A stretch of DNA of 64,000 nucleotides, taken from positions 4,025,373 to 4,089,372 of the forward strand of contig OY970399.1 of assembly GCA_963720545.1 (NCBI GenBank). The letters run 5' to 3'. Source of the DNA: an uncultured Acidobacteriota bacterium. Lineage in GTDB: Bacteria > Acidobacteriota > Vicinamibacteria > Fen-336. Position 1 is the first letter of the stretch, and every line of letters begins with the position of its first letter. The translations under genes were made by a program, and so were the position numbers. Of the stretch, positions 1 to 64,000 are shown piece by piece. Under the pieces are notes generated by a model that was given only the letters and a program-made list of their open reading frames with translations, did no database searches and was not told the DNA's origin.

Positions 1-952
1 GTCACGCCAGGTGGGAGAGCTGCTGGTTGCCGACATCGGCATCCCGGCGCTCGCGTTCCAGACGAGCGGCGAGGCGCTCTTCCTCAGCGAGCCCAAAGAC
101 GCGGCCGCCGCGTGGCCGCCGCGCGCCCGCGACGCCCACAAGGGCGACTTCGGCCACCTGCTGGTCATCGGCGGCTCGTTCGGCAAGACCGGCGCCGCGG
201 TGCTGAGCGCGCTGGGCGCGCTGCGCGCCGGCGCAGGTCTCGTCACTGTCGCCAGCACGCGCGCGTGCCTCGGCACGATCGCCGTGGGCGCACCGGAGAT
301 CATGACCGCGGCACTCAGCGGGGACGATGCGCTCGCCGGCGGGCAGGAGGCTGTCGATGCCGCGCTGCAGCTTGCCGACGAGCGCGATGCGCTCGTCATC
401 GGCCCCGGCTGCGGCCGCGATCCCGGAACCGCGCGCGTGCTGCAGGAGTTCCTGCGCGCCTCCATGAAGCCGGCGGTCGTGGACGCCGACGCGCTCCATG
501 CGCTCGGCGCCCTCGCAACCGGTATCGGCGAGCCGCGGCCCTGGATACTGACGCCGCACCCGGGGGAGGCCGGCCGGCTGCTCGGGGCGACGGCCTCGAT
601 GGTGATGGCGCGGCGGCTGGTGGCGGTGCGCGAGATCGCCCGCCGCTCGGGCGCCGTCACCGTGCTGAAGGGCGAGTGCACGCTCGTGGCCGATCCGCAG
701 GGCCGCGTCACGGTCAACCCCACCGGCGGACCAGCGATGGCGAAGGGCGGAAGTGGCGACGTTCTCGCCGGCGTCGCCGGTGCCTTGCTGGCACGCGGCG
801 CCGACCCCTGGATCGCAGCCACTGCTGCCGTCTACGCACACGGTGCGGCGGCCGACCGCTGCGCGCGCAGCCGCGGCCAGGAAGGCGTGCTCGCTTCCGA
901 GATCGCTGCTGAGATCGGGCCGGTTGTGCGCGACTTGTGCGAGCTGCGTTGA
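1..952 (+). CDS. nnrD: NAD(P)HX dehydratase (YjeF C-terminal carbohydrate-kinase domain), 5' truncated by the window
   Basis: HKGDFG, GAGLVT, VVDADAL, LTPHPGE and MAKGGSGDVLAG motifs; lies directly upstream of tsaE as is typical. Confidence 0.92.
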   Translation, partial: SRQVGELLVADIGIPALAFQTSGEALFLSEPKDAAAAWPPRARDAHKGDFGHLLVIGGSFGKTGAAVLSALGALRAGAGLVTVASTRACLGTIAVGAPEIMTAALSGDDALAGGQEAVDAALQLADERDALVIGPGCGRDPGTARVLQEFLRASMKPAVVDADALHALGALATGIGEPRPWILTPHPGEAGRLLGATASMVMARRLVAVREIARRSGAVTVLKGECTLVADPQGRVTVNPTGGPAMAKGGSGDVLAGVAGALLARGADPWIAATAAVYAHGAAADRCARSRGQEGVLASEIAAEIGPVVRDLCELR

Positions 953-1413
953 GCGTCGAGGCGCGCGCTCCCGTACGCGTCACAGAGCATCTCACGGCCA
1001 GCGAAGCCGAGACGGCGCGGCTCGCCGCCTCGCTCGCGTCTGCCTTTCGCGGCGGCGAGGTGCTGCTGCTGCATGGCGAGCTGGGCGCCGGCAAAACCGC
1101 GTTCGTGCGCGGCCTCGCGGTGGGACTGGGCGCCGACCCGGAAGACGTCGCAAGCCCGACGTTCGTGCTGCTCACGGCCTACAAGGGACGGCTGACGCTG
1201 CACCACGCAGACCTCTACCGCCTGCCGCAGCTCGGTGCCGGCGACGAGGCCGATCTCGGGCTCGAGGAACTGCCGGGCGGGAACGGGGTGCTCGCGGTCG
1301 AATGGGCCGAGCGGCTGCGCGCCCCGGCCTGGCCGGACCCCATCCGCGTGACCCTCGAACACTGCGGCGACAGCGCCCGCCGCATCGTCATCGAATGGCG
1401 CGGCGCCGCTTGA
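949..1413 (+). CDS. tsaE: tRNA threonylcarbamoyladenosine biosynthesis ATPase TsaE
   Basis: GELGAGKT Walker A, SPTF, HADLYRL, VEWAE; TTG start overlaps the nnrD stop (start uncertain). Confidence 0.93.
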   Translation: MSVEARAPVRVTEHLTASEAETARLAASLASAFRGGEVLLLHGELGAGKTAFVRGLAVGLGADPEDVASPTFVLLTAYKGRLTLHHADLYRLPQLGAGDEADLGLEELPGGNGVLAVEWAERLRAPAWPDPIRVTLEHCGDSARRIVIEWRGAA

Positions 1414-2867
1414 CGCGGAGGCGCTTGAGAAGACACGCCGGACTCGCAGCGGCGGCAGCCGCACTCCTCGCGTGCTCGGGCTGCCCGGGCAGCGGCAGGC
1501 AGCCGGCCGCGGAACAGAGCGCAAAGGCACAGCCGCGCGGCGGCAGCGCCTTCAATGTCCTGCTCATCACCATCGACACCCTGCGCGCCGACCATCTCGG
1601 TGCCTACGGCTACGGCCGCGCCACGAGCCCGGCGATCGACGCCCTGGCCGCACGCGGCACGCTGTTCGAGAACGCTTTCACGCACTGGCCGAAGACCCGC
1701 GGCAGCCTCGCGATCATGCTCACCGGCCGGCGCCCTTCGCAAAACGGCTACAGCAAGAGTCATCCCGGCGTCGCCGGCTTCAACGCCACGATCGCGAGCA
1801 TCCTGGCCGCGGCCGGCTACGATACAGCGGCCGTCGTGGACAACCCGAACGTCGCGCGCGAACACGGCTACGCCAAGGGTTTCGCGAACTACACGCAGAC
1901 CTGGGACGACGCTGCGCTCACCAGCGAGTGGGCGCGCACCCGCGCCATCACCGACGGCGCGCTGCGCTACCTGCAATCCCCGCGCGAGCGGCCTTTCTTC
2001 CTCTGGCTGCACTACGTGAACCCGCATGCTCCGTACACCCCGCCGTCGCCGTTCAACAGCCGCTTCGCGGATGCGGCCGCCGCCGCCGGTCCGGCGCTGC
2101 CGGTGGTCGCGAGTTTCCACGGCGGCATCCCGCGCCAGTGGGCACAGCCGGGCCAGAACCGGCTCGGCTACTACGTGGCGCAGTACGACGGCGAAATTGC
2201 TGCGGTCGATTCGGAGATCGGCCGGCTGCTCGCGGCGCTGCACGCTTCGGGCGGCGAGGCGCACACGGTGGTGCTGCTCACGTCCGACCATGGCGAGAGC
2301 CTTGGCGAGCACGGCTACTACTTCGACCACGGCGAGGACCTGTTCCAGCCCTCGCTGCGCATCCCGCTGATCGTCGCCGGGCCGGGCGTGCCCGCCGCGC
2401 AGCGCTCGCAGGCGTTCGTCTCGACGCTCGACGTCATGCCGACGCTGCTCGACGCGGTCAAGGTGTCGTATCCGCCCGAACTCGGCGGGCAGAGTGCGCT
2501 GCCGTGGGTCGCGAGCCTGGCCGGTGCGCGCACCCGGCTCTTCGCCGGCAACGACCGCAACCTGAGCGCCACCTGGACCGCCGCGCACAAGCTGGTCCTG
2601 ACTCCCGGCGACGCACGCCCGGCGTTTGCCCTCTACGACCTCGTGCGCGACCCCGCAGAAGGGCGCGACCTTGCGAGTTCGCGCAACCCGGGCACCGCCG
2701 GGACCCTGCGCGCCGAACGCCGCGAGCTCGAGCTGTTCCTCGAGCGCACGGGCCGCGAGTGGAGCCGCACGCGGCCGCAGCTGGGTGCGAAGAGCAACGT
2801 CAAGCTGGGCCCCGAAGCCTGCGAAAAGCTGCGCGCGCTCGGCTACGTCGTTGCCGAGTGTGAGTGA
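1395..2867 (+). CDS. Exported sulfatase-like / alkaline phosphatase superfamily hydrolase, probable lipoprotein
   Basis: NVLLITIDTLRADHL, PFFLWLHY..PHAPY, SDHGESLGEH, C-terminal LRALGYV; lipobox-like LLAC. Confidence 0.85.
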   Translation: MARRRLTRRRLRRHAGLAAAAAALLACSGCPGSGRQPAAEQSAKAQPRGGSAFNVLLITIDTLRADHLGAYGYGRATSPAIDALAARGTLFENAFTHWPKTRGSLAIMLTGRRPSQNGYSKSHPGVAGFNATIASILAAAGYDTAAVVDNPNVAREHGYAKGFANYTQTWDDAALTSEWARTRAITDGALRYLQSPRERPFFLWLHYVNPHAPYTPPSPFNSRFADAAAAAGPALPVVASFHGGIPRQWAQPGQNRLGYYVAQYDGEIAAVDSEIGRLLAALHASGGEAHTVVLLTSDHGESLGEHGYYFDHGEDLFQPSLRIPLIVAGPGVPAAQRSQAFVSTLDVMPTLLDAVKVSYPPELGGQSALPWVASLAGARTRLFAGNDRNLSATWTAAHKLVLTPGDARPAFALYDLVRDPAEGRDLASSRNPGTAGTLRAERRELELFLERTGREWSRTRPQLGAKSNVKLGPEACEKLRALGYVVAECE

Positions 2868-2873
2868 CCGGGG

Positions 2874-4454
2874 CTACTTCACGCCCATGCAGGTGGCACA
2901 GACGTCGAGCAGCGTGCCCGCCAGCATGTCCTGGCGCCGCTCCTTGAGCACGTCGCTCTTCCATACGCGCTCGAGCGACTGGGCGAAGACGTTCGCGGTC
3001 TTGGTGCGCCCCTCGTAGTCGGTGCAGCAGGTCGTGACGTCGCCGTTCCACTGCACCACCAGCTGGTCGTAGGGCGCCGGGCAGTACGTGTCCTTCACCT
3101 CGTGAACCTCGTGCGCGCCCACCACGTTGCCCCACGAGTGGCAGCGCTTCCACACCAGGTGCACGCCGTCGAGCAGCGTGTAGCGGCTGCCGTTCTCGTC
3201 GGTGTCGAGGAATGAAGCACCGCGGATCCTGTCCCAGTCGTGTTGGCGCGGCGCTAGGCCGTAGCGCTTCTCGAGCTGCTGGCAGAACAGGATCCAGTCG
3301 GTGACGAAGTGCAGCGCCTGCTGGTCCTCGCTCACGATCTGGTAGCCGTCGAAGTGCTTGGTGTTCATGATGTCGATCTCGATGTTGGTGCGGCCGCCCA
3401 GCGCCACCTTGCGCTCGACGGCGAGGCGCACCTTGTCGCGATAGTCGTCGAACGCGATCTTCGGCGCCTTGCGGGTCTTGAACGAGGTGTCGTCCGGCGT
3501 CTGGTACGAAAGGATCATGTTGGTGAGGCCGGCCTGGTAGAGCGCGTCCACCCGCTCCTGGGTGATCAGGCCACAGTTGGTGTTGAGCTCGATCGGCACG
3601 CCCTGGCTCTCGGCGCGCGCCACGATCTCGGGCAGGTCGGGGTGCAGCATCGGCTCGCCCATCTGGTGGAGCTTCACCGGATAGATGGGCCCGAGCCAGC
3701 CGCGCTTCTGCGCGACCTCATCGATCAGGCGGAACACCTTCTGCTTCTTCATGAAGCCGCGCCGCCGGCCCATGATTTCGTCGGGGCACCAGGTGCACTT
3801 GAAGTTGCAGGCGTTGGTGATCTCGATGAACAGGTAGTTGATGGGGTAGAAGCGACCCGGCAGCTTCTTCAGCTCGGGGAGTGGCGCCGTCGCGGGAAAC
3901 ACCGCAAGGTCGGGATGCGGACCGGTGCCCGCGCGCAGCGACGCAACCAGCAGCTCCTGCCGGAACTCGAGGCGGAACGAGGCGCCGAGGTTCTGGGTGC
4001 GCGCGGCGTCGAAGTCGCGCAGCAGGAAGAGCGCCTTGCGAAACATCCGCAGCCCGGTGGCGTCGGGGTTGTAGAGCTGTTCGGCGCTCTTGTAGAGCCC
4101 GCCGAATTCCGCGCTCAGGTCCTGCGAGGCGTACTGCAGGCGGAATTCGCCGAAGCGCGCGCCAAAGTATTCGACCTCGACCCACAAGCCGCCGCCGCCC
4201 TGGTTTTCGAAGGCGCGCGCCAGCGCTTCGGCCGGCAGCACGAAGTAGACGTAGTGTGACTTGTCGTCGGGACCGAGGCATTGCCGGCCTTGGACCGCCG
4301 TCACTTGCCAGCAGCCGTCGCCGCCGCTCGGCACCGCGATGTCGCCTTGCGGCCCCTGCGGACCAACGGTGATGCTGAAGGCGCGCGGTGCCTGAGGCTC
4401 CACCAGCCGGCCGAGGGATCGCCGCAAAGCGCCAAGCGACAGGCGGCCGCTCAC
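2874..4454 (-). CDS. Radical SAM protein with SPASM/Twitch C-terminus and an extra N-terminal beta-rich domain
   Basis: CNFKCTWC, GEPMLHP, CPAPY..GDVTTCC..CATC; GTG start overlaps the upstream stop (GTGA). Confidence 0.88.
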   Translation of the reverse strand: MSGRLSLGALRRSLGRLVEPQAPRAFSITVGPQGPQGDIAVPSGGDGCWQVTAVQGRQCLGPDDKSHYVYFVLPAEALARAFENQGGGGLWVEVEYFGARFGEFRLQYASQDLSAEFGGLYKSAEQLYNPDATGLRMFRKALFLLRDFDAARTQNLGASFRLEFRQELLVASLRAGTGPHPDLAVFPATAPLPELKKLPGRFYPINYLFIEITNACNFKCTWCPDEIMGRRRGFMKKQKVFRLIDEVAQKRGWLGPIYPVKLHQMGEPMLHPDLPEIVARAESQGVPIELNTNCGLITQERVDALYQAGLTNMILSYQTPDDTSFKTRKAPKIAFDDYRDKVRLAVERKVALGGRTNIEIDIMNTKHFDGYQIVSEDQQALHFVTDWILFCQQLEKRYGLAPRQHDWDRIRGASFLDTDENGSRYTLLDGVHLVWKRCHSWGNVVGAHEVHEVKDTYCPAPYDQLVVQWNGDVTTCCTDYEGRTKTANVFAQSLERVWKSDVLKERRQDMLAGTLLDVCATCMGVK

Positions 4455-5413
4455 CAGCCCACCTCGGCGCCGACGCGCAGCGACGACGCGATGATGTCGC
4501 ACCAACGGTCCATGCGGCTCCACTGCTCCTCTTCGGCCTCGCAGGTGAGGGAGTATCCCTTGCCCGCGGCCACTCGATAGTACCGCTTGATCCGCGATTC
4601 GGAGACTTGTGTTTCAGTGCGCATCAGGTCGGCCCAGCCGCCATTCCAGGCGGTGTGCGACAGGACCGGAAACGAGTCGCCGAGGGAGGCGCGCACCGAG
4701 TTGTAATACGCCTCGAGACTGCCGTCGCCTGGGCCTGGCTGAACGGCCAGGGTCAGGGAGGCGTGGCCGGTGTTGCCTTTCGCGTCGGCTGCGATCGCCG
4801 GGCTCTGCCACTGGCCGAGATAGCTGTCGCCGCGCGACAGGGTGCGCTGGCTGCGCCAGGAAGGCGGCACCCGCAGCGCGAAGGCAAAGGCGGCGTTCTT
4901 CACCTCCGGGTAAAGGACCGCGCGCTCCAGGGTGACGCTCGCGGCCATCGCTTCGAGCGTCGTGCGGTGGGTGTCGAAGGCGGCGCCAAGGCCCTGCGCA
5001 TGGAAGCCGAAGATCCCGGGCGCCGGGCCATCGCCTGCGGACGCCGCGAGCAGCAGCAGGTGGCGGGTTCCGCCGGCCGTCTCGAAGCGGTAGCTGCGGC
5101 CGCGCAAACCCGGACGCTCGTCGCCGCGCGCGTCGAGCCCCGTGCCGCCGGCGCCGAAGGTCCGCGCGTACGCGTCGAGATCGGACGTGGGCGGCGCCAC
5201 CAGCAACGTTGCCGAAACGGAAGCGGCACCGGCACCGGCGTCGTCCGCGGCCGGCGTGAAAGTGCGGAACCAGACGCCGTCCTTCTCCTGCTGCTGCGAA
5301 CGCCAGCCCGCCGGATACTGCATGCTCAATGCGTGCGCGTTGCTGAAGTAGGTGATCATGGGCACGGCACCGCCGCCGCAGGCCGCGAAGGCGCAGAGGG
5401 CGGCGCCCAGCAC
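4451..5413 (-). CDS. Hypothetical lipoprotein with two PsbP/Mog1p-like repeats
   Basis: Lipobox FAAC; repeated SMQYPAGW and ALRVPPSW segments; downstream of guaB; start uncertain. Confidence 0.6.
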   Translation of the reverse strand: MLGAALCAFAACGGGAVPMITYFSNAHALSMQYPAGWRSQQQEKDGVWFRTFTPAADDAGAGAASVSATLLVAPPTSDLDAYARTFGAGGTGLDARGDERPGLRGRSYRFETAGGTRHLLLLAASAGDGPAPGIFGFHAQGLGAAFDTHRTTLEAMAASVTLERAVLYPEVKNAAFAFALRVPPSWRSQRTLSRGDSYLGQWQSPAIAADAKGNTGHASLTLAVQPGPGDGSLEAYYNSVRASLGDSFPVLSHTAWNGGWADLMRTETQVSESRIKRYYRVAAGKGYSLTCEAEEEQWSRMDRWCDIIASSLRVGAEVGW

Positions 5414-5432
5414 CAGCGCCGCAGCGAAGCGG

Positions 5433-6896
5433 CTACTCGAGCCGGTAATTGGGCGCTTCCTTGGTGATGATGACGTCGTGCACGTGGCTCTCCTTGAGCC
5501 CGGCCGACGAAATGCGGATGAAGCGGGCTTTCTCGCGCAGCTCTTTCATGGTGGCCGTGCCGCAGTAGCCCATGCCGGCACGGATGCCGCCGACGAGCTG
5601 TTGCACCATGCCCGAGAGCGGGCCCTTGTGCGGCACCATGCCCTCGATGCCTTCGGGCACCAGCTTGCCGGCGCTGCCCTCGAACTCCTGGAAGTAGCGG
5701 TCCTTCGAGCCTTCCTTCATCGCGCCGATGCTGCCCATGCCGCGGTAGCTCTTGAACGAACGGCCCTGGCGCAGGATCAATTCGCCCGGGCTCTCATCGG
5801 TGCCGGCGAACAGCGACCCGATCATCACCGACGACGCGCCGGCGGCCAGCGCCTTCACCACGTCGCCCGAAAACTTTATGCCGCCGTCGGCAATCACAGG
5901 AACGTCGCCCTTGGCGCAGGCGCGCGCCGCTTCGGCAACCGCGGTGATCTGCGGCATGCCGGCTCCGGAGACGACCCGCGTCGTGCAGATGGAGCCCGGG
6001 CCCATGCCGACCTTCACGGCAGAGACGCCCGCCGACACCAGCTCGGCGGCGCCTGCGAACGTGCCGACGTTGCCGGCGATGAGGTCGAGATCGGGGAAGC
6101 GCTTGCGGATGGCGGCGACCGTCTCGAGCACCTTGGTGGTGTGGCCGTGCGCCGTGTCCACCGCGATCACGTCGATCTTGGCGTCGACCAGCGCAGCCGT
6201 GCGGTCGAGGAAGTCGGCCGAGACGCCCACCGCGGCGCCGACCCGCAGCCGGCCCAGGTCGTCCTTGCACGCGTTCGGGTACTTGATCTGCTTCTGGATG
6301 TCCTTGACCGTGATCAGGCCCTTGAGGTTGCCCTTTTTGTCCACCACCAGCAGCTTTTCCACCTTGTGGCGCTGCAGGATCTTCTTCGCCTGCTCGAGCG
6401 TGGTGCCGACCGGGACCGTGATGAGGTTGTCCTTCGTCATCAGGTCCGAAACCTTGAGCTGAGTGCGGGTCTCGAAGCGCACGTCGCGGTTCGTCAGGAT
6501 GCCGACGAGCCTGGTGCCGTTCGTGACCGGCACGCCGCTGATGCGGTAGTTCGTCATCATCGCGAGCGCGTCGGCGACACGCGCGTCGGGGGAGATCGTG
6601 ACCGGGTCGACGATCATCCCCGACTCGGAGCGCTTCACCTTGTCGACCTCGGCGGCCTGCGCCTCGACGGTCATGTTCTTGTGGATGAAGCCGATGCCGC
6701 CTTCCTGGGCGAGGGCGATGGCGAGCGGCGCCTCGCACACCGTATCCATTGCGGCGGCGACGATGGGGATGCTGAGCGTGATGCGCTTCGTCAGGCGGGT
6801 GGCGACGTCGACCTCGGACGGAAGGACTTCGGAACGCTGGGGTACCAGGAGGACGTCGTCGAAGGTGAGGGCCTCGGGAAGGTCCTTCTCAAGCAT
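5433..6896 (-). CDS. guaB: IMP dehydrogenase
   Basis: [14 protein letters not shown] pair, [15 protein letters not shown]. Confidence 0.98.
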
Positions 6897-6902
6897 TCGT
6901 GG

Positions 6903-10073
<3,171 letters not shown>

Positions 10074-10196
10074 GGCCTCCGAAGGCCGCCGCGGATGGAA
10101 AAAGGCTTACGTCTTTGTGTCGGGCTTGGAACGACAGATTAACAGACGCGCGCAGGCCGGGCTAACGCCGGCGCTGGTGCGGAGGGCGGCTTTGCG

Positions 10197-11081
10197 CTAA
10201 CCCAGCGAGCGGCTGTGCTCGATGATGTAGTTCATCGGGTTCCTGGCCTGGTCGCGCACCCAGACCTCGTAGTGCAGGTGCGGACCGGTGGAGCGCCCGG
10301 TGTTGCCCACGTAGCCGATGGTGTCGCCGCGATTCACCTTCTGGCCGGCCCGCACCGCGATGCTGCTGAGGTGGCCGTATTGGGTGACCGTGCCGTAGCC
10401 GTGGTTGATGACGATGGCGTTGCCGTACGCGGCCTTGGGCCCGGTGAAGATCACCGTGCCGTCGGCCGGCGCCGTGATGGGCGTGCCCGTCTGGGTCGCG
10501 ATGTCGATGCCGGGATGGAAGTCGGGCTGGCCGGTGAAGGGATCGAGGCGGTTGCCGAACGAGGTGGACAGGTAACCGCGCACCGGCCAGGTGCTCGGCG
10601 TCGACGCCAGCATGATCTTCTGGTCGGTGAGGAAGGTCTCGAGACGGGCCGAGCGCCGCTTGAGGTCGCTGACTTCCTGGTCTATGCCCTGGATGTAGCT
10701 CTTCAGGTCGGGCGCCAGCGAGTCGTGGGAAGTGGCGCCGCCGACGCCCGCGGGCGCGTTCTGCTCCACCTCGACCCCGGCCATGACGCCCAGCTTGGTG
10801 ACCGTCGTCTGCAACTGCGAGAGCTGCGCCTTCAGTCCTTCGGTGAGTTTCTGGTACTCACTGGTGCGCGTCGCGAGGCTCTGGTTCTCGGCGCGCAGCT
10901 GTCGCATCTCGCGGGCCTGGAAATTCATGTAGACGTAGTGCGCGAACAGGCCGAAGAGGACCGCGCCGCAAACGCCGCCGAGGAGGCGCGCGCGCCGGAC
11001 CAGGCCCACTGGAATCTGGAACTTGCGAAATTGAGCCTTGGCGTGCGGAACGACGATGAGGGTATAGAACTCGTTTGCCAT
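10197..11081 (-). CDS. M23 family metallopeptidase with TM helix and coiled coil
   Basis: HPGID, YGHLS, GRSTGPHLHYEV; commonly found upstream of secA. Confidence 0.93.
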   Translation of the reverse strand: MANEFYTLIVVPHAKAQFRKFQIPVGLVRRARLLGGVCGAVLFGLFAHYVYMNFQAREMRQLRAENQSLATRTSEYQKLTEGLKAQLSQLQTTVTKLGVMAGVEVEQNAPAGVGGATSHDSLAPDLKSYIQGIDQEVSDLKRRSARLETFLTDQKIMLASTPSTWPVRGYLSTSFGNRLDPFTGQPDFHPGIDIATQTGTPITAPADGTVIFTGPKAAYGNAIVINHGYGTVTQYGHLSSIAVRAGQKVNRGDTIGYVGNTGRSTGPHLHYEVWVRDQARNPMNYIIEHSRSLG

Positions 11082-11137
11082 GGTCCCCTTTGCGACGCAG
11101 CGCGAAACTTCTGTGGCGGCCCATGGCCCACCGCGCC

Positions 11138-12742
11138 CTACGCCTGTAAATTCTTGAAAGGGAAGGCTACCACGCTGATTTTTGGCGGGTCAACCACGTT
11201 GTTGTCAAAACGATATGTATCACACTTGCCCACTGTGTCTTCGGGGCCACAGCGAAACTGAAGCGCTTCGAGGATGTGTTCGCCGAGCACCGCGTCCGAA
11301 CCCGCGAGGTCGGCGATGGTGAGCGCGACGCGCAGCATTCGGTCGTGGGCGCGGGCCGACAGGTCGTGCTTGCCAACTGCACGGTCGCGCACGCCACGCG
11401 CTTCGGCAGAGAGAAACGAGGGCGCGCGCAAGAGCTCGCCTTCCACACGCGCGTTCACCGAGGTGCCGCGCACCTCGGCGCGCGCCGCCTGGCGCAGCCG
11501 CGCCTCCTGGACGCGGCTTGCAACCGAACCGGTCGCCTCGCCGCGCGGTCCGCACAGCTCGTCGTGGGACACCGCGCGCATCTCGGCCCAGAGGTCGATG
11601 CGGTCGAGGAGGGGACCCGAGAGCCGGCGCGCGTAACCGTTGACCTCCTTCGGCGTGCAGCTGCAGCCCTGGCCGTCGCTGCCGCGCAGCCCGCACGGAC
11701 AGGGGTTCATCGCACCGACGAGCTGGAAGCTCGCCGGCAAGGTGAGCCGCCCGCGCACCCTGGAGATGGTGACGAAGCCGTCTTCCATGGGCTGGCGCAG
11801 GCTCTCGAGCGCACGCCTGCCGAACTCGGGCATCTCGTCGAGGAACAGCACGCCGTTGTGCGCGAGGCTCACCTCGCCGGGCCGCGGCAGCGAACCGCCG
11901 CCGACCAGCGACATTTCGCTGGCCGTGTGGTGCGGGCTGCGAAACGGCCGCGCTTCGAGCACGCCGCTCATGGGAATGCCGCCCGCCGAATGGATGGCAG
12001 TGGCTTCGACCGCTTCGTCTTCGCTGAGGCGCGGCAGGATCCCCGGCAGGCGCCGCGCGAGCATCGACTTGCCGGTGCCGGGAGGGCCGGTGAGCAGGAT
12101 GTTGTGCCCGCCGGCGGCGGCGATCTCGATGGCGCGCCGCGCGAGCGCCTGGCCGCGCACGTCGGCAAGGTCGGCCGGCGCGGCGATCGTCCGTGGCAGC
12201 CGGGCCACCGGCGGGGGATCGGGTCGCGGCGAAGCGGCGACCCAGTCGGCGGCGGCAAGCAGCGAACCCGCCGCGAACACGCGCGCCGACGACACGATGG
12301 CGGCCTCGCCGGCATTGGCAACCGGCACCACGACGTCGCGAATGCCGGCGGCACGCGCGGCCAGCACCATAGGCAGCACTGCGGGCACCGGCCGCAGCTC
12401 ACCGTCGAGCCCGAGTTCGCCGACGAGCAGGACGTCGGCGAGGTTCGCGAGCGGCAGCGTGCCGTCGGCACTGAGCAGCCCCAGCGCTATCGCGAGGTCG
12501 AACGACGAACCGACCTTGCGCAGGTCGGCGGGCGCGAGGCTGACGGTGATGCGGCGGTCCCAGCGAAACGGCAGCCCGCAGTTGCGGATGGCGGTGCGGA
12601 TGCGCCCGGCGCTCTCGCGCACCGACGAATCGGGAAGCCCGATGACGGTGAGCTGCGGAAAGCCGGTGGCGGTGTCGGCCTCGACGCGCACGATGCGCGC
12701 CTCGACACCGACGAGCGCCGCGGTGAGCGAAACAGCCAGCAT
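11138..12742 (-). CDS. comM: YifB/ComM Mg-chelatase-like AAA+ ATPase
   Basis: GLPDSSVRES, GPPGTGKS, PFRSPHH, LAHNGVLFLDE, NPCPCG, SGPLLDRID. Confidence 0.93.
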   Translation of the reverse strand: MLAVSLTAALVGVEARIVRVEADTATGFPQLTVIGLPDSSVRESAGRIRTAIRNCGLPFRWDRRITVSLAPADLRKVGSSFDLAIALGLLSADGTLPLANLADVLLVGELGLDGELRPVPAVLPMVLAARAAGIRDVVVPVANAGEAAIVSSARVFAAGSLLAAADWVAASPRPDPPPVARLPRTIAAPADLADVRGQALARRAIEIAAAGGHNILLTGPPGTGKSMLARRLPGILPRLSEDEAVEATAIHSAGGIPMSGVLEARPFRSPHHTASEMSLVGGGSLPRPGEVSLAHNGVLFLDEMPEFGRRALESLRQPMEDGFVTISRVRGRLTLPASFQLVGAMNPCPCGLRGSDGQGCSCTPKEVNGYARRLSGPLLDRIDLWAEMRAVSHDELCGPRGEATGSVASRVQEARLRQAARAEVRGTSVNARVEGELLRAPSFLSAEARGVRDRAVGKHDLSARAHDRMLRVALTIADLAGSDAVLGEHILEALQFRCGPEDTVGKCDTYRFDNNVVDPPKISVVAFPFKNLQA

Positions 12743-12842
12743 GAGGTTCTCCCCCCGGGAACGAGACAAGACGTGAGCCGGGGGAGAGCCGGCCGCGAGA
12801 GTGCAGTGTGCCCCAGCCCGCAGCCGGGCGAGGTCCGAAAGG

Positions 12843-14492
12843 CTAGCGGGGGTAGATGGTGAGGAGCGTTCCCGCTGCGATGCGGGTGCCCTTGATGTTG
12901 TTCCAGTCCTTGATGCGGGCGACGCTGGTGCCGTACTGCGAGGCGATGCTCGTGAGCGTGTCGCCAGGCTTGATGCGGTAGCGGACCGCGCGGCCCTCGT
13001 CCGAAGCATTCGCCGCCGAAGCAGACGCGGTCGAGGTACGGCGCGAAGTGGGCACCGCGCGCGCCACGCGGGTGGTGCCGGGAATGACGAGGTCGGTGCC
13101 GGCGCGCAGGCGCGTGCGGCTCGAGATGCCGTTGGCGGCCGCCAGCTCGCGCGTCGAGGTGCCGTAGCGGCGCGCGATGCTTGCGAGCGTCTGGCCGCGG
13201 GTCACCTCGTGGGTGCGCAGCTGCACGCGCCGGTGGCTGGGCGCCGAGGCGATGCAGTCGCCGACGGCGGAAGTGGTGCCCGCCGGCACGCGCACGTCGT
13301 AGGTGCGGCTGGACGGCGTCAGCATCCGGCGCAGTTCCGGGTTGAGCCCGCGCACCGTGTCGAGGTCGCTGTCGGCGCAGTCGGCGATGAAGCGCAGCTC
13401 GTACGAGCCGTCCACCGACACCGTCTCGAAAGCCGGCAGCGGCTGCGGTTCGAAGTTGAAGCCGTAGCGCTCGGGCGACTTGCCGATGAGGATGGCGGCC
13501 TGGATGAGCGGCACGTAGTTGCGGGTCTCGGAACGCAGCGCACGGCCGCTGGTAAGCGACCAGTAGTCGCTGGTGCCGGTCTTCGCCATTGCCCGCAGCA
13601 CGCGGCCCTCACCGGCGTTGTAGCCCGCGAGCGCCAGGTTCCAGTCGCCGAAGATGCCGTAGAGAGTCTTCAGGTACTTCGCCGCCGCCTCGGTCGCCTT
13701 GAACGGGTCGCTGCGCTCGTCCACCCAGTAGTCCTGCTTCAGGCCGTACATCCGCCCGGTGCCGGCGATGAACTGCCAGACGCCCTTCGCCTTGGCGCGC
13801 GACAGGGCGCTCGGGTGGAAGGCGCTCTCGACGAGCGCCACGTACGCGAGGTCCTGCGGAATGCCGTTCTCCCGGAACACCGACTGGATGTGCGGGATGT
13901 AGGGTGCGCCGCGGGTGAGGGCGGCCTGCATCCACTCCTTGAGCCGTCCCTGGTAAAGGCCGATGCTGGCGTAGACGCGCTCGTTGAGCTGCACGGGGAA
14001 GTCTGAGGGGGTATCGGCCAGTTCATCCTGGGCCGCACGGCGCGTCGCCTCGTCGGTGCCGCCCTCGGGCAGGGGCATCTGGCCCACTTCGTCGATGGCG
14101 GCCGGCTCGGTGCCCTCTTCCTGGGCGCTGTCGTTGTCGGCCACGGCCACTTCCTGCTCGTGGATGGCCTCGACGGTGCGGCGGAACGATTCGGCGAGGC
14201 GCTGGTCGCTGAGGGCGCCGCCGGGGAAGGCGAGATAAAGGTCGGTCGCAGCGTCGAACTCGGACCGGGCCTCTTCCATCTGGCCCTCTTTCGACAGGTC
14301 CATGCCGTTCGCGAGGTGGCGGTCGGCCTCCGCGATGAGGGCTTCGATGCGGCTGGCGGCGGCGACGGCGGGCGCGGGCGCCTTGGGCGCGGTGGGGCTC
14401 GTCCTGGCGAGCTTTTGCGACCCCCCGCAGCCGGCCAGGAGAATCGCGACGGCTACTGCGGTTCCCCTTACCGCCATCTTGTTCATTTGCAT
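12843..14492 (-). CDS. mltD: MltD-like lytic transglycosylase lipoprotein with LysM domains
   Basis: Lipobox LAGC; SLT motifs VESAF, GVWQF, YNAG, ETRNYV; two clear C-terminal LysM repeats. Confidence 0.88.
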   Translation of the reverse strand: MQMNKMAVRGTAVAVAILLAGCGGSQKLARTSPTAPKAPAPAVAAASRIEALIAEADRHLANGMDLSKEGQMEEARSEFDAATDLYLAFPGGALSDQRLAESFRRTVEAIHEQEVAVADNDSAQEEGTEPAAIDEVGQMPLPEGGTDEATRRAAQDELADTPSDFPVQLNERVYASIGLYQGRLKEWMQAALTRGAPYIPHIQSVFRENGIPQDLAYVALVESAFHPSALSRAKAKGVWQFIAGTGRMYGLKQDYWVDERSDPFKATEAAAKYLKTLYGIFGDWNLALAGYNAGEGRVLRAMAKTGTSDYWSLTSGRALRSETRNYVPLIQAAILIGKSPERYGFNFEPQPLPAFETVSVDGSYELRFIADCADSDLDTVRGLNPELRRMLTPSSRTYDVRVPAGTTSAVGDCIASAPSHRRVQLRTHEVTRGQTLASIARRYGTSTRELAAANGISSRTRLRAGTDLVIPGTTRVARAVPTSRRTSTASASAANASDEGRAVRYRIKPGDTLTSIASQYGTSVARIKDWNNIKGTRIAAGTLLTIYPR

Positions 14493-14541
14493 GTAGTTAC
14501 GCCCTCCGCTGCAACGAATGGTGAACTATATCACAGCGAAA

Positions 14542-16116
14542 TCACCCCAAATCCACCCCTTTTTCGTCAAACAACACACGCTTGCCGGAAGCGGCGTCGC
14601 GTGCTGCCGGGGTGATGATGGCTCTCGACCCTACATGCAGGGTGCGGCCAGCCCGAAGTGCCTGGCGCACATCGTCTTCGCTGACGAAATCGAGGAGCGG
14701 CCGGGCGGGGGGCGGGGCGGGAGGGGCCTTGGCTGTCGTGGCGCCGCCGCCCGCGCCCTGGTCACGGTCCTTGGCAAAGGCCAGGCGCTTCACGTTCAGG
14801 AGATGCAACGGCGTGATGTTGTCCGAGGTGATGTTGCCGGCGTGGGCGCCGCAGCCGAGGCTCATGGCCGGCGGCAGCGCGGTGGTGTAACCCGTCGCGC
14901 CCATGGAGGTCTGGGTGTTGGCGACGATGCGCGACGCCGGCATGGCGGCCGCGAAGTCGCGGGCGATGGCCGGATCGCTGCAATGAATGCCGCTGGTGTG
15001 GCCGGTGCCGCCGAAGCGCAGCAGCTGGACGCAGCGCTCGACTCCTTCGCGCCAGTCGCGTACCACGTAGAAAGCGAGCACCGGGCAGAGCTTCTCGATC
15101 GAGAGCGGGTGGTCGCGGCCGACGCCCTGGAGGCGGGCCACGAGCAGGCGCGTGCCGGCAGACACCTCGATTCCGGCGCGGGCGGCGATGAAGGCTGCCG
15201 GCTTGCCGACGATTTCCGGGTTGGCGAGGCGCTGGGCGGTCACCACCACGCGCGCGACGGCCGCCGCTTCCTGCTCGTTCAGGATATGGGCGCCGCAGCG
15301 GCGCAGCTCGGCGAGCGCCTGTTCGGCTACCGCCTGGTCGCAGACGAGCGCCTGCTCCGAAGAGCACAGCGTGCCGTAGTCGAAGGTCTTGCCGGCGACG
15401 ACCTGCGCAACCGCCGCGGCCGTGTCGGCGGAGCGGTCGAGGTAGACGGGCACGTTGCCCGGACCAACGCCATACGCCGGCCGGCCCGAGGAATAGGCCG
15501 CGCGCACCAGGCCGGTGCCGCCGGTCGCCAGGATGACCCCGGTGAGCCGCGACTTCATCAGCTCCTGCGTGCCCTCGAGGCTCACCGTGTCCATGCAGAC
15601 GAGCCCACCTTCCGGCAGGCCGGCGCGGGTGCCGGCTTCGGCCATGATCCGCACCGTTTCCATCACGCAACGGGTTGCCGAAGGATGCGGGCTCATCACC
15701 AGCGAGTCGCCGGCCTTCACGGCGATGAGCGCCTTGTAGATGGCGGTCGAGGTGGGGTTGGTGCACGGCACGATCGCGGCCACGACGCCCATCGGCTCCG
15801 CGATCTCGACGATGCGGTTTTCCTGGTCCTCGCGCAGGATGCCCACGGTGCGCATCGGCTTGATGTAGTCGTGGACAGTGACCGCCGCGAAGCGGTTCTT
15901 GACGGTCTTGTCGGCGACGTTGCCGAAGGTGCTCTCCTCCTGCGCCAGGCGCGCGAGCGGCTCGGCATGGGGCGCCACCGCCTCGGCCATGGCGGCTACG
16001 ATCGCGTCGATCCGCTCCTGCGAAAAAGCGGCCATCAGGCGCTGCGCGGCATGCGCGCCGGCGACCAGGACGCGCGCCTGCTGGACCGAGCGAAGGTCCT
16101 GATCGTTCAAGGACAT
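14542..16116 (-). CDS. Acylating (CoA-dependent) aldehyde dehydrogenase, EutE/AdhE-N family
   Basis: [19 protein letters not shown], catalytic CSSEQ, EKLCP, GHTSGIH. Confidence 0.9.
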
Positions 16117-16208
16117 AAGCGGGAGTGAGGGACTATAACATCGCCCCCAATGTTAAGATTCCAAAGGTTTCTCGCGTTATTCTTTTCAATCAATTGAGAG
16201 GTAAGTCG

Positions 16209-17240
16209 ATGAAGGTTGGTCGCAGGTTCGCCGCACCGCTCGCCGTTTCAGCCCTCGCCCTGGCCGCCGCGGGCTGTGGCAAAGGCTGCAGCCGTGCGAA
16301 GGAAGTCAACGACCTTTCGGTCAGCGTCACCGCCAACCGGCCGCAGGTGCCGATCGAAAGCGCCCTCGAAGTCACCTACACGTGGACCACAGGTCCCGCG
16401 TTCAAGAAGCTCGACAAGGACTATCGGGCGCTCGTGCACTTCAACGACCCGAAGGGCAACCTGTTGTTCGCTGCCGACCACTTGCCGAACCCCACGACGA
16501 AGGATTGGGAACCGGGCAAGACCTACAGCTACACGCGCACCGTGTTCGTGCCGACCTTCCCCTACATCGGGCCGGTCGACATCCGCCTCGGCCTCTATCC
16601 CGAAGGCAAGGGCGAGCGCGTCGCTCTGCAGGGGGAGGACGTCGGCCTGCGTGAATACAAGGCCGGGCGCCTCGAGTTCCTCGACCGCACCAAGAACATC
16701 TTCCTCGTCTACAAGGACGGCTGGCACAGCCCCGAGACCTCGCCCGACAACCCGAGCCTGGAGCGCACCTGGACCGAGAAGGATGCGCTCGTCTCGATGA
16801 AGAACCCGAAGAAGGACATCGTCATCTACATCGAGGCCGACACCAACACCAAGGCGTTCACCAAACCGCCGACGCTGACGGTCTCGGTCAACAACAAGTT
16901 CGGCGCGATCATCCCGGTGGAGAACTCCGAGGTGTTCCTGAAGAAGGTGCGCGTCAAGGGCGAAGACCTCGGCACCGACGAGTGGGTGGACCTGCGGCTC
17001 ACCATGAGCGAGGGCTTCGTGCCCAAGGCGCTCGGCTACAACAGCGACGACCGCGAACTGGGCCTGCTGGTCTATCACCTGCACGTGGCCGAGGCCGACA
17101 AGCTCGGCGACCTGGCGAACCTCGGCGTGCTCGAAGCGGGCCCGGTCACCATCGCGCCGCGCGTGGCGCCGGCAGCCGCCGCCGCGGCGGCCACGCCGCC
17201 CATGGCCATGGCCATGAAGGCGAAGCCGAAGACCAACTAG
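16209..17240 (+). CDS. Hypothetical lipoprotein
   Basis: Signal peptide with AAGC; strongly biased GC3 codon usage; beta-rich. Confidence 0.75.
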   Translation: MKVGRRFAAPLAVSALALAAAGCGKGCSRAKEVNDLSVSVTANRPQVPIESALEVTYTWTTGPAFKKLDKDYRALVHFNDPKGNLLFAADHLPNPTTKDWEPGKTYSYTRTVFVPTFPYIGPVDIRLGLYPEGKGERVALQGEDVGLREYKAGRLEFLDRTKNIFLVYKDGWHSPETSPDNPSLERTWTEKDALVSMKNPKKDIVIYIEADTNTKAFTKPPTLTVSVNNKFGAIIPVENSEVFLKKVRVKGEDLGTDEWVDLRLTMSEGFVPKALGYNSDDRELGLLVYHLHVAEADKLGDLANLGVLEAGPVTIAPRVAPAAAAAAATPPMAMAMKAKPKTN

Positions 17241-18280
17241 CCTTTAGCCTTCAGCTCCAGGACCGCGTGCAGCACCACGCGGTCCGTGCGTTTGCCGGCC
17301 GGCAGCCGCACCTCGATGCCGGTAGGCGAAGTCACGGGGCCCGCGGGCCCGTCGATGACGATCGAAAGACGCAGGCCCGCCCCCGCAACCAGCAGCGCCT
17401 GCGGCACGTCGATCACCGCGCGGCGCCGGACCTCGAGCCGGCCGTCGTCGCCGCTGTTCGCGAGTGCCTCGTCGAGGCGCGCTTCGGCGCGGATCGACAG
17501 CGGCGCCGTCGTCATCATGGCAACGCCGAGCGCGGCGGCGCGCATCGCTTCCAACTCCCGGTTCACGTCGAGCTGGGTGCGGGTCGTGACCGGCTTCAGC
17601 GTCGTGCTGCTCTCGCTGGCCTCGGCGAACTCCAGCGGCGCGGCGCCAGCCGGGATCGGGATCGTGGGCGGCGGCAGGTCGTCGTCCGGGGCCGCCATCT
17701 TCTCGTGGATCTTCTGCAGCGCCAGCTTGGAGATCGCCTTCAGCGTCTCGAAGACGCCGAGCCCATGGAGCGCCGCCGCCTCGAAGTAGCTGCGGCCCGA
17801 GCGGTTCAGGGTCTCCTGCAGGTTCTCGATCGGCACCGTCGTCCGCAGGTCGCGCTTGTTGTACTGGAACACCAGCGGCACCGAGTCGAGCGTCATGCCC
17901 ATCTCGCGCAGGTTGTCCTCGAGGCTGCGCAGCGATTCGACGTTCGCGTCGCGCGCGGCCTCCTGCGAGTCGGCGACGAACACGATGCCGTCCACCCCGC
18001 GCAGCACCAGCTTGCGGGTGGCGTTGTAGAACACCTGGCCGGGCACCGTGTAGAGCTGGATGCGCACCCGCATGCCGCCGATGTTGCCCACCTCGAGCGG
18101 CAGCAGGTCGAAAAACAGCGTTCGGTCGGTGTCGGTCTCGAGGCTCACCATCTCGCCGCGCGACACCTGCGCCGTCTTCTTGTGGATGTGGAGGAGGTTG
18201 GTGGTCTTGCCGCAGAGCCCGGGACCGTAGTACACGATCTTGGCGGACGCCTGCATCGTCGTGTAATTGAAGAACACCAT
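17237..18280 (-). CDS. mglA: MglA-like small GTPase with C-terminal extension
   Basis: KIVYYGPGLCGKTTNL, TLFFDLLP, TVPGQ, GVDGIVFVADS, NKRD. Confidence 0.85.
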   Translation of the reverse strand: MVFFNYTTMQASAKIVYYGPGLCGKTTNLLHIHKKTAQVSRGEMVSLETDTDRTLFFDLLPLEVGNIGGMRVRIQLYTVPGQVFYNATRKLVLRGVDGIVFVADSQEAARDANVESLRSLEDNLREMGMTLDSVPLVFQYNKRDLRTTVPIENLQETLNRSGRSYFEAAALHGLGVFETLKAISKLALQKIHEKMAAPDDDLPPPTIPIPAGAAPLEFAEASESSTTLKPVTTRTQLDVNRELEAMRAAALGVAMMTTAPLSIRAEARLDEALANSGDDGRLEVRRRAVIDVPQALLVAGAGLRLSIVIDGPAGPVTSPTGIEVRLPAGKRTDRVVLHAVLELKAKG

Positions 18281-18354
18281 TTGGGTTGTAGGCGGAGTGT
18301 AGCGCGGCTGCTCGCGCTTTGGCGAAGGCGGTGTGAGCCGCGTTATGCGGCGGT

Positions 18355-18837
18355 CTAGAAGCTGACGCCGGCGCCGATCGAGAAGCGGCCGTCGAGCTTG
18401 ATCGGCGGGTTGCCCGAGAGGCTCAGCCGCCGGTACTCCGCCTTCAGCACCAGGATGCTCGCGGTCTTCACCTTGACGCCGCCGAACACCGCGGTGAGGA
18501 AGCCGTTGTCGGTGATGCCGCCCGGCACGCTCTGGCGGAAGACGCCGGCGCCCGCGCCGGCGTAGGGCTGGATCATGCCGGTGGGCGGCGCCACCACGGC
18601 GCTCGCGGTGAAGGCGGTCATGGCGGTGTCGAGCGACTCGCCGCTGACGCGCGAGGCCTCGCCCTCGAAGCTCACCACCGGCACCAGGCTCGAGGTGAGC
18701 GCGACGCCGTAGGCGCGGCCCCAGTTCTCGCCGGGACGCGGCGCGCCGACGAACACGGTCAGGTCGCCCGCGGTCGTGTCCTGGATGTAGCCGAGGCATA
18801 AGGCCGCGGTCAGGATCGCGATTGCTCCCTTGCGCAT
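18355..18837 (-). CDS. Small outer-membrane beta-barrel protein
   Basis: Signal peptide, PYAGAGAG strand, terminal aromatic residue (GVSF). Confidence 0.7.
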   Translation of the reverse strand: MRKGAIAILTAALCLGYIQDTTAGDLTVFVGAPRPGENWGRAYGVALTSSLVPVVSFEGEASRVSGESLDTAMTAFTASAVVAPPTGMIQPYAGAGAGVFRQSVPGGITDNGFLTAVFGGVKVKTASILVLKAEYRRLSLSGNPPIKLDGRFSIGAGVSF

Positions 18838-18858
18838 GTCTTCGAACCTACACCAGTC

Positions 18859-19098
18859 CTAGTCGATGGCGACGCGGCGGCCGCTGCGCTTTGTGCGCGC
18901 CGCCGCTCGCGGCGTTCGGCCGGCTTCCGCCTGGGCCGCTCGTTCCATCCGTTCCAGCTGCCAGCGGCACATCATGACGATGCCTTCGAGCACCTGCTTG
19001 CGCAGCGCCTGCAGCTTGTCCCTGTCGATGCCGGCATCTTCGAGCAGCTCCGACAGGACGCAGCACGCCTTGGTGCTGTTGCCTCGCCTCGCAGCCAT
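18859..19098 (-). CDS. Small helical hypothetical protein (79 aa), coupled to the ArsA-Hsp20 gene
   Basis: ATG overlaps the upstream TGA (TGATG) with GGAGG upstream; MAARRGNSTKACC...RRVAID. Confidence 0.7.
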   Translation of the reverse strand: MAARRGNSTKACCVLSELLEDAGIDRDKLQALRKQVLEGIVMMCRWQLERMERAAQAEAGRTPRAAARTKRSGRRVAID

Positions 19099-20276
19099 CA
19101 AGCCTCCTTGCCCCCGAACCGCACTCTGAGCACCTGGTCGACGAGCGCCGCGCTCGTCACCGTGCGGCCCGCGATCGAGCGGGGCAGGGTCACGTGGCGG
19201 CGCTGGTTGTCCACCTGCACCACCAGGTCGTCGGCCTTGGTGAACACGCTGAGCCGGTCTTTCTGCGCGAACGGCAGATGGATTGCCATCACGTAGGTGC
19301 CGCGCTCCTTCCTGATCTCGATTGGCCGGCCCTTGAAGAAAGATTGCGACGGGTCGCGCTTGCCGAACACGGCCTTCGCCATCTCGTCGAGGTTCGCAAC
19401 GCCGACCATCTCGCGATCGAAGAGGCGCGACTCGAAGAACGGCACCGGCTCGAACGACTCGCGCGCCTCGCTGAGGTAGCCCTTCTGGATGTCGAACCAG
19501 CGGTCGAAGTAGGGCGAGCGCGCCTCCTCCGGCAGGATGCGGTTCGCGACCACGGCGTCGACCGGAAAGCCGAACAGGCTGAGGTAGGTGTAGAGGCGCT
19601 GCGATTCCTTGATGACCATGCCCTCGGGGTTGAGGACGATGCGGATCGAGCTCGTCTCGGGATCCTGCAGCATCGGCCCCATGCCCTCGAGCTGCTGGTA
19701 GAGCGCCGCCACCGCGCCGAACACGTCGTCGGTGGGGATCGGCATGTCGGTCATGCGCTGCGCCACTGGCCGCACCGAGCGCACCACCGTGCGCTGGATG
19801 GGGAAGATGCGCGTGAAATAGAAGTTGAGGATGTCGGGGACGCCGAGCAGGCGGATGGTTTCGCCGGTGGGCGCGCAGTCGACGATGATGACGTCGTAGC
19901 GGCCGCTGGTCGCGAAGGCGCGTACCCGCAGCAGGCTGAACAGCTCCTCCATCCCCGGCAGGATCGCCATCTCCTCGGCGACCGCGTCGGCGATGCCGCG
20001 GAAGGTCATGAAGCGGGTGAGCCACTCGTGGATGGTGCCCCAGCGCTTCGCCAGCTCCTCGTTGACGTCGATCTCGACCGCGTCGAGCCGCTCCTCGACT
20101 TTCACCGGTTCGGCGCCGAGCGCCACGCCGAGGGCGTCGGCCAGGCTGTGGGCCGCATCGGTCGAGACCACGAGGGTGCGGTGGCCGAGACGCGCGGAGC
20201 GCACGGCGGTGGCGGCCGACAAGGTGGTCTTGCCGACGCCGCCCTTGCCGGAATAGAGGATGACCCTCATCGTCAT
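19098..20276 (-). CDS. ArsA/Get3 family ATPase with C-terminal Hsp20/alpha-crystallin-like domain
   Basis: GKGGVGKTT, STDAAHSL, DCAPTG, VANR; C-terminal beta segment LVVQVDNQRRHVTLPRS. Confidence 0.9.
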   Translation of the reverse strand: MTMRVILYSGKGGVGKTTLSAATAVRSARLGHRTLVVSTDAAHSLADALGVALGAEPVKVEERLDAVEIDVNEELAKRWGTIHEWLTRFMTFRGIADAVAEEMAILPGMEELFSLLRVRAFATSGRYDVIIVDCAPTGETIRLLGVPDILNFYFTRIFPIQRTVVRSVRPVAQRMTDMPIPTDDVFGAVAALYQQLEGMGPMLQDPETSSIRIVLNPEGMVIKESQRLYTYLSLFGFPVDAVVANRILPEEARSPYFDRWFDIQKGYLSEARESFEPVPFFESRLFDREMVGVANLDEMAKAVFGKRDPSQSFFKGRPIEIRKERGTYVMAIHLPFAQKDRLSVFTKADDLVVQVDNQRRHVTLPRSIAGRTVTSAALVDQVLRVRFGGKEA

Positions 20277-21403
20277 CGTCGGCGCTCCGCCGGGAACATC
20301 TCGCGCGCCAGTGCGTCGAGCCCGCGCAGGTCGTGGATGTCGGTGTCGCCTTCCGCCACCGCCACCACCCGGCCGCCGCCCTCGGCCGACAGACGCGCGA
20401 GCGTCTTGCGGGCGCCCTTTGCGAGCGCCTGTTCGTCGCGGAAGGCAGCGGCGAGCCGCGCGCGCAGGTCTGTGGGGAGAACCGCGGCCGCCGTGCCCCG
20501 GCCGCGCGCGGCGCCGCTCGCGGGGTCCTGGTGGACGCGGTTGGCGACGAACGTCACGAAGGGCATCTTTTTTTCCCGCAGGCGCTCGTGAAAGTAGAGC
20601 GCCTCCATGAGCGCCGCCGGCGAGGGGCCGCAAACCACCACGAACCCCGACTGCGGGTCGCGCAGCAGCGCGAACACGCGCGCGGCTCTTTCCTTGAATC
20701 CATCGTACATGCCCTCGAACGCCAGGAAGAACTCGGACAGCTCCTGCAGGAAGGCGAGGCCGATGGCACGGTCGGCGAGCCGCAGCGCCATGGCTCCGGT
20801 GCGCGTCGCCACCTTGAAGGTGAGCTTGCCGGCGACGAAGTAGGGGCGCAGGAAGAAGCGCAGGATGCCGGTATCGAGGAACGACAGCATGCGGTCGGGC
20901 GCCTCGAGGAAGTCGAGCGCATGCCGCGTCGGCGGCGTGTCGAGCACGATCAGGTCGAAGCGCTTCTCGGCGCGCAGGGCGAGGAGCCGTTCCATGGCCA
21001 TGTACTCCTGGCTGCCGCCGAGCGCCGAGGACACCTCGACGTAGAAACGGTTCCGCAGGATGCGGTCGCGCGCCGCGGCATCGGGTGCGTGGCGCGAGAC
21101 CACCTCGTCGAAAGTCCGGCGGGTGTCGAGCGCCATCGCATGGAGCGATCCCTTCGCGCCGAAGCCGCCGAGGTCGAGGCGCCGGGGCGCACCCTCGAGC
21201 CGGTCGAGGCCGAGGCTCGTCGCGAGTCGCCGCGACGGGTCGATGGTGCAGACGAGCACCGTGCGCCCCAGGCGAGCCGCCTGCAGCGCGAGCGAAGCGG
21301 CTAGTGTGGTCTTGCCGACGCCGCCGGCGCCGCACACGACGAGCACCTTGCGCGCGTCGAGCGCAGCGGCCAGCGCGGTGCGCCCGGAACCGGTGCCGCT
21401 CAC
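20273..21403 (-). CDS. ArsA/Get3 family ATPase, Rv3680/BagB-like
   Basis: CGAGGVGKTT, TIDPSRRLA, QEYMAME, LDTPP..ALDFLEAP. Confidence 0.88.
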   Translation of the reverse strand: MSGTGSGRTALAAALDARKVLVVCGAGGVGKTTLAASLALQAARLGRTVLVCTIDPSRRLATSLGLDRLEGAPRRLDLGGFGAKGSLHAMALDTRRTFDEVVSRHAPDAAARDRILRNRFYVEVSSALGGSQEYMAMERLLALRAEKRFDLIVLDTPPTRHALDFLEAPDRMLSFLDTGILRFFLRPYFVAGKLTFKVATRTGAMALRLADRAIGLAFLQELSEFFLAFEGMYDGFKERAARVFALLRDPQSGFVVVCGPSPAALMEALYFHERLREKKMPFVTFVANRVHQDPASGAARGRGTAAAVLPTDLRARLAAAFRDEQALAKGARKTLARLSAEGGGRVVAVAEGDTDIHDLRGLDALAREMFPAERRR

Positions 21404-22332
21404 AGCCCGCCCTGTTCCGACAAGCGGTCGGCGAGCGCCTCGAGCTGCGCGCGTCGCGACGGCATCTCATAGAGGTAGGGCAGGCGCAGGACGTCGTCGA
21501 AGGCGGCGCGCAGCCGCTTGTCGTAGAACTGCGTGAGGCGCCGCCGCCTGATGTTGTGGCGGGCGGCGCGCAAGGCGCCTCGAAGGGGCACGCCGGGAGC
21601 GACGCTGCCACCAGCGCCGGCGGCGAACAGCGCCAGCACTTCCTTTTCCTGGGCGGCCGTGAAGCGCCGCTCGTGGCAGGCGTTGAGGAACAGGCCCGCC
21701 GTTTCGATCCGCAGGTCCGCCGAGAGGTCGCGCGCGAGCTGCACCGCTTCCACCGCCGCCATCTCTTCGGGGATCGCGACCAGGGCTGTTGCGGTCCGCT
21801 TGCGGTCGCGCAGCAGCTCCAGGATGCGGCGCGCATTGCTGCCGATGGGGCCGAGGGGCGCCACGCGCAGCGCGGCCTGCGGCGCCTTCAGCAGGTACAG
21901 ACCATGGCCGGTGGCCGGCGCATCGAGCACGACGAGGTCGTAGCGCGGCTGCAGCGTCATGATCTTGCCGAGCGTCATCAGGTCGTCGAGGCCGGGGGCC
22001 GCGGCGAAGAAGCGCCGGTAGATCGGGCTGGCCAGGATGCGCCGCGAGAACATCGAGAACTTCACCACGTGGCGCACGTAATCGTCGAGCGCCTCTTCGG
22101 GATCGATGTTCATTGCGAAGATCGACGGCGCCACCTCGATTTCGCGGTGTCCGACGGGCGGCGCGTCGAAGTAACGCGCCAGCTCCACGGGCGCGTCGAC
22201 CTCGGCGAGCAGCGTGCGCTTGCCGCGGCGCGCGGCGAGCACCCCGAGGAGGCTCGCCACCAGGCTCTTGCCGACTCCGCCCTTGCCGGTGAGGATGACG
22301 AGTCGCTTCTCGAGCAGGGCGTCAAGGTTCAC
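21400..22332 (-). CDS. ArsA/Get3 family ATPase, Rv3679/BagA-like
   Basis: TGKGGVGKS, AAPGL, DAPATGH, PEEM. Confidence 0.88.
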   Translation of the reverse strand: MNLDALLEKRLVILTGKGGVGKSLVASLLGVLAARRGKRTLLAEVDAPVELARYFDAPPVGHREIEVAPSIFAMNIDPEEALDDYVRHVVKFSMFSRRILASPIYRRFFAAAPGLDDLMTLGKIMTLQPRYDLVVLDAPATGHGLYLLKAPQAALRVAPLGPIGSNARRILELLRDRKRTATALVAIPEEMAAVEAVQLARDLSADLRIETAGLFLNACHERRFTAAQEKEVLALFAAGAGGSVAPGVPLRGALRAARHNIRRRRLTQFYDKRLRAAFDDVLRLPYLYEMPSRRAQLEALADRLSEQGGL

Positions 22333-22358
22333 GGACGGAAAGGATAACGTGTGGGCTC

Positions 22359-23747
22359 ATGCGCCGGGGCTCGCCGTCTTCCTCGTGGGTCCTTCTCACC
22401 GTCGCCCTGCTCGGCCTCGGGGTGCGCATCGTCGGCCTGGACGCCTGGGGCACCTTCGACACCGAGGTGCAGAAGGCGTGGTCGGTGCGTGCGGCGCAGG
22501 GACTCGCCGACATCTACGGCCCCTCGGATCGCGACCTGGCCGCGTACGCGAGCACGCACGGCGGGGCATGGGCGCTCGTGAGCGGCGCAGCGCGCTTCCC
22601 GCGCACCGAGTTCCTGTGGGGCGAGGCGCGCTACTTTGTGGACTATCCGCCGGGCAGCATCGTGGTGCTGGCGCTCGAGGGCAAGGCATACCGGCTGCTG
22701 CGCCCGGAGATGCCGAACAAGGCGCTCTTCAACACGGTCATCAACATCGGGCCCCTGCTCGCGAGCCTGCTGATCGCCTGGCTGCTCTGGCTCAGCGTGC
22801 CGCCCGGTAACGGACAACGCGGAATCGAAACGGCGCGCGCCGCCGGCTACTGGCTGAACCCGGCCGCGATATTCGCGGCGCCGTTCCTCGGCTACCCCGA
22901 CCCGATCTTCTCGGTGTTCGGCGTCGGCGCGGTCCTGGCATTGGCGCGCGGCGCGCTTCCGCTGGCGGCGGCGCTCGGGGTGGCCGCGACTCTCATCAAG
23001 CCGCAAGGCGTGCTGCTGGCGCCCGTGATCTTCGGCCTGCTGGCGCGCCGGGGCTCGGCAGCGGCCTGGTGGCGCTCCCTGGCCGCTGGCGCCGCGACTG
23101 CAACTGTGGTGCTCTCGCCGTGGTGGCTCAGCGGCCACTTGTTCTCGGCGCTCGACGGCTTCCGCCGCCCCTTCGGGCAGGGCACGCTGGCACCCCTCGG
23201 CCTCAACGTCTGGTGGGCGGCGGGCTACGTGGCCGACCGGCTGGCCGGCGACACTTCGGGCCTCGCGCGCATCTGGACGATCGACGCGTTCACGCAGGCG
23301 AGCGGCGTCGATCCGCGCATCGTCGCCAGGATCGCGCTCGTCGGCGCGTCGCTCGTGATGTTTCTTTGGAGCTATCGCCGCCGTCTCGAAGGCGAGGGTG
23401 CCCTGGCCCTGGCGGTTATCGTCATGGTGCACACCTACGCGCTCCTCTCGACGAGCGTCCACGAAAACCACACGTTCCTCGCCGTGGCGTTGGCGCCGCT
23501 CCTCTTATTCTCGGTGCCGTGGGCGCGCACCGTGCTTGCCGCAACCTCGGCATTCCTCGGCCTCAGTCTGTTCTTCGCCGCCGGCCTCGGCCGTCGGGTG
23601 ACGCACTTGCGCAGGATCGAGGACCTGCGCTTCCAGGCCGGCTTCGACCCCACAGTGGTCACCGCGCTGCTGCACGTGGCGCTCGTTGCCTTCCTGTGGC
23701 TGCTGTTGGCGCGGGTCAGCGCCGGGCGCGGTGGCGCCGAGCGTTAA
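22359..23747 (+). CDS. Polytopic membrane protein, GT-C-type glycosyltransferase-like
   Basis: DYPP loop, NPA, IKPQ and HE motifs; many hydrophobic segments. Confidence 0.65.
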   Translation: MRRGSPSSSWVLLTVALLGLGVRIVGLDAWGTFDTEVQKAWSVRAAQGLADIYGPSDRDLAAYASTHGGAWALVSGAARFPRTEFLWGEARYFVDYPPGSIVVLALEGKAYRLLRPEMPNKALFNTVINIGPLLASLLIAWLLWLSVPPGNGQRGIETARAAGYWLNPAAIFAAPFLGYPDPIFSVFGVGAVLALARGALPLAAALGVAATLIKPQGVLLAPVIFGLLARRGSAAAWWRSLAAGAATATVVLSPWWLSGHLFSALDGFRRPFGQGTLAPLGLNVWWAAGYVADRLAGDTSGLARIWTIDAFTQASGVDPRIVARIALVGASLVMFLWSYRRRLEGEGALALAVIVMVHTYALLSTSVHENHTFLAVALAPLLLFSVPWARTVLAATSAFLGLSLFFAAGLGRRVTHLRRIEDLRFQAGFDPTVVTALLHVALVAFLWLLLARVSAGRGGAER

Positions 23748-23760
23748 CATCCGGAGATCC

Positions 23761-25647
23761 ATGGCAGCGAAGCACTTCCCGCCGCAGCGCTACATTGCGC
23801 GTGTCGATGCCATCACCGGCGAAGAGCTGGGCGGCGCGATCGATCCGGAAGAGCTGCTGGTGCACGCGCACCGCGACCGCCATCCGGTCGAGATCGGCAT
23901 GCAGTTTGCGGCCAGCCGCCTCATCGACATGACGCGCAACGAGGTTCTCGTGCGCCAGGGGATGCGGCTCATGAACGAGGTGGGTGAGGCGCTCGCCGGC
24001 GGCATCGGCTTCGCCACCGGCAGCCCTGCCTTCGAGCGCCGTGCGCGCCGCATCCTCGGCGTCGTGCAGCGCGAGCACTACTTCCGGTTCCGCGAGCCCA
24101 CGCATCACTCCGAGCGCGAGGTCCGCGAACGGCTCGCGGAGCTGCGTCGGGGAGCGGCCGCGGCACTCAAGCGGCGCGGCCGCAACCCGCGCCTGCAGGT
24201 GCTGCTCACCGGCGCCACCGGCTTCGTCGGCAAGGAGATAGTGAAGCAGGCGGCGGCCGACCCGCGCATCGAGCGGGTGATCGCAGTGGTGCGGACGGAA
24301 ACCCTGCGCGACCCCAGGACCAGGACGGTGGTGAAGGTGATCGGGGCCGGGGAGCGCGGCGCCCTGCTGTTGCGGCGGCTGGGCATCGACGCGCGCGCCG
24401 CGCGGCGGTTCGAGTTCGTCGCCGGCGACATCGAGAAACCCGGCTTCGGCCTGCCGCGCACGACGCTCGCGCGCCTGCGCAGGAGCCTCACGCACGTCGT
24501 GCACTGCGCGGCGAGCGTCGCCTTCGACGCTCCATACGACGCGTCGTTCCGCGCCAACGTGCTTGGCTCCCTGAACGCGCTGCGGTTTTCGCGCTCGGTG
24601 CAGGACACACCCGGCTCGGCGTTCGTCCACCACGTCGCGATCGAGACGTCCTACATCCACGGGCGGCGCAAGAGTTCGATGGCCGCCGAGAGCGCGCTGG
24701 CGTTTCCGCGGCACTTCTACAACAACTTCTACGAGCTGACGAAGGCGCTCGCGTCGATCGAGACCGACCGCGCGATGATCGAGGGACTGCGCGTGGCGCA
24801 GCTGCTGCCGTCGATAGTCATCGGCGATGCCCATACCGGCAACAACCGCGGCGACACCAAGGTGGTGAACGCCCCGATCAACGCCTTTGGCCGGATCAAG
24901 GAGATGGTCGATGCCGCCGCCGCGGGCGGTGGTGCCGCGGAGCGCCTGCGTACGGCGCTCGTGGCGCTCGTCGCCAACTCGTTTCCCGGCGACCCATCGG
25001 CAGAACTCAACCTGGTGCCGGTGGACCGGGTGGTGGCCGGCATCCTGGCGGCGGTGCACCGCCCGGAGGCGATCGGGCGTCGCATCCACCTCGCCACCGA
25101 CAACCGCATCCGCTCGGCGGACATCGTGCGCATCGCGCGTGCCGAGCTGGGCGTCAACACGCGGCTCGCCGATCCGACGCTCTACCGCAACCTGACGCTG
25201 CCGGTGGTGAAGGCGATCCTGCTGCGCATGGACCAGCCGAAGCTCGCGAACGCGCTCGAGAAGCTCGGTACCATCTTCGGCGGCTACAACGAGTGGGGCC
25301 AGCCGGTGCACGAAGTGGGCAACGACGTGCGCATCCTCGGACTCGGCATCCACCGGCCCGACACGCAGGCGGCGTTTCGCATGCTGTGCCGTCACAACCG
25401 CTACGTGCAGGAGTACGGCAAGGTCAAGGATCCGGACGAGATCGCGCGCCGCGAGGCGCTGTGGGCCGCTTTCGTGGACCACGTCGAGCATCGCAGCGGC
25501 CGCGAGGCGGGCTTCATGCCGGCACCCGAGTTCGCGCGCATGCTCGCGGCCGAGATCGACCTCCGCACGTTCACGGCCGCCGCAACGGAAAGGGCGGGAC
25601 GGTCAAAGCGCGGGCCACAGGCGCGGCCGCGGCAGCGTTCGGCATGA
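23761..25647 (+). CDS. Fatty acyl-CoA/thioester reductase (extended SDR, male-sterility type) with N-terminal extension
   Basis: LLTGATGFVG, HCAASV, YELTK (YxxxK), PSIVIG, NLVPVD. Confidence 0.75.
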   Translation: MAAKHFPPQRYIARVDAITGEELGGAIDPEELLVHAHRDRHPVEIGMQFAASRLIDMTRNEVLVRQGMRLMNEVGEALAGGIGFATGSPAFERRARRILGVVQREHYFRFREPTHHSEREVRERLAELRRGAAAALKRRGRNPRLQVLLTGATGFVGKEIVKQAAADPRIERVIAVVRTETLRDPRTRTVVKVIGAGERGALLLRRLGIDARAARRFEFVAGDIEKPGFGLPRTTLARLRRSLTHVVHCAASVAFDAPYDASFRANVLGSLNALRFSRSVQDTPGSAFVHHVAIETSYIHGRRKSSMAAESALAFPRHFYNNFYELTKALASIETDRAMIEGLRVAQLLPSIVIGDAHTGNNRGDTKVVNAPINAFGRIKEMVDAAAAGGGAAERLRTALVALVANSFPGDPSAELNLVPVDRVVAGILAAVHRPEAIGRRIHLATDNRIRSADIVRIARAELGVNTRLADPTLYRNLTLPVVKAILLRMDQPKLANALEKLGTIFGGYNEWGQPVHEVGNDVRILGLGIHRPDTQAAFRMLCRHNRYVQEYGKVKDPDEIARREALWAAFVDHVEHRSGREAGFMPAPEFARMLAAEIDLRTFTAAATERAGRSKRGPQARPRQRSA

Positions 25648-26645
25648 CCGCGGCACGCAATCGCACTCGTAGAGTCGCGGTGTTGGGAAGCGCCTCGTTC
25701 CTCGGCGCCCGCGTGCTGAGGCGGCTGGCGCGCGAAGCGCGGGATGAGGTGCTGGCGATCGACATCGCGGCGCCGCCGGCGGCGCTCGACGATGTCCGTC
25801 ACTGCCGCCTCGACCTGACCCGGCCCGACGCCGGCCACGACCTGTTGGCGCTGCTGCGCGACGAGGACGTCGGCACCTTGCTCCATTTCGCGTTCTTCAC
25901 CAACCCGCGCCGCGACACGGCGTACTCGCACGAACTCGAGTCGATCGGTACGCTCTCGGTGTTCGCAGCGGCGGCCGCCGCCGGCGTCGAGCACGTGGTG
26001 ATGCGCTCGTTCACCGCGGTCTACGGCGCGCGCGGCCAGAACCCGAACTTCCTCACCGAGGAGCGAGCCCTGGCGGCGGCGTCCGATTTTGCCTGGCTCC
26101 GCGACAAGCTCGAGGCGGAGCAGCACGCGGCCGCCTGCGCGCGCCGCTACCCGAAGCTGAACGTGACGGTGCTGCGCTTCGCGCCGCTCTTCGGCCCCGG
26201 GGTGCAGACCTTCTACACCGGCGTCTTCGACAAGCGGGTGGTGCCGATCGTCATGGGGTACGACCCGCTGCTGCAGCTGCTGCATCCCGAGGATGCCGAA
26301 GGCGCGGTCACGGCCGCGCTCACGCACCGCCCGCGCGGCGCCGTCAACGTGGTGCCGAGCCGCGCGCTGCCGCTCCTGACGGCGCTACTGCTGGCCGAGA
26401 AGGTGCCGCTGCCGGTGCCGCACGGCATCGCCTATGCAGGCGCCGACCTCCTGTGGAGCGCGGGCCTGGCCGCCGCGCCTGGCGGTTTCGTCGACTACGC
26501 GCGCTTCCTGTTCGTGGCCGACGGCGCGCGGGCCGCGCGAGAGATGGGGTTCACCGCGCGCCACACGAGCCGCGCGGCGCTCGAGTCGTACCTCGGCTAT
26601 CGCCATCCCACGCGGCCAGCGCGGCTGCGCGAGGTCGAGGCATGA
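25644..26645 (+). CDS. NAD-dependent epimerase/dehydratase-like SDR (Rv0501-like)
   Basis: LGSASFLG, TAVYGA, LRFAP, YDPLLQLLHPED; ATGA-coupled. Confidence 0.8.
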   Translation: MTAARNRTRRVAVLGSASFLGARVLRRLAREARDEVLAIDIAAPPAALDDVRHCRLDLTRPDAGHDLLALLRDEDVGTLLHFAFFTNPRRDTAYSHELESIGTLSVFAAAAAAGVEHVVMRSFTAVYGARGQNPNFLTEERALAAASDFAWLRDKLEAEQHAAACARRYPKLNVTVLRFAPLFGPGVQTFYTGVFDKRVVPIVMGYDPLLQLLHPEDAEGAVTAALTHRPRGAVNVVPSRALPLLTALLLAEKVPLPVPHGIAYAGADLLWSAGLAAAPGGFVDYARFLFVADGARAAREMGFTARHTSRAALESYLGYRHPTRPARLREVEA

Positions 26646-27670
26646 GCCGCGCAAGCCGGGCCAAGGTCGTTCCGATTCGGCCTGTGGGCGGCCGGCGTGC
26701 ACGCGCCCTGCGGTCGCCAGCGCACGACGACGAGGCGGAGGCGCTGCGCTCGCGGCTCCGTGGCCTGGAGCGCGAGTTCGCCCGCGACGGCCTGTTCGTG
26801 CGGCTGGCGCGGCTCGTCGAGAAGGGCTCGGCGGCGAGCAGCTGGGAGAAGCTCGCCCGCGGGCTGTCGGCGGCGTACTTCACCTGGCATTCGGAGACGG
26901 TGGACGACTTCGGCTACGACGAGAAGTTCGCCGCTTCGGTGCGTCCGATGCTCGAGTTCCTCTACAACGTGTGGTGGCGGGTCGAGGCCACGGGCGTCGC
27001 GAACGTCCCGGCCACTGGCCCGGCGCTGGTCGTTGCCAATCACTCCGGGGTGCTTCCGTACGACGGCCTGATGATGCACCTCGCGATCCGCCAGCAGCAT
27101 CCCGCGCGCCGCGAATGCCGCCTGCTGGCGCTCGACATGTTCGCGCTCCTGCCGTTCCTCGCGCCCTTGCTGCAGCAACTGGGCGCGGTGCGCGCGAGCC
27201 AGGAGAACGGCGAGCGCCTGCTGCGCGGCGGCGAGCTCGTCGGCGTGTTCCCCGAAGGCGTCAAGGGTGTCGGCAAGCCGTTCCGCCGCCGCTACCAGCT
27301 GGCGCGCTTCGGTCGCGGCGGCTTCGTGCGCCTCGCGCTGCGCACCGGCGCGCCGCTCGTGCCCTGCGCGATCGTCGGCGCGGAGGAAATCCACCCGATG
27401 ATCGGCGACATCAGCTTCGTCGGCCGGCCGCTGGGCCTGCCGTTCGTGCCGGTGACGCCGACCTTTCCGCTGCTCGGCCCGCTCGGCCTGGTGCCGCTGC
27501 CGTCGAAGTGGTCGATCGACTTCGCCGACCCGATCGCCACCGACGGCTACGGGGCGGACGCCGCCGACGACCCGATCCTCGTCAACCGCCTCTCCGAAAC
27601 CGTGCGCGCGACCATCCAGGAAATGATCGACGGCCGGCTCGCGCGTCGCCGCTCCGTCTGGTTCGGCTGA
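26642..27670 (+). CDS. Lysophospholipid/glycerolipid acyltransferase family protein (Rv0502-like)
   Basis: NHSGVLPYD, VFPEG, FGRGGFVRLAL, PLPSKW. Confidence 0.88.
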   Translation: MSRASRAKVVPIRPVGGRRARALRSPAHDDEAEALRSRLRGLEREFARDGLFVRLARLVEKGSAASSWEKLARGLSAAYFTWHSETVDDFGYDEKFAASVRPMLEFLYNVWWRVEATGVANVPATGPALVVANHSGVLPYDGLMMHLAIRQQHPARRECRLLALDMFALLPFLAPLLQQLGAVRASQENGERLLRGGELVGVFPEGVKGVGKPFRRRYQLARFGRGGFVRLALRTGAPLVPCAIVGAEEIHPMIGDISFVGRPLGLPFVPVTPTFPLLGPLGLVPLPSKWSIDFADPIATDGYGADAADDPILVNRLSETVRATIQEMIDGRLARRRSVWFG

Positions 27671-27676
27671 GGGCCG

Positions 27677-28861
27677 TTAGCGCGGGCCGAGCCGCGTCTC
27701 GAGGGTGCGCAGGGCGCCGGCGAGTTGGCGGGCCACGGCGGAGTGGTGCGTTGGCGCAGGGGCCGAGCGGCGCGCCGCCGCCTTGTTGCGCAGCTTGATG
27801 CCGTGGCGGCCCAGCATGCGCGCGAATGCCAGCCGGCCGGTGCCGCGGAACGCCGCCATCGCCGAGCGATAGCCGTACTGCGCCACCGTGCGCCGCGCCG
27901 CGACGCGCATGATGTTGTGGGCGAACATGCGCATGTCTTCGCGCCGCGGCTCGATCAGCAGGATGTCCACCTCGGGATGCTCGAGGCGGTAGCGCTCGAG
28001 GCCGTATTGCATGCGGCCGTGGAGCGAGATGCGCAGCACCTGGTCGAGGACGTAGGTGATGCCCTTGTGGCTCAGCGGACCGCCGAGCAGCGGCCGGCGC
28101 GCGTCGTTGCGGATCGGCACGATCGGGTTGATGCAGATGACCAGGTCGGCGCCGTGGCCGATCGCGAGGTTGACGTGCGCGGTCTTGCGCACACCGCCGT
28201 CGACGTACTCGCGGCCGCCAATGCGCACCGGACGGTACAGACCCGGCAGCGCCGTCGAGGCCTGCACCGCCTTGGAAATGGGCACGTCGCGCCGGCCGCG
28301 GTCGCCGAAGGCCACCGCCTCGCCGCTGTCGAGGTCGACCGCGACCAGGAACAGCTGGCGCGCCAGTTGCGAGAAGCGGTCGGTGCCGGCCCGTTCGCGA
28401 AAGGTGGTCGCCAGGAAATCGGCGATGCCGGAGTTGTCGAGCAGGCCCGACGGCAGCAGCTCGAAGAACGGCATCAGCAGGTCGTAGGCGCTCTCGCCCT
28501 CGCCGCGCATGAGGCGTGCGAGCGTTGCGCGCAGCAGGGCGGGGGCGCGTGCCGAGCGCCGGGCGATTTCCCGCGTGCCGAGGCGGAAGAGCGGGCTGCC
28601 GAGGGCGCCGAACAGCGGGCTGCTGTCCTCCAGGAGCTCGTGATACAGGTCGCCAGGCGGGATGCCGTTCGCGAGCAGCGAGGTGACGAACGCCCCGCCG
28701 CTGACACCAACGTACATGTCGAAGTCGAGGACACTGCGGTCGAGCAGGTCCTCGAGCGCCCGCAGCACACCGATCTCGTAGACGGCGCCGGTGACGCCGC
28801 CGCCCGCACAGACGAGGGCGACCTTGGTGGGGCGGCTTGGGCGGCTGCGGCGAACGCCCAG
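27677..28861 (-). CDS. Patatin-like phospholipase/esterase; probable CTG start
   Basis: GGGVTG, GVSGG (GxSxG), ASTALP, DGG; the glycine-rich loop lies upstream of the first canonical start. Confidence 0.85.
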   Translation of the reverse strand: MGVRRSRPSRPTKVALVCAGGGVTGAVYEIGVLRALEDLLDRSVLDFDMYVGVSGGAFVTSLLANGIPPGDLYHELLEDSSPLFGALGSPLFRLGTREIARRSARAPALLRATLARLMRGEGESAYDLLMPFFELLPSGLLDNSGIADFLATTFRERAGTDRFSQLARQLFLVAVDLDSGEAVAFGDRGRRDVPISKAVQASTALPGLYRPVRIGGREYVDGGVRKTAHVNLAIGHGADLVICINPIVPIRNDARRPLLGGPLSHKGITYVLDQVLRISLHGRMQYGLERYRLEHPEVDILLIEPRREDMRMFAHNIMRVAARRTVAQYGYRSAMAAFRGTGRLAFARMLGRHGIKLRNKAAARRSAPAPTHHSAVARQLAGALRTLETRLGPR

Positions 28862-28865
28862 GAGG

Positions 28866-29294
28866 CTACCGCCGTGTCTTCTTCTGCGCGCCGATGCGGC
28901 GCGAGAGCTCGTCGACCTTGCGGGTCAGCGTCGCGATCTCGCGGCGGCTCGGGATGTTGAGCGCCGCGAGCGTGCGCCTGGCGGTCTCCTCGGCCACGCG
29001 CGACACAGTCTTGCGTTCCTTCTCGACGCGCTCCTGGATGAGAGTGAGGCCGGCGTCGATGCGCTTCAGGGCGCTGCGCCGCTCGGCGATCACGGCGCGG
29101 CCGATCGAGGCGATGGCCTTGCGCGCGTCCACGTGCGAGAGGTTGCTGCGCAGCTGGTGGATGGCGCCCTCAGCCGTGTGCACCGCGGCACGCGCGGCAT
29201 TTTTCGCGGTGCGGGTGGCCGACTCGAGCCGAGACGGGGCGGCCTTGCTCTGCGACGATGCTTGCTTCCGTGCGGACTTCCTGCGTGCTGCCAT
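28866..29294 (-). CDS. Phasin-like granule-associated protein (PhaF/PhaI type)
   Basis: ALNIPSRREIATLTRKVDELS motif; Lys/Arg/Ala-rich ends; strong AAGGAG SD. Confidence 0.75.
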   Translation of the reverse strand: MAARRKSARKQASSQSKAAPSRLESATRTAKNAARAAVHTAEGAIHQLRSNLSHVDARKAIASIGRAVIAERRSALKRIDAGLTLIQERVEKERKTVSRVAEETARRTLAALNIPSRREIATLTRKVDELSRRIGAQKKTRR

Positions 29295-29316
29295 GACGTT
29301 TCTCCTTTTTCCTTCC

Positions 29317-29946
29317 TTACTTCGGGTGCGATTGCTTCTTGCGTGGAACGCGCTTCCTGCCGCGCCGCGCCTTTGCGGCTGGCAGGCTGGTTTCGAGCGT
29401 GGCGAGGCGCTCCTTGAGGGTGGTGAGCGACGGCATCACACCGAACTCCTTTTCGCTCGAGGCGACGAGTTCGCCGAGCCGGCGCTCGACCGAGTGCTGC
29501 GCGTCGTGCACTGCGCGGCCGGCCGCGGCAACGATCGCGACGCGCAATGCCGCCGCGTCCTCCAGGCCGAGGCGGCCGCGGGTGATGAGGTCGCCCGCGA
29601 TGCGCTCGGCCTCGCGGCCCACGCGGGCGGCGGCGTCGGGCAGCGCCGGCAGCGCCTCGGCACGGCCGGCGGAAGCCAGCGCCAGTGTGATGATGCGCTG
29701 CAGGATGCGCTTCGGCAGGGTGTTGGTGCGGCGCTTGAGGGTCTCGACGAGCGCCGCGCCCAGCACCTGCGAGCTGATGTCGCGGCCGCTGCTGCTGCGC
29801 TCGCGGATCGTGAGGTCGGCGCCGCGCGCCGCCAGCTCGCTGAGCGCCTCGAGGGTGACGTAGCGGCGCTCGTGCAGGTCGTAGAGCTTGCGGTTCGCGT
29901 AGCGGACCACGATGCGCTCGGCCGGGATGCTGCCCTTGCGCGGCAT
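29317..29946 (-). CDS. PhaR-like DNA-binding domain fused to a phasin-like helical C-terminus
   Basis: RYANRKLYDLHERRYVTLEAL..GRDIS matches the PHB-accumulation regulator N-terminal domain. Confidence 0.78.
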   Translation of the reverse strand: MPRKGSIPAERIVVRYANRKLYDLHERRYVTLEALSELAARGADLTIRERSSSGRDISSQVLGAALVETLKRRTNTLPKRILQRIITLALASAGRAEALPALPDAAARVGREAERIAGDLITRGRLGLEDAAALRVAIVAAAGRAVHDAQHSVERRLGELVASSEKEFGVMPSLTTLKERLATLETSLPAAKARRGRKRVPRKKQSHPK

Positions 29947-30025
29947 GGATCGACCATAACGCACTGCGTCATAGTTGTCAAGAGCGAATGACGCGGCGCG
30001 TTACAGGAAGCAAGCGCCTGGGGCG

Positions 30026-30238
30026 TCAGCGCGGGTTGGGTTCGATCGTCAGCGGTGCGCGCTGGCGGCGGTGATGCTCGAGGCGCACGAACACCACGCC
30101 GAGGACGAGCCCCAGGCAGAGCGAGGCCAACACGACGAATCCGGCGAGCTTCAGCGAGCCGAGCACCACCGACACCAGGTCGAAGGTCGGCTTCGGCACC
30201 ACGACCCAGAGGATGGTGGGCGGGGGAGACGGCGCCAT
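30026..30238 (-). CDS. Small membrane protein (70 aa)
   Basis: Long hydrophobic segment; extended -10 box 7 nt upstream of ATG. Confidence 0.55.
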   Translation of the reverse strand: MAPSPPPTILWVVVPKPTFDLVSVVLGSLKLAGFVVLASLCLGLVLGVVFVRLEHHRRQRAPLTIEPNPR

Positions 30239-30265
30239 GCCGTTGAGCCTAGCAGCGCCCCCGGT

Positions 30266-32542
30266 TCAGCGCTTGGCGCGGGCGCGCGCCGTGGGCTGCC
30301 GGCGATTGCCGGTATCGGCCACGGCGGTGCCGGCCGGCAGGCTGTCGAGGTACGCGCGCACGCCGCCGACCAGGCTCTGGGCAATGGTGTCGCGGTAGCC
30401 GTCCTTCTTCAGGAGCGACTCCTCTTCGGGGTGGCTCACGAACGCGATCTCGGACAGCACGCTCGGCATGGTGGCGCCGATCAGCACGTAGAAGGGCGCC
30501 GTGTGCACGCCGCGGTCGGGGATCTCCGGGTTCATCGAGCGCACGTTCTCCACCATCGATTCCTGCACCGCTGAGGCGAAGTCGCGGCTCTCGGGAATCT
30601 TGCTGTTGAGCATGATGGTCTTCACCAGGCCCTGCAGGTCCTTCATGGTGCCCGACGACACCGCGTTCTCGCGCGCCGCCACCGATTCCGCGTGCGGCGT
30701 GCCGGCGAAGTTCAGGTAGTAGGTCTCGATGCCGCGCGCCTTGCGGCTGCGGCTGCTGTTGGCGTGGATCGAGAGGAACAGGTCGGCGCCCTTGGCGTTG
30801 GCGATGGCGGTGCGCTCCTCGAGCGGGATGAACACGTCGCTGTCGCGGGTCATGACCACCTCGACGCCCAGCTCGTTGCGCAGCATCTGCGCCACGCGCA
30901 GCGCCACGTCGAGCACCAGGTCCTTCTCCTGCAGGCCGCCATGGCCGATGGTGCCCGGGTCGTGGCCGCCGTGGCCGGCATCGATGACGATCTTGCGCGC
31001 CTTGAGGCCGAGCTGCCGGGCGAGGCTGTAGGAGCCGCTGCGGTTCGTCTGCGGCGGTGCCGACGGCATGGCGCGCACCACGACCGGAGCGGGCGTCGCT
31101 GCGGGCGTCGGTTCGGGCTTCGTTTCAGGCTTCGCTTCGGCTTTGGCTTCGGTCTTCGCCTCCGGTTCGACCTTCTTGATGCGCACCGGGTTCTTGCGCC
31201 GGTCGGGGACGCCGCTCGGCGTGGCCGACGCGATCACCGAAGGCAGGGGTGCCAGCACCACGGCGGACGCCACCGGGGGAGCAGTGAGCACCGGCGCCGT
31301 GACGGCGCTCTCTTCGGGAGCCTTCGCCTTGTGCTGGTCTTCGGAGGTCATCACCGTCTCGCTGGCGGCTGCGGCGTCGGCTTCTTTTAGCGCGCCCGCC
31401 GGGGCCGCCGCGGCCTGGTCGATGGCGGAGTCGATGCCGCGCGGCACGTGTGGCGGCGGGGTGATGCCGGCAGGGTTCGTCACCGCTGCTGTTTGCACGG
31501 GCTCCTCAGGAGCTTCGGCAACAGCAGGCGCCGCTGCAGGCGGTGCTGTGCCCGGCAGCGGCGACGAAGCAGGCGCGGCTGCGGCGCTCGCAACGGCGGG
31601 TTCCGGGCCCTGCGCGTCGATCACGAGCCGCAGCGGATTCTGCAGGTAGAAGACCGAGTAGGTGCGCAGGTCGGCGAAGTCGAGCACCAGGTCCACGTCG
31701 TTGCCGGTGCGCGGCACCAGCTGCGCGCCGCGCAGCAGGCCGTCGTCGCGGTGCACGACCTTGTCGGCGAGGTTCGGGTGCAGGCGCGCGTTCGCGAGGC
31801 CCACCACCAGGCGGTTCGCGTCGTCGCCGCCGCGAGCGTGGTGCAGCTCCACCGTCTTGTCGAGGTCGAGGACCACGCGCACCGAGTTGTCGCCGCCCCA
31901 CTGGCGCAGGTCGAAGACTTCCGAGGTGCCTGGCGGGGGAGGCGCCGGCAGGCTCGCCACTTTTTCGGGCGCGCGCTTCTTCATCCCCTCGCGCAGGTCG
32001 GCGGCGTGCGTGCCGCGCGGATAAGCGGCGAGATACGCGCGGGCCGCTTCGCTCGTCTTGTCCTTGCCGGCACCCGAAGTGTCGCGGCTCAGTTCGTAGA
32101 CCGCGTAGAGCGCCGGGTCGCCGAGCTTGCTGGCCGGGTACTCGGACACGATCCAGCGGTACGACTTGACCGCCTCGGCGCGGTAGCGGGCGCTCGCGAA
32201 CCGCTCGCCCATCTCGCGGTACAGGTTGCCCATGTTGAGGAGCGCGTCGTCGCACAGCGCACTCTTCGGATAGCGGTCCACGACCCTGCGGAAGCGCAGC
32301 GCCGCGGCCTCCCAGTTGGCGCGATTCTTCTGCCGTGACGTGCTCTTCCTGAGCGCCGCGGAGTACACGCGCGCCTGGTCGTAGAGCGCGCTGTCGGGCC
32401 TGGCGGTGGCGGCCACGGAAGCCGCAGGCTTGCGCGCCGCCGGCTTGCGGCTGCGCTTGCGCGCGGCTTCGGCGGGGACGCAGAGTATCGCGACCAGCGC
32501 GGCCGCAGCCACCAGGCGCAGCGCCGCCTTCACTTGGGCCAT
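30266..32542 (-). CDS. N-acetylmuramoyl-L-alanine amidase (TPR + AMIN + Pro/Ala linker + Amidase_3)
   Basis: IVIDAGHGGHDPG, EKDLVL, SIHAN, EIAF; alternative GTG start at 32533. Confidence 0.92.
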   Translation of the reverse strand: MAQVKAALRLVAAAALVAILCVPAEAARKRSRKPAARKPAASVAATARPDSALYDQARVYSAALRKSTSRQKNRANWEAAALRFRRVVDRYPKSALCDDALLNMGNLYREMGERFASARYRAEAVKSYRWIVSEYPASKLGDPALYAVYELSRDTSGAGKDKTSEAARAYLAAYPRGTHAADLREGMKKRAPEKVASLPAPPPPGTSEVFDLRQWGGDNSVRVVLDLDKTVELHHARGGDDANRLVVGLANARLHPNLADKVVHRDDGLLRGAQLVPRTGNDVDLVLDFADLRTYSVFYLQNPLRLVIDAQGPEPAVASAAAAPASSPLPGTAPPAAAPAVAEAPEEPVQTAAVTNPAGITPPPHVPRGIDSAIDQAAAAPAGALKEADAAAASETVMTSEDQHKAKAPEESAVTAPVLTAPPVASAVVLAPLPSVIASATPSGVPDRRKNPVRIKKVEPEAKTEAKAEAKPETKPEPTPAATPAPVVVRAMPSAPPQTNRSGSYSLARQLGLKARKIVIDAGHGGHDPGTIGHGGLQEKDLVLDVALRVAQMLRNELGVEVVMTRDSDVFIPLEERTAIANAKGADLFLSIHANSSRSRKARGIETYYLNFAGTPHAESVAARENAVSSGTMKDLQGLVKTIMLNSKIPESRDFASAVQESMVENVRSMNPEIPDRGVHTAPFYVLIGATMPSVLSEIAFVSHPEEESLLKKDGYRDTIAQSLVGGVRAYLDSLPAGTAVADTGNRRQPTARARAKR

Positions 32543-34905
32543 GCGTCCACCGTCTCGTAGTAATCGGCCGCCACCAGGATCTCGCGCGCCTTCGAACCAT
32601 CGGCCGGGCCGATGATGCCGTCGCGCTCCATGATGTCGACCAGCCGGCCGGCGCGGGAGAAGCCGATGCGGAAGCGCCGCTGCAGCATGCTGGTCGAGGC
32701 CTGGCCGGAGGTCACCACGAAGCGCACCGCCTCGTCGAACAGCTCGTCCTTGTCGTCGTTGGCCGCGGCGCGTTCGGCGGCCGCCTGCTCGGTCTTGCCG
32801 ACGGTGTCGTCGTAGGAGGGCTTGCCCATGCCGCGCAGGCACTGCGTCAGCCGCGCGATCTCCACCTCGGTGACGAAGGCGCCGTGTATGCGCATCAGGC
32901 GCGCGCTGCCCGGCGGCAGGAACAGCATGTCGCCGCGACCCAGCAGGCGCTCGGCGCCGATCGAGTCGAGGATGGTGCGGCTGTCCACCCGCGCCGCGAC
33001 GCGGAACGAGATGCGCGACGGGAAGTTCGCCTTGATGAGGCCGGTGATGACGTCGACCGACGGCCGCTGGGTGGCGAGGATCAGGTGGATGCCCACCGCG
33101 CGCGCCATCTGCGCGAGCCGCGTGATCGACTCCTCCACCTCGCGCGCCGAGACCATCATCAGGTCGGCGAGCTCGTCGATGATGATGACGATGTAGTGCA
33201 GGGGCTTCAGGTCCTCGGAGCCGCTCTGCGCCTGCTCGTTGCGGACGATGTTGTTGAACTGGTCGATGTTGCGCACGCCTTCGCCGGCCAGCATGCGGAT
33301 GCGCTTTTCCATCTCCGTCACCGCCCACTTGAGGACGTTGGCGGCGACCTTGGGATCGGTGACGACCGGGGTCAGCAGGTGCGGGATGTCCTCGTAGACG
33401 CCGAGCTCCAGCCGCTTGGGGTCGATGAGGATCAGGCGGCACTCGTCGGGCGTGCACTTGAACAGGATGCTCGCGATCATGCAGTTGAGGCCGACGCTCT
33501 TGCCGGTGCCGGTGGAGCCGGCGATCAACAGGTGCGGCATCGCGGCGAGGTCGGAAACGCAGGTTTCGCCGCCGACCGTCTTGCCGAGTGCCAGCGTCAG
33601 GCGTCCCGGCGACTTGCGGAAGGCGTCCGACTCGAGGATCTCGCGCAGCGAGATGATCTCGCGGGTCTCGTTGGGGATCTCGACGCCCACGGTGCCGCGG
33701 CCGCTCATGCGGTCGATGCGCAGCGCCTCGGCTTCGAGCGCCAGCGACAGGTCGTCCGCGAGGCCGACGATCTTCGAATACTTGACGCCGGCGTCGGGCT
33801 TGAACTCGTAGGTGGTGACGACCGGACCGGGGTGGATCTCGACAACGCTGCCGTGCACGTCGAACTCGGCGCTCTTGCTTTCGAGCGTGCGGGCGCGTTC
33901 GAACAGGCGGTCCTTGTCCATCCTGCCTTCGGAGACGATCGCGTCGAGGAGCGACGTGGGCGGCAGCGGGCCGTCGGCGGCGATGCCGCCCGCCACCTCG
34001 CCGCGCGCGCGCCGCTTCGGCTTCGGCGCCTCGGGTTCGGCCTCCGCCGCGAAATCACGATCGGGCCGGGCGCGCGGTTGCGGGGCGGGCGGCGCCGGGG
34101 ACGTCGGCGCAAGTAGCGCGCTGGCGCGGATGCGTGGCTGGGCCGGCGCGGGCTTCGGCGCTTCCGCCTCGGCCGCGACCAGGTCTTCGTCGAGCACCGC
34201 CGCCGCCGGCTGGGCGCGGCCGCGCGGGTTCTCGGCGGGTGCCTCTTCCTGGCGCCGCAGCGTGTGCTTGCGGACCACGTCCTGGCGCAGGTTCTCCTTG
34301 CGGCGCGTCTCGCGGTAGTGCGCCCACGCGGTCATGAGGGCGCGCACCCGGCCCTGCACGAGCGCCCACGCGCCGCGCAGGAAAGCCGCGAACGAGAACT
34401 GGGTGGTGAGGATCACCGAGACGATCAGCAAGGTGAGCACGATGATGTAGGCGCCGGGGCGGTTGAAGCGTTCGGTGAGCCAGTCGGAAAGCAGCTGCCC
34501 GGTGGCGCCGCCGGCACGGACGTTGTCGGCCTCGAAGGAGACGGTGCCGATGGCGAGGGTGAGGAACGCCGTCAGCATGAGCATCAGGAGCCCAAGGCCG
34601 GCCGCCTTCGTATAAGGCGCCTCGACCGGCCGGCACCAGAAGAGCTTCCAGCCCCAGACCGCGAACACCACCGGGAGCACCATCGCGGCGAGGCCGAAGA
34701 GCTGCGGGATCAGGAGCTCGGCGATGAAGGCGCCGGTGGGTCCGATCCAGTTGCGCGCGTGGCCGCCCGCGCCGGCCTTGAAAAAAGGCGCCGGATCGGC
34801 CGGGTTGTAACTCGCCAGGCTGATGAGGAGAAGAACCGAGACGGCCAGGGTGAAAAGGCCCAGGAACTCGGAGAACCGCTGCTGCGTTTTGTCGGCCGTT
34901 GCCAT
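32530..34905 (-). CDS. ftsK: DNA translocase FtsK
   Basis: 4TM N-terminus, GSTGTGKS, IDELADLM, ATQRPSVDV, gamma domain LQRRFRIGFSRA. Confidence 0.97.
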   Translation of the reverse strand: MATADKTQQRFSEFLGLFTLAVSVLLLISLASYNPADPAPFFKAGAGGHARNWIGPTGAFIAELLIPQLFGLAAMVLPVVFAVWGWKLFWCRPVEAPYTKAAGLGLLMLMLTAFLTLAIGTVSFEADNVRAGGATGQLLSDWLTERFNRPGAYIIVLTLLIVSVILTTQFSFAAFLRGAWALVQGRVRALMTAWAHYRETRRKENLRQDVVRKHTLRRQEEAPAENPRGRAQPAAAVLDEDLVAAEAEAPKPAPAQPRIRASALLAPTSPAPPAPQPRARPDRDFAAEAEPEAPKPKRRARGEVAGGIAADGPLPPTSLLDAIVSEGRMDKDRLFERARTLESKSAEFDVHGSVVEIHPGPVVTTYEFKPDAGVKYSKIVGLADDLSLALEAEALRIDRMSGRGTVGVEIPNETREIISLREILESDAFRKSPGRLTLALGKTVGGETCVSDLAAMPHLLIAGSTGTGKSVGLNCMIASILFKCTPDECRLILIDPKRLELGVYEDIPHLLTPVVTDPKVAANVLKWAVTEMEKRIRMLAGEGVRNIDQFNNIVRNEQAQSGSEDLKPLHYIVIIIDELADLMMVSAREVEESITRLAQMARAVGIHLILATQRPSVDVITGLIKANFPSRISFRVAARVDSRTILDSIGAERLLGRGDMLFLPPGSARLMRIHGAFVTEVEIARLTQCLRGMGKPSYDDTVGKTEQAAAERAAANDDKDELFDEAVRFVVTSGQASTSMLQRRFRIGFSRAGRLVDIMERDGIIGPADGSKAREILVAADYYETVDAWPK

Positions 34906-34934
34906 TCGTGCTTTTCGGCCCAAACCCAAGCCGA

Positions 34935-35699
34935 TCAGTTGGTTAATGTAGCACGAAGGCTTTCGTACAAAGTGAGGAATTCCACAACTGATAGCGTTTC
35001 CGGGCGCCGCGCACCCTCGATATCGAGTAACTTCAAGTGTTCCTTGAGGTTAGGCCAAATCGGAGCCAGATTGTTCCAGAGCGTTTTTCTGCGGTGGACG
35101 AACGCCTTTTCCACGAATCCCCGGAAGGCTTCCAGGTCGATTGTCGGCGCCGGCCGCTTGAACGCGAGGCGCACTACCGCCGACTCCACCTCGGGGGGTG
35201 GATCGAACGCCTGCGGGCCGAGCCGCATCGGCACCGAGACGTCGGCGACGAGTTGGGCGACGACCGACAGGATGCCGTAGCTTTTCAGCCCCGGGGGAGA
35301 GGCGACCCGCTCGGCCACTTCGAGCTGCACCATGACGTGCGCGTCGCGCGCGTGCGCGTGCAGCGCCAGGATGCGCCGCAGCAGAGGGCTGCCGATGTAG
35401 TAGGGAAGGTTGCCGGCGATGCGGCCTCCCGGCGGGAGCAGCGCCTGCAGGTCCACTTCGAGGGCGTCGCCCGAGGTCACCGCAAGGTTCGCGGGTCCGC
35501 GCATGCGCAGCACGTCCGCGAGACGCTCGTCGAGTTCGACCGCGCTCACGGTGCGCGAGCGCCCGGCGAGCGGCAGGGTGAGAGCGCCGCGGCCGGGACC
35601 GATCTCGAGGAAATCGTCCTGCGGCTGCGGGTCGATGACGCGCAGCAGTTCGCTGACGCCGTTGCTGCGGAGGAAGTGCTGGCCAAGGCGCCGCCGCAT
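34935..35699 (-). CDS. rsmA: 16S rRNA m6(2)A dimethyltransferase
   Basis: LGQHFL, EIGPGRG, NLPY, PPPEVES; start could be 35717. Confidence 0.95.
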   Translation of the reverse strand: MRRRLGQHFLRSNGVSELLRVIDPQPQDDFLEIGPGRGALTLPLAGRSRTVSAVELDERLADVLRMRGPANLAVTSGDALEVDLQALLPPGGRIAGNLPYYIGSPLLRRILALHAHARDAHVMVQLEVAERVASPPGLKSYGILSVVAQLVADVSVPMRLGPQAFDPPPEVESAVVRLAFKRPAPTIDLEAFRGFVEKAFVHRRKTLWNNLAPIWPNLKEHLKLLDIEGARRPETLSVVEFLTLYESLRATLTN

Positions 35700-35750
35700 G
35701 GATCGTGGCTCGATCATACCGGCCCGGATCTGTTACCGTTCAGCGGCTTA

Positions 35751-37205
35751 ATGAACTCCCTGCATGTCGCGCTGGTTTCAGCCGAAGTCACACCCTTCGT
35801 GAAGACCGGCGGCCTCGGCGACATCGCCGGCGCGCTGCCGCGTGCGCTCGCGAAGCTGGGCCACCGCACCACGGTGTTCGTGCCCCGCTACCGCAGCGTC
35901 AAGCCGCCCGAAGGCGAGTGGGACGGCTCAACCCACGTGCGCGTCGACGCGGTCGATCGCATTGCCGGCTACTACCGCTGCCGCACGTCGCCGTCGGTCG
36001 ATACCGTCTTCATCGAGCATGCGCCCTTCTACGACCGCGGCGGCGGGCCGTACGGCGATGCGCTGGGCGCCTTCGACGACAACCATTTGCGGTTTGCGTT
36101 CCTGTCGCGCGCGGCGATCGAGTACTTCCGCATGCGCGGCGAGCGCCCGAGCGTCTTCCACGCGAACGACTGGCACACCGGCCTGCTGCCCGTCTACCTG
36201 AAGGCGATGTACTGGAGCGACCCGCTGCTCGCGCGCATGCCGAGCGTCTACTCCATCCACAACCTCGCCTACCAGGGCAACTTCGCGAAGAGCGTGCTCG
36301 ACACGCTCGGCTTCCCCCGCCACCTCGGCGACGGGCCCGCGCTCGAGTTCGACACCGGTGTCAGCTACATGAAGGGCGGCATCCTGTTCGCCGAAGCGGT
36401 CAATACCGTGTCGCCGCACTACGCCGACGAAGTGCGCACGCCCGAGCTGGGGCTGCGCTTCGACCAGATCCTGCGCTCGCGCGGCGCCGACTTCAGCGGC
36501 ATCCTGAACGGCGTCGACTACGACGAATGGGACCCGCGCAACGACCGCATGATCGCGCACCGCTTCGCCGCCGACGACCTGAGCGGCAAGGCGGCCTGCA
36601 AGGCCGACCTGCTGCGCGCCTATGGCCTGCCCGAGTTTCCCGACCTGCCGCTCGTCGGCATCACCTCGCGGCTGGTCGCGCAGAAGGGCATCGACCTCGT
36701 CACCTCGGCCTGGGGCGACTTCCTGCGCCGGCCGATCCGGCTGGTGATGCTCGGCGAGGGTGAGAGCGCGGTGCAGGACGGCTTCCACCGCATGCGCGCC
36801 GCGGCGCCCGACCGGGTCGGCGTGCGCATCGGCTACGATGCGCGGCTCGCGCACCAGATCGAGGCCGGCGCCGACATGTTCCTGGTGCCGTCGCGCTTCG
36901 AGCCGTGCGGCCTGACGCAGATGTACAGCCTGCGCTACGGCACGGCGCCCATCGTGCGCTCCACCGGCGGCCTCGTCGACACCGTCTCGCATCACACGCC
37001 GGGCTCGGACAGCGGCACCGGCTTTCGCTTCAACGACGCCGACAGCACTGCACTCCTGTGGGCCCTCGACCAGGCGCTCTCGAGTTACGTGCGCAAGGAC
37101 GAATGGCAGGCCCTGCAGCGGCGCGGCATGGCGATGGATTTTTCGTGGGACCGTTCCGCGGCGCAGTACGTCGATCTTTACCAGGACGCCGCGCTCCGCG
37201 CCTAG
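35751..37205 (+). CDS. glgA: Glycogen synthase
   Basis: KTGGLGD, HANDWHT, HNLAYQG, PSRFEPCGLTQ. Confidence 0.96.
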   Translation: MNSLHVALVSAEVTPFVKTGGLGDIAGALPRALAKLGHRTTVFVPRYRSVKPPEGEWDGSTHVRVDAVDRIAGYYRCRTSPSVDTVFIEHAPFYDRGGGPYGDALGAFDDNHLRFAFLSRAAIEYFRMRGERPSVFHANDWHTGLLPVYLKAMYWSDPLLARMPSVYSIHNLAYQGNFAKSVLDTLGFPRHLGDGPALEFDTGVSYMKGGILFAEAVNTVSPHYADEVRTPELGLRFDQILRSRGADFSGILNGVDYDEWDPRNDRMIAHRFAADDLSGKAACKADLLRAYGLPEFPDLPLVGITSRLVAQKGIDLVTSAWGDFLRRPIRLVMLGEGESAVQDGFHRMRAAAPDRVGVRIGYDARLAHQIEAGADMFLVPSRFEPCGLTQMYSLRYGTAPIVRSTGGLVDTVSHHTPGSDSGTGFRFNDADSTALLWALDQALSSYVRKDEWQALQRRGMAMDFSWDRSAAQYVDLYQDAALRA

Positions 37206-38346
37206 TCGATCTCCATCAATTGGTCCGAGGCGGGCCGCCGCGGCGGCTTCGAACGAGCCGGCGCCGTGCGTGGCGCGGGTGCAATGGGAATCGCTGCCGC
37301 CGCGGTGCCGCCGAGCTGCGCGAACGCGTCCGCCAGGTCCTGCGTCGTTGCGTCGACGCCGCGCGCGTGCAGCCGCACCCAGTGGCCGATGAGCGGATCC
37401 ACGAACACGTAGCGCTTGCGCACCATCGCGAGCGCGTCCACCTGCACCAGCCACTGCAGGTACTCGCGCAGCGCTCCGGGCGTGCGCCCGAGCGCCTTGC
37501 ACAAGGAAGTGAGGTTCTGTCCCGGCTCTTCCGCCACCGCCTGCAGCACCGCCTTGCAGATGCCGTAGCCGCGGCTGCGCAGCAGCAGGGCCTCGTGCGT
37601 GTGCCGGCACAGCGACTCGATGCGGCCGCCGCCGGCCATCGCCTCCAGCCAGGCGGCCCGCAGCTCCGGCGCGCCTGCATCGAGGAGCGCGTCGAGATAG
37701 CGCGGCATGCCCGCGCTCACCGCATGCACCGCGGCGCCGTCCCACCGGGCACCGCTGGCGCGCACAGCCTGCGCGGTCTCCGCGGCATCGAGGGGCCGCG
37801 CGAGCATCGCCTCGAGGCCGAAGACCTTGCGCGCAACTGTCGGGTAGGAGGTTGCGAGCACCGTGCCGCCGTTGCGGGCGCGCATCGCCTTCACGAACGG
37901 CGAGGCGACGCCGCGCAGGTCCTTGAAGTAGTCGAGCGAGCGGATTTCGGTGAACTCGTCGAAGAGCAGCGCCACCGGCGGCTTTCCCGAGGCGCCGAGC
38001 TGCGACCACAACTCGAGGAGCTTGCCCACCGCCTTCGCCACCTGGCGGCGGTCGGCCGAGCCCGCGAGGCGCCTGATCTCGGTGGCGAGCGGCAATGCGG
38101 GCGCGGCGGCCGCTGCGGGAATGACGTCGAGGGCGATGCGCAGGAAGCGCTCCGGCGACGAGGCGGCGCCCATCAGGTCGAGCCGCACGACCGTGACGCC
38201 CTCGCGCTGCAGCGTCTTCTGCAGCCGGCGCAGCAGCGTCGTCTTGCCGGCGCCCGGCGGCCCGGCGAGCACCATCGGCGCCTCGCCGCGCGCGCCTTCG
38301 AGCAACGCCTGCTCGAGGTCGTCGCGGCGGAAGTCGACGCGCGCCA

Positions 38347-38347
<1 letters not shown>
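37202..38347 (-). CDS. P-loop ATPase (archaeal-ATPase-like) with C-terminal winged HTH
   Basis: GPPGAGKT, LLFDEF, GMPRYL, YVFVDPLI..W. Confidence 0.7.
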
Positions 38348-40002
<1,655 letters not shown>

Positions 40003-40006
40003 CGCG

Positions 40007-41551
40007 CTACTCCAGCACCGTGCCCACGGCCGCGGCCGCGGCGGCCAGGGCGCCTGCTTCGACGAGGACGGCGGCCGCCTCGATATCGACGCCGAGCGGC
40101 CGGTCGGTGTCGTAGGCGCTCACCACCGAACGCAGGCGCGCGTGTGCCGCCTCGAGCGCCACCGACGAGCGCATCGGCCGGTGGAATTCGAGCGCCTGAG
40201 CGGCACAGAGCGTCTCGATCGCGAGGATGCGGCGCACGTTCGCCACCACCCGGCGGCACTTCATCGCCGCGTGCGCGCCCATCGAGACGTGGTCCTCCTT
40301 GTTGGCCGAGGTGGGGATGGAGTCGACGCTCGCCGGATGCGCGAGCACCTTGTTCTCCGACGCGAGCGCCGCCGCGGTGACCTGCGCGATCATGAAGCCG
40401 GAGCGCAGGCCGCCCTCGGAGGTGAGGAACGCGGGCAGCCCCGAGAGGTTCGCGTTCACGAGCCGTTCGGTGCGCCGCTCGCTGATGGCGCCGAGCTCGG
40501 CAACCGCGATGGTGAGGAAGTCGGCGCAAAGGGCCATCGGCGCGCCGTGGAAGTTGCCGCCGGAGAGCAGCTCGCCGCTCTCGGCGAACACCAGCGGGTT
40601 GTCGGTGGCGGAATTCATCTCGATCGCCGCTGCCCGCGCGACGTGCGCGAGCGTATCGCGCACCGCGCCGTGCACCTGCGGCATGCAGCGCAGGCTGTAG
40701 GCGTCCTGGACGCGCCCGCAGTTGCGGTGCGATTCGCGCAGCGAACTGCCGGCCAGCAGCTGCGCCAGGTTGCGCGCGGACGCGAGCTGGCCCGGGTGCG
40801 GCCGCAGCCCGTGAATGCGCGGGTCGAAGGCGACATCGGTGCCGAGCAGCGCGTCGAGCGACATCGCCCCGGCGACGTCGGCCTCGCAGCACAGGCGCTG
40901 CACTTCGGCGATCGCGAGCGCCAGCAGCCCGGTCATCATCTGGGTGCCGTTGATGAGCGCCAGGCCCTCCTTCGCCTGCAGCGTCAGCGGCGCGAGTCCC
41001 GCGGCGCGCAGCGCCTCGGCGGCGGGCACGCGGCTGCCGTCGTACTCGCACTCGCCCTCGCCGATGAGCGCCACCGCGAGGTGGGCGAGAGGCGCCAGGT
41101 CGCCGCTGGCGCCCACCGAGCCCTGCGAAGGGATCAGCGGATGGACGCCGCGGTTCAGCATGCCGATGAGCAGCTCGAGCGTCTCCTTGCGAATGCCGGA
41201 GTAGCCGCACGCGAGCACGTTGGCGCGCAGCAGCATGAGCGCGCGGGTTTCGTCCACGCGCAGCGGCTCGCCGACGCCGGCGCAGTGGCTGCGCACCAGG
41301 TTCGCCTGCAGGATCTCGAGCTTGTCGGCGGGAATCGAGACGTCGGCGAAGTTGCCGAAACCGGTGGTGACGCCGTAGACGACGCGCCCGTCCTTCACCG
41401 CGCGCTCGACGATGGCGCGCGCGGCTTCGAGCCGCAGCAGCGACTGCGAGGCGAGCGCCACCGGCCGCCGCCGCCTGGCGATGTCCTCGAGAGCGGCGAT
41501 CGAGAGGCTGGCGCCGTCCAGGAAGAGCGGCTCGGCAGTACGCAGGGTCAT
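40007..41551 (-). CDS. hutH: Histidine ammonia-lyase
   Basis: [17 protein letters not shown] (MIO-forming ASG), [15 protein letters not shown]; adjacent to hutU. Confidence 0.96.
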
Positions 41552-41591
41552 CGGTTCGGTGAAGTTAGCACGGGGGTAGAATCGGCGTCCC

Positions 41592-42905
41592 GTGCCAAAC
41601 ATCGTGATCGCCGGCGCCCAATGGGGGGACGAAGGCAAAGGCAAGATCGTCGACATGCTCTGCGACCGCGTCCAGGTCGTGGCGCGTTACAACGGCGGCC
41701 ATAACGCCGGACACACGGTCATCGCCGACGGCGACAAGTTCGTGCTGCACCTGATCCCGTCGGGAATCCTGCACGACGGGATCCTGTGCGTGATGGGCCC
41801 CGGCATGGTGGTCGATCCGCTGGCGCTCGAGAAGGAGATAGCGGAGCTCGAGGGCCGCGGCATCGACGTGCGCGGCAACCTGCGCATCTCCGACCGCGCG
41901 CACCTGATCCTGCCGCACCATCGCGCCCTCGAAGCGCTGGCCGAGGCCGGCCGCGGCGATCGCAAGATCGGCACCACCCAGCGCGGCATCGGGCCCGCCT
42001 ACGAAGACAAGGCCGGCCGCCGCGGCATCCGCATGGGCGACCTGCTGCGGCCGGAGCGCCTCGCCGCCAAGCTCGCGGAAGCGAAGCGCCACTACGAGAA
42101 CCTGTGCCGCGGCGCCGGCGTCGCGCCCGAAATCGACTTCGACGCGGTCATCGTCGACCTCACCGGCTATGGGCAGCGCTTTGCGCCGATGATCCGTGAC
42201 ACGGTGCGCGTGCTCCACGAGCAAATCGCATCGGGCTACTCGGTGCTCTTCGAGGGCGCGCAGGCGACGCTCCTCGACATCGACCACGGCACCTACCCGT
42301 TCGTCACTTCGTCCTCGGCGATCGCCGGCGGCGCCGCCACCGGGCTGGGCGTGCCGCCGACGCGCATCGACGCGATCCTCGGCGTGGTCAAGGCATACAC
42401 GACGCGGGTGGGTGCCGGTCCGCTGCCTTCGGAAATGGGCGGCGACATCGAAGACCGCATTCGTGAGCGCGGCGGCGAGTATGGTGCCTCCACCGGGCGT
42501 CCGCGCCGCTGCGGCTGGTTCGACGCGGTGGTCACGCGCTACGCGACGCGCGTCAACGGCTTCGACTCGCTGGCGCTCACCAAGCTCGACGTCCTCGATG
42601 GCCTCGACGAGATCCGCATCTGCACCGGCTATTCGCTGGAAGGCGAGATCATAGAGGAGCCGCCCGCCGACATCGAGCTGCTGGAACGCTGCGCGCCGCG
42701 GTACGAAACCATGCCGGGCTGGAGCGGCGCCACCGCCTCGGTGCGCGAGTTCGACAGCCTGCCCGAACCCGCGCTGCGCTACATCGCGCGGCTGTCGGAG
42801 CTGGTGGGCGCCGAAATCGGCCTCGTCTCCACGGGCCCCGACCGCGCCGAGACCATCCTGCGGCGCAACAGCGCGCTCGCCAGCTGGTTCGACAGCCCGC
42901 TCTAG
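41592..42905 (+). CDS. purA: Adenylosuccinate synthetase
   Basis: QWGDEGKGK, GHNAGH, EGAQ, GTYPFVTSS, TGRPRRCGW. Confidence 0.98.
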   Translation: MPNIVIAGAQWGDEGKGKIVDMLCDRVQVVARYNGGHNAGHTVIADGDKFVLHLIPSGILHDGILCVMGPGMVVDPLALEKEIAELEGRGIDVRGNLRISDRAHLILPHHRALEALAEAGRGDRKIGTTQRGIGPAYEDKAGRRGIRMGDLLRPERLAAKLAEAKRHYENLCRGAGVAPEIDFDAVIVDLTGYGQRFAPMIRDTVRVLHEQIASGYSVLFEGAQATLLDIDHGTYPFVTSSSAIAGGAATGLGVPPTRIDAILGVVKAYTTRVGAGPLPSEMGGDIEDRIRERGGEYGASTGRPRRCGWFDAVVTRYATRVNGFDSLALTKLDVLDGLDEIRICTGYSLEGEIIEEPPADIELLERCAPRYETMPGWSGATASVREFDSLPEPALRYIARLSELVGAEIGLVSTGPDRAETILRRNSALASWFDSPL

Positions 42906-42917
42906 CCGCGCGCGCCG

Positions 42918-44075
42918 CTACTGCGCGCCGTAGTACTTGCGGCCAGGAGTGGGCGAGGGCGGCGGCGGCGCCTGATAGCGGCCCGACTCGACGTCGAGCC
43001 AGCGCATCATCAGCGCCTCGCGCTGCTTCATCTGCAGGTCCGCGCTGTCGGGCCGCGCACGCACCACCTCGTCCAGCACGCGCGCGTAGGTCCCGGTGGC
43101 GACGCCGATGAAGGCAACGATGCCGTCGTAGGCCGCGCCGAAGTCGTTCGCCTCGAACGTGACGGCGTCGCCGCTCGCCGAGAGCGCTATGCCCGGCACG
43201 TCTTTCAGCACCGCGAGGCTTGCCGGGGGCACGGCGCGCAGCGACGCCTGGATCGGTGCGCCGATCTTCATCACCTTCGCTTTGGCAAGGCTGCGCACGG
43301 CGTCCGCCGCCTGCGCGCGCATTTCGGCGTGCACCGTGGCGACGTCGCGCAGCTCTACGGTGCTGGCGCTCGTCGCCTTCTTGGTGGTGACGAAGCGGAT
43401 CCACGGCATCGTCTGCAGGTCCTTGGCCAGCTTGTCGTCCCCCGAGGCGAAGATGAAGGGCACACCGGCCCGGCCCCAGGACAGTGCCACCAGTTCCGTC
43501 TCGGTGACCGCGCGGCCGCTCAGGATGATGTCCATGCCGAGCGTGAAGGTGTGCGAGGCGAAACCGCCGCTGCCGGTCTTCGCGTGCATCGCGACCGCCA
43601 CCACCGCGTCGTACTTGCCCGGCTCCACGATGTCCACGTACTGGCGGAAACGGGTGTCGCGTGTCAGCTGCGTGGCGCGCTTGTCGAGCTTCGCCGGGAC
43701 GAGGTCAGGGTCGGGGTTGCCGCTGCCGTGCGCGTCCACGATCTCGACACTGGTGGCGCCGCCCGCGAACAGGCCGTCCACCACCGCGTTGATGTCGGCG
43801 GCCAGCAGCTCCTGTCCCTTCGGGTAGTAGGCCGGCTGCCAGAAGTTGAAGGTGCGGTAGTCGTCCTGGCCGCTCATGCCTTCCATGTCGTGGTACACGA
43901 GGACGCGGATCTCGCCGTCCTTGTGGGGTGCCGGCGACACCAGCTCGATGCCGCCGCCGGCGGGGTCCTTGGTGTCGGCGGCAGGGGACACGCGCCCGGC
44001 AGAAACCGAAGCGGCCTGAGTGAGAGTGACAGCGGCGATGGTCGTGGCGATGGCCAGGGTATTGCGGGGTCGCAT
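42918..44075 (-). CDS. Exported M55 (DppA-like) D-aminopeptidase
   Basis: DMEGMSG, DAHGSG, HAK..HT, SGDD; signal peptide. Confidence 0.85.
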   Translation of the reverse strand: MRPRNTLAIATTIAAVTLTQAASVSAGRVSPAADTKDPAGGGIELVSPAPHKDGEIRVLVYHDMEGMSGQDDYRTFNFWQPAYYPKGQELLAADINAVVDGLFAGGATSVEIVDAHGSGNPDPDLVPAKLDKRATQLTRDTRFRQYVDIVEPGKYDAVVAVAMHAKTGSGGFASHTFTLGMDIILSGRAVTETELVALSWGRAGVPFIFASGDDKLAKDLQTMPWIRFVTTKKATSASTVELRDVATVHAEMRAQAADAVRSLAKAKVMKIGAPIQASLRAVPPASLAVLKDVPGIALSASGDAVTFEANDFGAAYDGIVAFIGVATGTYARVLDEVVRARPDSADLQMKQREALMMRWLDVESGRYQAPPPPSPTPGRKYYGAQ

Positions 44076-44148
44076 GGCTGCCGAGTGTACTGCCGTTGCG
44101 TCTCTTGTAGGATGGCGCACCCTCGCTTACGTCAAGGAGTGCGGCACC

Positions 44149-44538
44149 ATGGGCACCAGCATCAAGGCTTCGTTGTACGCGCCGGTCCTGGTCGTGATGA
44201 ACGCCGCTGCCGCCCTGGCCCGCCAGCGCAGCGATGCGGGCGATCCTGCGGCCTGCGCCGCCTGCGGCAGCTGCGGTGCGTTTGGCGCGATGCTGGCCGT
44301 GATCCCCCTGGTGTTCCTGGTCGTGAACATCGCGCTTCTCGTGTGGGTGGCGCGCGATGCCAAGGCGCGTGGCATGGACAACGCCGTGCTGTGGATGATC
44401 CTGGTGATGTTCACGAGCGTGCTGGGCCTCATCCTCTACATCCTGTCGCGGCCGAAGGGCGACCTCGCCCCGTGCCCGCACTGCGGCAACCAGCGGCTTT
44501 CGGCCAGCGCGAAATGCCCCCATTGTGGAAATTCCTGA
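44149..44538 (+). CDS. Small membrane protein with C-terminal zinc ribbon
   Basis: AAGGAG SD; WVARDAKARG..LW..GLILY TM hairpin; CPHC..CPHC. Confidence 0.75.
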   Translation: MGTSIKASLYAPVLVVMNAAAALARQRSDAGDPAACAACGSCGAFGAMLAVIPLVFLVVNIALLVWVARDAKARGMDNAVLWMILVMFTSVLGLILYILSRPKGDLAPCPHCGNQRLSASAKCPHCGNS

Positions 44539-44843
44539 AGCGTCCGCACCCCTGGCTCGCGGCAGTCGTCGCGTTCTCGGTGCTGGCGCTCGTCGATACT
44601 CATCGTGACCCGTCGCGGCAGCTCACGGGCCGCGCCTGGATCGCCTCGGTGCGCGTTTACCAGCGGTTCGCGAGCCCGCAGCTCGCCGCGCACATCCGCT
44701 GCCGCTACCAACCGACCTGTTCGGAGTACTCGATCGGTGCGGTCGCGCGCCATGGCATCGCCGCGGGCCTGCTCATGACCTGGCGCCGGGTGCGCTCGTG
44801 CACCGAGTCGGTGCCTTTCGGCACCGCCGATCCCGTGCCTTAG
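44514..44843 (+). CDS. yidD: YidD-like membrane protein insertion efficiency factor
   Basis: YQRFASP, CRYQPTCSEY, RVRSC, DPVP. Confidence 0.75.
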   Translation: MPPLWKFLKRPHPWLAAVVAFSVLALVDTHRDPSRQLTGRAWIASVRVYQRFASPQLAAHIRCRYQPTCSEYSIGAVARHGIAAGLLMTWRRVRSCTESVPFGTADPVP

Positions 44844-44944
44844 GACTCCTCGCGCGCGATGGCGTGGCAGGTGAGCTGGCGCCGCCGCCGGCCGTCAGGC
44901 GACTACAATTCCGGCATCGTGACCCCTCTGCCGCAGGCAGATTC

Positions 44945-47170
44945 GTGAAGATCGTCAGCGCCGGCGGCGGGCCGGCCGGGCTCTTCTTCGCCATCCTCAT
45001 GAAGCAGCTCGACCCGCGCCACGACATCACCGTGCTCGAGCGCAATCGGCCCGGGGATGCCTTTGGCTGGGGCGTCGTCTTCTCCGACGATACCCTGGCG
45101 CATTTCGCCGCCGCCGACAGCGAAGTGCACCGCGCCATCACGGAGCGGTTCGTCTACTGGAACGAGATGGACGTGTACGTGCACGGACAGAAGCTGCGCA
45201 CCGCCGGTCACGGCTTCTGCGGCATCGCGCGCAAGTCGCTGCTCGAGGTGCTGCAGCAGCGTGCCGCGCGCCTCGGCGTGCGCCTCGTGTTCGAGAGGGA
45301 GGTGCGCGGGCGCGCCGACGCCGGCGACGCCGACCTCGTGATCGCAGCCGACGGGGTCAACAGCCGGCTGCGCGAGGAAGCCGCCGCGCGCTTCGCCCCG
45401 GCCATTTCATGGGGACGCTGCCGCTTCTCGTGGCTCGGCACCTCGTTGCCGCTCGACGCATTCACGTTCGTCTTCAAGGAGAGCGAGCACGGCCTCTTCC
45501 AGGCGCACGCCTATCCATTTCAGCAGGGCCTCAGCACGTTCATCGTCGAATGCCATGAGGAGGTGTGGAAGCGCGCCGGGCTGGAGACGGCAAGCGAAGC
45601 GGAGACGGTGCGCTACCTCGAGAACCTGTTCCGCGACGACCTGAAGGGCCACCCCCTGCTCACCAACAACTCGGTGTGGCGCGCATTTCCGGTGGTGGTG
45701 AACGACGCATGGACCAGCGGCCACGTGGTGCTGATGGGCGACGCGGCCCACACGGCGCACTTCTCGATCGGCTCGGGCACCAAGCTCGCCATGGAAGATG
45801 CCGTCAGCCTGGCGGGTGCGTTCCGCGAAGCAGGCGGCCGGGACGTTGCGGCGACGCTCGCCGCCTACGAGGCGGAACGCCGTCCTGTGGTGGCAAGGTT
45901 CCAGTCGGCGGCGCGCACCAGCCAGGAATGGTTCGAGAACAGCGCGCGGCACCTGGCACTCGATCCGGCGCGCTTCACCTTCAGCCTGCTGACCCGCAGC
46001 AAGCGTGTCACCTACGAGACGCTGCGCGAACGCGACCCGGAGCTGGTCGCCGCCGCGGCCGCGTCGTTCGCCGGGCCCGGCGCCGTGCCGGCCCCGCCGT
46101 ACCTGCGCCCGTTCTCGCTCGGCGCGCTGCAGCTGCGGAACAGGGTGGTCGTGTCACCCATGTGCCAGTACTCGAGCGACGACGGCACGCCCAACGATTG
46201 GCACCTCGTGCACCTGGGCAGCCGCGCGCTGGGCGGCGCCGGGCTTGTCATCACCGAGGCGACCCACGTCGCCGCCGACGGCCGCATCTCGCCTCGGTGT
46301 GCCGGGATGTACGCAGCGAAGCATGTGCCGGCATGGCGGCGCGTTGTCGACTTCGTGCACGGATCGAGCGGCGCCCGCATCGGCATGCAGTTGAGCCACG
46401 CCGGCCGCAAGGGCGCGACCGACGTTCCGTGGCGCGGCGGCATGCCGCTGCAGGAAGGTGCCTGGCCGCTGCTGGCGCCGTCGCCCCTTGCGTACGATGC
46501 CGGCTGGCAGGTGCCGCAGGCCATGACCCGCGACGACATGGACCGCATCCGTAGCGAGTTCGTGCGCGCCGCGGAGATGGCGGACGACGCCGGCTTCGAC
46601 ATGCTCGAGCTGCACCTCGCGCACGGCTACCTGCTCGCCACGTTCCTTTCGCCGCTCACCAACCGGCGCGCCGACGACTACGGCGGCCCCATCGCGAACC
46701 GGCTGCTGTTTCCGCTCGAGGTGTTCGACGCGGTGCGCAAGGTGTGGCCCCGGCAAAAGCCCATCACGGCGCGCATTTCGGCCACCGACTGGAAGCCCGG
46801 CGGCCTCGATGCGGCGGATCGCGTGGCGATTGCCCGCGCCTTGAAGGAGCACGGCTGCGACGGGATCACCGTTTCGAGCGGCAGCACCGTTCCCGACCAG
46901 CAGCCCGTCTACGGGCGGATGTGGAACGCCGGCTTCAGCGACGAGATCCGCAGCGAGGCGGGCATCCCGACCCTGTGCGTCGGCAACATCCAGGACACCG
47001 ACCAGTGCAATACGCTCCTCGTGTCCGGACGCGCGGACCTGTGCGTGCTGGCCCGCGCGCATCTCGCCGACCCGTACCTGACGCTGCGCGCCGCGGCGGC
47101 GGATGGCCACGACGACGGCTATTGGCCGGTGCAATACGAGCTGGGTCGGCCGCAGAAGCGGCGCGGCTAG
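44945..47170 (+). CDS. Bifunctional salicylyl-CoA 5-hydroxylase / anthraniloyl-CoA monooxygenase-reductase (FAD monooxygenase + OYE domain)
   Basis: GGGPAGL, FGWGVVFSD, GDAAHTAHFSIGSGTKLA, SPMCQYS, HGYLL. Confidence 0.9.
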   Translation: MKIVSAGGGPAGLFFAILMKQLDPRHDITVLERNRPGDAFGWGVVFSDDTLAHFAAADSEVHRAITERFVYWNEMDVYVHGQKLRTAGHGFCGIARKSLLEVLQQRAARLGVRLVFEREVRGRADAGDADLVIAADGVNSRLREEAAARFAPAISWGRCRFSWLGTSLPLDAFTFVFKESEHGLFQAHAYPFQQGLSTFIVECHEEVWKRAGLETASEAETVRYLENLFRDDLKGHPLLTNNSVWRAFPVVVNDAWTSGHVVLMGDAAHTAHFSIGSGTKLAMEDAVSLAGAFREAGGRDVAATLAAYEAERRPVVARFQSAARTSQEWFENSARHLALDPARFTFSLLTRSKRVTYETLRERDPELVAAAAASFAGPGAVPAPPYLRPFSLGALQLRNRVVVSPMCQYSSDDGTPNDWHLVHLGSRALGGAGLVITEATHVAADGRISPRCAGMYAAKHVPAWRRVVDFVHGSSGARIGMQLSHAGRKGATDVPWRGGMPLQEGAWPLLAPSPLAYDAGWQVPQAMTRDDMDRIRSEFVRAAEMADDAGFDMLELHLAHGYLLATFLSPLTNRRADDYGGPIANRLLFPLEVFDAVRKVWPRQKPITARISATDWKPGGLDAADRVAIARALKEHGCDGITVSSGSTVPDQQPVYGRMWNAGFSDEIRSEAGIPTLCVGNIQDTDQCNTLLVSGRADLCVLARAHLADPYLTLRAAAADGHDDGYWPVQYELGRPQKRRG

Positions 47171-48168
47171 CGCTTCGGCGCGGCCGGCGGTGAGCGGCGG
47201 AAGAAGTCGCTGAGGGCGCCGCGCACCGCGCCGGGGCATTCGAGATAGGCGAAGTGCCCGCAGTTCGCGAGCGTCGTGAGGCGCGCGCCCGAGATGGCAC
47301 GGGCGATGTTGGCGGCCACTTCCGGCGGAATGAAGTCGTGGTCGCCGGTGATCACCAGCGTCGGGATGTTGAGGCTGCGCAGCTTCGGCAGCAGGTCGTA
47401 GCCCGGCACCTGCCACGTGTCGCGCATCAGCCGGTCTTCCGCGGCACGCGCCTTCAGGATGCCTGCGCTGCCCTGGCTTGCGAACGCCGATTGCATCGCG
47501 GCCATCAGCCGCTCGTAGTCTTCGCCGCGCGCGAATGCATTCTTGAAGTGCAGGCGATAGCGCGCCGCGACCGCCGCGGGATCGCCGCTCTGGTAGGCGG
47601 TAGCCGCAACCATCGCCTTCTGGCGCTCGAAGTCGGGGCCAAGTCCCTCTGCGTAGGCCTTGCGGAACGCCGCGAGGTCGGTCGCGGAAACCGGTGCGGG
47701 GTTCATCAGGATGAGGCGCGACACCCGTGACGGACGGCGCAGCGCGTACTCGAGCGCCAGCAGCGCGCCCCAGGAATGACCGAGCAGCACGGCCTGGTCG
47801 AGCTGGAAGTGCTGGCGCACCTTGTCGAGGTCCTCGAGGTCGGACGCGAGCGTGACGTCGCCGGGCCGAACGTCGTCCGCCGAGCTCCCGCGCCCGCGCT
47901 GGTCGTAGTAGATGAGGCGGAACGAATCGGCGAGCTGGTCGAGGTCGGGCAGCAGGTACCCGTGGTCGAAGTCGGGCCCGCCGTGCAGCACCAGGGTCGC
48001 GGGCCCGGCGCCGATCTCACGCGCATAGAGCGACGCCTTGCCAACCTGGATGCGGCTTTCTCGCGGCACGCTCACCCGGTCGCCCTGCTGTGCCCGGACC
48101 GAGCCGGTCCCTGGCGCCATGAGCGCCGTCACTATCGCGACGCCAGCGAGGATCCGCCCCATCCTCAT
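47167..48168 (-). CDS. Exported alpha/beta hydrolase, proline iminopeptidase-like
   Basis: HGGP, YDQRGRG, GHSWG, CGH; signal peptide. Confidence 0.85.
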   Translation of the reverse strand: MRMGRILAGVAIVTALMAPGTGSVRAQQGDRVSVPRESRIQVGKASLYAREIGAGPATLVLHGGPDFDHGYLLPDLDQLADSFRLIYYDQRGRGSSADDVRPGDVTLASDLEDLDKVRQHFQLDQAVLLGHSWGALLALEYALRRPSRVSRLILMNPAPVSATDLAAFRKAYAEGLGPDFERQKAMVAATAYQSGDPAAVAARYRLHFKNAFARGEDYERLMAAMQSAFASQGSAGILKARAAEDRLMRDTWQVPGYDLLPKLRSLNIPTLVITGDHDFIPPEVAANIARAISGARLTTLANCGHFAYLECPGAVRGALSDFFRRSPPAAPKR

Positions 48169-48285
48169 GGCGGTGACGCTAGTCCTGCGGCAGGGCCGCC
48201 GCAAGGTCTGTCCATCGGGGCCGCCAACGCCCCTGGCGTGTGTCGTGCCGCACCGGAGAGTTGGCGGCCGCGCGCGAGACTTCTC

Positions 48286-48359
48286 GTTGCTCCTGAAAGC
48301 CACGGCCTTTGCTGCTCCAGCGCGAGAGATGGAGCGGCTGCGTGGCTTCCGGGAGCAAC
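48286..48359. repeat. Long imperfect intergenic palindrome
   Basis: GTTGCTCCTGAAAGCCACG pairs with CGTGGCTTCCGGGAGCAAC (17/19); inner GCTGCTCCA/TGGAGCGGC stem. Confidence 0.7.
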
Positions 48360-48390
48360 CCTGCGCCTTCGTCCTAGAATCGGTGCGGAC

Positions 48391-49905
48391 ATGTGGGACC
48401 GTTCGTTCAGCCTGGACGCGACTGCCGGCCGTCCGCTGTTCCTGCAGGTGACGATGGCGGTTATCGGCGACATTCGCCGCGGCCGGTTGCGCCGGGGCGA
48501 TCGCATGCCTGGTTCGCGCGCGCTGGCCAGCCAGCTGGGTGTCAGCCGCATCACGGTCGCTACCGCGTACGACGAGCTGATCGCCGAAGGCTGGCTCGTG
48601 TCGCGCCGTACGAGCGGCACATTCGTGGCGGACGATTTGCCCGCAGAACCGCTGCCGTGGGCGGGCGAGGCCGCCGAAGCGCAACGCGCGCGGCCCGCGC
48701 CGCTCTACCAGGTGCCCGCGGCGCCTCCGCTGCTGCGATGGCCAACGCCGGCGGCCGGGCGCCTCGTGTTTCGCAGCAGCCATCCGGACGTGCGGCTGGC
48801 GCCGACCCGTCTCCTGGCGCGCGAGTACCGGCGCGCCATCGAGCGCAATCACGGACACGCCCTGGGCTATGGACCGACCGCCGGCCACGAGGCGCTCCGC
48901 GCCGAGATTGCGCAGATGCTGCGCTCGCTGCGCGGCCTGCCGGTCTGCGCCGATGAGATCCTGGTGACGAGCGGCAGCCAGATGGCGCTGGCGCTCACCG
49001 CGCGCGGCCTGCTGCGGCCCGGCGACGCGGTGGCGGTGGAGTCGTTCAGCTATCCGAACGCATGGAAGGCGCTGCGGGAGGGCGGGGCGCGCCTGGTGCC
49101 GGTGCCCGTGGACGCGCACGGAATGGACGTCGAGCGGCTCGCGAGCCTGGCCGCCTCGGAACGCATCGCCGCGGTCTATCTCACGCCGCAGCATCAACTG
49201 CCCACGACGGTAACGCTTTGCGGCCGGCGGCGCACGGCGCTGCTGCGCCTGGCGGCCGAGCGCTCCATCCTGGTGATCGAAGACGACTACGACCACGAGT
49301 TCCACTACGACGGACCGCGCATGCCGCCGCTCGCGAGCGCCGATACCGCCGGCGTGGTGGTTTACATCGGCTCGCTGTCGAAGGTGCTGGCGCCGGGCCT
49401 GCGGCTTGGCTATCTTGCCGCGCCGGCGCCGGTCGTCGAGACGCTGGCGGCGCATCGCCAGACGCTCGACATCCAGGGAGACCACGCCATGCAGGCGGCG
49501 GTCGCTGCCCTACTCGCGGACGGCGAGGTGCAGCGGCACATTCATCGCGTCAGCCGCATCTATCATGCGCGGCGCGACCTCGCGGTGGCACTCCTGCGCA
49601 AACACCTGGGCAGTGTGCTCGAGCTTGGCGTGCCGGCGGGCGGCATGGGGCTGTGGCCGAGGGTTGCCCCGGATGTGGACGTCGACGACTGGGCGTCGGC
49701 TGCCCGCGAGCGCGGCGCCGAGTTCCTGCCGGCGCGGGTTTTCGCAGTCGACGGGCAGGCCGCCAGCGCGATGCGGCTGGGGTTCGCATCCTTGAACGAA
49801 GCCGAACTGGAAACGGCAATCCTGCGCCTCGCCGCGGCCTTGCCGGGTGCCAGGGTAGTGAGCGGGACCACGGATGAGGCGCGCCTGGCCGCACCCGGTT
49901 CCTGA
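48391..49905 (+). CDS. MocR/GabR family PLP-dependent GntR regulator
   Basis: N-terminal PGSRALA..GVSRITV HTH; EDDYD; SLSKVLAPGLRLG. Confidence 0.92.
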   Translation: MWDRSFSLDATAGRPLFLQVTMAVIGDIRRGRLRRGDRMPGSRALASQLGVSRITVATAYDELIAEGWLVSRRTSGTFVADDLPAEPLPWAGEAAEAQRARPAPLYQVPAAPPLLRWPTPAAGRLVFRSSHPDVRLAPTRLLAREYRRAIERNHGHALGYGPTAGHEALRAEIAQMLRSLRGLPVCADEILVTSGSQMALALTARGLLRPGDAVAVESFSYPNAWKALREGGARLVPVPVDAHGMDVERLASLAASERIAAVYLTPQHQLPTTVTLCGRRRTALLRLAAERSILVIEDDYDHEFHYDGPRMPPLASADTAGVVVYIGSLSKVLAPGLRLGYLAAPAPVVETLAAHRQTLDIQGDHAMQAAVAALLADGEVQRHIHRVSRIYHARRDLAVALLRKHLGSVLELGVPAGGMGLWPRVAPDVDVDDWASAARERGAEFLPARVFAVDGQAASAMRLGFASLNEAELETAILRLAAALPGARVVSGTTDEARLAAPGS

Positions 49906-49949
49906 AACTGGCCGTTCGCATTCAATCCAGCTTGCGCTCCAATGGCTGG

Positions 49950-51035
49950 ATGAATCGCAGCAGCTTCTTCCCGGGAATGTGCACCGCGCTGTTGCTGGCC
50001 CTTGGCGCCGGTCCGGCGCGCGCGCAGTTCAAGAACGGCAACCAGTCGGTCATGCTGGACCTGCCGACGATCAGCCAGCGCGCGACGGTGACGCAGCGCA
50101 TCGGCGTCACGGATATCACGGTCGCGTACCATCGCCCGGCCGTTGCCGGCCGCAAGGTGTTCGGCGAGCTCGTCCCATACGACCGCGTGTGGCGCGCCGG
50201 AGCCAACGACAATGCCACGATCGAGTTTCGCGATCCCGTCGTCGTCGAAGGCAAGCCACTGCCGCCTGGCCGCTACGGCCTGCACATGATCCCGACCGCC
50301 GGCGACTGGACCGTGATCCTGTCGCGCAACTCGACATCGTGGGGCAGCTTCTCCTACGACCCCGCGGAAGACGCGCTGCGGATTCCGGTGCACGCCACCG
50401 AATCCGACTTCCACGAGTTGTTGACGTTCGAGTTCACCGCGGTGTCGCCCCCCGGCGCGACCCTGAGCATGAAATGGGAGCGCACGGCGGTGGCGCTGCG
50501 CTTCGAGGTGGACGTCCACAAGCTGGCGCTCGAGAGCATCCGCAACCAGTTGCGCAACCTGCCTGGCTACAAGGCCGAGGCTTGGGCCGACGCCGCGATG
50601 TATTGCCTCGACAACGGCATCGACTACGACGAGGCGCTGCGCTTCATCGATCGCTCGATAGAGATGGAGCCAGGCTTCGACAACGCGGCCATCAAGGTGA
50701 GGCTGCTCGAAGCCACCGGCCGCAAGGCCGAGGCCCAGGCGCTGTTCGCGCAGACGCTTCCGAGCGCACAACCGGAACAGCTCTACGTGTACGCCGACGG
50801 ATTGCTGAAAGAAAACCGCCGCGATGAGGGCCTCGCGCTCTTCGCGACGAACGCCCGCGAGCATCCTGAGTCATGGATCGCGCTCGTCGGCCGCGCCCGC
50901 GCCGAGGCATCACGAGGCGACCGAGCGCTCGCGCGCAGGACATTGGAGAGTGCCAGGACGCGAGCGCCCGGCAACGGGCAGCGCGTGCTCGTCGATCGCC
51001 TGCTGAAACGGCTCGACGCGGGCGAGCAGATCTGA
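49950..51035 (+). CDS. DUF2911 domain protein with TPR C-terminus
   Basis: QRIGVTDITVAYHRP, LVPY..VWRAGAN, WGSFSYD. Confidence 0.85.
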   Translation: MNRSSFFPGMCTALLLALGAGPARAQFKNGNQSVMLDLPTISQRATVTQRIGVTDITVAYHRPAVAGRKVFGELVPYDRVWRAGANDNATIEFRDPVVVEGKPLPPGRYGLHMIPTAGDWTVILSRNSTSWGSFSYDPAEDALRIPVHATESDFHELLTFEFTAVSPPGATLSMKWERTAVALRFEVDVHKLALESIRNQLRNLPGYKAEAWADAAMYCLDNGIDYDEALRFIDRSIEMEPGFDNAAIKVRLLEATGRKAEAQALFAQTLPSAQPEQLYVYADGLLKENRRDEGLALFATNAREHPESWIALVGRARAEASRGDRALARRTLESARTRAPGNGQRVLVDRLLKRLDAGEQI

Positions 51036-51059
51036 TTTCCAGTTGACACCGGGAACATT

Positions 51060-51129
51060 GGGGCCGAGAGTGCTGCCGGTGGTTCCCTCTAGACCCCTAT
51101 CCGGAAGGGGCCGCCACACGCTCGGTCCC
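51060..51129. repeat. Imperfect hairpin between convergent genes
   Basis: GGGGCCGAGAGTG / CACGCTCGGTCCC outer stem plus a G-U-rich inner stem. Confidence 0.5.
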
Positions 51130-51164
51130 GTGGAGATGCTCTCGCCGCGGGCCGGGCGTCTTGC

Positions 51165-53525
51165 TCAAGAAGACGAAGCTTCGGGACGCGCGCCCCACTC
51201 GGATTCGCCCAGCCACGCGAGCAGTTGCTGCGCAGGCATCGGCCGGCTGATGAAGTAGCCCTGCGCCATGTCGCAGCCGAAGCGCTTGAGGATCCCCAGC
51301 CCGTCGGAGTTCTCGAGGCCTTCGGCGACGACCTTGAGTCCCATGTTGTGCCCCAGGTCGATGGTCGAACGCACGATCACGCAATCGTCGATCGTGTCCT
51401 CGCTCAGGTGGATGACGAACGACTTGTCGATCTTCAATTCGTCCACCGGCAGGCGCTTCAGGTGGGCGAGCGAGGAGTAGCCGGTGCCGAAGTCGTCGAT
51501 CGCGAGCGTTATGCCGCGCGCCTTCACCTCGCGCAGGGTCTTGAGGGCATAGGCCGCGTCCTTCATGACCGCGCTTTCGGTGATCTCGAGCACCAGCTTC
51601 GACGGGTCGAGCGCCTGGTCCTGGAGAAGTTCGCCGATGAAAGGCGCCAGGCCGGCATCATAAAGATCGAGGGCCGACAGGTTCACCGCGACGCCGAGGT
51701 CGAACCCGGCGCGATTCCATCGCGCGCACTCCTCGATCGCCTTCTTCAGCACCCACTTGGTGATGATGCCGATGTCGCCCGATTGCTCGGCCAGCGGGAT
51801 GAACTCGTCGGGAGGCAGGAGGCCGTAGACCGGATGTCGCCAGCGGACCAGTGCCTCGGCATGGACGGCCCGCCTGGTGGCGATATCGATCTTGGGCTGG
51901 AAGTCCAGCTCGAGGGCGCCGCTCGCGACCGCCTGACGAAGCTCCGAGATGATCGCGAGGCGGCGCATCGAATGCTCGTCACGGCCCGATTCGTAGAGGG
52001 CGTAGGCGCTGTGGTTCCGCTTCGCCTGGTACATCGCGATGTCGGCGCGCTTCATGAGGGTGCCGGCGTCCTCGGCGTGCAGCGGGTGCAGTGCGATGCC
52101 CATGCTCGCCTTGACGTCGATGGAAACGCCGCCGAGCTGGAACGGCGTGTCGAGCGCCCGGCCGATGCGCTGCGCGAGCTCCACCGCGCTCGCGGGCGCG
52201 GTGCTCTCGAACATCACCGCGAACTCGTCGCCGCCGAGGCGCGCGACGATGTCGCTGCCGCGGATCGTCTGCTGCAGGCGCCGGCCGATCTCCACCAGCA
52301 GGTCGTCGCCGAGGCTGTGCCCCAGCGTGTCGTTGACCTCCTTGAAGCGGTCGAGGTCCATCATCGCCATGCCGACGAGCGTGCCGCGCCGCTTGGCGCT
52401 GGCGATCCACAGCGCAAGGTGGTCGAGAAAAAGCCTGCGGTTGGGCAGTCCGGTCAGGCTGTCGTGGCTTCCCTGGTGGCGGATCTGTTCCTCGCGCGCG
52501 CCGATCTCGGTGCCCATGCGGTTGAAGGCGGTCGCGAGCTGGCCCAACTCGTCGTTCTGCGTGACGACCACCGGCGTCGAATAGTCGCCGCCGCCGATGC
52601 GCTGGGCCGCCTCGGCGAGCCGGCGCAGCGGGCTCGTCACGCCGCGCGCGAAGAACACCGCGGCGACGATGGCGAGGAACAGCGCGGCCGTGGACAGCGC
52701 GAAGATCTGCAGCTCCAGCCGGCGAAGGGGAGCCCGGGCCTCCTCGATCGAGCGCTGCAAGAGGACGTTGATGCTGGAATTGTCGCCGGTTTCGATCGGT
52801 TGCAGCATGGTCTGATACGTGTCCGAACCGAGTCGCAGTGTCTCGGGAATGGCGCCCTTGTCCCGGATTCGCTCCCAGAGAGGCAACTGCTTCTCGGGCG
52901 GGAGGGTCGAGATGAGCAAGTCTGGCGTTGCCGGGTTCGCCGGCCACAAGGACAACTCGAGTGCCGTCAGGCGCCTCACCTCCTGGAGCGCGGCGCCGTC
53001 GATGGGGAAGCCGAGGCACACCCAGGCGATCGGTTGCGGCGCGCGCACCGGCACCACCACGAAGTGGAACGGACGATGGTCGAGTACGACGATCGCCATG
53101 GCTTCGCCTTCGGAAGCGGCCTGCGCAACGAGGCCAGGGACCGGAAACGCTCGGCCCACGAAACGCCCGCCGAGGGTATCCGCGTCCACCGAGCCATCGA
53201 GAGAGATCAGGAACACGGAGTGGCCGTCGACGCGCGCGCCGAGGTTGGTGAGTGCAGACGTGATAGTGGGTTCGTCGCCCGAAGCGATCGCCTCGCGAAA
53301 CGCAAAGTCGGCCACCAGCACGCGCGCGGCGTCGGCGAGCTGGCGTCCGCGCGCCGCGAGAATGCGGTTCAGCACGCGCGCACCGACACCGAGCTCGTCG
53401 GTGACCGTCTGCCGGAGGTTGCGCTGCCCGGCGATGTGGACAGCGGTCAGCGTCGCGGTGACGAACAGGACGAGGGCGCACACCATCAGGGCGAGCAGCC
53501 TCGCCTGGAAACTGCCGCGGCGCAT
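51165..53525 (-). CDS. Membrane sensor with periplasmic domain, HAMP, GGDEF and EAL
   Basis: Two TM helices, HAMP DELGQL, HDSLTGLPNR, GGDEF, EAL, DDFGTGYSS. Confidence 0.93.
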   Translation of the reverse strand: MRRGSFQARLLALMVCALVLFVTATLTAVHIAGQRNLRQTVTDELGVGARVLNRILAARGRQLADAARVLVADFAFREAIASGDEPTITSALTNLGARVDGHSVFLISLDGSVDADTLGGRFVGRAFPVPGLVAQAASEGEAMAIVVLDHRPFHFVVVPVRAPQPIAWVCLGFPIDGAALQEVRRLTALELSLWPANPATPDLLISTLPPEKQLPLWERIRDKGAIPETLRLGSDTYQTMLQPIETGDNSSINVLLQRSIEEARAPLRRLELQIFALSTAALFLAIVAAVFFARGVTSPLRRLAEAAQRIGGGDYSTPVVVTQNDELGQLATAFNRMGTEIGAREEQIRHQGSHDSLTGLPNRRLFLDHLALWIASAKRRGTLVGMAMMDLDRFKEVNDTLGHSLGDDLLVEIGRRLQQTIRGSDIVARLGGDEFAVMFESTAPASAVELAQRIGRALDTPFQLGGVSIDVKASMGIALHPLHAEDAGTLMKRADIAMYQAKRNHSAYALYESGRDEHSMRRLAIISELRQAVASGALELDFQPKIDIATRRAVHAEALVRWRHPVYGLLPPDEFIPLAEQSGDIGIITKWVLKKAIEECARWNRAGFDLGVAVNLSALDLYDAGLAPFIGELLQDQALDPSKLVLEITESAVMKDAAYALKTLREVKARGITLAIDDFGTGYSSLAHLKRLPVDELKIDKSFVIHLSEDTIDDCVIVRSTIDLGHNMGLKVVAEGLENSDGLGILKRFGCDMAQGYFISRPMPAQQLLAWLGESEWGARPEASSS

Positions 53526-53530
53526 CGGGG

Positions 53531-54124
53531 CTACTTCTTTCCGAGCTGGAAGGTCAGGCTCTGCTGTTCGTTGGCGCCGACGCTGACAGGTTGCGGGGCA
53601 GGCTCGTTGCGCATCCCGGGGTACCACACTCGCACGTCATACGCACCCTCGGGCAGGTCGGCAAGCTCCGCACGTCCGCCGGATGTCGTGGCGAACCACG
53701 GCGTGTCCACAACCACGATGTAGGCGCTCATCAGGTCGTGGATGTTGCACCCGACCGTGACGACTCCTGGCTTGTCGAAGACGAGTGGCCCCTGCGGAGT
53801 GCCCGCGTACAACGGAAGCTGGAACCTCTTCGCCGGCGAGAAGGAGTACACCTGGTGCTTGACGTTGTCGCTGTTGGGGAAGATCACCGCCGTCCCGGTC
53901 TGTATCGGCAGGACGTGCGGCACGAAGGTGCGATTCTTCTGGTCGAGCACCGCGCGGCGCGTCGGCGCAGGCGGCCGCCTGCTCCTGGGAACGGCGTAGA
54001 CCACCGCGTCCTCGACCGTGGTTCCCCCCTGGACGTTGCGCAATTCGACGACCAGGGAGCTCGCGGCGGCGCTGGGCCTGGCGATGACAAGCAGCAGGAG
54101 GGCTGCCACGATCACGATGCGCAT
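53531..54124 (-). CDS. Exported cupredoxin-like protein (methylamine utilization MauL-like)
   Basis: DQKNRTFVP, FPNSD..HQVYSFS, GCNIHDLM. Confidence 0.78.
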   Translation of the reverse strand: MRIVIVAALLLLVIARPSAAASSLVVELRNVQGGTTVEDAVVYAVPRSRRPPAPTRRAVLDQKNRTFVPHVLPIQTGTAVIFPNSDNVKHQVYSFSPAKRFQLPLYAGTPQGPLVFDKPGVVTVGCNIHDLMSAYIVVVDTPWFATTSGGRAELADLPEGAYDVRVWYPGMRNEPAPQPVSVGANEQQSLTFQLGKK

Positions 54125-54155
54125 CTGCCCGCAGAGTATCACCGCCGCTGCGACC

Positions 54156-55241
54156 TCACCGGCCTGAAAAACGGTAGCGGAAGTCGCAGAGGATCCGCTC
54201 CCTGCCGCCACCCGCGGACGCCTCGACCCCGATGGTGAGCTTCGGCGCCGGGGTGAAGAACCCTGCGAGCGTCACGGCTTGGCGATGGAACTCGCCGTTG
54301 GTGAAGTCGTCGACGCGCACCGTCGCTCGTCCGCGCGGCAGGCGCCGCGACACGAGGACGTAGCTGGCGCGGATGTCCGCCAGGAACGAACCACCGGGGA
54401 AGAACAGTTCGGTCGGACCCCAGCCGGTCTCGCCCGCGACGGTCCAGTCGGATCGGGTGTAGTCGAAGCCCGCCACGTCGAAGCGGGTTTTCCAACCGTA
54501 GATTTCGCCATACTCCAGGCCGTCGCCGCGGTTGTCGATGTGGGTGAACAGAACCGAGAACTGGCGATGGCTCCATCCCGTGCGCGCCGACCATCCGAGC
54601 CGATGGTCTTTCTCCGCGGACACCGACGCGTAGTACTCGTCGCTGCGAACCTTCTGTCCGAGCACGCTCCATCGGTCGTTCAATGACCAGCCGGGATGGA
54701 GCGGCAGGGCGCCGAAAGTGTCGTTGCCGCGATAGACCGTCGCGCCAACCGTTGCGCCTTTGCCCATCCACGAGACGTCCAGGCCGATCGGTCGAAACTC
54801 CTCGCCGAACCACGAGTTGAGCGCCGAGGAGGAGATCGTGTACGCGTTCTCCCAGAGCGCATCGACGTTCTCGCGTGACGTGGGAAGGAAGAAGGCGCCG
54901 CCGCGGATCTTGACGCGGCTCTTCTCGCCTACGGGAAGGTGTGCCTCGGCGTACGCCTCCGGAGTTCCGAAATGACCATTCTCCGAGTGGCCATCGTCGC
55001 TGCGCGCGAGAAGATGGACATGGACGAGAAAGGTGGGAGAGGGCAACCAGTCGACGCCGGCCTGCACCTGCGCCGACGCGCTGTCGGACTCGAGCGGGTT
55101 TGCCGCCTTGGTGCTGCCGCGCAGCGCGCCGAACCCATAGACCTGCAGTGCGTCATCGGCGCGGATGTCGTGCGAGAGCGCAAGGATAGCGACGAGGGCG
55201 AGGAACACACTCGTTCCCCAGGCTCTGTATGCGGAGGGCAT
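54156..55241 (-). CDS. Putative outer-membrane beta-barrel protein
   Basis: Signal peptide, alternating beta strands, YRF near the C-terminus. Confidence 0.65.
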   Translation of the reverse strand: MPSAYRAWGTSVFLALVAILALSHDIRADDALQVYGFGALRGSTKAANPLESDSASAQVQAGVDWLPSPTFLVHVHLLARSDDGHSENGHFGTPEAYAEAHLPVGEKSRVKIRGGAFFLPTSRENVDALWENAYTISSSALNSWFGEEFRPIGLDVSWMGKGATVGATVYRGNDTFGALPLHPGWSLNDRWSVLGQKVRSDEYYASVSAEKDHRLGWSARTGWSHRQFSVLFTHIDNRGDGLEYGEIYGWKTRFDVAGFDYTRSDWTVAGETGWGPTELFFPGGSFLADIRASYVLVSRRLPRGRATVRVDDFTNGEFHRQAVTLAGFFTPAPKLTIGVEASAGGGRERILCDFRYRFSGR

Positions 55242-55344
55242 TGGCTTGGCGTCAGGGTACCAAAGCCTCTAAACGGAAGATGGCGGCGCCGGAGCAGGAT
55301 CACAGAGGCGCCGACCGTGACGGTCCACACAAAGACGAGAGTCC

Positions 55345-55373
55345 TTGCATTCGGCGAAAGCTGTTCCTACTGT
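55345..55373 (+). promoter_or_regulatory. Sigma70-like promoter of small paralog A
   Basis: TTGCAT-17 nt-TACTGT, conserved with the copy at 61085. Confidence 0.6.
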
Positions 55374-55406
55374 GGAGTTCCCCCCCTTGAAGAGTGCGAG
55401 TGCTGC

Positions 55407-55604
55407 ATGGATGCACTGGTCGGCTCACGTGTAAGGCTACTGGTCGATGTGCCCGGCTTGAAGGCCGGGACTGTGTGCGTGGTCAGGCGGGTTCTCACCT
55501 TCCCAGGCAAGGAACTGCCAGAAGATCCCCTCTCGCTGGAGCATGATGGGAAACAGGTGTCCGCTTCCCGCCGCGACGTCGAGCCGTTGATGGACGGCGA
55601 CTAG
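55407..55604 (+). CDS. Small SH3-like hypothetical protein, paralog A (65 aa)
   Basis: 45/65 identical to 61141..61338 in an ungapped manual alignment. Confidence 0.8.
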   Translation: MDALVGSRVRLLVDVPGLKAGTVCVVRRVLTFPGKELPEDPLSLEHDGKQVSASRRDVEPLMDGD

Positions 55605-55607
55605 TTC

Positions 55608-56102
55608 CTATTGCGTTTTCGGCGCCGCCTGGCGCGGGTCGTCCGCGGGATTGACATAGGTGATCGTTAGCGGGCCAATGCCGTGGACCTGCAGTATCGA
55701 TGGACGCTTGACGCGCAGGTAATGGCGCATTTCGGCGGGCATCACGACGAACCCTCCAGCCGGCAGGGTTTTCATCGCGGCCGCGTCGAACTTCTCCCCC
55801 ATGCCGACCGCCACCTCGCCCGAGATCAGCGTGAGGTGCTCGTCCGTCGGGTGCCAATGGGGAGGGATCGTGTATCCCGCAGGCATCTTCGCCCGCAAAG
55901 TGAACGGGCCGGGCTTGCCTGGATCGCCCGACAGCACGGCCATCAGTGAACCTTTCGGCAGCGCCGGTGGCGCTTCACCCCATTTGAGCGTGGCGGGCGT
56001 CATGATCGGATGAGTATCCGCGGGTGACGGCGGCGTCTGCGCGGCAGTTGCCAACGCAATCGCGAACGATCCCAGGAACGCCAGTGTGATGCCTCTGCGC
56101 AT
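55608..56102 (-). CDS. Exported cupin (DUF4437-like)
   Basis: PPHWHPTDEH, MRHY, QVHGIGP; GAGG SD; signal peptide. Confidence 0.85.
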   Translation of the reverse strand: MRRGITLAFLGSFAIALATAAQTPPSPADTHPIMTPATLKWGEAPPALPKGSLMAVLSGDPGKPGPFTLRAKMPAGYTIPPHWHPTDEHLTLISGEVAVGMGEKFDAAAMKTLPAGGFVVMPAEMRHYLRVKRPSILQVHGIGPLTITYVNPADDPRQAAPKTQ

Positions 56103-56162
56103 CTTGCCCTCCTCGACCGCACGTCGGTCTGTTCGAGGCAACTATACGACCAGCACGCCTCG

Positions 56163-59123
56163 TTAGAACTGAAATCGCAGCCCGAGCTGGAAGGCGCGTG
56201 GACCGCCCGAGCCGAACACGCCACCCGCCGTATTCACAGGTTGGCCGAAGCTCGATGACGTCAGGAAACCCGGATTGTTCGGATCGCTCGAGTCGCGGGC
56301 GAGCACGTTGGCGTAGCCCGAGTAGTTGCGGGTCGAGACGCCGAGAATGTTGGTGACGTTGAAGAGGTTGAAGACCTCGACCAAAGCCTCCAGATTGCGC
56401 CCGCCGCCCGCTGCGAACACCTTCGAAAGGCGCAGGTCGAGCGAACTGAAGCTGTCGGTGAAACGCGCATCGTCGCTCACCAGCGGCAGGAGAACGCCGT
56501 TGATGCCGCCGCTGCTGTTCAGCTGGCTCAGGTAGGCGTTCAGCTCGGCGGCGGTCTTGAACATCCTCCCGCCCGCATTCCGCGGCAGCGTCGGCACGCG
56601 GCTGGCGGCATCCGGCATCAGGATGTCCATCGGAACTCCCGTCGACCACGTAAAGAGCGGTGCGACCCGGAAGCCCGCCGGCAATTCGAACGATCCGGAA
56701 ACGGTGAGACGGTGACGCCGATCGTTGGGGCTCGGCCCGAACTCGCGCTCCAGGTCGTTCGGGTCGATGGGTCCGTTCGAGAACGGGATCTGGTCGTCGT
56801 TCGCGTAGTTCTCCGCCTTGGCCAGGGTGTAGGACGCCAGCAGGCGGTGGCGGCCGCCGCGCTTTTCGAGCGACATGAGCAAGCCCTTGTAGCGCGTGCC
56901 CACGCTCGACTCGATGTTGACGACGCGATCCGGCCCACCCACGACCGGGTTGAAGACGGTTCCCACCGTCCGGCCGATGAGGAAGTGCGTGCCCTTGTTG
57001 TAGAGGCCGTCGGCGCGCAGGTAAAGGCTGCGGGCGAGTCGCACCTCGGCGCCGAGGTTCCACTGCTGCACCTGCGGGGTCTGCATCGCGTTGTCGATGA
57101 TGTTGATGCCGGAGGCGCCGGCACCGGGCAGGATGAAGCCGGTGAAGGGATTGGCCAGGGACGGAGCGAAGGGCGGAAACTGGCCGGTTCCAGGATCGAG
57201 GAAGAAGACGTTGCCGGCCCTGACCTCGACGGGAAGGGCGCGTCCGTCGAGGCCCCTCTCGAGCGATACGATCTCGAGCGTGATGCGGTCGTAGTAGATG
57301 CCCCAGCCGCCGTGGACGCTGAGGCCTCCGGAAGGAGCAGCCCAGTTGAATCCCAGCCGCGGCCCAAAGTTGTTCTTGTCCCGCTTGCGGTCACCCCGGT
57401 AGAAGCTGGCAACGATCGGGTTCGTGTCGGCAAACCCACTGATGTTCTTGACGTCGGTGTCCATCTCCCAGCGCAGGCCCAGGTTGAGCGTCAACTGTGG
57501 AGTCAGCCGCCAATCGTCCTGCGCGAAGAAGGCGAAGTAGGTGTTGTCGCAGTTGTCGAGGAGCAGGTTGCGCGTGGGAAAGCCACTGCGGAGCGTGACC
57601 GCGAACAGCAGGTCGTTGTCATCCACCCGTGCGTCGCCGTTGTGGTCGAAGTCCGCGAAGTCTTCCACCATCTCGATGCGGCCGGCCTGGAAGACGCCCA
57701 GATCGAAACTGGTGTCGATGCTCTGCAGCTCGCCGCCGAACTTGATGCTGTGGGCGCCGCGCACCAGCGCCAGGCTGTCCGAGACCTGGAGGCGGTCCTG
57801 GCTCGTGGCCTGGGGGACGCGGAAGGAAGCGCCGTCCTGGATCGAGGGGAAGGTGAGCTGCGGCGCGCCCGGGACGACGGGCACGATGTCGTTGCGGTAG
57901 CGGCTGTAGCTCAGGGAGAGGGTGTTGAGGCTGGCATCCGACAGCGTCTTGGCCCAGGTGCCGAGCACGGAGTTGTAGACGTTCGAGCTGTCCTGCCGCT
58001 GGGACGCAGAACCAATGGAGCGATCGAGCGTGCTGGCGGAAGTATCGTCCGCGCTCTCGAACGAGTAGCGCAGCGTCACACGGTCGCCGCCGGCGGGACT
58101 CCAGTCGAGGCGCGCCGTGCCGAGCCAGTCCTGAAGCGGCCCACCGGCAAACGTGCGCCGGATCGTTCGGTTGGCAACGTCTCGCTCGCCTACGAGCACC
58201 GCCCCGTCCTGGTCGCGGTACTCGAGGGCCGCGAACCAATGCAGCCTGTCTTTCTGGAGCGGGCCGCCGAGGGCCAGCGCGTATTGCTGGCGGTCGAAGG
58301 GCGGAGCTTCCTGCCTGCGGTCGTACGTCGCGGGTAGCGACTGAAGCGACTTGTCTCGCACGAACACCGAAGCCGTTCCCTTGAGCTCGTTGGTCCCGGA
58401 ACGCGTGACCACGTTGATCGCCGAGGCGGCAGACCGCCCGCTCTCGGCGGAGTAGCGGTTGGTCGCGATCTGGAATTCCTGCACCGCGTCCTGGGGGACG
58501 TTCTGCAGTGGACCGCCGACAGCGTCGTCGTTGTTCTCCTGCCCGTCGATCGTCACCATCCCGCCGCGTCCGAACTGACCAGCCGAGGACACCACCACGC
58601 TGTTGGTCTTCGTGGGATCGAAGTTCGGCGTCGGCACATTCCCCGGCACGAGGAACGCCAGCTCCATGAAGTTGCGTCCGTTCAGGGGCAGTCGATCGAT
58701 GGCGGTCTGCCCGATGACGCCGTCCACGGTCGAGGAACCGGCGGTCACGAGCTCCGGCCTGTCCGTCACGTCCACCGTGTCCGAGACGTTGCCCAACTCG
58801 AGCACCACGTCCAACCGGTAGCGTTGCCCCACGGCCAGTGCCAGACCCTTGTGCGTGCGGGTCGCAAAACCCTTGGCGTCGGCGACGAGCGTGTAGTTGC
58901 CCGGAGGCAGCTCAGGAAACGTGAACCCGCCGGCACGGTCGGTATCGGTCGCGCGCCGCAGCGTCGTCCCCTCGGCTTCGACGACAACCCGAGCGCCATG
59001 CACAGCCTGTCCTTGCGGATCGAGCACGCGGCCCTGGAGGGTTGCCGCAATAGCCGGCGCGGCCAGGCCAGCGATGAATAGAACTATGCCGGCTCGCACG
59101 CCGATCGAGTGACGCTGTAGCAA
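56163..59123 (-). CDS. TonB-dependent receptor, Oar-like, with carboxypeptidase-regulatory N-terminal domain
   Basis: GRVLDPQG, LPLNGRNF, YSAESGR, TRSGTN, NNFGPRLGF, PRAFQLGLRFQF. Confidence 0.93.
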   Translation of the reverse strand: MLQRHSIGVRAGIVLFIAGLAAPAIAATLQGRVLDPQGQAVHGARVVVEAEGTTLRRATDTDRAGGFTFPELPPGNYTLVADAKGFATRTHKGLALAVGQRYRLDVVLELGNVSDTVDVTDRPELVTAGSSTVDGVIGQTAIDRLPLNGRNFMELAFLVPGNVPTPNFDPTKTNSVVVSSAGQFGRGGMVTIDGQENNDDAVGGPLQNVPQDAVQEFQIATNRYSAESGRSAASAINVVTRSGTNELKGTASVFVRDKSLQSLPATYDRRQEAPPFDRQQYALALGGPLQKDRLHWFAALEYRDQDGAVLVGERDVANRTIRRTFAGGPLQDWLGTARLDWSPAGGDRVTLRYSFESADDTSASTLDRSIGSASQRQDSSNVYNSVLGTWAKTLSDASLNTLSLSYSRYRNDIVPVVPGAPQLTFPSIQDGASFRVPQATSQDRLQVSDSLALVRGAHSIKFGGELQSIDTSFDLGVFQAGRIEMVEDFADFDHNGDARVDDNDLLFAVTLRSGFPTRNLLLDNCDNTYFAFFAQDDWRLTPQLTLNLGLRWEMDTDVKNISGFADTNPIVASFYRGDRKRDKNNFGPRLGFNWAAPSGGLSVHGGWGIYYDRITLEIVSLERGLDGRALPVEVRAGNVFFLDPGTGQFPPFAPSLANPFTGFILPGAGASGINIIDNAMQTPQVQQWNLGAEVRLARSLYLRADGLYNKGTHFLIGRTVGTVFNPVVGGPDRVVNIESSVGTRYKGLLMSLEKRGGRHRLLASYTLAKAENYANDDQIPFSNGPIDPNDLEREFGPSPNDRRHRLTVSGSFELPAGFRVAPLFTWSTGVPMDILMPDAASRVPTLPRNAGGRMFKTAAELNAYLSQLNSSGGINGVLLPLVSDDARFTDSFSSLDLRLSKVFAAGGGRNLEALVEVFNLFNVTNILGVSTRNYSGYANVLARDSSDPNNPGFLTSSSFGQPVNTAGGVFGSGGPRAFQLGLRFQF

Positions 59124-59203
59124 AACTCCCTCCCTGATGATCCAAGCCCGGTTGAAGAATCCCCGGCAGTGTAGCCCGAGCTCGAACTTTTAAAGAGCCC
59201 TTT

Positions 59204-59237
59204 CCGAAGTTCTGAGCCGCTCCCCCGAAGTTCTGAG
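59204..59237. repeat. 13-bp direct repeat with 21-bp period upstream of the TonB receptor
   Basis: CCGAAGTTCTGAG at 59204 and 59225. Confidence 0.65.
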
Positions 59238-59791
59238 GGCTCCTTGCGCTTGCGCCGGCCCGAAGAACCCACCGTCACCCCGAACCCTTTTGATGCCATT
59301 TTGATGACGGTCCCCGTACCTTGACTCGTCTTGTGGAGTCAAGGACCGTGCATGGCTCACTAACGGGCGCGTTGATGTCCAGCGGACGTGACCCATTGAC
59401 GGCAACGCAGACCGACGACGATCTCCTGGCGGGAAACAAAGTCTGGTTGTCGCCATAGCGCACGATCCTCACGGTGGTAGACGAGCCACAGCACATCGTG
59501 ATCAGAAGAAGGCTCCTCGCCGTAGAGAAGCCACCGCCGTTCGCTGGTAGTAAGCAGCTGCTTTCGATGCTGTCGGCTGTATCGCTTCCTTGGCATGCGC
59601 TACGCCCCTGCCCACTTACTTTTCTTTTTCGCCGGATCGGGCGTCCAAAGGGGCGGCCTAGTCGTCGCCATGCAGCCCCGATTTTCCGCCATGAGCAGTC
59701 GCGGCGGAGCGAAAGCGTCTCAGCTCCGTGGGGGGGGCGCCTTTTGAAAATCTCGAACAATACCCTCAGGCCGACTACAGGTGACGATCCG

Positions 59792-60565
59792 TCAAGGTAG
59801 GGTGAATGAGTCGCTGGCGGATCCGGCTGATGCCCAAGGCAAGTGAACCCGTCCATCATCAAGATGTCGGTTCCATTCATCTACTGCCAACAGGAACGCT
59901 TGCACCTCGCGTTGCCCAGATGGCAGCGTCGTCGGTACTGCGACCGTATCCTTTTGCGTAGCCTCATCACGACCGAAAACCACTAGCCACTTCTGAATGC
60001 CTAGGATCTTGTTCTCGCAAGCCGTGCCGGGATCGAGCCCTACCGCAGCGGTGATCCCAACGATCATCATCCTTTTGCTGGCCCATTGGGTACCCCGCGC
60101 CAGCGTGTCGTGCATCTTTGCTGGCGTGGCTCCGAGTCCCATTTGAAAGACTTCTCCGGGAATCCCGGATGGGGCCTCCAATTTGAAGTCATCCGTGACG
60201 CCGTACCACCCGAGTCGACGGCCCTCCCTTCGATCCACGGCCCAGCCGTTGAAGGATTCGTCGACTTGGCCCGTTACCGTCCGGTCCTGCTGCGTGCCGA
60301 AAGGTTGTATGTACTTTCCGGAATCCATGTCCATGGGATGAAGTACTTGGACGAACCAGTAGTTGCCGCAACGAATCGGACAGCTTTGAGGCCTATGTGT
60401 GAAGGTCAATTCGAATAGCGCTGCTTGCCCTGTGACATTCGTATCCGTCGTGGGCTCGAAGGAAAACGTGCCGCAATTCGCAAGAGGTGGATTTGGGATT
60501 GTCGGGCACGTCGAAGCACTCAGAACTAAGGAACTCACAACGGCAATACAGATTCGTTGATTCAT
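59792..60565 (-). CDS. Hypothetical exported protein or lipoprotein (257 aa)
   Basis: AGGAG SD; signal peptide ending in Cys; long ORF in lower-GC DNA. Confidence 0.65.
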   Translation of the reverse strand: MNQRICIAVVSSLVLSASTCPTIPNPPLANCGTFSFEPTTDTNVTGQAALFELTFTHRPQSCPIRCGNYWFVQVLHPMDMDSGKYIQPFGTQQDRTVTGQVDESFNGWAVDRREGRRLGWYGVTDDFKLEAPSGIPGEVFQMGLGATPAKMHDTLARGTQWASKRMMIVGITAAVGLDPGTACENKILGIQKWLVVFGRDEATQKDTVAVPTTLPSGQREVQAFLLAVDEWNRHLDDGRVHLPWASAGSASDSFTLP

Positions 60566-60627
60566 TGCATCGCTCCTGTCGAGTCAGCCGCAAAACGGGC
60601 GGACTCGTAGCCAATGAACCAGAAGCA

Positions 60628-60885
60628 TTATCGACCGCCGGACGCCCTTACCAGCCCTACGAGTACCAGGGACCCAGCGATTGCCCCAAAGATGCCTGGC
60701 ATCGGTTCTGCCGAAGCATAGTTAGCGACGAGTCCACCCAATACACCGCCTGCCACGCCTGCGCCGCTCACAATGATCCACTTCGCGAACGCACCCGGAG
60801 GTGGATCTGGCAACCAGAAGATGCGCATCAGAATTAAAGACGAAACTCCCCATCCGATTAACGCCGAAAGGACCTGAGACTGCAT
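60628..60885 (-). CDS. Small Gly-rich three-TM membrane protein (GlsB/YeaQ-like)
   Basis: GVAGGVLGG and GAIAGSLVL hydrophobic segments. Confidence 0.6.
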   Translation of the reverse strand: MQSQVLSALIGWGVSSLILMRIFWLPDPPPGAFAKWIIVSGAGVAGGVLGGLVANYASAEPMPGIFGAIAGSLVLVGLVRASGGR

Positions 60886-61084
60886 ATTCGTCGTTCCCCT
60901 TGCTCGATTGCTCGTCCTTTGCAATGCATCGCCGCGATGATTCCGCGGCGCGCTCGCATGCCTGCTGCCTCGACTCGTTTTGAGTCTTCGCTGTGGTAAG
61001 TGACGGACATCAGCTGAGCAATTCCGCATATGCGCAGGAAGACGCACCGACTCGTGTGCGGGCTTGATCGTCCGCGTTCTCATC

Positions 61085-61113
61085 TTGCAATCGTCGAAAC
61101 CGGTGCCTACTTT
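61085..61113 (+). promoter_or_regulatory. Sigma70-like promoter of small paralog B
   Basis: TTGCAA-17 nt-TACTTT, homologous to 55345. Confidence 0.6.
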
Positions 61114-61140
61114 TGAGTCCCCACCCCGAAGGGGTCAGTG

Positions 61141-61338
61141 ATGGATGGATTGACAGGCGCACGCGTGAAGCTCCTTGTTGATGTCCCCGGCTTCAAAGCT
61201 GGTGAATTCGGCGTGGTCAGACGGGTTCTGACCTTCCCGGGCAAGGAGCTGCCAGAGGATCCCATCTCGTTGGAGCTTGGTGGCACCACCGTGCCCGCCT
61301 TCCGTCGAGACGTCGAAGTGGTGGAAGACAGCGAATAG
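61141..61338 (+). CDS. Small SH3-like hypothetical protein, paralog B (65 aa)
   Basis: Shares LLVDVPG and VVRRVLTFPGKELPEDP with paralog A. Confidence 0.8.
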   Translation: MDGLTGARVKLLVDVPGFKAGEFGVVRRVLTFPGKELPEDPISLELGGTTVPAFRRDVEVVEDSE

Positions 61339-61611
61339 CTAGTCGGGATCGCCCTGACCCTCGTCAGACGGGTTCGGCTTTGCTGCGGTTTGAGCGCGAT
61401 TAGATAGCCGCGTCGTGGCCGACTGATCCGCGAGCGGGCGTATCTCAGACCCATACGTCGCTACAAACTTTCCGTGGCACTCCACCACGACAAGTTCCTG
61501 TCCGTCTTCGAGGTCTCTGACGCTGAAGACCGTACCCCAATCGCCGCGAGCAGCAGGCGGTACATCATGGAGAAATTCGACTCGAGTTCCAATAAGAGGA
61601 TTGGGTTTCAT
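61339..61611 (-). CDS. Small SH3-like hypothetical protein, paralog D (90 aa)
   Basis: LIGTRVEFLHDVP..GDWGTV..VVVECHG..EIRPL aligns with A, B and C. Confidence 0.65.
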   Translation of the reverse strand: MKPNPLIGTRVEFLHDVPPAARGDWGTVFSVRDLEDGQELVVVECHGKFVATYGSEIRPLADQSATTRLSNRAQTAAKPNPSDEGQGDPD

Positions 61612-61821
61612 CGAACCGGACTCGGATTGGTTGGACCAAGCGACGGGCCGGAGCGGGGGCTTCGTGCTCAGGACACTTGACCCGGCTGTCCCGACCCGTC
61701 TGGCGCAAATATAGGCCACGCGAGCCCAACCGTATAGGGGGTTTCCCTTACCTATTAAGGCGTTGTTAAAGAGGGCTCAGGATGACCGAGTGCCGCGACC
61801 CGGTCGCGAAAAGAGGACCTC

Positions 61822-62022
61822 TTAATCGAGCGCAGCCGCGCCTATTTCGTTCCGAAAGGCCACGAGTCGTTCGCCCCCGTGATCCAAGACGACAACGTCT
61901 TCGGGTCGTTCTCCATGCTGGAACGTCAGCACCGTGACAACCGTGCAGACGCTGCCTTTCCTGGCAAACGTCAAATCGGCTAACAGTGTCACCATCGTTC
62001 CGGCCAGCAGCTGTAACGTCAT
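61822..62022 (-). CDS. Small SH3-like hypothetical protein, paralog C (66 aa)
   Basis: LAGTMVTLLAD..GSVCTV..VLTF..ERPED..LDHGG..AFR aligns ungapped with A; GAGG SD. Confidence 0.75.
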   Translation of the reverse strand: MTLQLLAGTMVTLLADLTFARKGSVCTVVTVLTFQHGERPEDVVVLDHGGERLVAFRNEIGAAALD

Positions 62023-62413
62023 TGAGTTCCCTCATCGGCGGTGCCTCAGATGAGGCCCCCAGCCGGACGTTGCGGGGGAAGCTCAGGAAAAGCGCGGCAT
62101 GTCCACCGTATAGGTAGGCATCGCCGATTGATATAGCGAACTAAAGGAGGCTCCTGACCAGTAGGTCAGGGAGGGGCTTCAGGCAGCGCGATTAGACGCG
62201 TAAGAATCGATTGGCAGCGCCCCAGAGGGTGACGGTGGTAGACGATTCGGTGCTGCCAGGAGACTGCGACCGAAGCCGTGAGCGCCACCCTCCAGGAGCA
62301 GGCGCAGTCTCTTCCACGGGCCGCCTTGTTTTTGTGCGACCCACCACCAGCGCAGTGTGAACGTTGTGTTGCTCACACCGCGTACCTGCGGCGAAGTACA
62401 GGATGCCAACTTC

Positions 62414-62647
62414 ATGGGCATCGCTCCTAACACGGCAATGACGGTTATCCGAGCGCCGGCCGACCTGTGCCATCTGGTTGGAAAGCAAGTAGTGGTCTGG
62501 CCCAATCGCACCCGCAATTTGCCGACGGATGTTGTAACGGTGGTTGCCGACGACGAAATGGGAAACCGTCGTCTCTACAAGATGCATGCTGCCGATCTTG
62601 CACCCATCCGGAGCAATGTCGCTTGCCCCCTGAGGATCGTTCCTTAG
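62414..62647 (+). CDS. Small hypothetical protein, possible remote paralog E
   Basis: LPTDVVTV resembles RPEDVVVL and LPEDP; ADLAPI resembles RDVEPL. Confidence 0.4.
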   Translation: MGIAPNTAMTVIRAPADLCHLVGKQVVVWPNRTRNLPTDVVTVVADDEMGNRRLYKMHAADLAPIRSNVACPLRIVP

Positions 62648-62648
62648 C

Positions 62649-63764
62649 TCAGAAGAGTTTCGAATCTAGGGGTGCGACGACGGCTTCCAACGATGCCAAA
62701 GGCAAGTCCACGGTAAATAGGCATCCGCTTCCGGGCATATCGCGGACATGTACTTGGCCGTTATTGGCTTCAATAGCGCGCCGGCAATAAGTAAGCCCGA
62801 GCCCGATGCCGGTTCTGTCCATACCGCGCTGCTCAAATGCAGAAAACAACGTGTCCGTGTTTCCAAGCGGAAGCCCACCGCACTCGTCTTGGATCTCGAT
62901 CAGGACGCGGTCATTGGACGCGACGGCGCGGATCGTGACCTTGGTTCCAGGCAGCGTGAACTTCAGGGCGTTCTGAATGAGATTCATGAGCACCGAGGAA
63001 ATCACCTGCGGATCGATTTCGATCGCCAGGTCATTCTGTATCGGTCCTGCAATGAGCCTAATGCGCGATGCGTGAGCTATCAGCGCGGCCGACGGCATGA
63101 GTTCATTGAATAGTTCAGCGATTGGCACTATTCGGCGGTTCAAATTGCCCTTGGTCAGGCTGATTGCGAGAAGTGAGTGCGCCACCAAGTCACTTGCTCC
63201 CAGCAGACTCCGCTTCAGCACCGCGCCCGTGTGTCCGTTCACGCCGACCCCGCCAGATTCGACGGCTTCAAATGCGAGGAAAGCCGTATTGAGGAGGTTG
63301 CGTAATTCGTGAGCCATAAAGCCCAAGCGTTCTTGCTCCTTCAAAGCTTGGCTGTCGATTGTCGCTTGGTTGAGTTCGCGACCAAATTGCGTGAGCGCGC
63401 CAGCAATGGCCGTGTCCAGGCACTGATTCAGAAGCCGGAAGTCTTCGGGGGATACCGGCGCTCTGGTTTCAATCGCCAGCTCCGCAATTGACTGACAGAC
63501 ATCCCCATAGTCGTGCACGACCTGGGAGACGGTAAATCCCTGAAGGCGCAGATCGTGCCCATGCAAACCCGCGCTTTGACCAATCGCTGCCGGCATGGAG
63601 CCGTCGCGAAAAGCGTCCGCTAACTGATCCAAAAACAGCGGGACTCCATGGTCGATTTCCGCGACAGTAGGGGACGGAACGGACCGAGTAAGTACCTTGG
63701 AACGGCATCGCCTTATGATTTCTGCCCGGTGAAGGCCGATAAATTCATAAAGCATTTTGGCCAA
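62649..63764 (-). CDS. Cytoplasmic sensor histidine kinase with helical RsbRD_N-like input domain
   Basis: HELRN H-box, NALKFT N-box, DECGG, GIGLGL; VVHDYGDVCQ. Confidence 0.9.
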   Translation of the reverse strand: MAKMLYEFIGLHRAEIIRRCRSKVLTRSVPSPTVAEIDHGVPLFLDQLADAFRDGSMPAAIGQSAGLHGHDLRLQGFTVSQVVHDYGDVCQSIAELAIETRAPVSPEDFRLLNQCLDTAIAGALTQFGRELNQATIDSQALKEQERLGFMAHELRNLLNTAFLAFEAVESGGVGVNGHTGAVLKRSLLGASDLVAHSLLAISLTKGNLNRRIVPIAELFNELMPSAALIAHASRIRLIAGPIQNDLAIEIDPQVISSVLMNLIQNALKFTLPGTKVTIRAVASNDRVLIEIQDECGGLPLGNTDTLFSAFEQRGMDRTGIGLGLTYCRRAIEANNGQVHVRDMPGSGCLFTVDLPLASLEAVVAPLDSKLF

Positions 63765-63957
63765 CTTCTAAGCGGACCTACGAGAGCCGCAACTCAGACA
63801 TCAGGCTCCGCACTGGTGGGCAACATGTGTGCGGTGAGCAGAGGGGCCGACCGACTAGTGAGGTGCGACGAAAGCGTAGCACAGCAACAAAGCCACGGTA
63901 CGGCGACAGTTCTGGAACATCGTGGCGCGGAACTGGCGCTACGTCGCGATAAGTCAC

Positions 63958-64000
63958 TAGGCCGTGTGGGGATCGAACCCACGACTCCCTGCTTAAAAGG
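63958..64000 (-). tRNA. tRNA-Lys (TTT), 3' portion only; 5' part lies beyond the window
   Basis: Minus strand reads CTTTTAA anticodon loop, GCAGG, GTGGG-TTCGATC-CCCAC T-arm, ACGGCCT-A; no encoded CCA. Confidence 0.85.

Follow-up and report, generated by a model that had tools for sequence, protein, structure and literature searches.

Analysis of a window of 64,000 nt from a soil bacterium gave an even chance that one of its gene groups, which we refer to as module B, specifies a PhaC-independent wax-ester/neutral-lipid body, most likely of wax ester, as judged from sequence. The region (positions are those of the whole window) consisted of two modules: module A, on the ATPase side, with BagA-like, BagB-like and Get3d-like genes and a gene for a small protein, and module B, on the lipid and phasin side, in which reductase, SDR and acyltransferase genes face patatin, phasin and phaR genes. 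ORF and profile checks confirmed that all of the named genes were real and lay on the strands given by the original prediction, with the PhaR-like regulator, phasin and patatin on the minus strand, a reductase-SDR-acyltransferase run on the plus strand, coupled through ATGA overlaps, and, for the three predicted ArsA/Get3 paralogues, three overlapping ArsA-family genes at 19098-22332 on the minus strand. A glycosyltransferase-like gene on the plus strand (22359..23747) stands between the two modules and encodes a 9-TM GT-C-like membrane protein; it had no Pfam match, was missing from the regions of 40 relatives, and is a passenger. Some of its homologues are labelled Gpi18-like mannosyltransferase by their sources. 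The junctions from bagA through this gene to the reductase were bridged by contigs of runs X1 and X2.

The window had been reported to contain no phaC, phaB or WS/DGAT gene, and a genome-wide search extended this absence to the whole host genome, which is 94.8% complete. Profile searches, positive in a Caulobacter control, detected no PhaC in the genome, and tblastn with two PhaC-like proteins returned nothing. WS/DGAT (PF03007/TIGR02946) was likewise without a match genome-wide by profile searches and tblastn, in a search where one control was silent everywhere and the same family search was positive in five relatives. The best PhaB-family score was 254 bits, under the cut-off of 302, and the PhaE search gave no match in any control genome. 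Among 41 related genomes, PhaC-like matches were found in 3 and WS/DGAT matches in 5, and one relative (G016) carried module B and a PhaC-like gene in the same genome. The host genome also contained a FadD-like long-chain gene and 3HCDH (beta-oxidation) genes.

The acyltransferase (26642..27670, plus strand) matched both PF01553 and PF03982 (DAGAT), the latter marginally, at 22.7 bits against a cut-off of 22. DAGAT matched 44 of 66 members of the acyltransferase family (E≤0.001) and none of the five other PlsC-family (HX4D-type) genes of the host genome. Of 108 acyltransferase homologues, none presented the HX4D motif, 93 presented NHx6D, and 47 the strict form of the DGAT2 motif RxGF(V/I)(K/R)xA, taken from PMC10171310; the (H/E)PH(G/S), GG(A/V)xE and VPxxxFG motifs of eukaryotic DGAT2 were present in 0, 2 and 0 homologues, respectively. 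The protein has a PlsC fold with an FPEG block, and a fold search returned the general PlsC/GPAT fold only. A housekeeping PlsC identity was ruled out by the HX4D and NHx6D counts and by the DAGAT contrast with the HX4D-type genes of the genome. By its motifs, profile matches and mycobacterial synteny the protein is an Rv0502-type, DGAT2-like enzyme with HX6D and not HX4D, an assignment that is new here.

Its partner in the coupled run is an atypical extended SDR of the Rv0501 type (25644..26645, plus strand). An SDR match lay within 10 kb of the acyltransferase in 71 of 80 loci. In the catalytic tyrosine column of 80 SDR proteins, F stood in 46, W in 23, Y in only 10 and S in 1. The SDR of the window has W151 at this position and lacks YxxxK, which speaks against a catalytic GalE-like extended SDR. 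Full SDR-acyltransferase fusions occurred in 2 of 150 representatives (P0135 and P0161), and the predicted complex of the two proteins scored 0.76, as compared with 0.37 for the best control, the mark for this score being reached by 116 of 157 solved pairs and 2 of 215 mismatched pairs. The runs shared at least 94% of contacts, with a partner pLDDT of at least 87. Conservation at the predicted interface was 0.60 versus 0.53 on average for the SDR and 0.58 versus 0.63 for the acyltransferase, whose side was therefore not conserved above average. Since the tyrosine is mostly replaced, the SDR is unlikely to be an active enzyme; a non-catalytic SDR likely partners the acyltransferase, and the model suggests that it would bind the enzyme as a dinucleotide-binding regulator or scaffold. 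The tyrosine loss, the fusions and the predicted binding are likewise new here. The widespread Rv0501/Rv0502-type pair thus looks like a pseudo-enzyme/acyltransferase complex, independently of the droplet claim. No phasin, phaR, patatin, FAR, SCP2-like or Bag gene was found within 10 kb in 71 of the 80 acyltransferase loci.

The plus-strand run begins with a FAR/thioester-reductase-type protein (23761..25647) that matched PF07993 with 111 bits, over the cut-off, and fell under the TIGR01746 and PRK07201 cut-offs. The TGATGFVG and YELTK motifs were intact, a 140-aa N-terminal domain belonged to no known family, and no Pfam match to a FAR C-terminal domain was obtained. Its model (pLDDT 77.6) matched thioester R domains and the rice DPW FAR in a fold search. 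There was no second strong FAR-family match in the host genome, and this FAR family was present in only 1 of 80 acyltransferase loci. Across lineages, three reductase types adjoin the kit genes. Loci L098 and L102 carry a PRK07201/AcrB-type reductase, over the cut-off, and L213-L215 an HMGR-like one, for which we infer the FcrA type; in L213 and L214 one operon slot holds a related NHSG acyltransferase, a distant one that gave no DAGAT match, and in L215 this slot is taken by a WS/DGAT. The same kit is hence paired elsewhere with other fatty-acyl reductases or with WS/DGAT, which is also a new observation.

On the minus strand, the patatin-like lipid hydrolase (27677 to about 28861) matched PF01734 with 97 bits and presented GGGVTGA, GVSGG and DGG motifs. 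No ATG, GTG or TTG lies upstream of its glycine loop; the start is uncertain and a CTG at 28861 is proposed, in a region for which run X1, possibly the source sample, provided an identical contig. The PhaF/PhaI-type phasin-like protein (28866..29294, minus strand) scored 32.6 bits with PF05597, over the cut-off, and was under that of TIGR01837; its C-terminal helix is amphipathic and its tails are basic. The PhaR-like regulator (29317..29946, minus strand), encoded by the sole PhaR-N gene of the host genome, has a DNA-binding domain and a weakly phasin-like C-terminal half, with 44.7 bits for PF07879, over the cut-off, and 46 bits for TIGR01848, as compared with a cut-off of 109. A second phasin-like gene, absent from the host genome, was present in 20 of 20 kin, directly before the SDR gene and between it and the reductase gene.

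A sigma70-like promoter, TTGACA-17-TATGGT (29953..29981, minus strand), ends 6 nt before the phaR ATG, so the transcript is probably leaderless. Two palindromes, TRACGC-N3-GCGTYA (29957..30003), accompany it, one covering the −10 box (29957-29971) and the other upstream of the −35 box (29989-30003). At least one such site was present in all 16 phaR upstream regions and two in 14, and the two of the window were the only sites of the genome scoring at least 18. None was found before the ATPase (bagA) or reductase operons, nor in 20 Bag-region stretches. We predict that this conserved tandem palindrome is the PhaR operator; its presence over the phaR promoter is new here, and a PhaR-like protein with a definable operator is a result apart from the droplet claim. 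In the PHA circuit, PhaR represses its operon and is titrated off as granules form; by analogy, PhaR would here repress its own phaR-phasin-patatin operon and be titrated off as droplets form.

In module A, the BagA-like ATPase (Rv3679 type; 21400..22332, minus strand) had NF053622 as its best NCBIfam match, with 105 bits against a cut-off of 400, and matched 6bs3_A with an E of 6.6e-20, E. coli ArsA giving it a similar score; its assignment is weaker than that of the BagB-like ATPase (Rv3680 type; 20273..21403, minus strand), which scored 330 bits with NF053621 against a cut-off of 521 and had 6bs3_B as its best PDB match (E 3e-69). The third ATPase (19098..20276, minus strand) combines a Get3/ArsA fold with a C-terminal HSP20-like domain (PF02374, 301 bits; PF17886, 76 bits) and is Get3d-like by domain architecture; it was over the TIGR00345 cut-off and under that of NF050088, with P-loop, switch I and switch II intact and no CxxC. 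Directly after it and coupled to it lies the gene for a helical basic protein of 79 aa and of no family (18859..19098, minus strand). An arsenite pump ArsA was rejected, since TIGR04291 scored 48-76 bits against 650 and the genes are single-domain and not two-domain.

Module B showed conserved synteny across the order: in 20 acyltransferase regions fetched from relatives, patatin was beside the enzyme in 15, phasin in 16 and phaR in 15. Module A was itself conserved, with the 79-aa gene in 19 of 19 BagB-centred regions. Since no ATPase gene occurred in any of the 20 module-B regions, the 11-kb locus is not conserved in its entirety and the adjacency of the modules is local. The original prediction of a single locus thus stands for module B and fails for the whole, the palindrome also being absent before the ATPase and reductase operons. 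In other phyla, a phasin-like, phaR or patatin gene was found beside the SDR-acyltransferase pair in L086, L092, L098, L102, L125 and L247, with nearly the whole kit present in L086.

The synthase-less state, the synteny of module B, the DGAT2-like motifs and the interchangeable reductases and acyltransferases are the parts of the evidence consistent with the neutral-lipid body originally predicted. In this reading the FAR-type protein would turn acyl thioesters into fatty alcohol, which the DGAT2-like acyltransferase would then esterify; the droplet would be coated by the phasin and its lipid hydrolysed by the patatin. A rather unlikely alternative assigns the reductase-SDR-acyltransferase operon to the synthesis or remodelling of a membrane lipid, either an alkyl ether or a glycerolipid with unusual acylation, and treats phaR-phasin-patatin as a separate neighbour. 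In its favour, these three domain types are also found together in the ether-lipid operons elb and MXAN_1674-1676 of Myxococcus (PMC9131029), FarA and FcrA are often used in pathways that do not lead to wax esters (PMC11948995), Rv0502 is counted among the PlsC homologues conserved in M. leprae (PMC10593935) and the fold is that of PlsC/GPAT, while phasins are missing from most SDR-acyltransferase loci and no operator is shared. This is opposed by the lack of HX4D in every homologue, by the second phasin-like gene within the operon of all 20 kin, by the recurrence of phasin-like, phaR and patatin genes beside the pair in other phyla, and by the absence of an ElbD-like ACP or acyl-CoA synthetase domain from the locus; Elb membership was rejected, no multidomain FAR-ACS-ACP-acyltransferase protein being present. 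It is improbable that phaR-phasin-patatin serves an ordinary PHA granule, with the patatin as depolymerase and a synthase that is unassembled or too divergent. The incompleteness of the host genome, the strong class III PhaC match in 4 of 11 Chloroflexota genomes that carry the same phaR type, with phasin and the same operator, and the slr0058-slr0060 operon of the PHB producer Synechocystis, in which genes for a PhaF-like protein and a patatin occur together (PMC7203880), would agree with such a granule; against it, no PhaC matched in 38 of 41 kin or in any of seven other BagB-positive Acidobacteriota, a strong match was found in only 3 of 20 members of a Myxococcota class, and PhaB was under its cut-off.

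In the lipid-body reading, BagAB and the Get3d-like protein would chaperone amphipathic proteins or lipid for module B, which is its weakest step and a doubtful one. A somewhat better chance, still short of even, is given to the ATPases being general chaperones of membrane proteins or amphipathic helices that are not specifically connected with module B and came to lie beside it through a local rearrangement; such a reading affects only the ATPase step and leaves room for a lipid body made by module B. Besides their absence from the 20 kin regions and the lack of the operator in the Bag regions, the ATPases lay about 17, 47, 340 and 400 kb from module B in G023, G016, G025 and G012, another locus-family gene was near BagB in only 6 of 80 metagenomic loci (in one, only a Get3d-like gene), Get3d captures a transmembrane helix in vitro, its primary lipid site being doubted by the authors (PMC10248533), and the phenotypes of bagAB in mycobacteria relate to glycerol/NO toxicity (PMC10597346). 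On the other hand, the linkage recurs in distant lineages with differing gene orders: in the Myxococcota class, 14 of 20 phaR regions contained all of BagB, acyltransferase, SDR and phaR, and bagAB lay beside phaR-phasin-patatin in 4 of the 7 other Acidobacteriota. In a 91-genome sample of the phylum, BagB was present in 9, including all 4 acyltransferase-positive genomes. Of 23 near-complete kin, two (G011 and G018, 98% and 97% complete) had neither module, lacking acyltransferase, BagB, patatin and PhaR-N, the kin not being independent and the two co-losses possibly a single event. The tie of the ATPases to module B therefore rests on recurrent neighbourhood and co-loss, not on co-regulation.

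We consider it unlikely, yet worth stating, that the window holds the most complete copy of a hitherto unrecognised cross-phylum lipid-droplet system, with a core made by a DGAT2-like acyltransferase under the control of a pseudo-dehydrogenase, a coat of PhaF-type phasins under PhaR feedback, a patatin for mobilisation, and BagAB/Get3d ATPases loading amphipathic proteins. If such a system existed, the BagAB-type ATPases and the orphan pair of Rv0501/Rv0502 type would share a role, and phasins would act without PHA. Storage of neutral lipid in bacteria is attributed nearly always to WS/DGAT, whereas phasins and PhaR are associated with PHA. Should the neutral-lipid reading of module B hold, non-photosynthetic bacteria would make storage lipid with a DGAT2-like enzyme, and a phasin or PhaR match would have led to some genomes being wrongly taken for those of PHA producers. 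It would also offer a candidate for myxobacterial TAG synthesis, for which PMC4048283 gives the enzymes as unknown and reports that TAG persisted after deletion of the only DGAT. For the bacterial Get3-like ATPases, the recurring BagAB tie suggests a concrete hypothesis about their clients.

Compared with known systems, the window pair is orthologous to Rv0501/Rv0502 (SDR and PlsC-family acyltransferase, about 49% identity), with shared flanking synteny in the mycobacterial loci. The flanking genes there are presumably cmaA2-, hadD- and serB1-like. Unlike the window, the mycobacterial and streptomycete loci have no adjacent phasin, phaR, patatin or FAR. Slr2103, a bacterial DGAT2-like enzyme that makes TAG, phytyl esters and acyl-plastoquinol and localizes to lipid droplets (PMC12048435, PMC12223511), likewise departs from the eukaryotic DGAT2 blocks (PMC10171310), and other acceptors may be preferred by such enzymes, as in acyl-plastoquinol formation (PMC10156143). 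The window enzyme has in common with Slr2103/A0918 (PMC10171310, PMC12048435, PMC12223511) PF03982 similarity, the RxGF(V/I)(K/R)xA block, VPxxxVG and YFR-like variants and no clear N-terminal TM anchor, a likeness based on published motifs and PF03982 and not on direct sequence alignment; it differs in its near-constant SDR partner and phasin neighbours. With the FarA/AcrB/FcrA and WS/DGAT wax pathway (PMC11948995), which L215, L098 and L102 resemble, the window shares the coupling of an acyltransferase to an enzyme of the fatty-acyl-reductase type, while its candidate synthase has a PlsC/DGAT2-like fold in place of WS/DGAT and its reductase an extra N-terminal domain. As in the elb and MXAN_1674-1676 operons, FAR-like, acyltransferase and epimerase-family genes stand together, here as stand-alone genes without ACS/ACP domains, a HAD gene or an AGPS gene. 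The ATPases share with BagA/BagB (Rv3679/Rv3680; PDB 6BS3-6BS5) the tandem divergent ArsA-fold pair and with Get3d (PMC10248533; group 6 of PMC6593721) a paralogue with an HSP20-like domain; they differ in not reaching the equivalog cut-offs of BagA, BagB and NosAFP, in having three paralogues and a small partner per operon, and in their phaR/phasin link in several lineages. Finally, the PHA carbonosome circuit (Synechocystis slr0058-slr0061, PMC7203880) and the window both have a PhaR-N domain, a PF05597 phasin and a patatin in one operon and a palindromic operator over the regulator's promoter, whereas in the window PhaC was not detected, PhaB fell below its cut-off and PhaR below that of TIGR01848, PhaR has a phasin-like C-terminal half, and the operon faces acyl-lipid enzymes.

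Each gene named in the original prediction was verified by ORF calls and family scans. On the plus strand, the genes for a FAR-like reductase (23761–25647), an SDR (25644–26645) and an acyltransferase (AT; 26642–27670) are linked via ATGA overlaps and face minus-strand genes for a patatin (27677 to ~28861), a phasin (28866–29294) and a PhaR-like regulator (29317–29946); together they form module B. Module A (18859–22332) is made up of three ArsA-family genes that overlap one another, plus a gene for a 79-aa protein, and between the modules lies a 9-TM glycosyltransferase-like gene, which was ruled out as a member of the system since it was not found in the kin regions. The genome is a single contig of 4.09 Mb (completeness 94.8 %) that ends with the window. 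Close homologues carry Vicinamibacteria/Acidobacteria names in their sources, and GC falls from ~70 to 58 % toward the end of window and contig (58000–64000). Both the module junctions and the region around the patatin start were spanned by contigs from public DNA runs, with 0–1 differences, the best run being possibly the source sample. A terminator scan performed no better than chance. Between an amidase gene and phaR lies a 70-aa two-TM gene (30026–30238), kept in kin and without a family. Downstream of module A (16209–18837) are genes for an outer-membrane beta-barrel, for an MglA-like GTPase whose C-terminal extension is long, and for a lipoprotein; all three accompany module A in many kin. 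The gene at 14542–16116, which we take to be aldehyde-dehydrogenase-like with a microcompartment-type tail, has a microcompartment shell-like gene adjoining it in kin.

To evaluate conservation of the arrangement, we analysed genomes of the same order. Twenty AT-centred regions, picked by score and long contigs from 36 AT-positive genomes, all contained SDR, AT and a second phasin-like gene, together with the reductase (19/20), phasin (16/20), patatin and phaR (15/20 each); in one genome (G007), patatin and phaR were directly past the edge of the fetched stretch. ATPase genes were found in none of these 20 regions. All of module A (BagA, BagB, the Get3d-like and the 79-aa gene) was present in 19/19 BagB-centred regions, and module-B genes were present in none; where both modules were on one contig, AT and BagB were ~17, 47, 340 and 400 kb apart. 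Because of this separation, the close adjacency of the two modules is peculiar to this lineage, and a single conserved 11-kb unit was rejected. Synteny was thus conserved for module B within the order, and not for module B together with the ATPases. The locus is a real feature, and its lipid half is conserved. The second phasin-like gene (~100 aa) lies between reductase and SDR, directly before SDR, in all 20 kin (L011:7992–8297; L012–L030), and adjoins bagAB in the metagenomic loci L131, L157, L169 and L205.

The ATG of phaR stands 6 nt past the end of a sigma70-like promoter. This promoter is flanked by palindromes, TRACGC-N3-GCGTYA, which were present in 16/16 upstream regions and occurred twice in 14 of them. 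Using a matrix trained on these same sites, the window's own included, the two window palindromes were the sole sites in the genome scoring ≥18, as compared with 0 in a Markov null. Of 11 Chloroflexota regions, 5 also had the palindrome close to phaR or phasin, as did three further fetched loci (L086, L092 and L125). Since it flanks the phaR promoter throughout and recurs in these loci, phaR-phasin-patatin is a conserved and putatively autoregulated unit. A PhaR regulon including the reductase operon or the ATPases was not found, as the palindrome was absent from 20 Bag-region stretches and from the region before the reductase, and genome matches at score 14 numbered 7 against 5.5 expected. 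In the PHA circuit, PhaR is titrated by the inclusion; by analogy, PhaR may here be titrated by a lipid inclusion.

The reductase retained the Rossmann loop and the YxxxK motif, and its model (pLDDT 77.6) most resembled thioester-reductase domains and DPW, a fatty-acyl reductase of rice. Family members share its N-terminal 140-aa domain (23761–24190), for which no Pfam model gave a match. The AT model showed a PlsC/GPAT fold. Within the AT family, HX4D was present in 0/108 sequences and HX6D in 93/108, FPEG in 104/108, and the DGAT2 RGFA block in 47/108 (strict) or 76/108 (relaxed), with the remaining eukaryotic DGAT2 blocks absent or nearly so (n=108; motifs as defined in PMC10171310). DAGAT matched 44/66 family members, as compared with 0/5 HX4D-type acyltransferases of the genome. 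According to PMC10156143, PMC12223511 and PMC12048435, the cyanobacterial DGAT2-like enzyme Slr2103 generates TAG, phytyl esters and acyl-plastoquinol and is located on lipid droplets, which makes a neutral-lipid product of AT plausible. The patatin kept all three catalytic motifs. Its start region (28855–28861) contains no ATG, GTG or TTG, the candidates being CTG or GTT; the patatins of kin start with GTG, TTG or ATG. Low translation or early decay is a possible reading. A phasin-patatin fusion was rejected, given stops of the patatin frame within the phasin gene and ordinary starts directly upstream in kin.

The SDR carried a substituted catalytic tyrosine in 70/80 sequences and a degenerate glycine loop, and full SDR-AT fusions were found in 2/150 AT representatives. 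Prediction of the SDR-AT complex scored 0.76 (best control, 0.37), with contact agreement between runs of ≥94 % and partner pLDDT of ≥87; the score mark was attained by 116/157 solved complexes and 2/215 mismatched pairs, counts that are only rough for the alignments used. PDB sequence searches returned distant relatives only, for each chain. The predicted interface holds invariant residues, its AT side being conserved no more than average. Taken together, the modelling supports a putative binding of SDR to AT.

When a diverse AT alignment was used to scan a genome collection, at least 594 relatives were returned in at least 599 stretches; the best 80 were kept and covered Myxococcota, Actinomycetota, Chloroflexota and others. 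Among these best 80, an SDR match lay within 10 kb of AT in 71 loci, non-adjacent in one (L095), and additional kit genes (the lipid and coat genes or bagAB) were present in nine. In Mycobacterium, the pair precedes genes that we take to be cmaA2-, hadD- and serB1-like, and we therefore assign SDR-AT to the presumed Rv0501/Rv0502 type. The gene order around Rv0502 is taken from PMC7005898. One locus (L086) carried fused bagAB, an SCP2-like gene, a second phasin, SDR, AT, patatin, phasin and phaR; L092 carried phaR, phasin, SDR, AT and two patatins, and L099 SDR, AT, phaR and bagAB. Apparent Bag/Get3 neighbours at L065 and L068 proved to be false positives of the ParA/MinD/MeaB kind and were removed prior to counting. 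The BagA-BagB fusion (L086:5950–7842; 631 aa) belongs to a Thermoanaerobaculia genome. A small SCP2-like protein (PF02036 E ~0.05, below cut-off), a possible lipid carrier, is encoded near SDR-AT in several phyla (L086:7854–8294, L092, L098, L106, L218). An AcrB-type reductase adjoins kit genes in L098 and L102 (above cut-off for PRK07201, the profile used for AcrB in PMC11948995), and an HMGR-like protein with an N-terminal extension, read after the same source as candidate FcrA-like, does so in L213–L215, with a WS/DGAT gene in the same operon in L215. Loci L213–L216, from other Acidobacteriota, combine bagAB-phaR-phasin(s)-patatin with an ABC1 kinase, an HMGR-like gene, FadD and a distant NHSG acyltransferase or WS/DGAT.

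In a 91-genome phylum sample, BagB was found in nine genomes and AT in four, all four being BagB-positive; outside the class, bagAB adjoined phaR-phasin-patatin in 4/7 BagB genomes, and PhaC was found in 0/7. In one Myxococcota class (that of genome G132), PhaR-N was present in 40/41 genomes, and the combination of BagB, AT, SDR and phaR, lacking phasin and patatin, was found in 14/20 fetched regions; three of those 20 genomes gave a strong PhaC match. Among 80 metagenomic BagB loci, many of them short, another gene of the set was present in only six. In Chloroflexota, PhaR-N occurred in 12/61 genomes, and 11 fetched phaR regions contained an orthologous patatin (6), phasin (6) and SDR-AT (1). 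Four of these 11 genomes gave a strong class III PhaC match and two of the 11 had WS/DGAT; the Chloroflexota trio is thus compatible with PHA as well.

We weighed the possible roles of the locus against these data. A hidden PHA synthase serving the trio is very improbable. Searches of the genome revealed neither PhaC (two profiles; tblastn with two PhaC-like proteins; genome 94.8 % complete) nor WS/DGAT, and a PhaB-family match was below cut-off; for PhaE, the controls themselves gave no match. PhaC-like matches occurred in 3/41 genomes of the order, this genome included, with none above cut-off; one of these genomes (G016) also carries module B, and another (G011) has neither module. In the same 41 genomes, WS/DGAT was found in 5, AT in 36 and BagB in 37. 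A membrane- or ether-lipid role is unlikely; two FAD-oxidase matches were uninformative regarding AGPS. FcrA-like, ABC1 kinase, SCP2-like and second-phasin genes were not found in this genome.

The ATPases are, judging from their sequences, a BagA-like/BagB-like pair and an HSP20-domain Get3; an arsenite pump was ruled out, its score being far under the cut-off. Bacterial functions of Get3/ArsA-type ATPases are described as unclear (PMC6593721), Get3d captures a TM helix and co-purifies with a phospholipid-sized molecule (PMC10248533), and in mycobacteria the loss of bagAB function affects the response to glycerol/NO and fitness under drugs (PMC10597346, PMC12216072). Neighbourhood and co-absence suggest a tie between ATPases and kit. 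That they are unrelated, which is compatible with a lipid body, is a serious possibility, somewhat short of probable: AT regions of kin hold no ATPase and the palindrome is missing from the Bag stretches, although the same two of 23 near-complete kin (G011 and G018) lack both AT and BagB, along with this patatin and PhaR-N, through one loss or two.

For the locus as a whole, we consider it an evenly balanced proposition that it specifies a neutral-lipid body independent of PhaC, with a DGAT2-like enzyme as its producer and with a coat and a regulator of PHA type managing it. No paper with a title or abstract on this combination, or on ArsA with phasin and patatin, was found in a literature search without most subscription journals. 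By membership, the locus belongs neither with the carbonosomes nor with the wax-ester bodies, yet the neutral-lipid body proposed here would work like one or the other.

Follow-up and report, generated by a model that had tools for sequence, protein, structure and literature searches.

What use would a single soil bacterium have for eleven copies of a tiny SH3-like protein gene beside its tRNA genes, when almost none occur in the hundreds of relatives searched? Phages and islands often encode small SH3-like proteins of unknown function, as a rule a single one for each element. The stretch that raises the question, 64,000 nucleotides of DNA from an uncultured Acidobacteriota bacterium (the window), carries five small ORFs, A to E, whose coordinates and strands had all been given correctly in a first-pass annotation. 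Gene A (55407-55604, + strand, 65 aa) encodes a predicted SH3-like barrel and lies tail to tail with a cupin gene at a gap of 3 nt. Gene B (61141-61338, + strand, 65 aa) is of the A subtype, and its stop lies directly against that (gap 0) of gene D (61339-61611, - strand, 90 aa), which belongs to a D subtype with a shorter beta2-beta3 loop and a tail of about 25 aa. Gene C (61822-62022, - strand, 66 aa) is a divergent member of the same family, and gene E (62414-62647, + strand, 77 aa) is by sequence outside it. B and D are convergent, and C and E are divergent, as are genes H and G elsewhere in the genome. A and B agree at 45/65 positions without gaps, as had been claimed, and C aligns gap-free at offset 2 with identities of 23/64 to A and 22/64 to B. 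When an A/B profile was run against the 56,897 six-frame ORFs of the genome, where the best reversed-ORF decoy scored E 0.92, C was recovered at E 5.8e-10 and D weakly at 0.21; the D paralogues scored 5e-4 and 0.016. A second profile, built from 22 homologues of outside origin, recovered D at 4e-14 and C at 5e-20, a test that is partly dependent since those homologues had been collected with a D-containing profile. Gene E, once put forward as a fifth member, is not one: its E-value against a 32-sequence family profile was 33 and its profile-profile (hhalign) probability 4%. Pieces of the B-E region were 100% identical in 4 public DNA runs from 3 studies, which excludes an assembly artefact. 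A to D are real genes of one uncatalogued family, and the initial count of "four or five" proteins is right for these four, wrong for E and too small for the family, which has seven further copies beyond the window.

The eleven copies in the genome lie at four sites; nine are intact, one is truncated and one has an internal stop. The D paralogues sit at tRNA-Leu(TAA) and tRNA-Lys(CTT). The results showed a diversified family under purifying selection, as suspected: dN/dS between A and B is 0.29, not near 1, and pairs with dS <1.5 range from 0.11 to 0.30, with purifying selection in 10/10 pairs tested (Fisher p 4e-4 to 4e-10). Such an excess was absent from 4/5 of the other A/B frames, and the remaining one (antisense) showed a weaker excess. 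The DNA similarity of A and B spans a promoter-like box pair (from 55345) to the stop codon; the pair before A (55345-55373, + strand; TTGCAT, 17 nt, TACTGT) is conserved upstream of B (61085-61113, + strand; TTGCAA, 17 nt, TACTTT), and a consensus promoter scan gave 0 sites, both pairs falling below its threshold. The ribosome-binding site is often not clear at family start sites. That no copy is clearly in an operon with a larger gene holds with one exception outside the window, copy F, which appears to end a small operon; a box that we take to be sigma54-like is followed there by an acidic peptide, a lipoprotein-like ORF and F itself. In a tree the copies are dispersed among outside relatives, at least 7 label changes being needed, and they fall into at least 5 old subtypes. 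Judged from these sequences, old subtypes have accumulated in the genome and predate it, and the family is "expanded" in its many copies and not through a recent local burst, the nearest relatives of the subtypes being in other organisms.

Beyond this genome, about two dozen metagenomic relatives of the family were found. The 32-row alignment leaves out P0023, P0031 and P0034 (long proteins with short partial matches), P0033 (spurious), P0003-P0007 (from the same genome or near-identical) and P0010 (placed in the fusion alignment). Genome scans gave a match in 1/60 genomes of relatives (G055, E 0.004, partial), in 2/400 at class level (G182 plausible, G267 partial) and in 1/400 at phylum level (G548, E 8e-4), in sets that overlap and hold none from the same genus, the large scans having scored 15 candidates per genome. 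G182 is the sole convincing match in another GTDB genome, and its surroundings hold transposase-like ORFs and repeats. The family context was seen in 0/569 and 0/93 candidate stretches of metagenome contigs, and the family in 0/56 viral contigs; a GTDB context search returned 2/22, two partial matches that the family profile did not bear out, and a context search for the E-family fusion 0/32. Phage, plasmid and viral collections yielded no relative. All the collections covered by these context searches may lack close relatives of the genome.

All four family sites are no more than 5 kb 3' of a tRNA gene, in DNA that makes up 4.8% of the genome, and their GC content is 54-62% against 68.7% for the genome. 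In the window, the low-GC islet (59000-63958, GC 56-61%, left edge approximate) lies 3' of tRNA-Lys(TTT). This tRNA gene is split by the window end, leaving 0 tRNAs within the window, and is whole when read through the contig join, its 3' end pointing to the islet; its 3' 42 bases (63959-64000, - strand) are repeated at the contig start, so that this 42-bp att-like repeat coincides with the contig overlap and may be either a circular overlap or an att-type repeat. The nearness to tRNA-Lys applies to B-D (2.0-2.9 kb) and not to A, which lies 8.6 kb away in DNA of about 64% GC. The impression of mobile-looking DNA was borne out by the atypical GC, shared modules, att-like repeats and tRNA linkage. 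An att-like repeat of 41 bp is present at tRNA-His, with gene J just past it, another of 21 bp lies 4.9 kb from tRNA-Lys(CTT), and none was found at tRNA-Leu(TAA); DNA modules are common to the islets at 73-90% identity. The genome is without an integrase, its just two tyrosine recombinases being read as XerD/XerC and lying far from the islets, and it has no large serine recombinase (no PF07508) and no IS200-type transposase (Y1_Tnp model). The tRNA-Leu(TAA) islet holds four copies amid YflT-like, BON, DUF5670/lmo0937, hemerythrin and AI-2E genes, which we take to be of general-stress type, and DUF892 is found in a tRNA-Arg islet of similar kind. PADLOC and Pfam (26 queries) revealed no gene for a toxin, a defence factor or a partner next to any of the copies. 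We consider it probable that the family originated from integrative elements.

The SH3/KOW-type barrel first guessed from a sequence pattern was supported by the AlphaFold model (pLDDT 82), which has five strands (E8-11, E23-29, E41-46, E49-54, E58-60) and a short helix (55-57), and whose top matches are nearly all SH3/KOW/Tudor barrels. The RT, n-Src and distal loops and the 3-10 turn before strand 5 of an SH3-like barrel are all present, and the best fold-search Z, 8.2, is barely above background. This fold is common to very many unrelated functions, and in the fold search peptide-binding SH3 domains came out level with KOW domains. Conservation among polar residues is high at just three: D14 (22/32), in the RT loop, D/E40 (32/32), where the n-Src loop ends, and R/K55 (30/32), in the 3-10 turn. 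According to 10.1101/140376, the same three elements make up the classical SH3 ligand face. The net charge of the barrel core ranges from -4 to +4, with 7/9 between -4 and +1, and such mostly neutral or acidic cores are unlike a general nucleic-acid binder. Binding of proteins by the family barrels is, on balance, the expectation that we favour.

In agreement with the remark that no described system was recognised, no fitting family exists in Pfam, NCBIfam, PHROG or PADLOC: searches of the 32 members against Pfam, PHROGs and NCBIfam gave nothing significant (best phrog_7871, 2/32, E 0.0014), PADLOC on 9 proteins gave no match for A-E or J, and a PDB search by sequence gave 8 matches at E 0.36-1.6, all of them non-significant. 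Literature searches, which can easily miss a family that has no name, turned up no description of it. The suggested likeness to DUF4926, which we take to be an SH3-like family, does not extend to membership, as the PF16277 model (Pfam cut-off 29.1 bits) matches no copy at E<=10 and 0/32 members at E<=0.1. Both are stand-alone proteins of about 60 aa with a similar start pattern (G-x-x-V-x-L-L-x-D ... G), but the present family has a longer beta2-beta3 loop with a P-E-D motif. According to 10.64898/2026.08.28.747851, DUF4926 is a proposed immunity protein of BECR-Tox3/DUF6883 RNases; the scanned ORFs, near A-E and at the remaining islets, include no DUF6883/BECR-Tox3 toxin gene. The barrels of NusG/Spt5 KOW, S4e, CUL7-CPH, the Hpy99I N-terminal domain, Ssl0352 and NdhS likewise have five strands with a 3-10 turn and match the family model at Z 7-8 with an rmsd of about 2 A over 50-60 residues; unlike them, at 11-26% identity, the family is stand-alone, multi-copy and found in tRNA islets only, and KOW (PF00467) matched none of the 32 members at E<=0.1. 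Polyimmunity or orphan immunity arrays, as described in PMC3482391, are similar in their divergent paralogues, lack of a toxin and variability between relatives, but their immunity genes are tandem and co-oriented, whereas the family copies are non-tandem, in both orientations and spread over four tRNA sites; going by Pfam, the family is not a listed Imm family. DUF4314 (PF14192) and YorP (PF09629) are also small SH3-like proteins of mobile elements, with Atlas scores of 0.89 and 0.85 that are weak leads, scores <0.9 being leads only; the DUF4314 model matched no copy, and neither family matched the 32 members. It is well supported that this is a new small family with a known fold and not a new kind of system.

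Gene E returns in another role. In gene J at tRNA-His (genome 670421-670864) an E domain forms the N-terminal part of a fusion with a family domain, and the same fusion occurs in four outside proteins (P0010, P0047, P0049 and P0050); because of these fusions E is likely, on sequence grounds, a partner domain of the family. The model of J has a pLDDT of 44 and gave no usable fold match, so that the E fold was not placed.

Taken as a whole, the reading that we prefer, with a probability of about 0.35, is that of diversified protein-binding modules with an orphan immunity or counter-defence role. The family would be cargo of mobile elements that integrated at tRNA 3' ends and whose integrases have since been lost, and the islets may now exchange small gene modules. 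Each gene would yield a stand-alone SH3-like barrel that binds a partner protein on a face to which the RT loop, the n-Src loop (beta2-beta3, long and variable) and the 3-10 turn contribute, and we propose that many divergent subtypes are kept because each recognises a different partner. The partners would most likely be incoming or resident conflict proteins, i.e., toxins, defence or counter-defence factors, the family members acting as orphan immunity or neutralising proteins, as proposed for DUF4926, and E possibly acting as a second small domain with one subtype. Against this reading stand the failure to find an adjacent toxin or defence gene or any phage or plasmid relative, the non-tandem copies, the miss by the DUF4926 model, the missing integrase, the tRNA-Leu(TAA) site without an att-like repeat, the stress genes in the tRNA-Leu islet and the wide sharing of the fold. 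Should the family members prove to be orphan neutralisers, an immunity family would be gained and tRNA islets shown to store such proteins. The paralogues form a natural series, constant in scaffold and variable in a single loop, that is well suited to identifying binding partners. A distinctly long shot is a lineage-restricted system in which the tRNA islets form an integrase-free bank of SH3-barrel binders that, together with E and a hairpin in the D leader, would serve as renewable neutralisers or regulators against incoming mobile elements.

Among the alternatives, KOW-type nucleic-acid-binding regulators are unlikely; they would bind RNA, in the D subtype their own leader hairpin, or DNA in the manner of MotB, relieving the silencing of foreign DNA. 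Spt5 KOW5, NusG and ribosomal S4e are among the top structural matches (Z 7.3-7.7), yet peptide-binding SH3 ties with KOW and the copies are mostly neutral or acidic. Phage T4 MotB (PF17613), which is predicted to be KOW+OB and counters H-NS (PMC7827196), shares with the fusion J its small size, two domains and mobile DNA, and the clusters nearest to J in the Atlas are MotB (0.88 and 0.87, leads only, with recognition below the 2300 mark); however, the second MotB domain is an OB fold, the copies here are mostly single-domain and not basic, and the MotB HMM gave 0 matches in the genome at E<=10. The long hairpin is conserved in the D leader (61642-61700, - strand). A second copy, at genome 3874304-369, precedes the D-type gene H, a third lies at genome 2508011-081, and there is a weak one at genome 2095377-446. 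In favour of an RNA role, it occurs in 2/3 D-type genes, its copies show paired changes, and the three strong ones fold better on the mRNA strand (z -1.5, -5.7 and -2.3 vs +0.3, -4.7 and +0.4 on the other); but it is absent from gene I, has no family gene beside it at 2508011, has motifs in common with a dispersed REP-like repeat and was found by covariance model in 0/100 relatives. It had no Rfam match, and its exact pattern was matched neither in GTDB nor in viral contigs. A hammerhead was rejected for want of stem II, and a CsrA site since the genome has no csrA; a longer D N-terminus (from 61719) was also rejected, its frame being broken in H, whose hairpin differs by 5 nt.

That the proteins serve a horizontally moved general-stress module, as small adaptors or anti-anti-sigma-like helpers expressed along with stress genes, we think unlikely: the four copies amid stress-type genes at tRNA-Leu(TAA), the sigma54-like box of F and DUF892 in the tRNA-Arg islet fit it, but the window islet and the tRNA-His site are without those genes, the A/B box pair is different and sigma70-like, and such stress genes are widespread whereas the family is convincing in 1/400 class-level genomes. 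Mostly passive debris, i.e., once-useful genes of dead elements that are decaying without a current role, is rather improbable; two of the eleven copies are broken, the integrase is gone and ribosome-binding sites are often unclear, but the other nine are intact, full-length A-type proteins of outside origin are 89-95% identical, and dN/dS is low, albeit as a measure of past selection. Regulation of the adjacent histidine kinase (HATPase_c; 62649-63764, - strand; common in Vicinamibacterales) or of the GGDEF-EAL enzyme (51165-53627), an earlier suggestion, is very improbable. Proximity alone speaks for it, E abutting the kinase gene and A lying 1.8 kb from the c-di-GMP gene, but 0/80 kinase-homologue loci (flanks up to 6 kb, many shorter) carry a family member or an E domain. 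The seven copies beyond the window are far from both genes and have no such kinase nearby, this kinase gene being the only close copy in the genome, and the genes are convergent and not co-transcribed.

The copy with the internal stop, copy K (genome 3874915-3875127), has an in-frame TGA. The genome has Sec machinery (selA, selB, tRNA-Sec and a selD-like gene) and a deiodinase-like gene with an in-frame TGA, and copy K shows a bSECIS-like stem of 6 bp with a G-first loop 17 nt past the TGA, a geometry that agrees with the bSECIS model in PMC13188914 and that 6-12% of random TGAs pass too. A selenoprotein was rejected as barely credible, a nonsense change being likelier. The TGA column is not a conserved Cys (G 13, C 9, V 4, A 4 of 32), and the closest homologue of copy K, P0051 (54%), has Gly at the TGA position.

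The first-pass annotation had proposed a family of four or five tiny SH3-like proteins, and A (55407-55604, +), B (61141-61338, +), C (61822-62022, -), D (61339-61611, -) and E (62414-62647, +) are all open reading frames at these positions. A and B have 45 of 65 residues in common, and C aligns to A without gaps with 23 of 64 positions matching. When 56,897 ORFs were searched with a profile built from A and B, C was recovered at E 5.8e-10, but D reached E 0.21 only, the best reversed decoy scoring E 0.92. Membership of D comes through its paralogues and outside homologues, with E 4e-14 against a profile of 22 outside sequences that had themselves been collected using a D-containing profile. 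The candidacy of E as a fifth member failed (E 33; profile-profile probability 4%); E is instead tied to the family by fusion and not by homology, since copy J, which lies outside the window, has an N-terminal E-like domain (53% identity to E over 60 aa) followed by a family domain, an arrangement shared by four outside proteins. The A-D family genes are under purifying selection: the A/B comparison that had been suggested gave dN 0.22, dS 0.77 and a ratio of 0.29 (p 8e-5), selection was significant in 10 of 10 pairs tested, E against its homologue included, and the five alternative A/B frames gave a weaker echo in one antisense frame only. The proposal of a real, undescribed SH3-like family in the window was correct. 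Three convergent gene pairs here have stop codons 3, 0 and 1 nt apart (55604/55608, 61338/61339, 62647/62649) with no terminator.

An AlphaFold model made with 32 sequences (23 outside sequences and 9 own copies; P0003-P0007, P0010, P0023, P0031, P0033 and P0034 were dropped before alignment) had a pLDDT of 82, five strands and a short helical turn at 55-57. Almost all Foldseek and VIA-align matches to it were SH3, KOW and Tudor barrels, bearing out the suggested SH3-type barrel. The best was the Hpy99I N-terminal domain (Z 8.2), followed by S4e, Spt5 KOW5, NusG and HERC2/CUL7 CPH, all tied at Z 7.0-7.7; the best BFVD matches were predicted phage proteins of unknown function (E 7e-4). As modelled, the SH3/KOW-like fold is secure and implies no function. 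The conserved core comprises G6, V9, L12 and G21, and the beta2-beta3 loop is long and variable. The conserved polar residues D14, D40 and R55, which presumably cluster in space, fall in the RT loop, the n-Src loop and the 3-10 turn by the nomenclature of 10.1101/140376; in classical SH3 domains the ligand binds on the face made up of these elements. No library family matches the copies. The family is new; its fold is known, as is this kind of mobile-DNA small protein.

The genome-wide pattern is a stronger result than the window set: the genome has eleven copies, all at tRNA islets. A-D lie at tRNA-Lys(TTT), H, G, K and F at tRNA-Leu(TAA), I and the truncated L at tRNA-Lys(CTT), and J at tRNA-His, ten of them 0.7-5.0 kb from the tRNA 3' end and A at 8.6 kb. 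Because 4.8% of the genome is within 5 kb of a tRNA 3' end, three further sites would all be near a tRNA by chance about once in 10,000. The 3' end of tRNA-His is repeated (41 bp) 0.9 kb downstream and that of tRNA-Lys(CTT) (21 bp) 4.9 kb downstream; no such repeat was found at tRNA-Leu. DNA modules are common to these islets and to islets near tRNA-Arg and tRNA-Gln. No integrase remains in the genome, whose only two tyrosine recombinases we read from their translations as XerD and XerC, and searches of it found neither a large serine recombinase nor an IS200-type transposase. Within the tRNA-Leu(TAA) islet (locus L003), F is preceded by a duplicated module (9470-9910, 10530-10990) of sigma54-like box, 58-aa acidic peptide and proline-rich lipoprotein-like ORF, its peptides without Pfam or NCBIfam match; a deleted version (L002 6600-6730) precedes truncated copy L.

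The contig is single (4.09 Mb, 68.7% GC), and the window is its final 64 kb. Its two ends overlap, and the 42 bases in common are precisely those at the 3' end of tRNA-Lys(TTT) (window 63959-64000 and genome 1-42). This tRNA straddles the join of the contig, its 3' end facing the window. The overlap may be an att repeat where the assembly broke, hiding an integrated element. GC drops to 56-61% between about 59000 and the tRNA, and exact pieces of the B-E region are present in four public DNA runs from three studies. The islet also contains a 257-aa lipoprotein-like ORF and an 85-aa membrane-protein-like ORF (59792-60565 and 60628-60885, -), both without Pfam or NCBIfam match, and a REP-like repeat (59226-59270) with about 15 more genome copies; no Y1 transposase was found in the genome.

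About 60 bases upstream are kept in both A and B, including a TTGCA-17-TACT box pair that a consensus scanner did not call, and the DNA similarity ends at the stop codon, which argues that each moved as promoter plus gene. Since the sequence that follows gene I is similar to the end of B, the B-D pair may be an old one. The leaders of D and H contain a hairpin of 54-59 nt (window 61642-61700; genome 3874304-369). A third copy (genome 2508011-081) lies behind a sigma54-like box with no family gene, and a weak fourth (2095377-446) near tRNA-Ser; all four are 3' of tRNA genes, 0.2-14 kb off. The hairpin has paired changes and folds better on the mRNA strand. It has no Rfam match, is lineage-specific and turned up in none of 100 relatives. 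Since it has short motifs in common with the dispersed REP-like repeat, it could be a repeat and not a leader.

HMMER searches of 1.84 billion representatives returned 32 matches at E<=0.001, every named one a 'hypothetical protein'. Several coincide in the size of their longest contig (1,517,584, 430,679, 134,110, 20,674 and 2,226 bases). This points to contigs in other organisms that also bear several copies each, in one case three within 2.2 kb. A 40-sequence tree built on 56 columns, its deep forks unresolved, requires 7 or more label changes to place the nine own copies. In it A, B, F, D/I and J each cluster with outside sequences, so the subtypes predate this genome. The family is rare among GTDB genomes: 60 relatives and 400 phylum-level genomes gave weak partial matches only, and 400 class-level genomes one plausible member (G182; L020 1474-1671), in a region with transposase-like ORFs and with no tRNA within 20 kb either side. 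By eye, its neighbours are a Sel1-repeat-like gene and a peptidase-S24-like fragment.

The barrels are real, old and diversified; their scaffold is fixed, their loop variable and their charge near neutral, they have promoters of their own, and they sit in decayed integrative DNA. This combination is best explained if they are protein-binding modules that the cell retains in order to recognise a broad range of partners. We give the more specific reading, that they are binders in conflicts, a probability of roughly 0.35. The nearest analogy is DUF4926, proposed in 10.64898/2026.08.28.747851 as immunity partner of BECR-Tox3 RNases; however, the A-D family is not DUF4926 and no toxin was identified beside the copies, and the tandem layout of polyimmunity loci, as described in PMC3482391, is absent here. 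Nucleic-acid binding, to which the KOW structural matches, the hairpin and a sub-threshold MotB lead point, is a tentative alternative. Somewhat less likely is a general-stress helper, suggested by neighbour genes at tRNA-Leu, and that the copies are passive debris is more doubtful again. The tRNA-Leu(TAA) islet (L003 4960-7660, 11000-11490) has AI-2E transporter, DUF5670/lmo0937, YflT-like, BON and hemerythrin genes.

Regulation of the neighbouring histidine kinase (62649-63764, -) or of the c-di-GMP enzyme, as first envisaged, is very improbable, and for the kinase probably wrong, as none of 80 loci of kinase relatives carries the family or the E domain. The closest relatives of the kinase are mostly from Vicinamibacterales and other Acidobacteriota, so on this single gene the host probably belongs to that class. 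It belongs to a sensor-less family with 310 matches in GTDB, the best mostly Vicinamibacterales, and ARAGORN called a tRNA in the flanks of 9 of the 80 fetched loci (L033-L112). The dCache-HAMP-GGDEF-EAL enzyme is one of three co-oriented genes (51165-55241, -), with an unannotated 361-aa secreted protein and a carboxypeptidase-regulatory-like protein.

Sec machinery and a deiodinase-like selenoprotein gene are present in this genome. Copy K (genome 3874915-3875127; L003 8916-9128), which has a good ribosome-binding site, contains a single in-frame TGA, after which comes a hairpin with bSECIS geometry. We considered K as a selenoprotein and rejected this as highly improbable, given a hairpin test that 6-12% of TGAs also pass, a TGA column that is a mixed G/C/A/V core position, and Gly at that position in the nearest homologue. 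We take K to be a recent pseudogene, its TGA probably a nonsense change. The only clear selenoprotein from scans of this genome is the gene at 401754 (+), whose in-frame TGA lies within an SCT-U-PPF motif with a hairpin downstream; from the motif we take the gene to be deiodinase-like.
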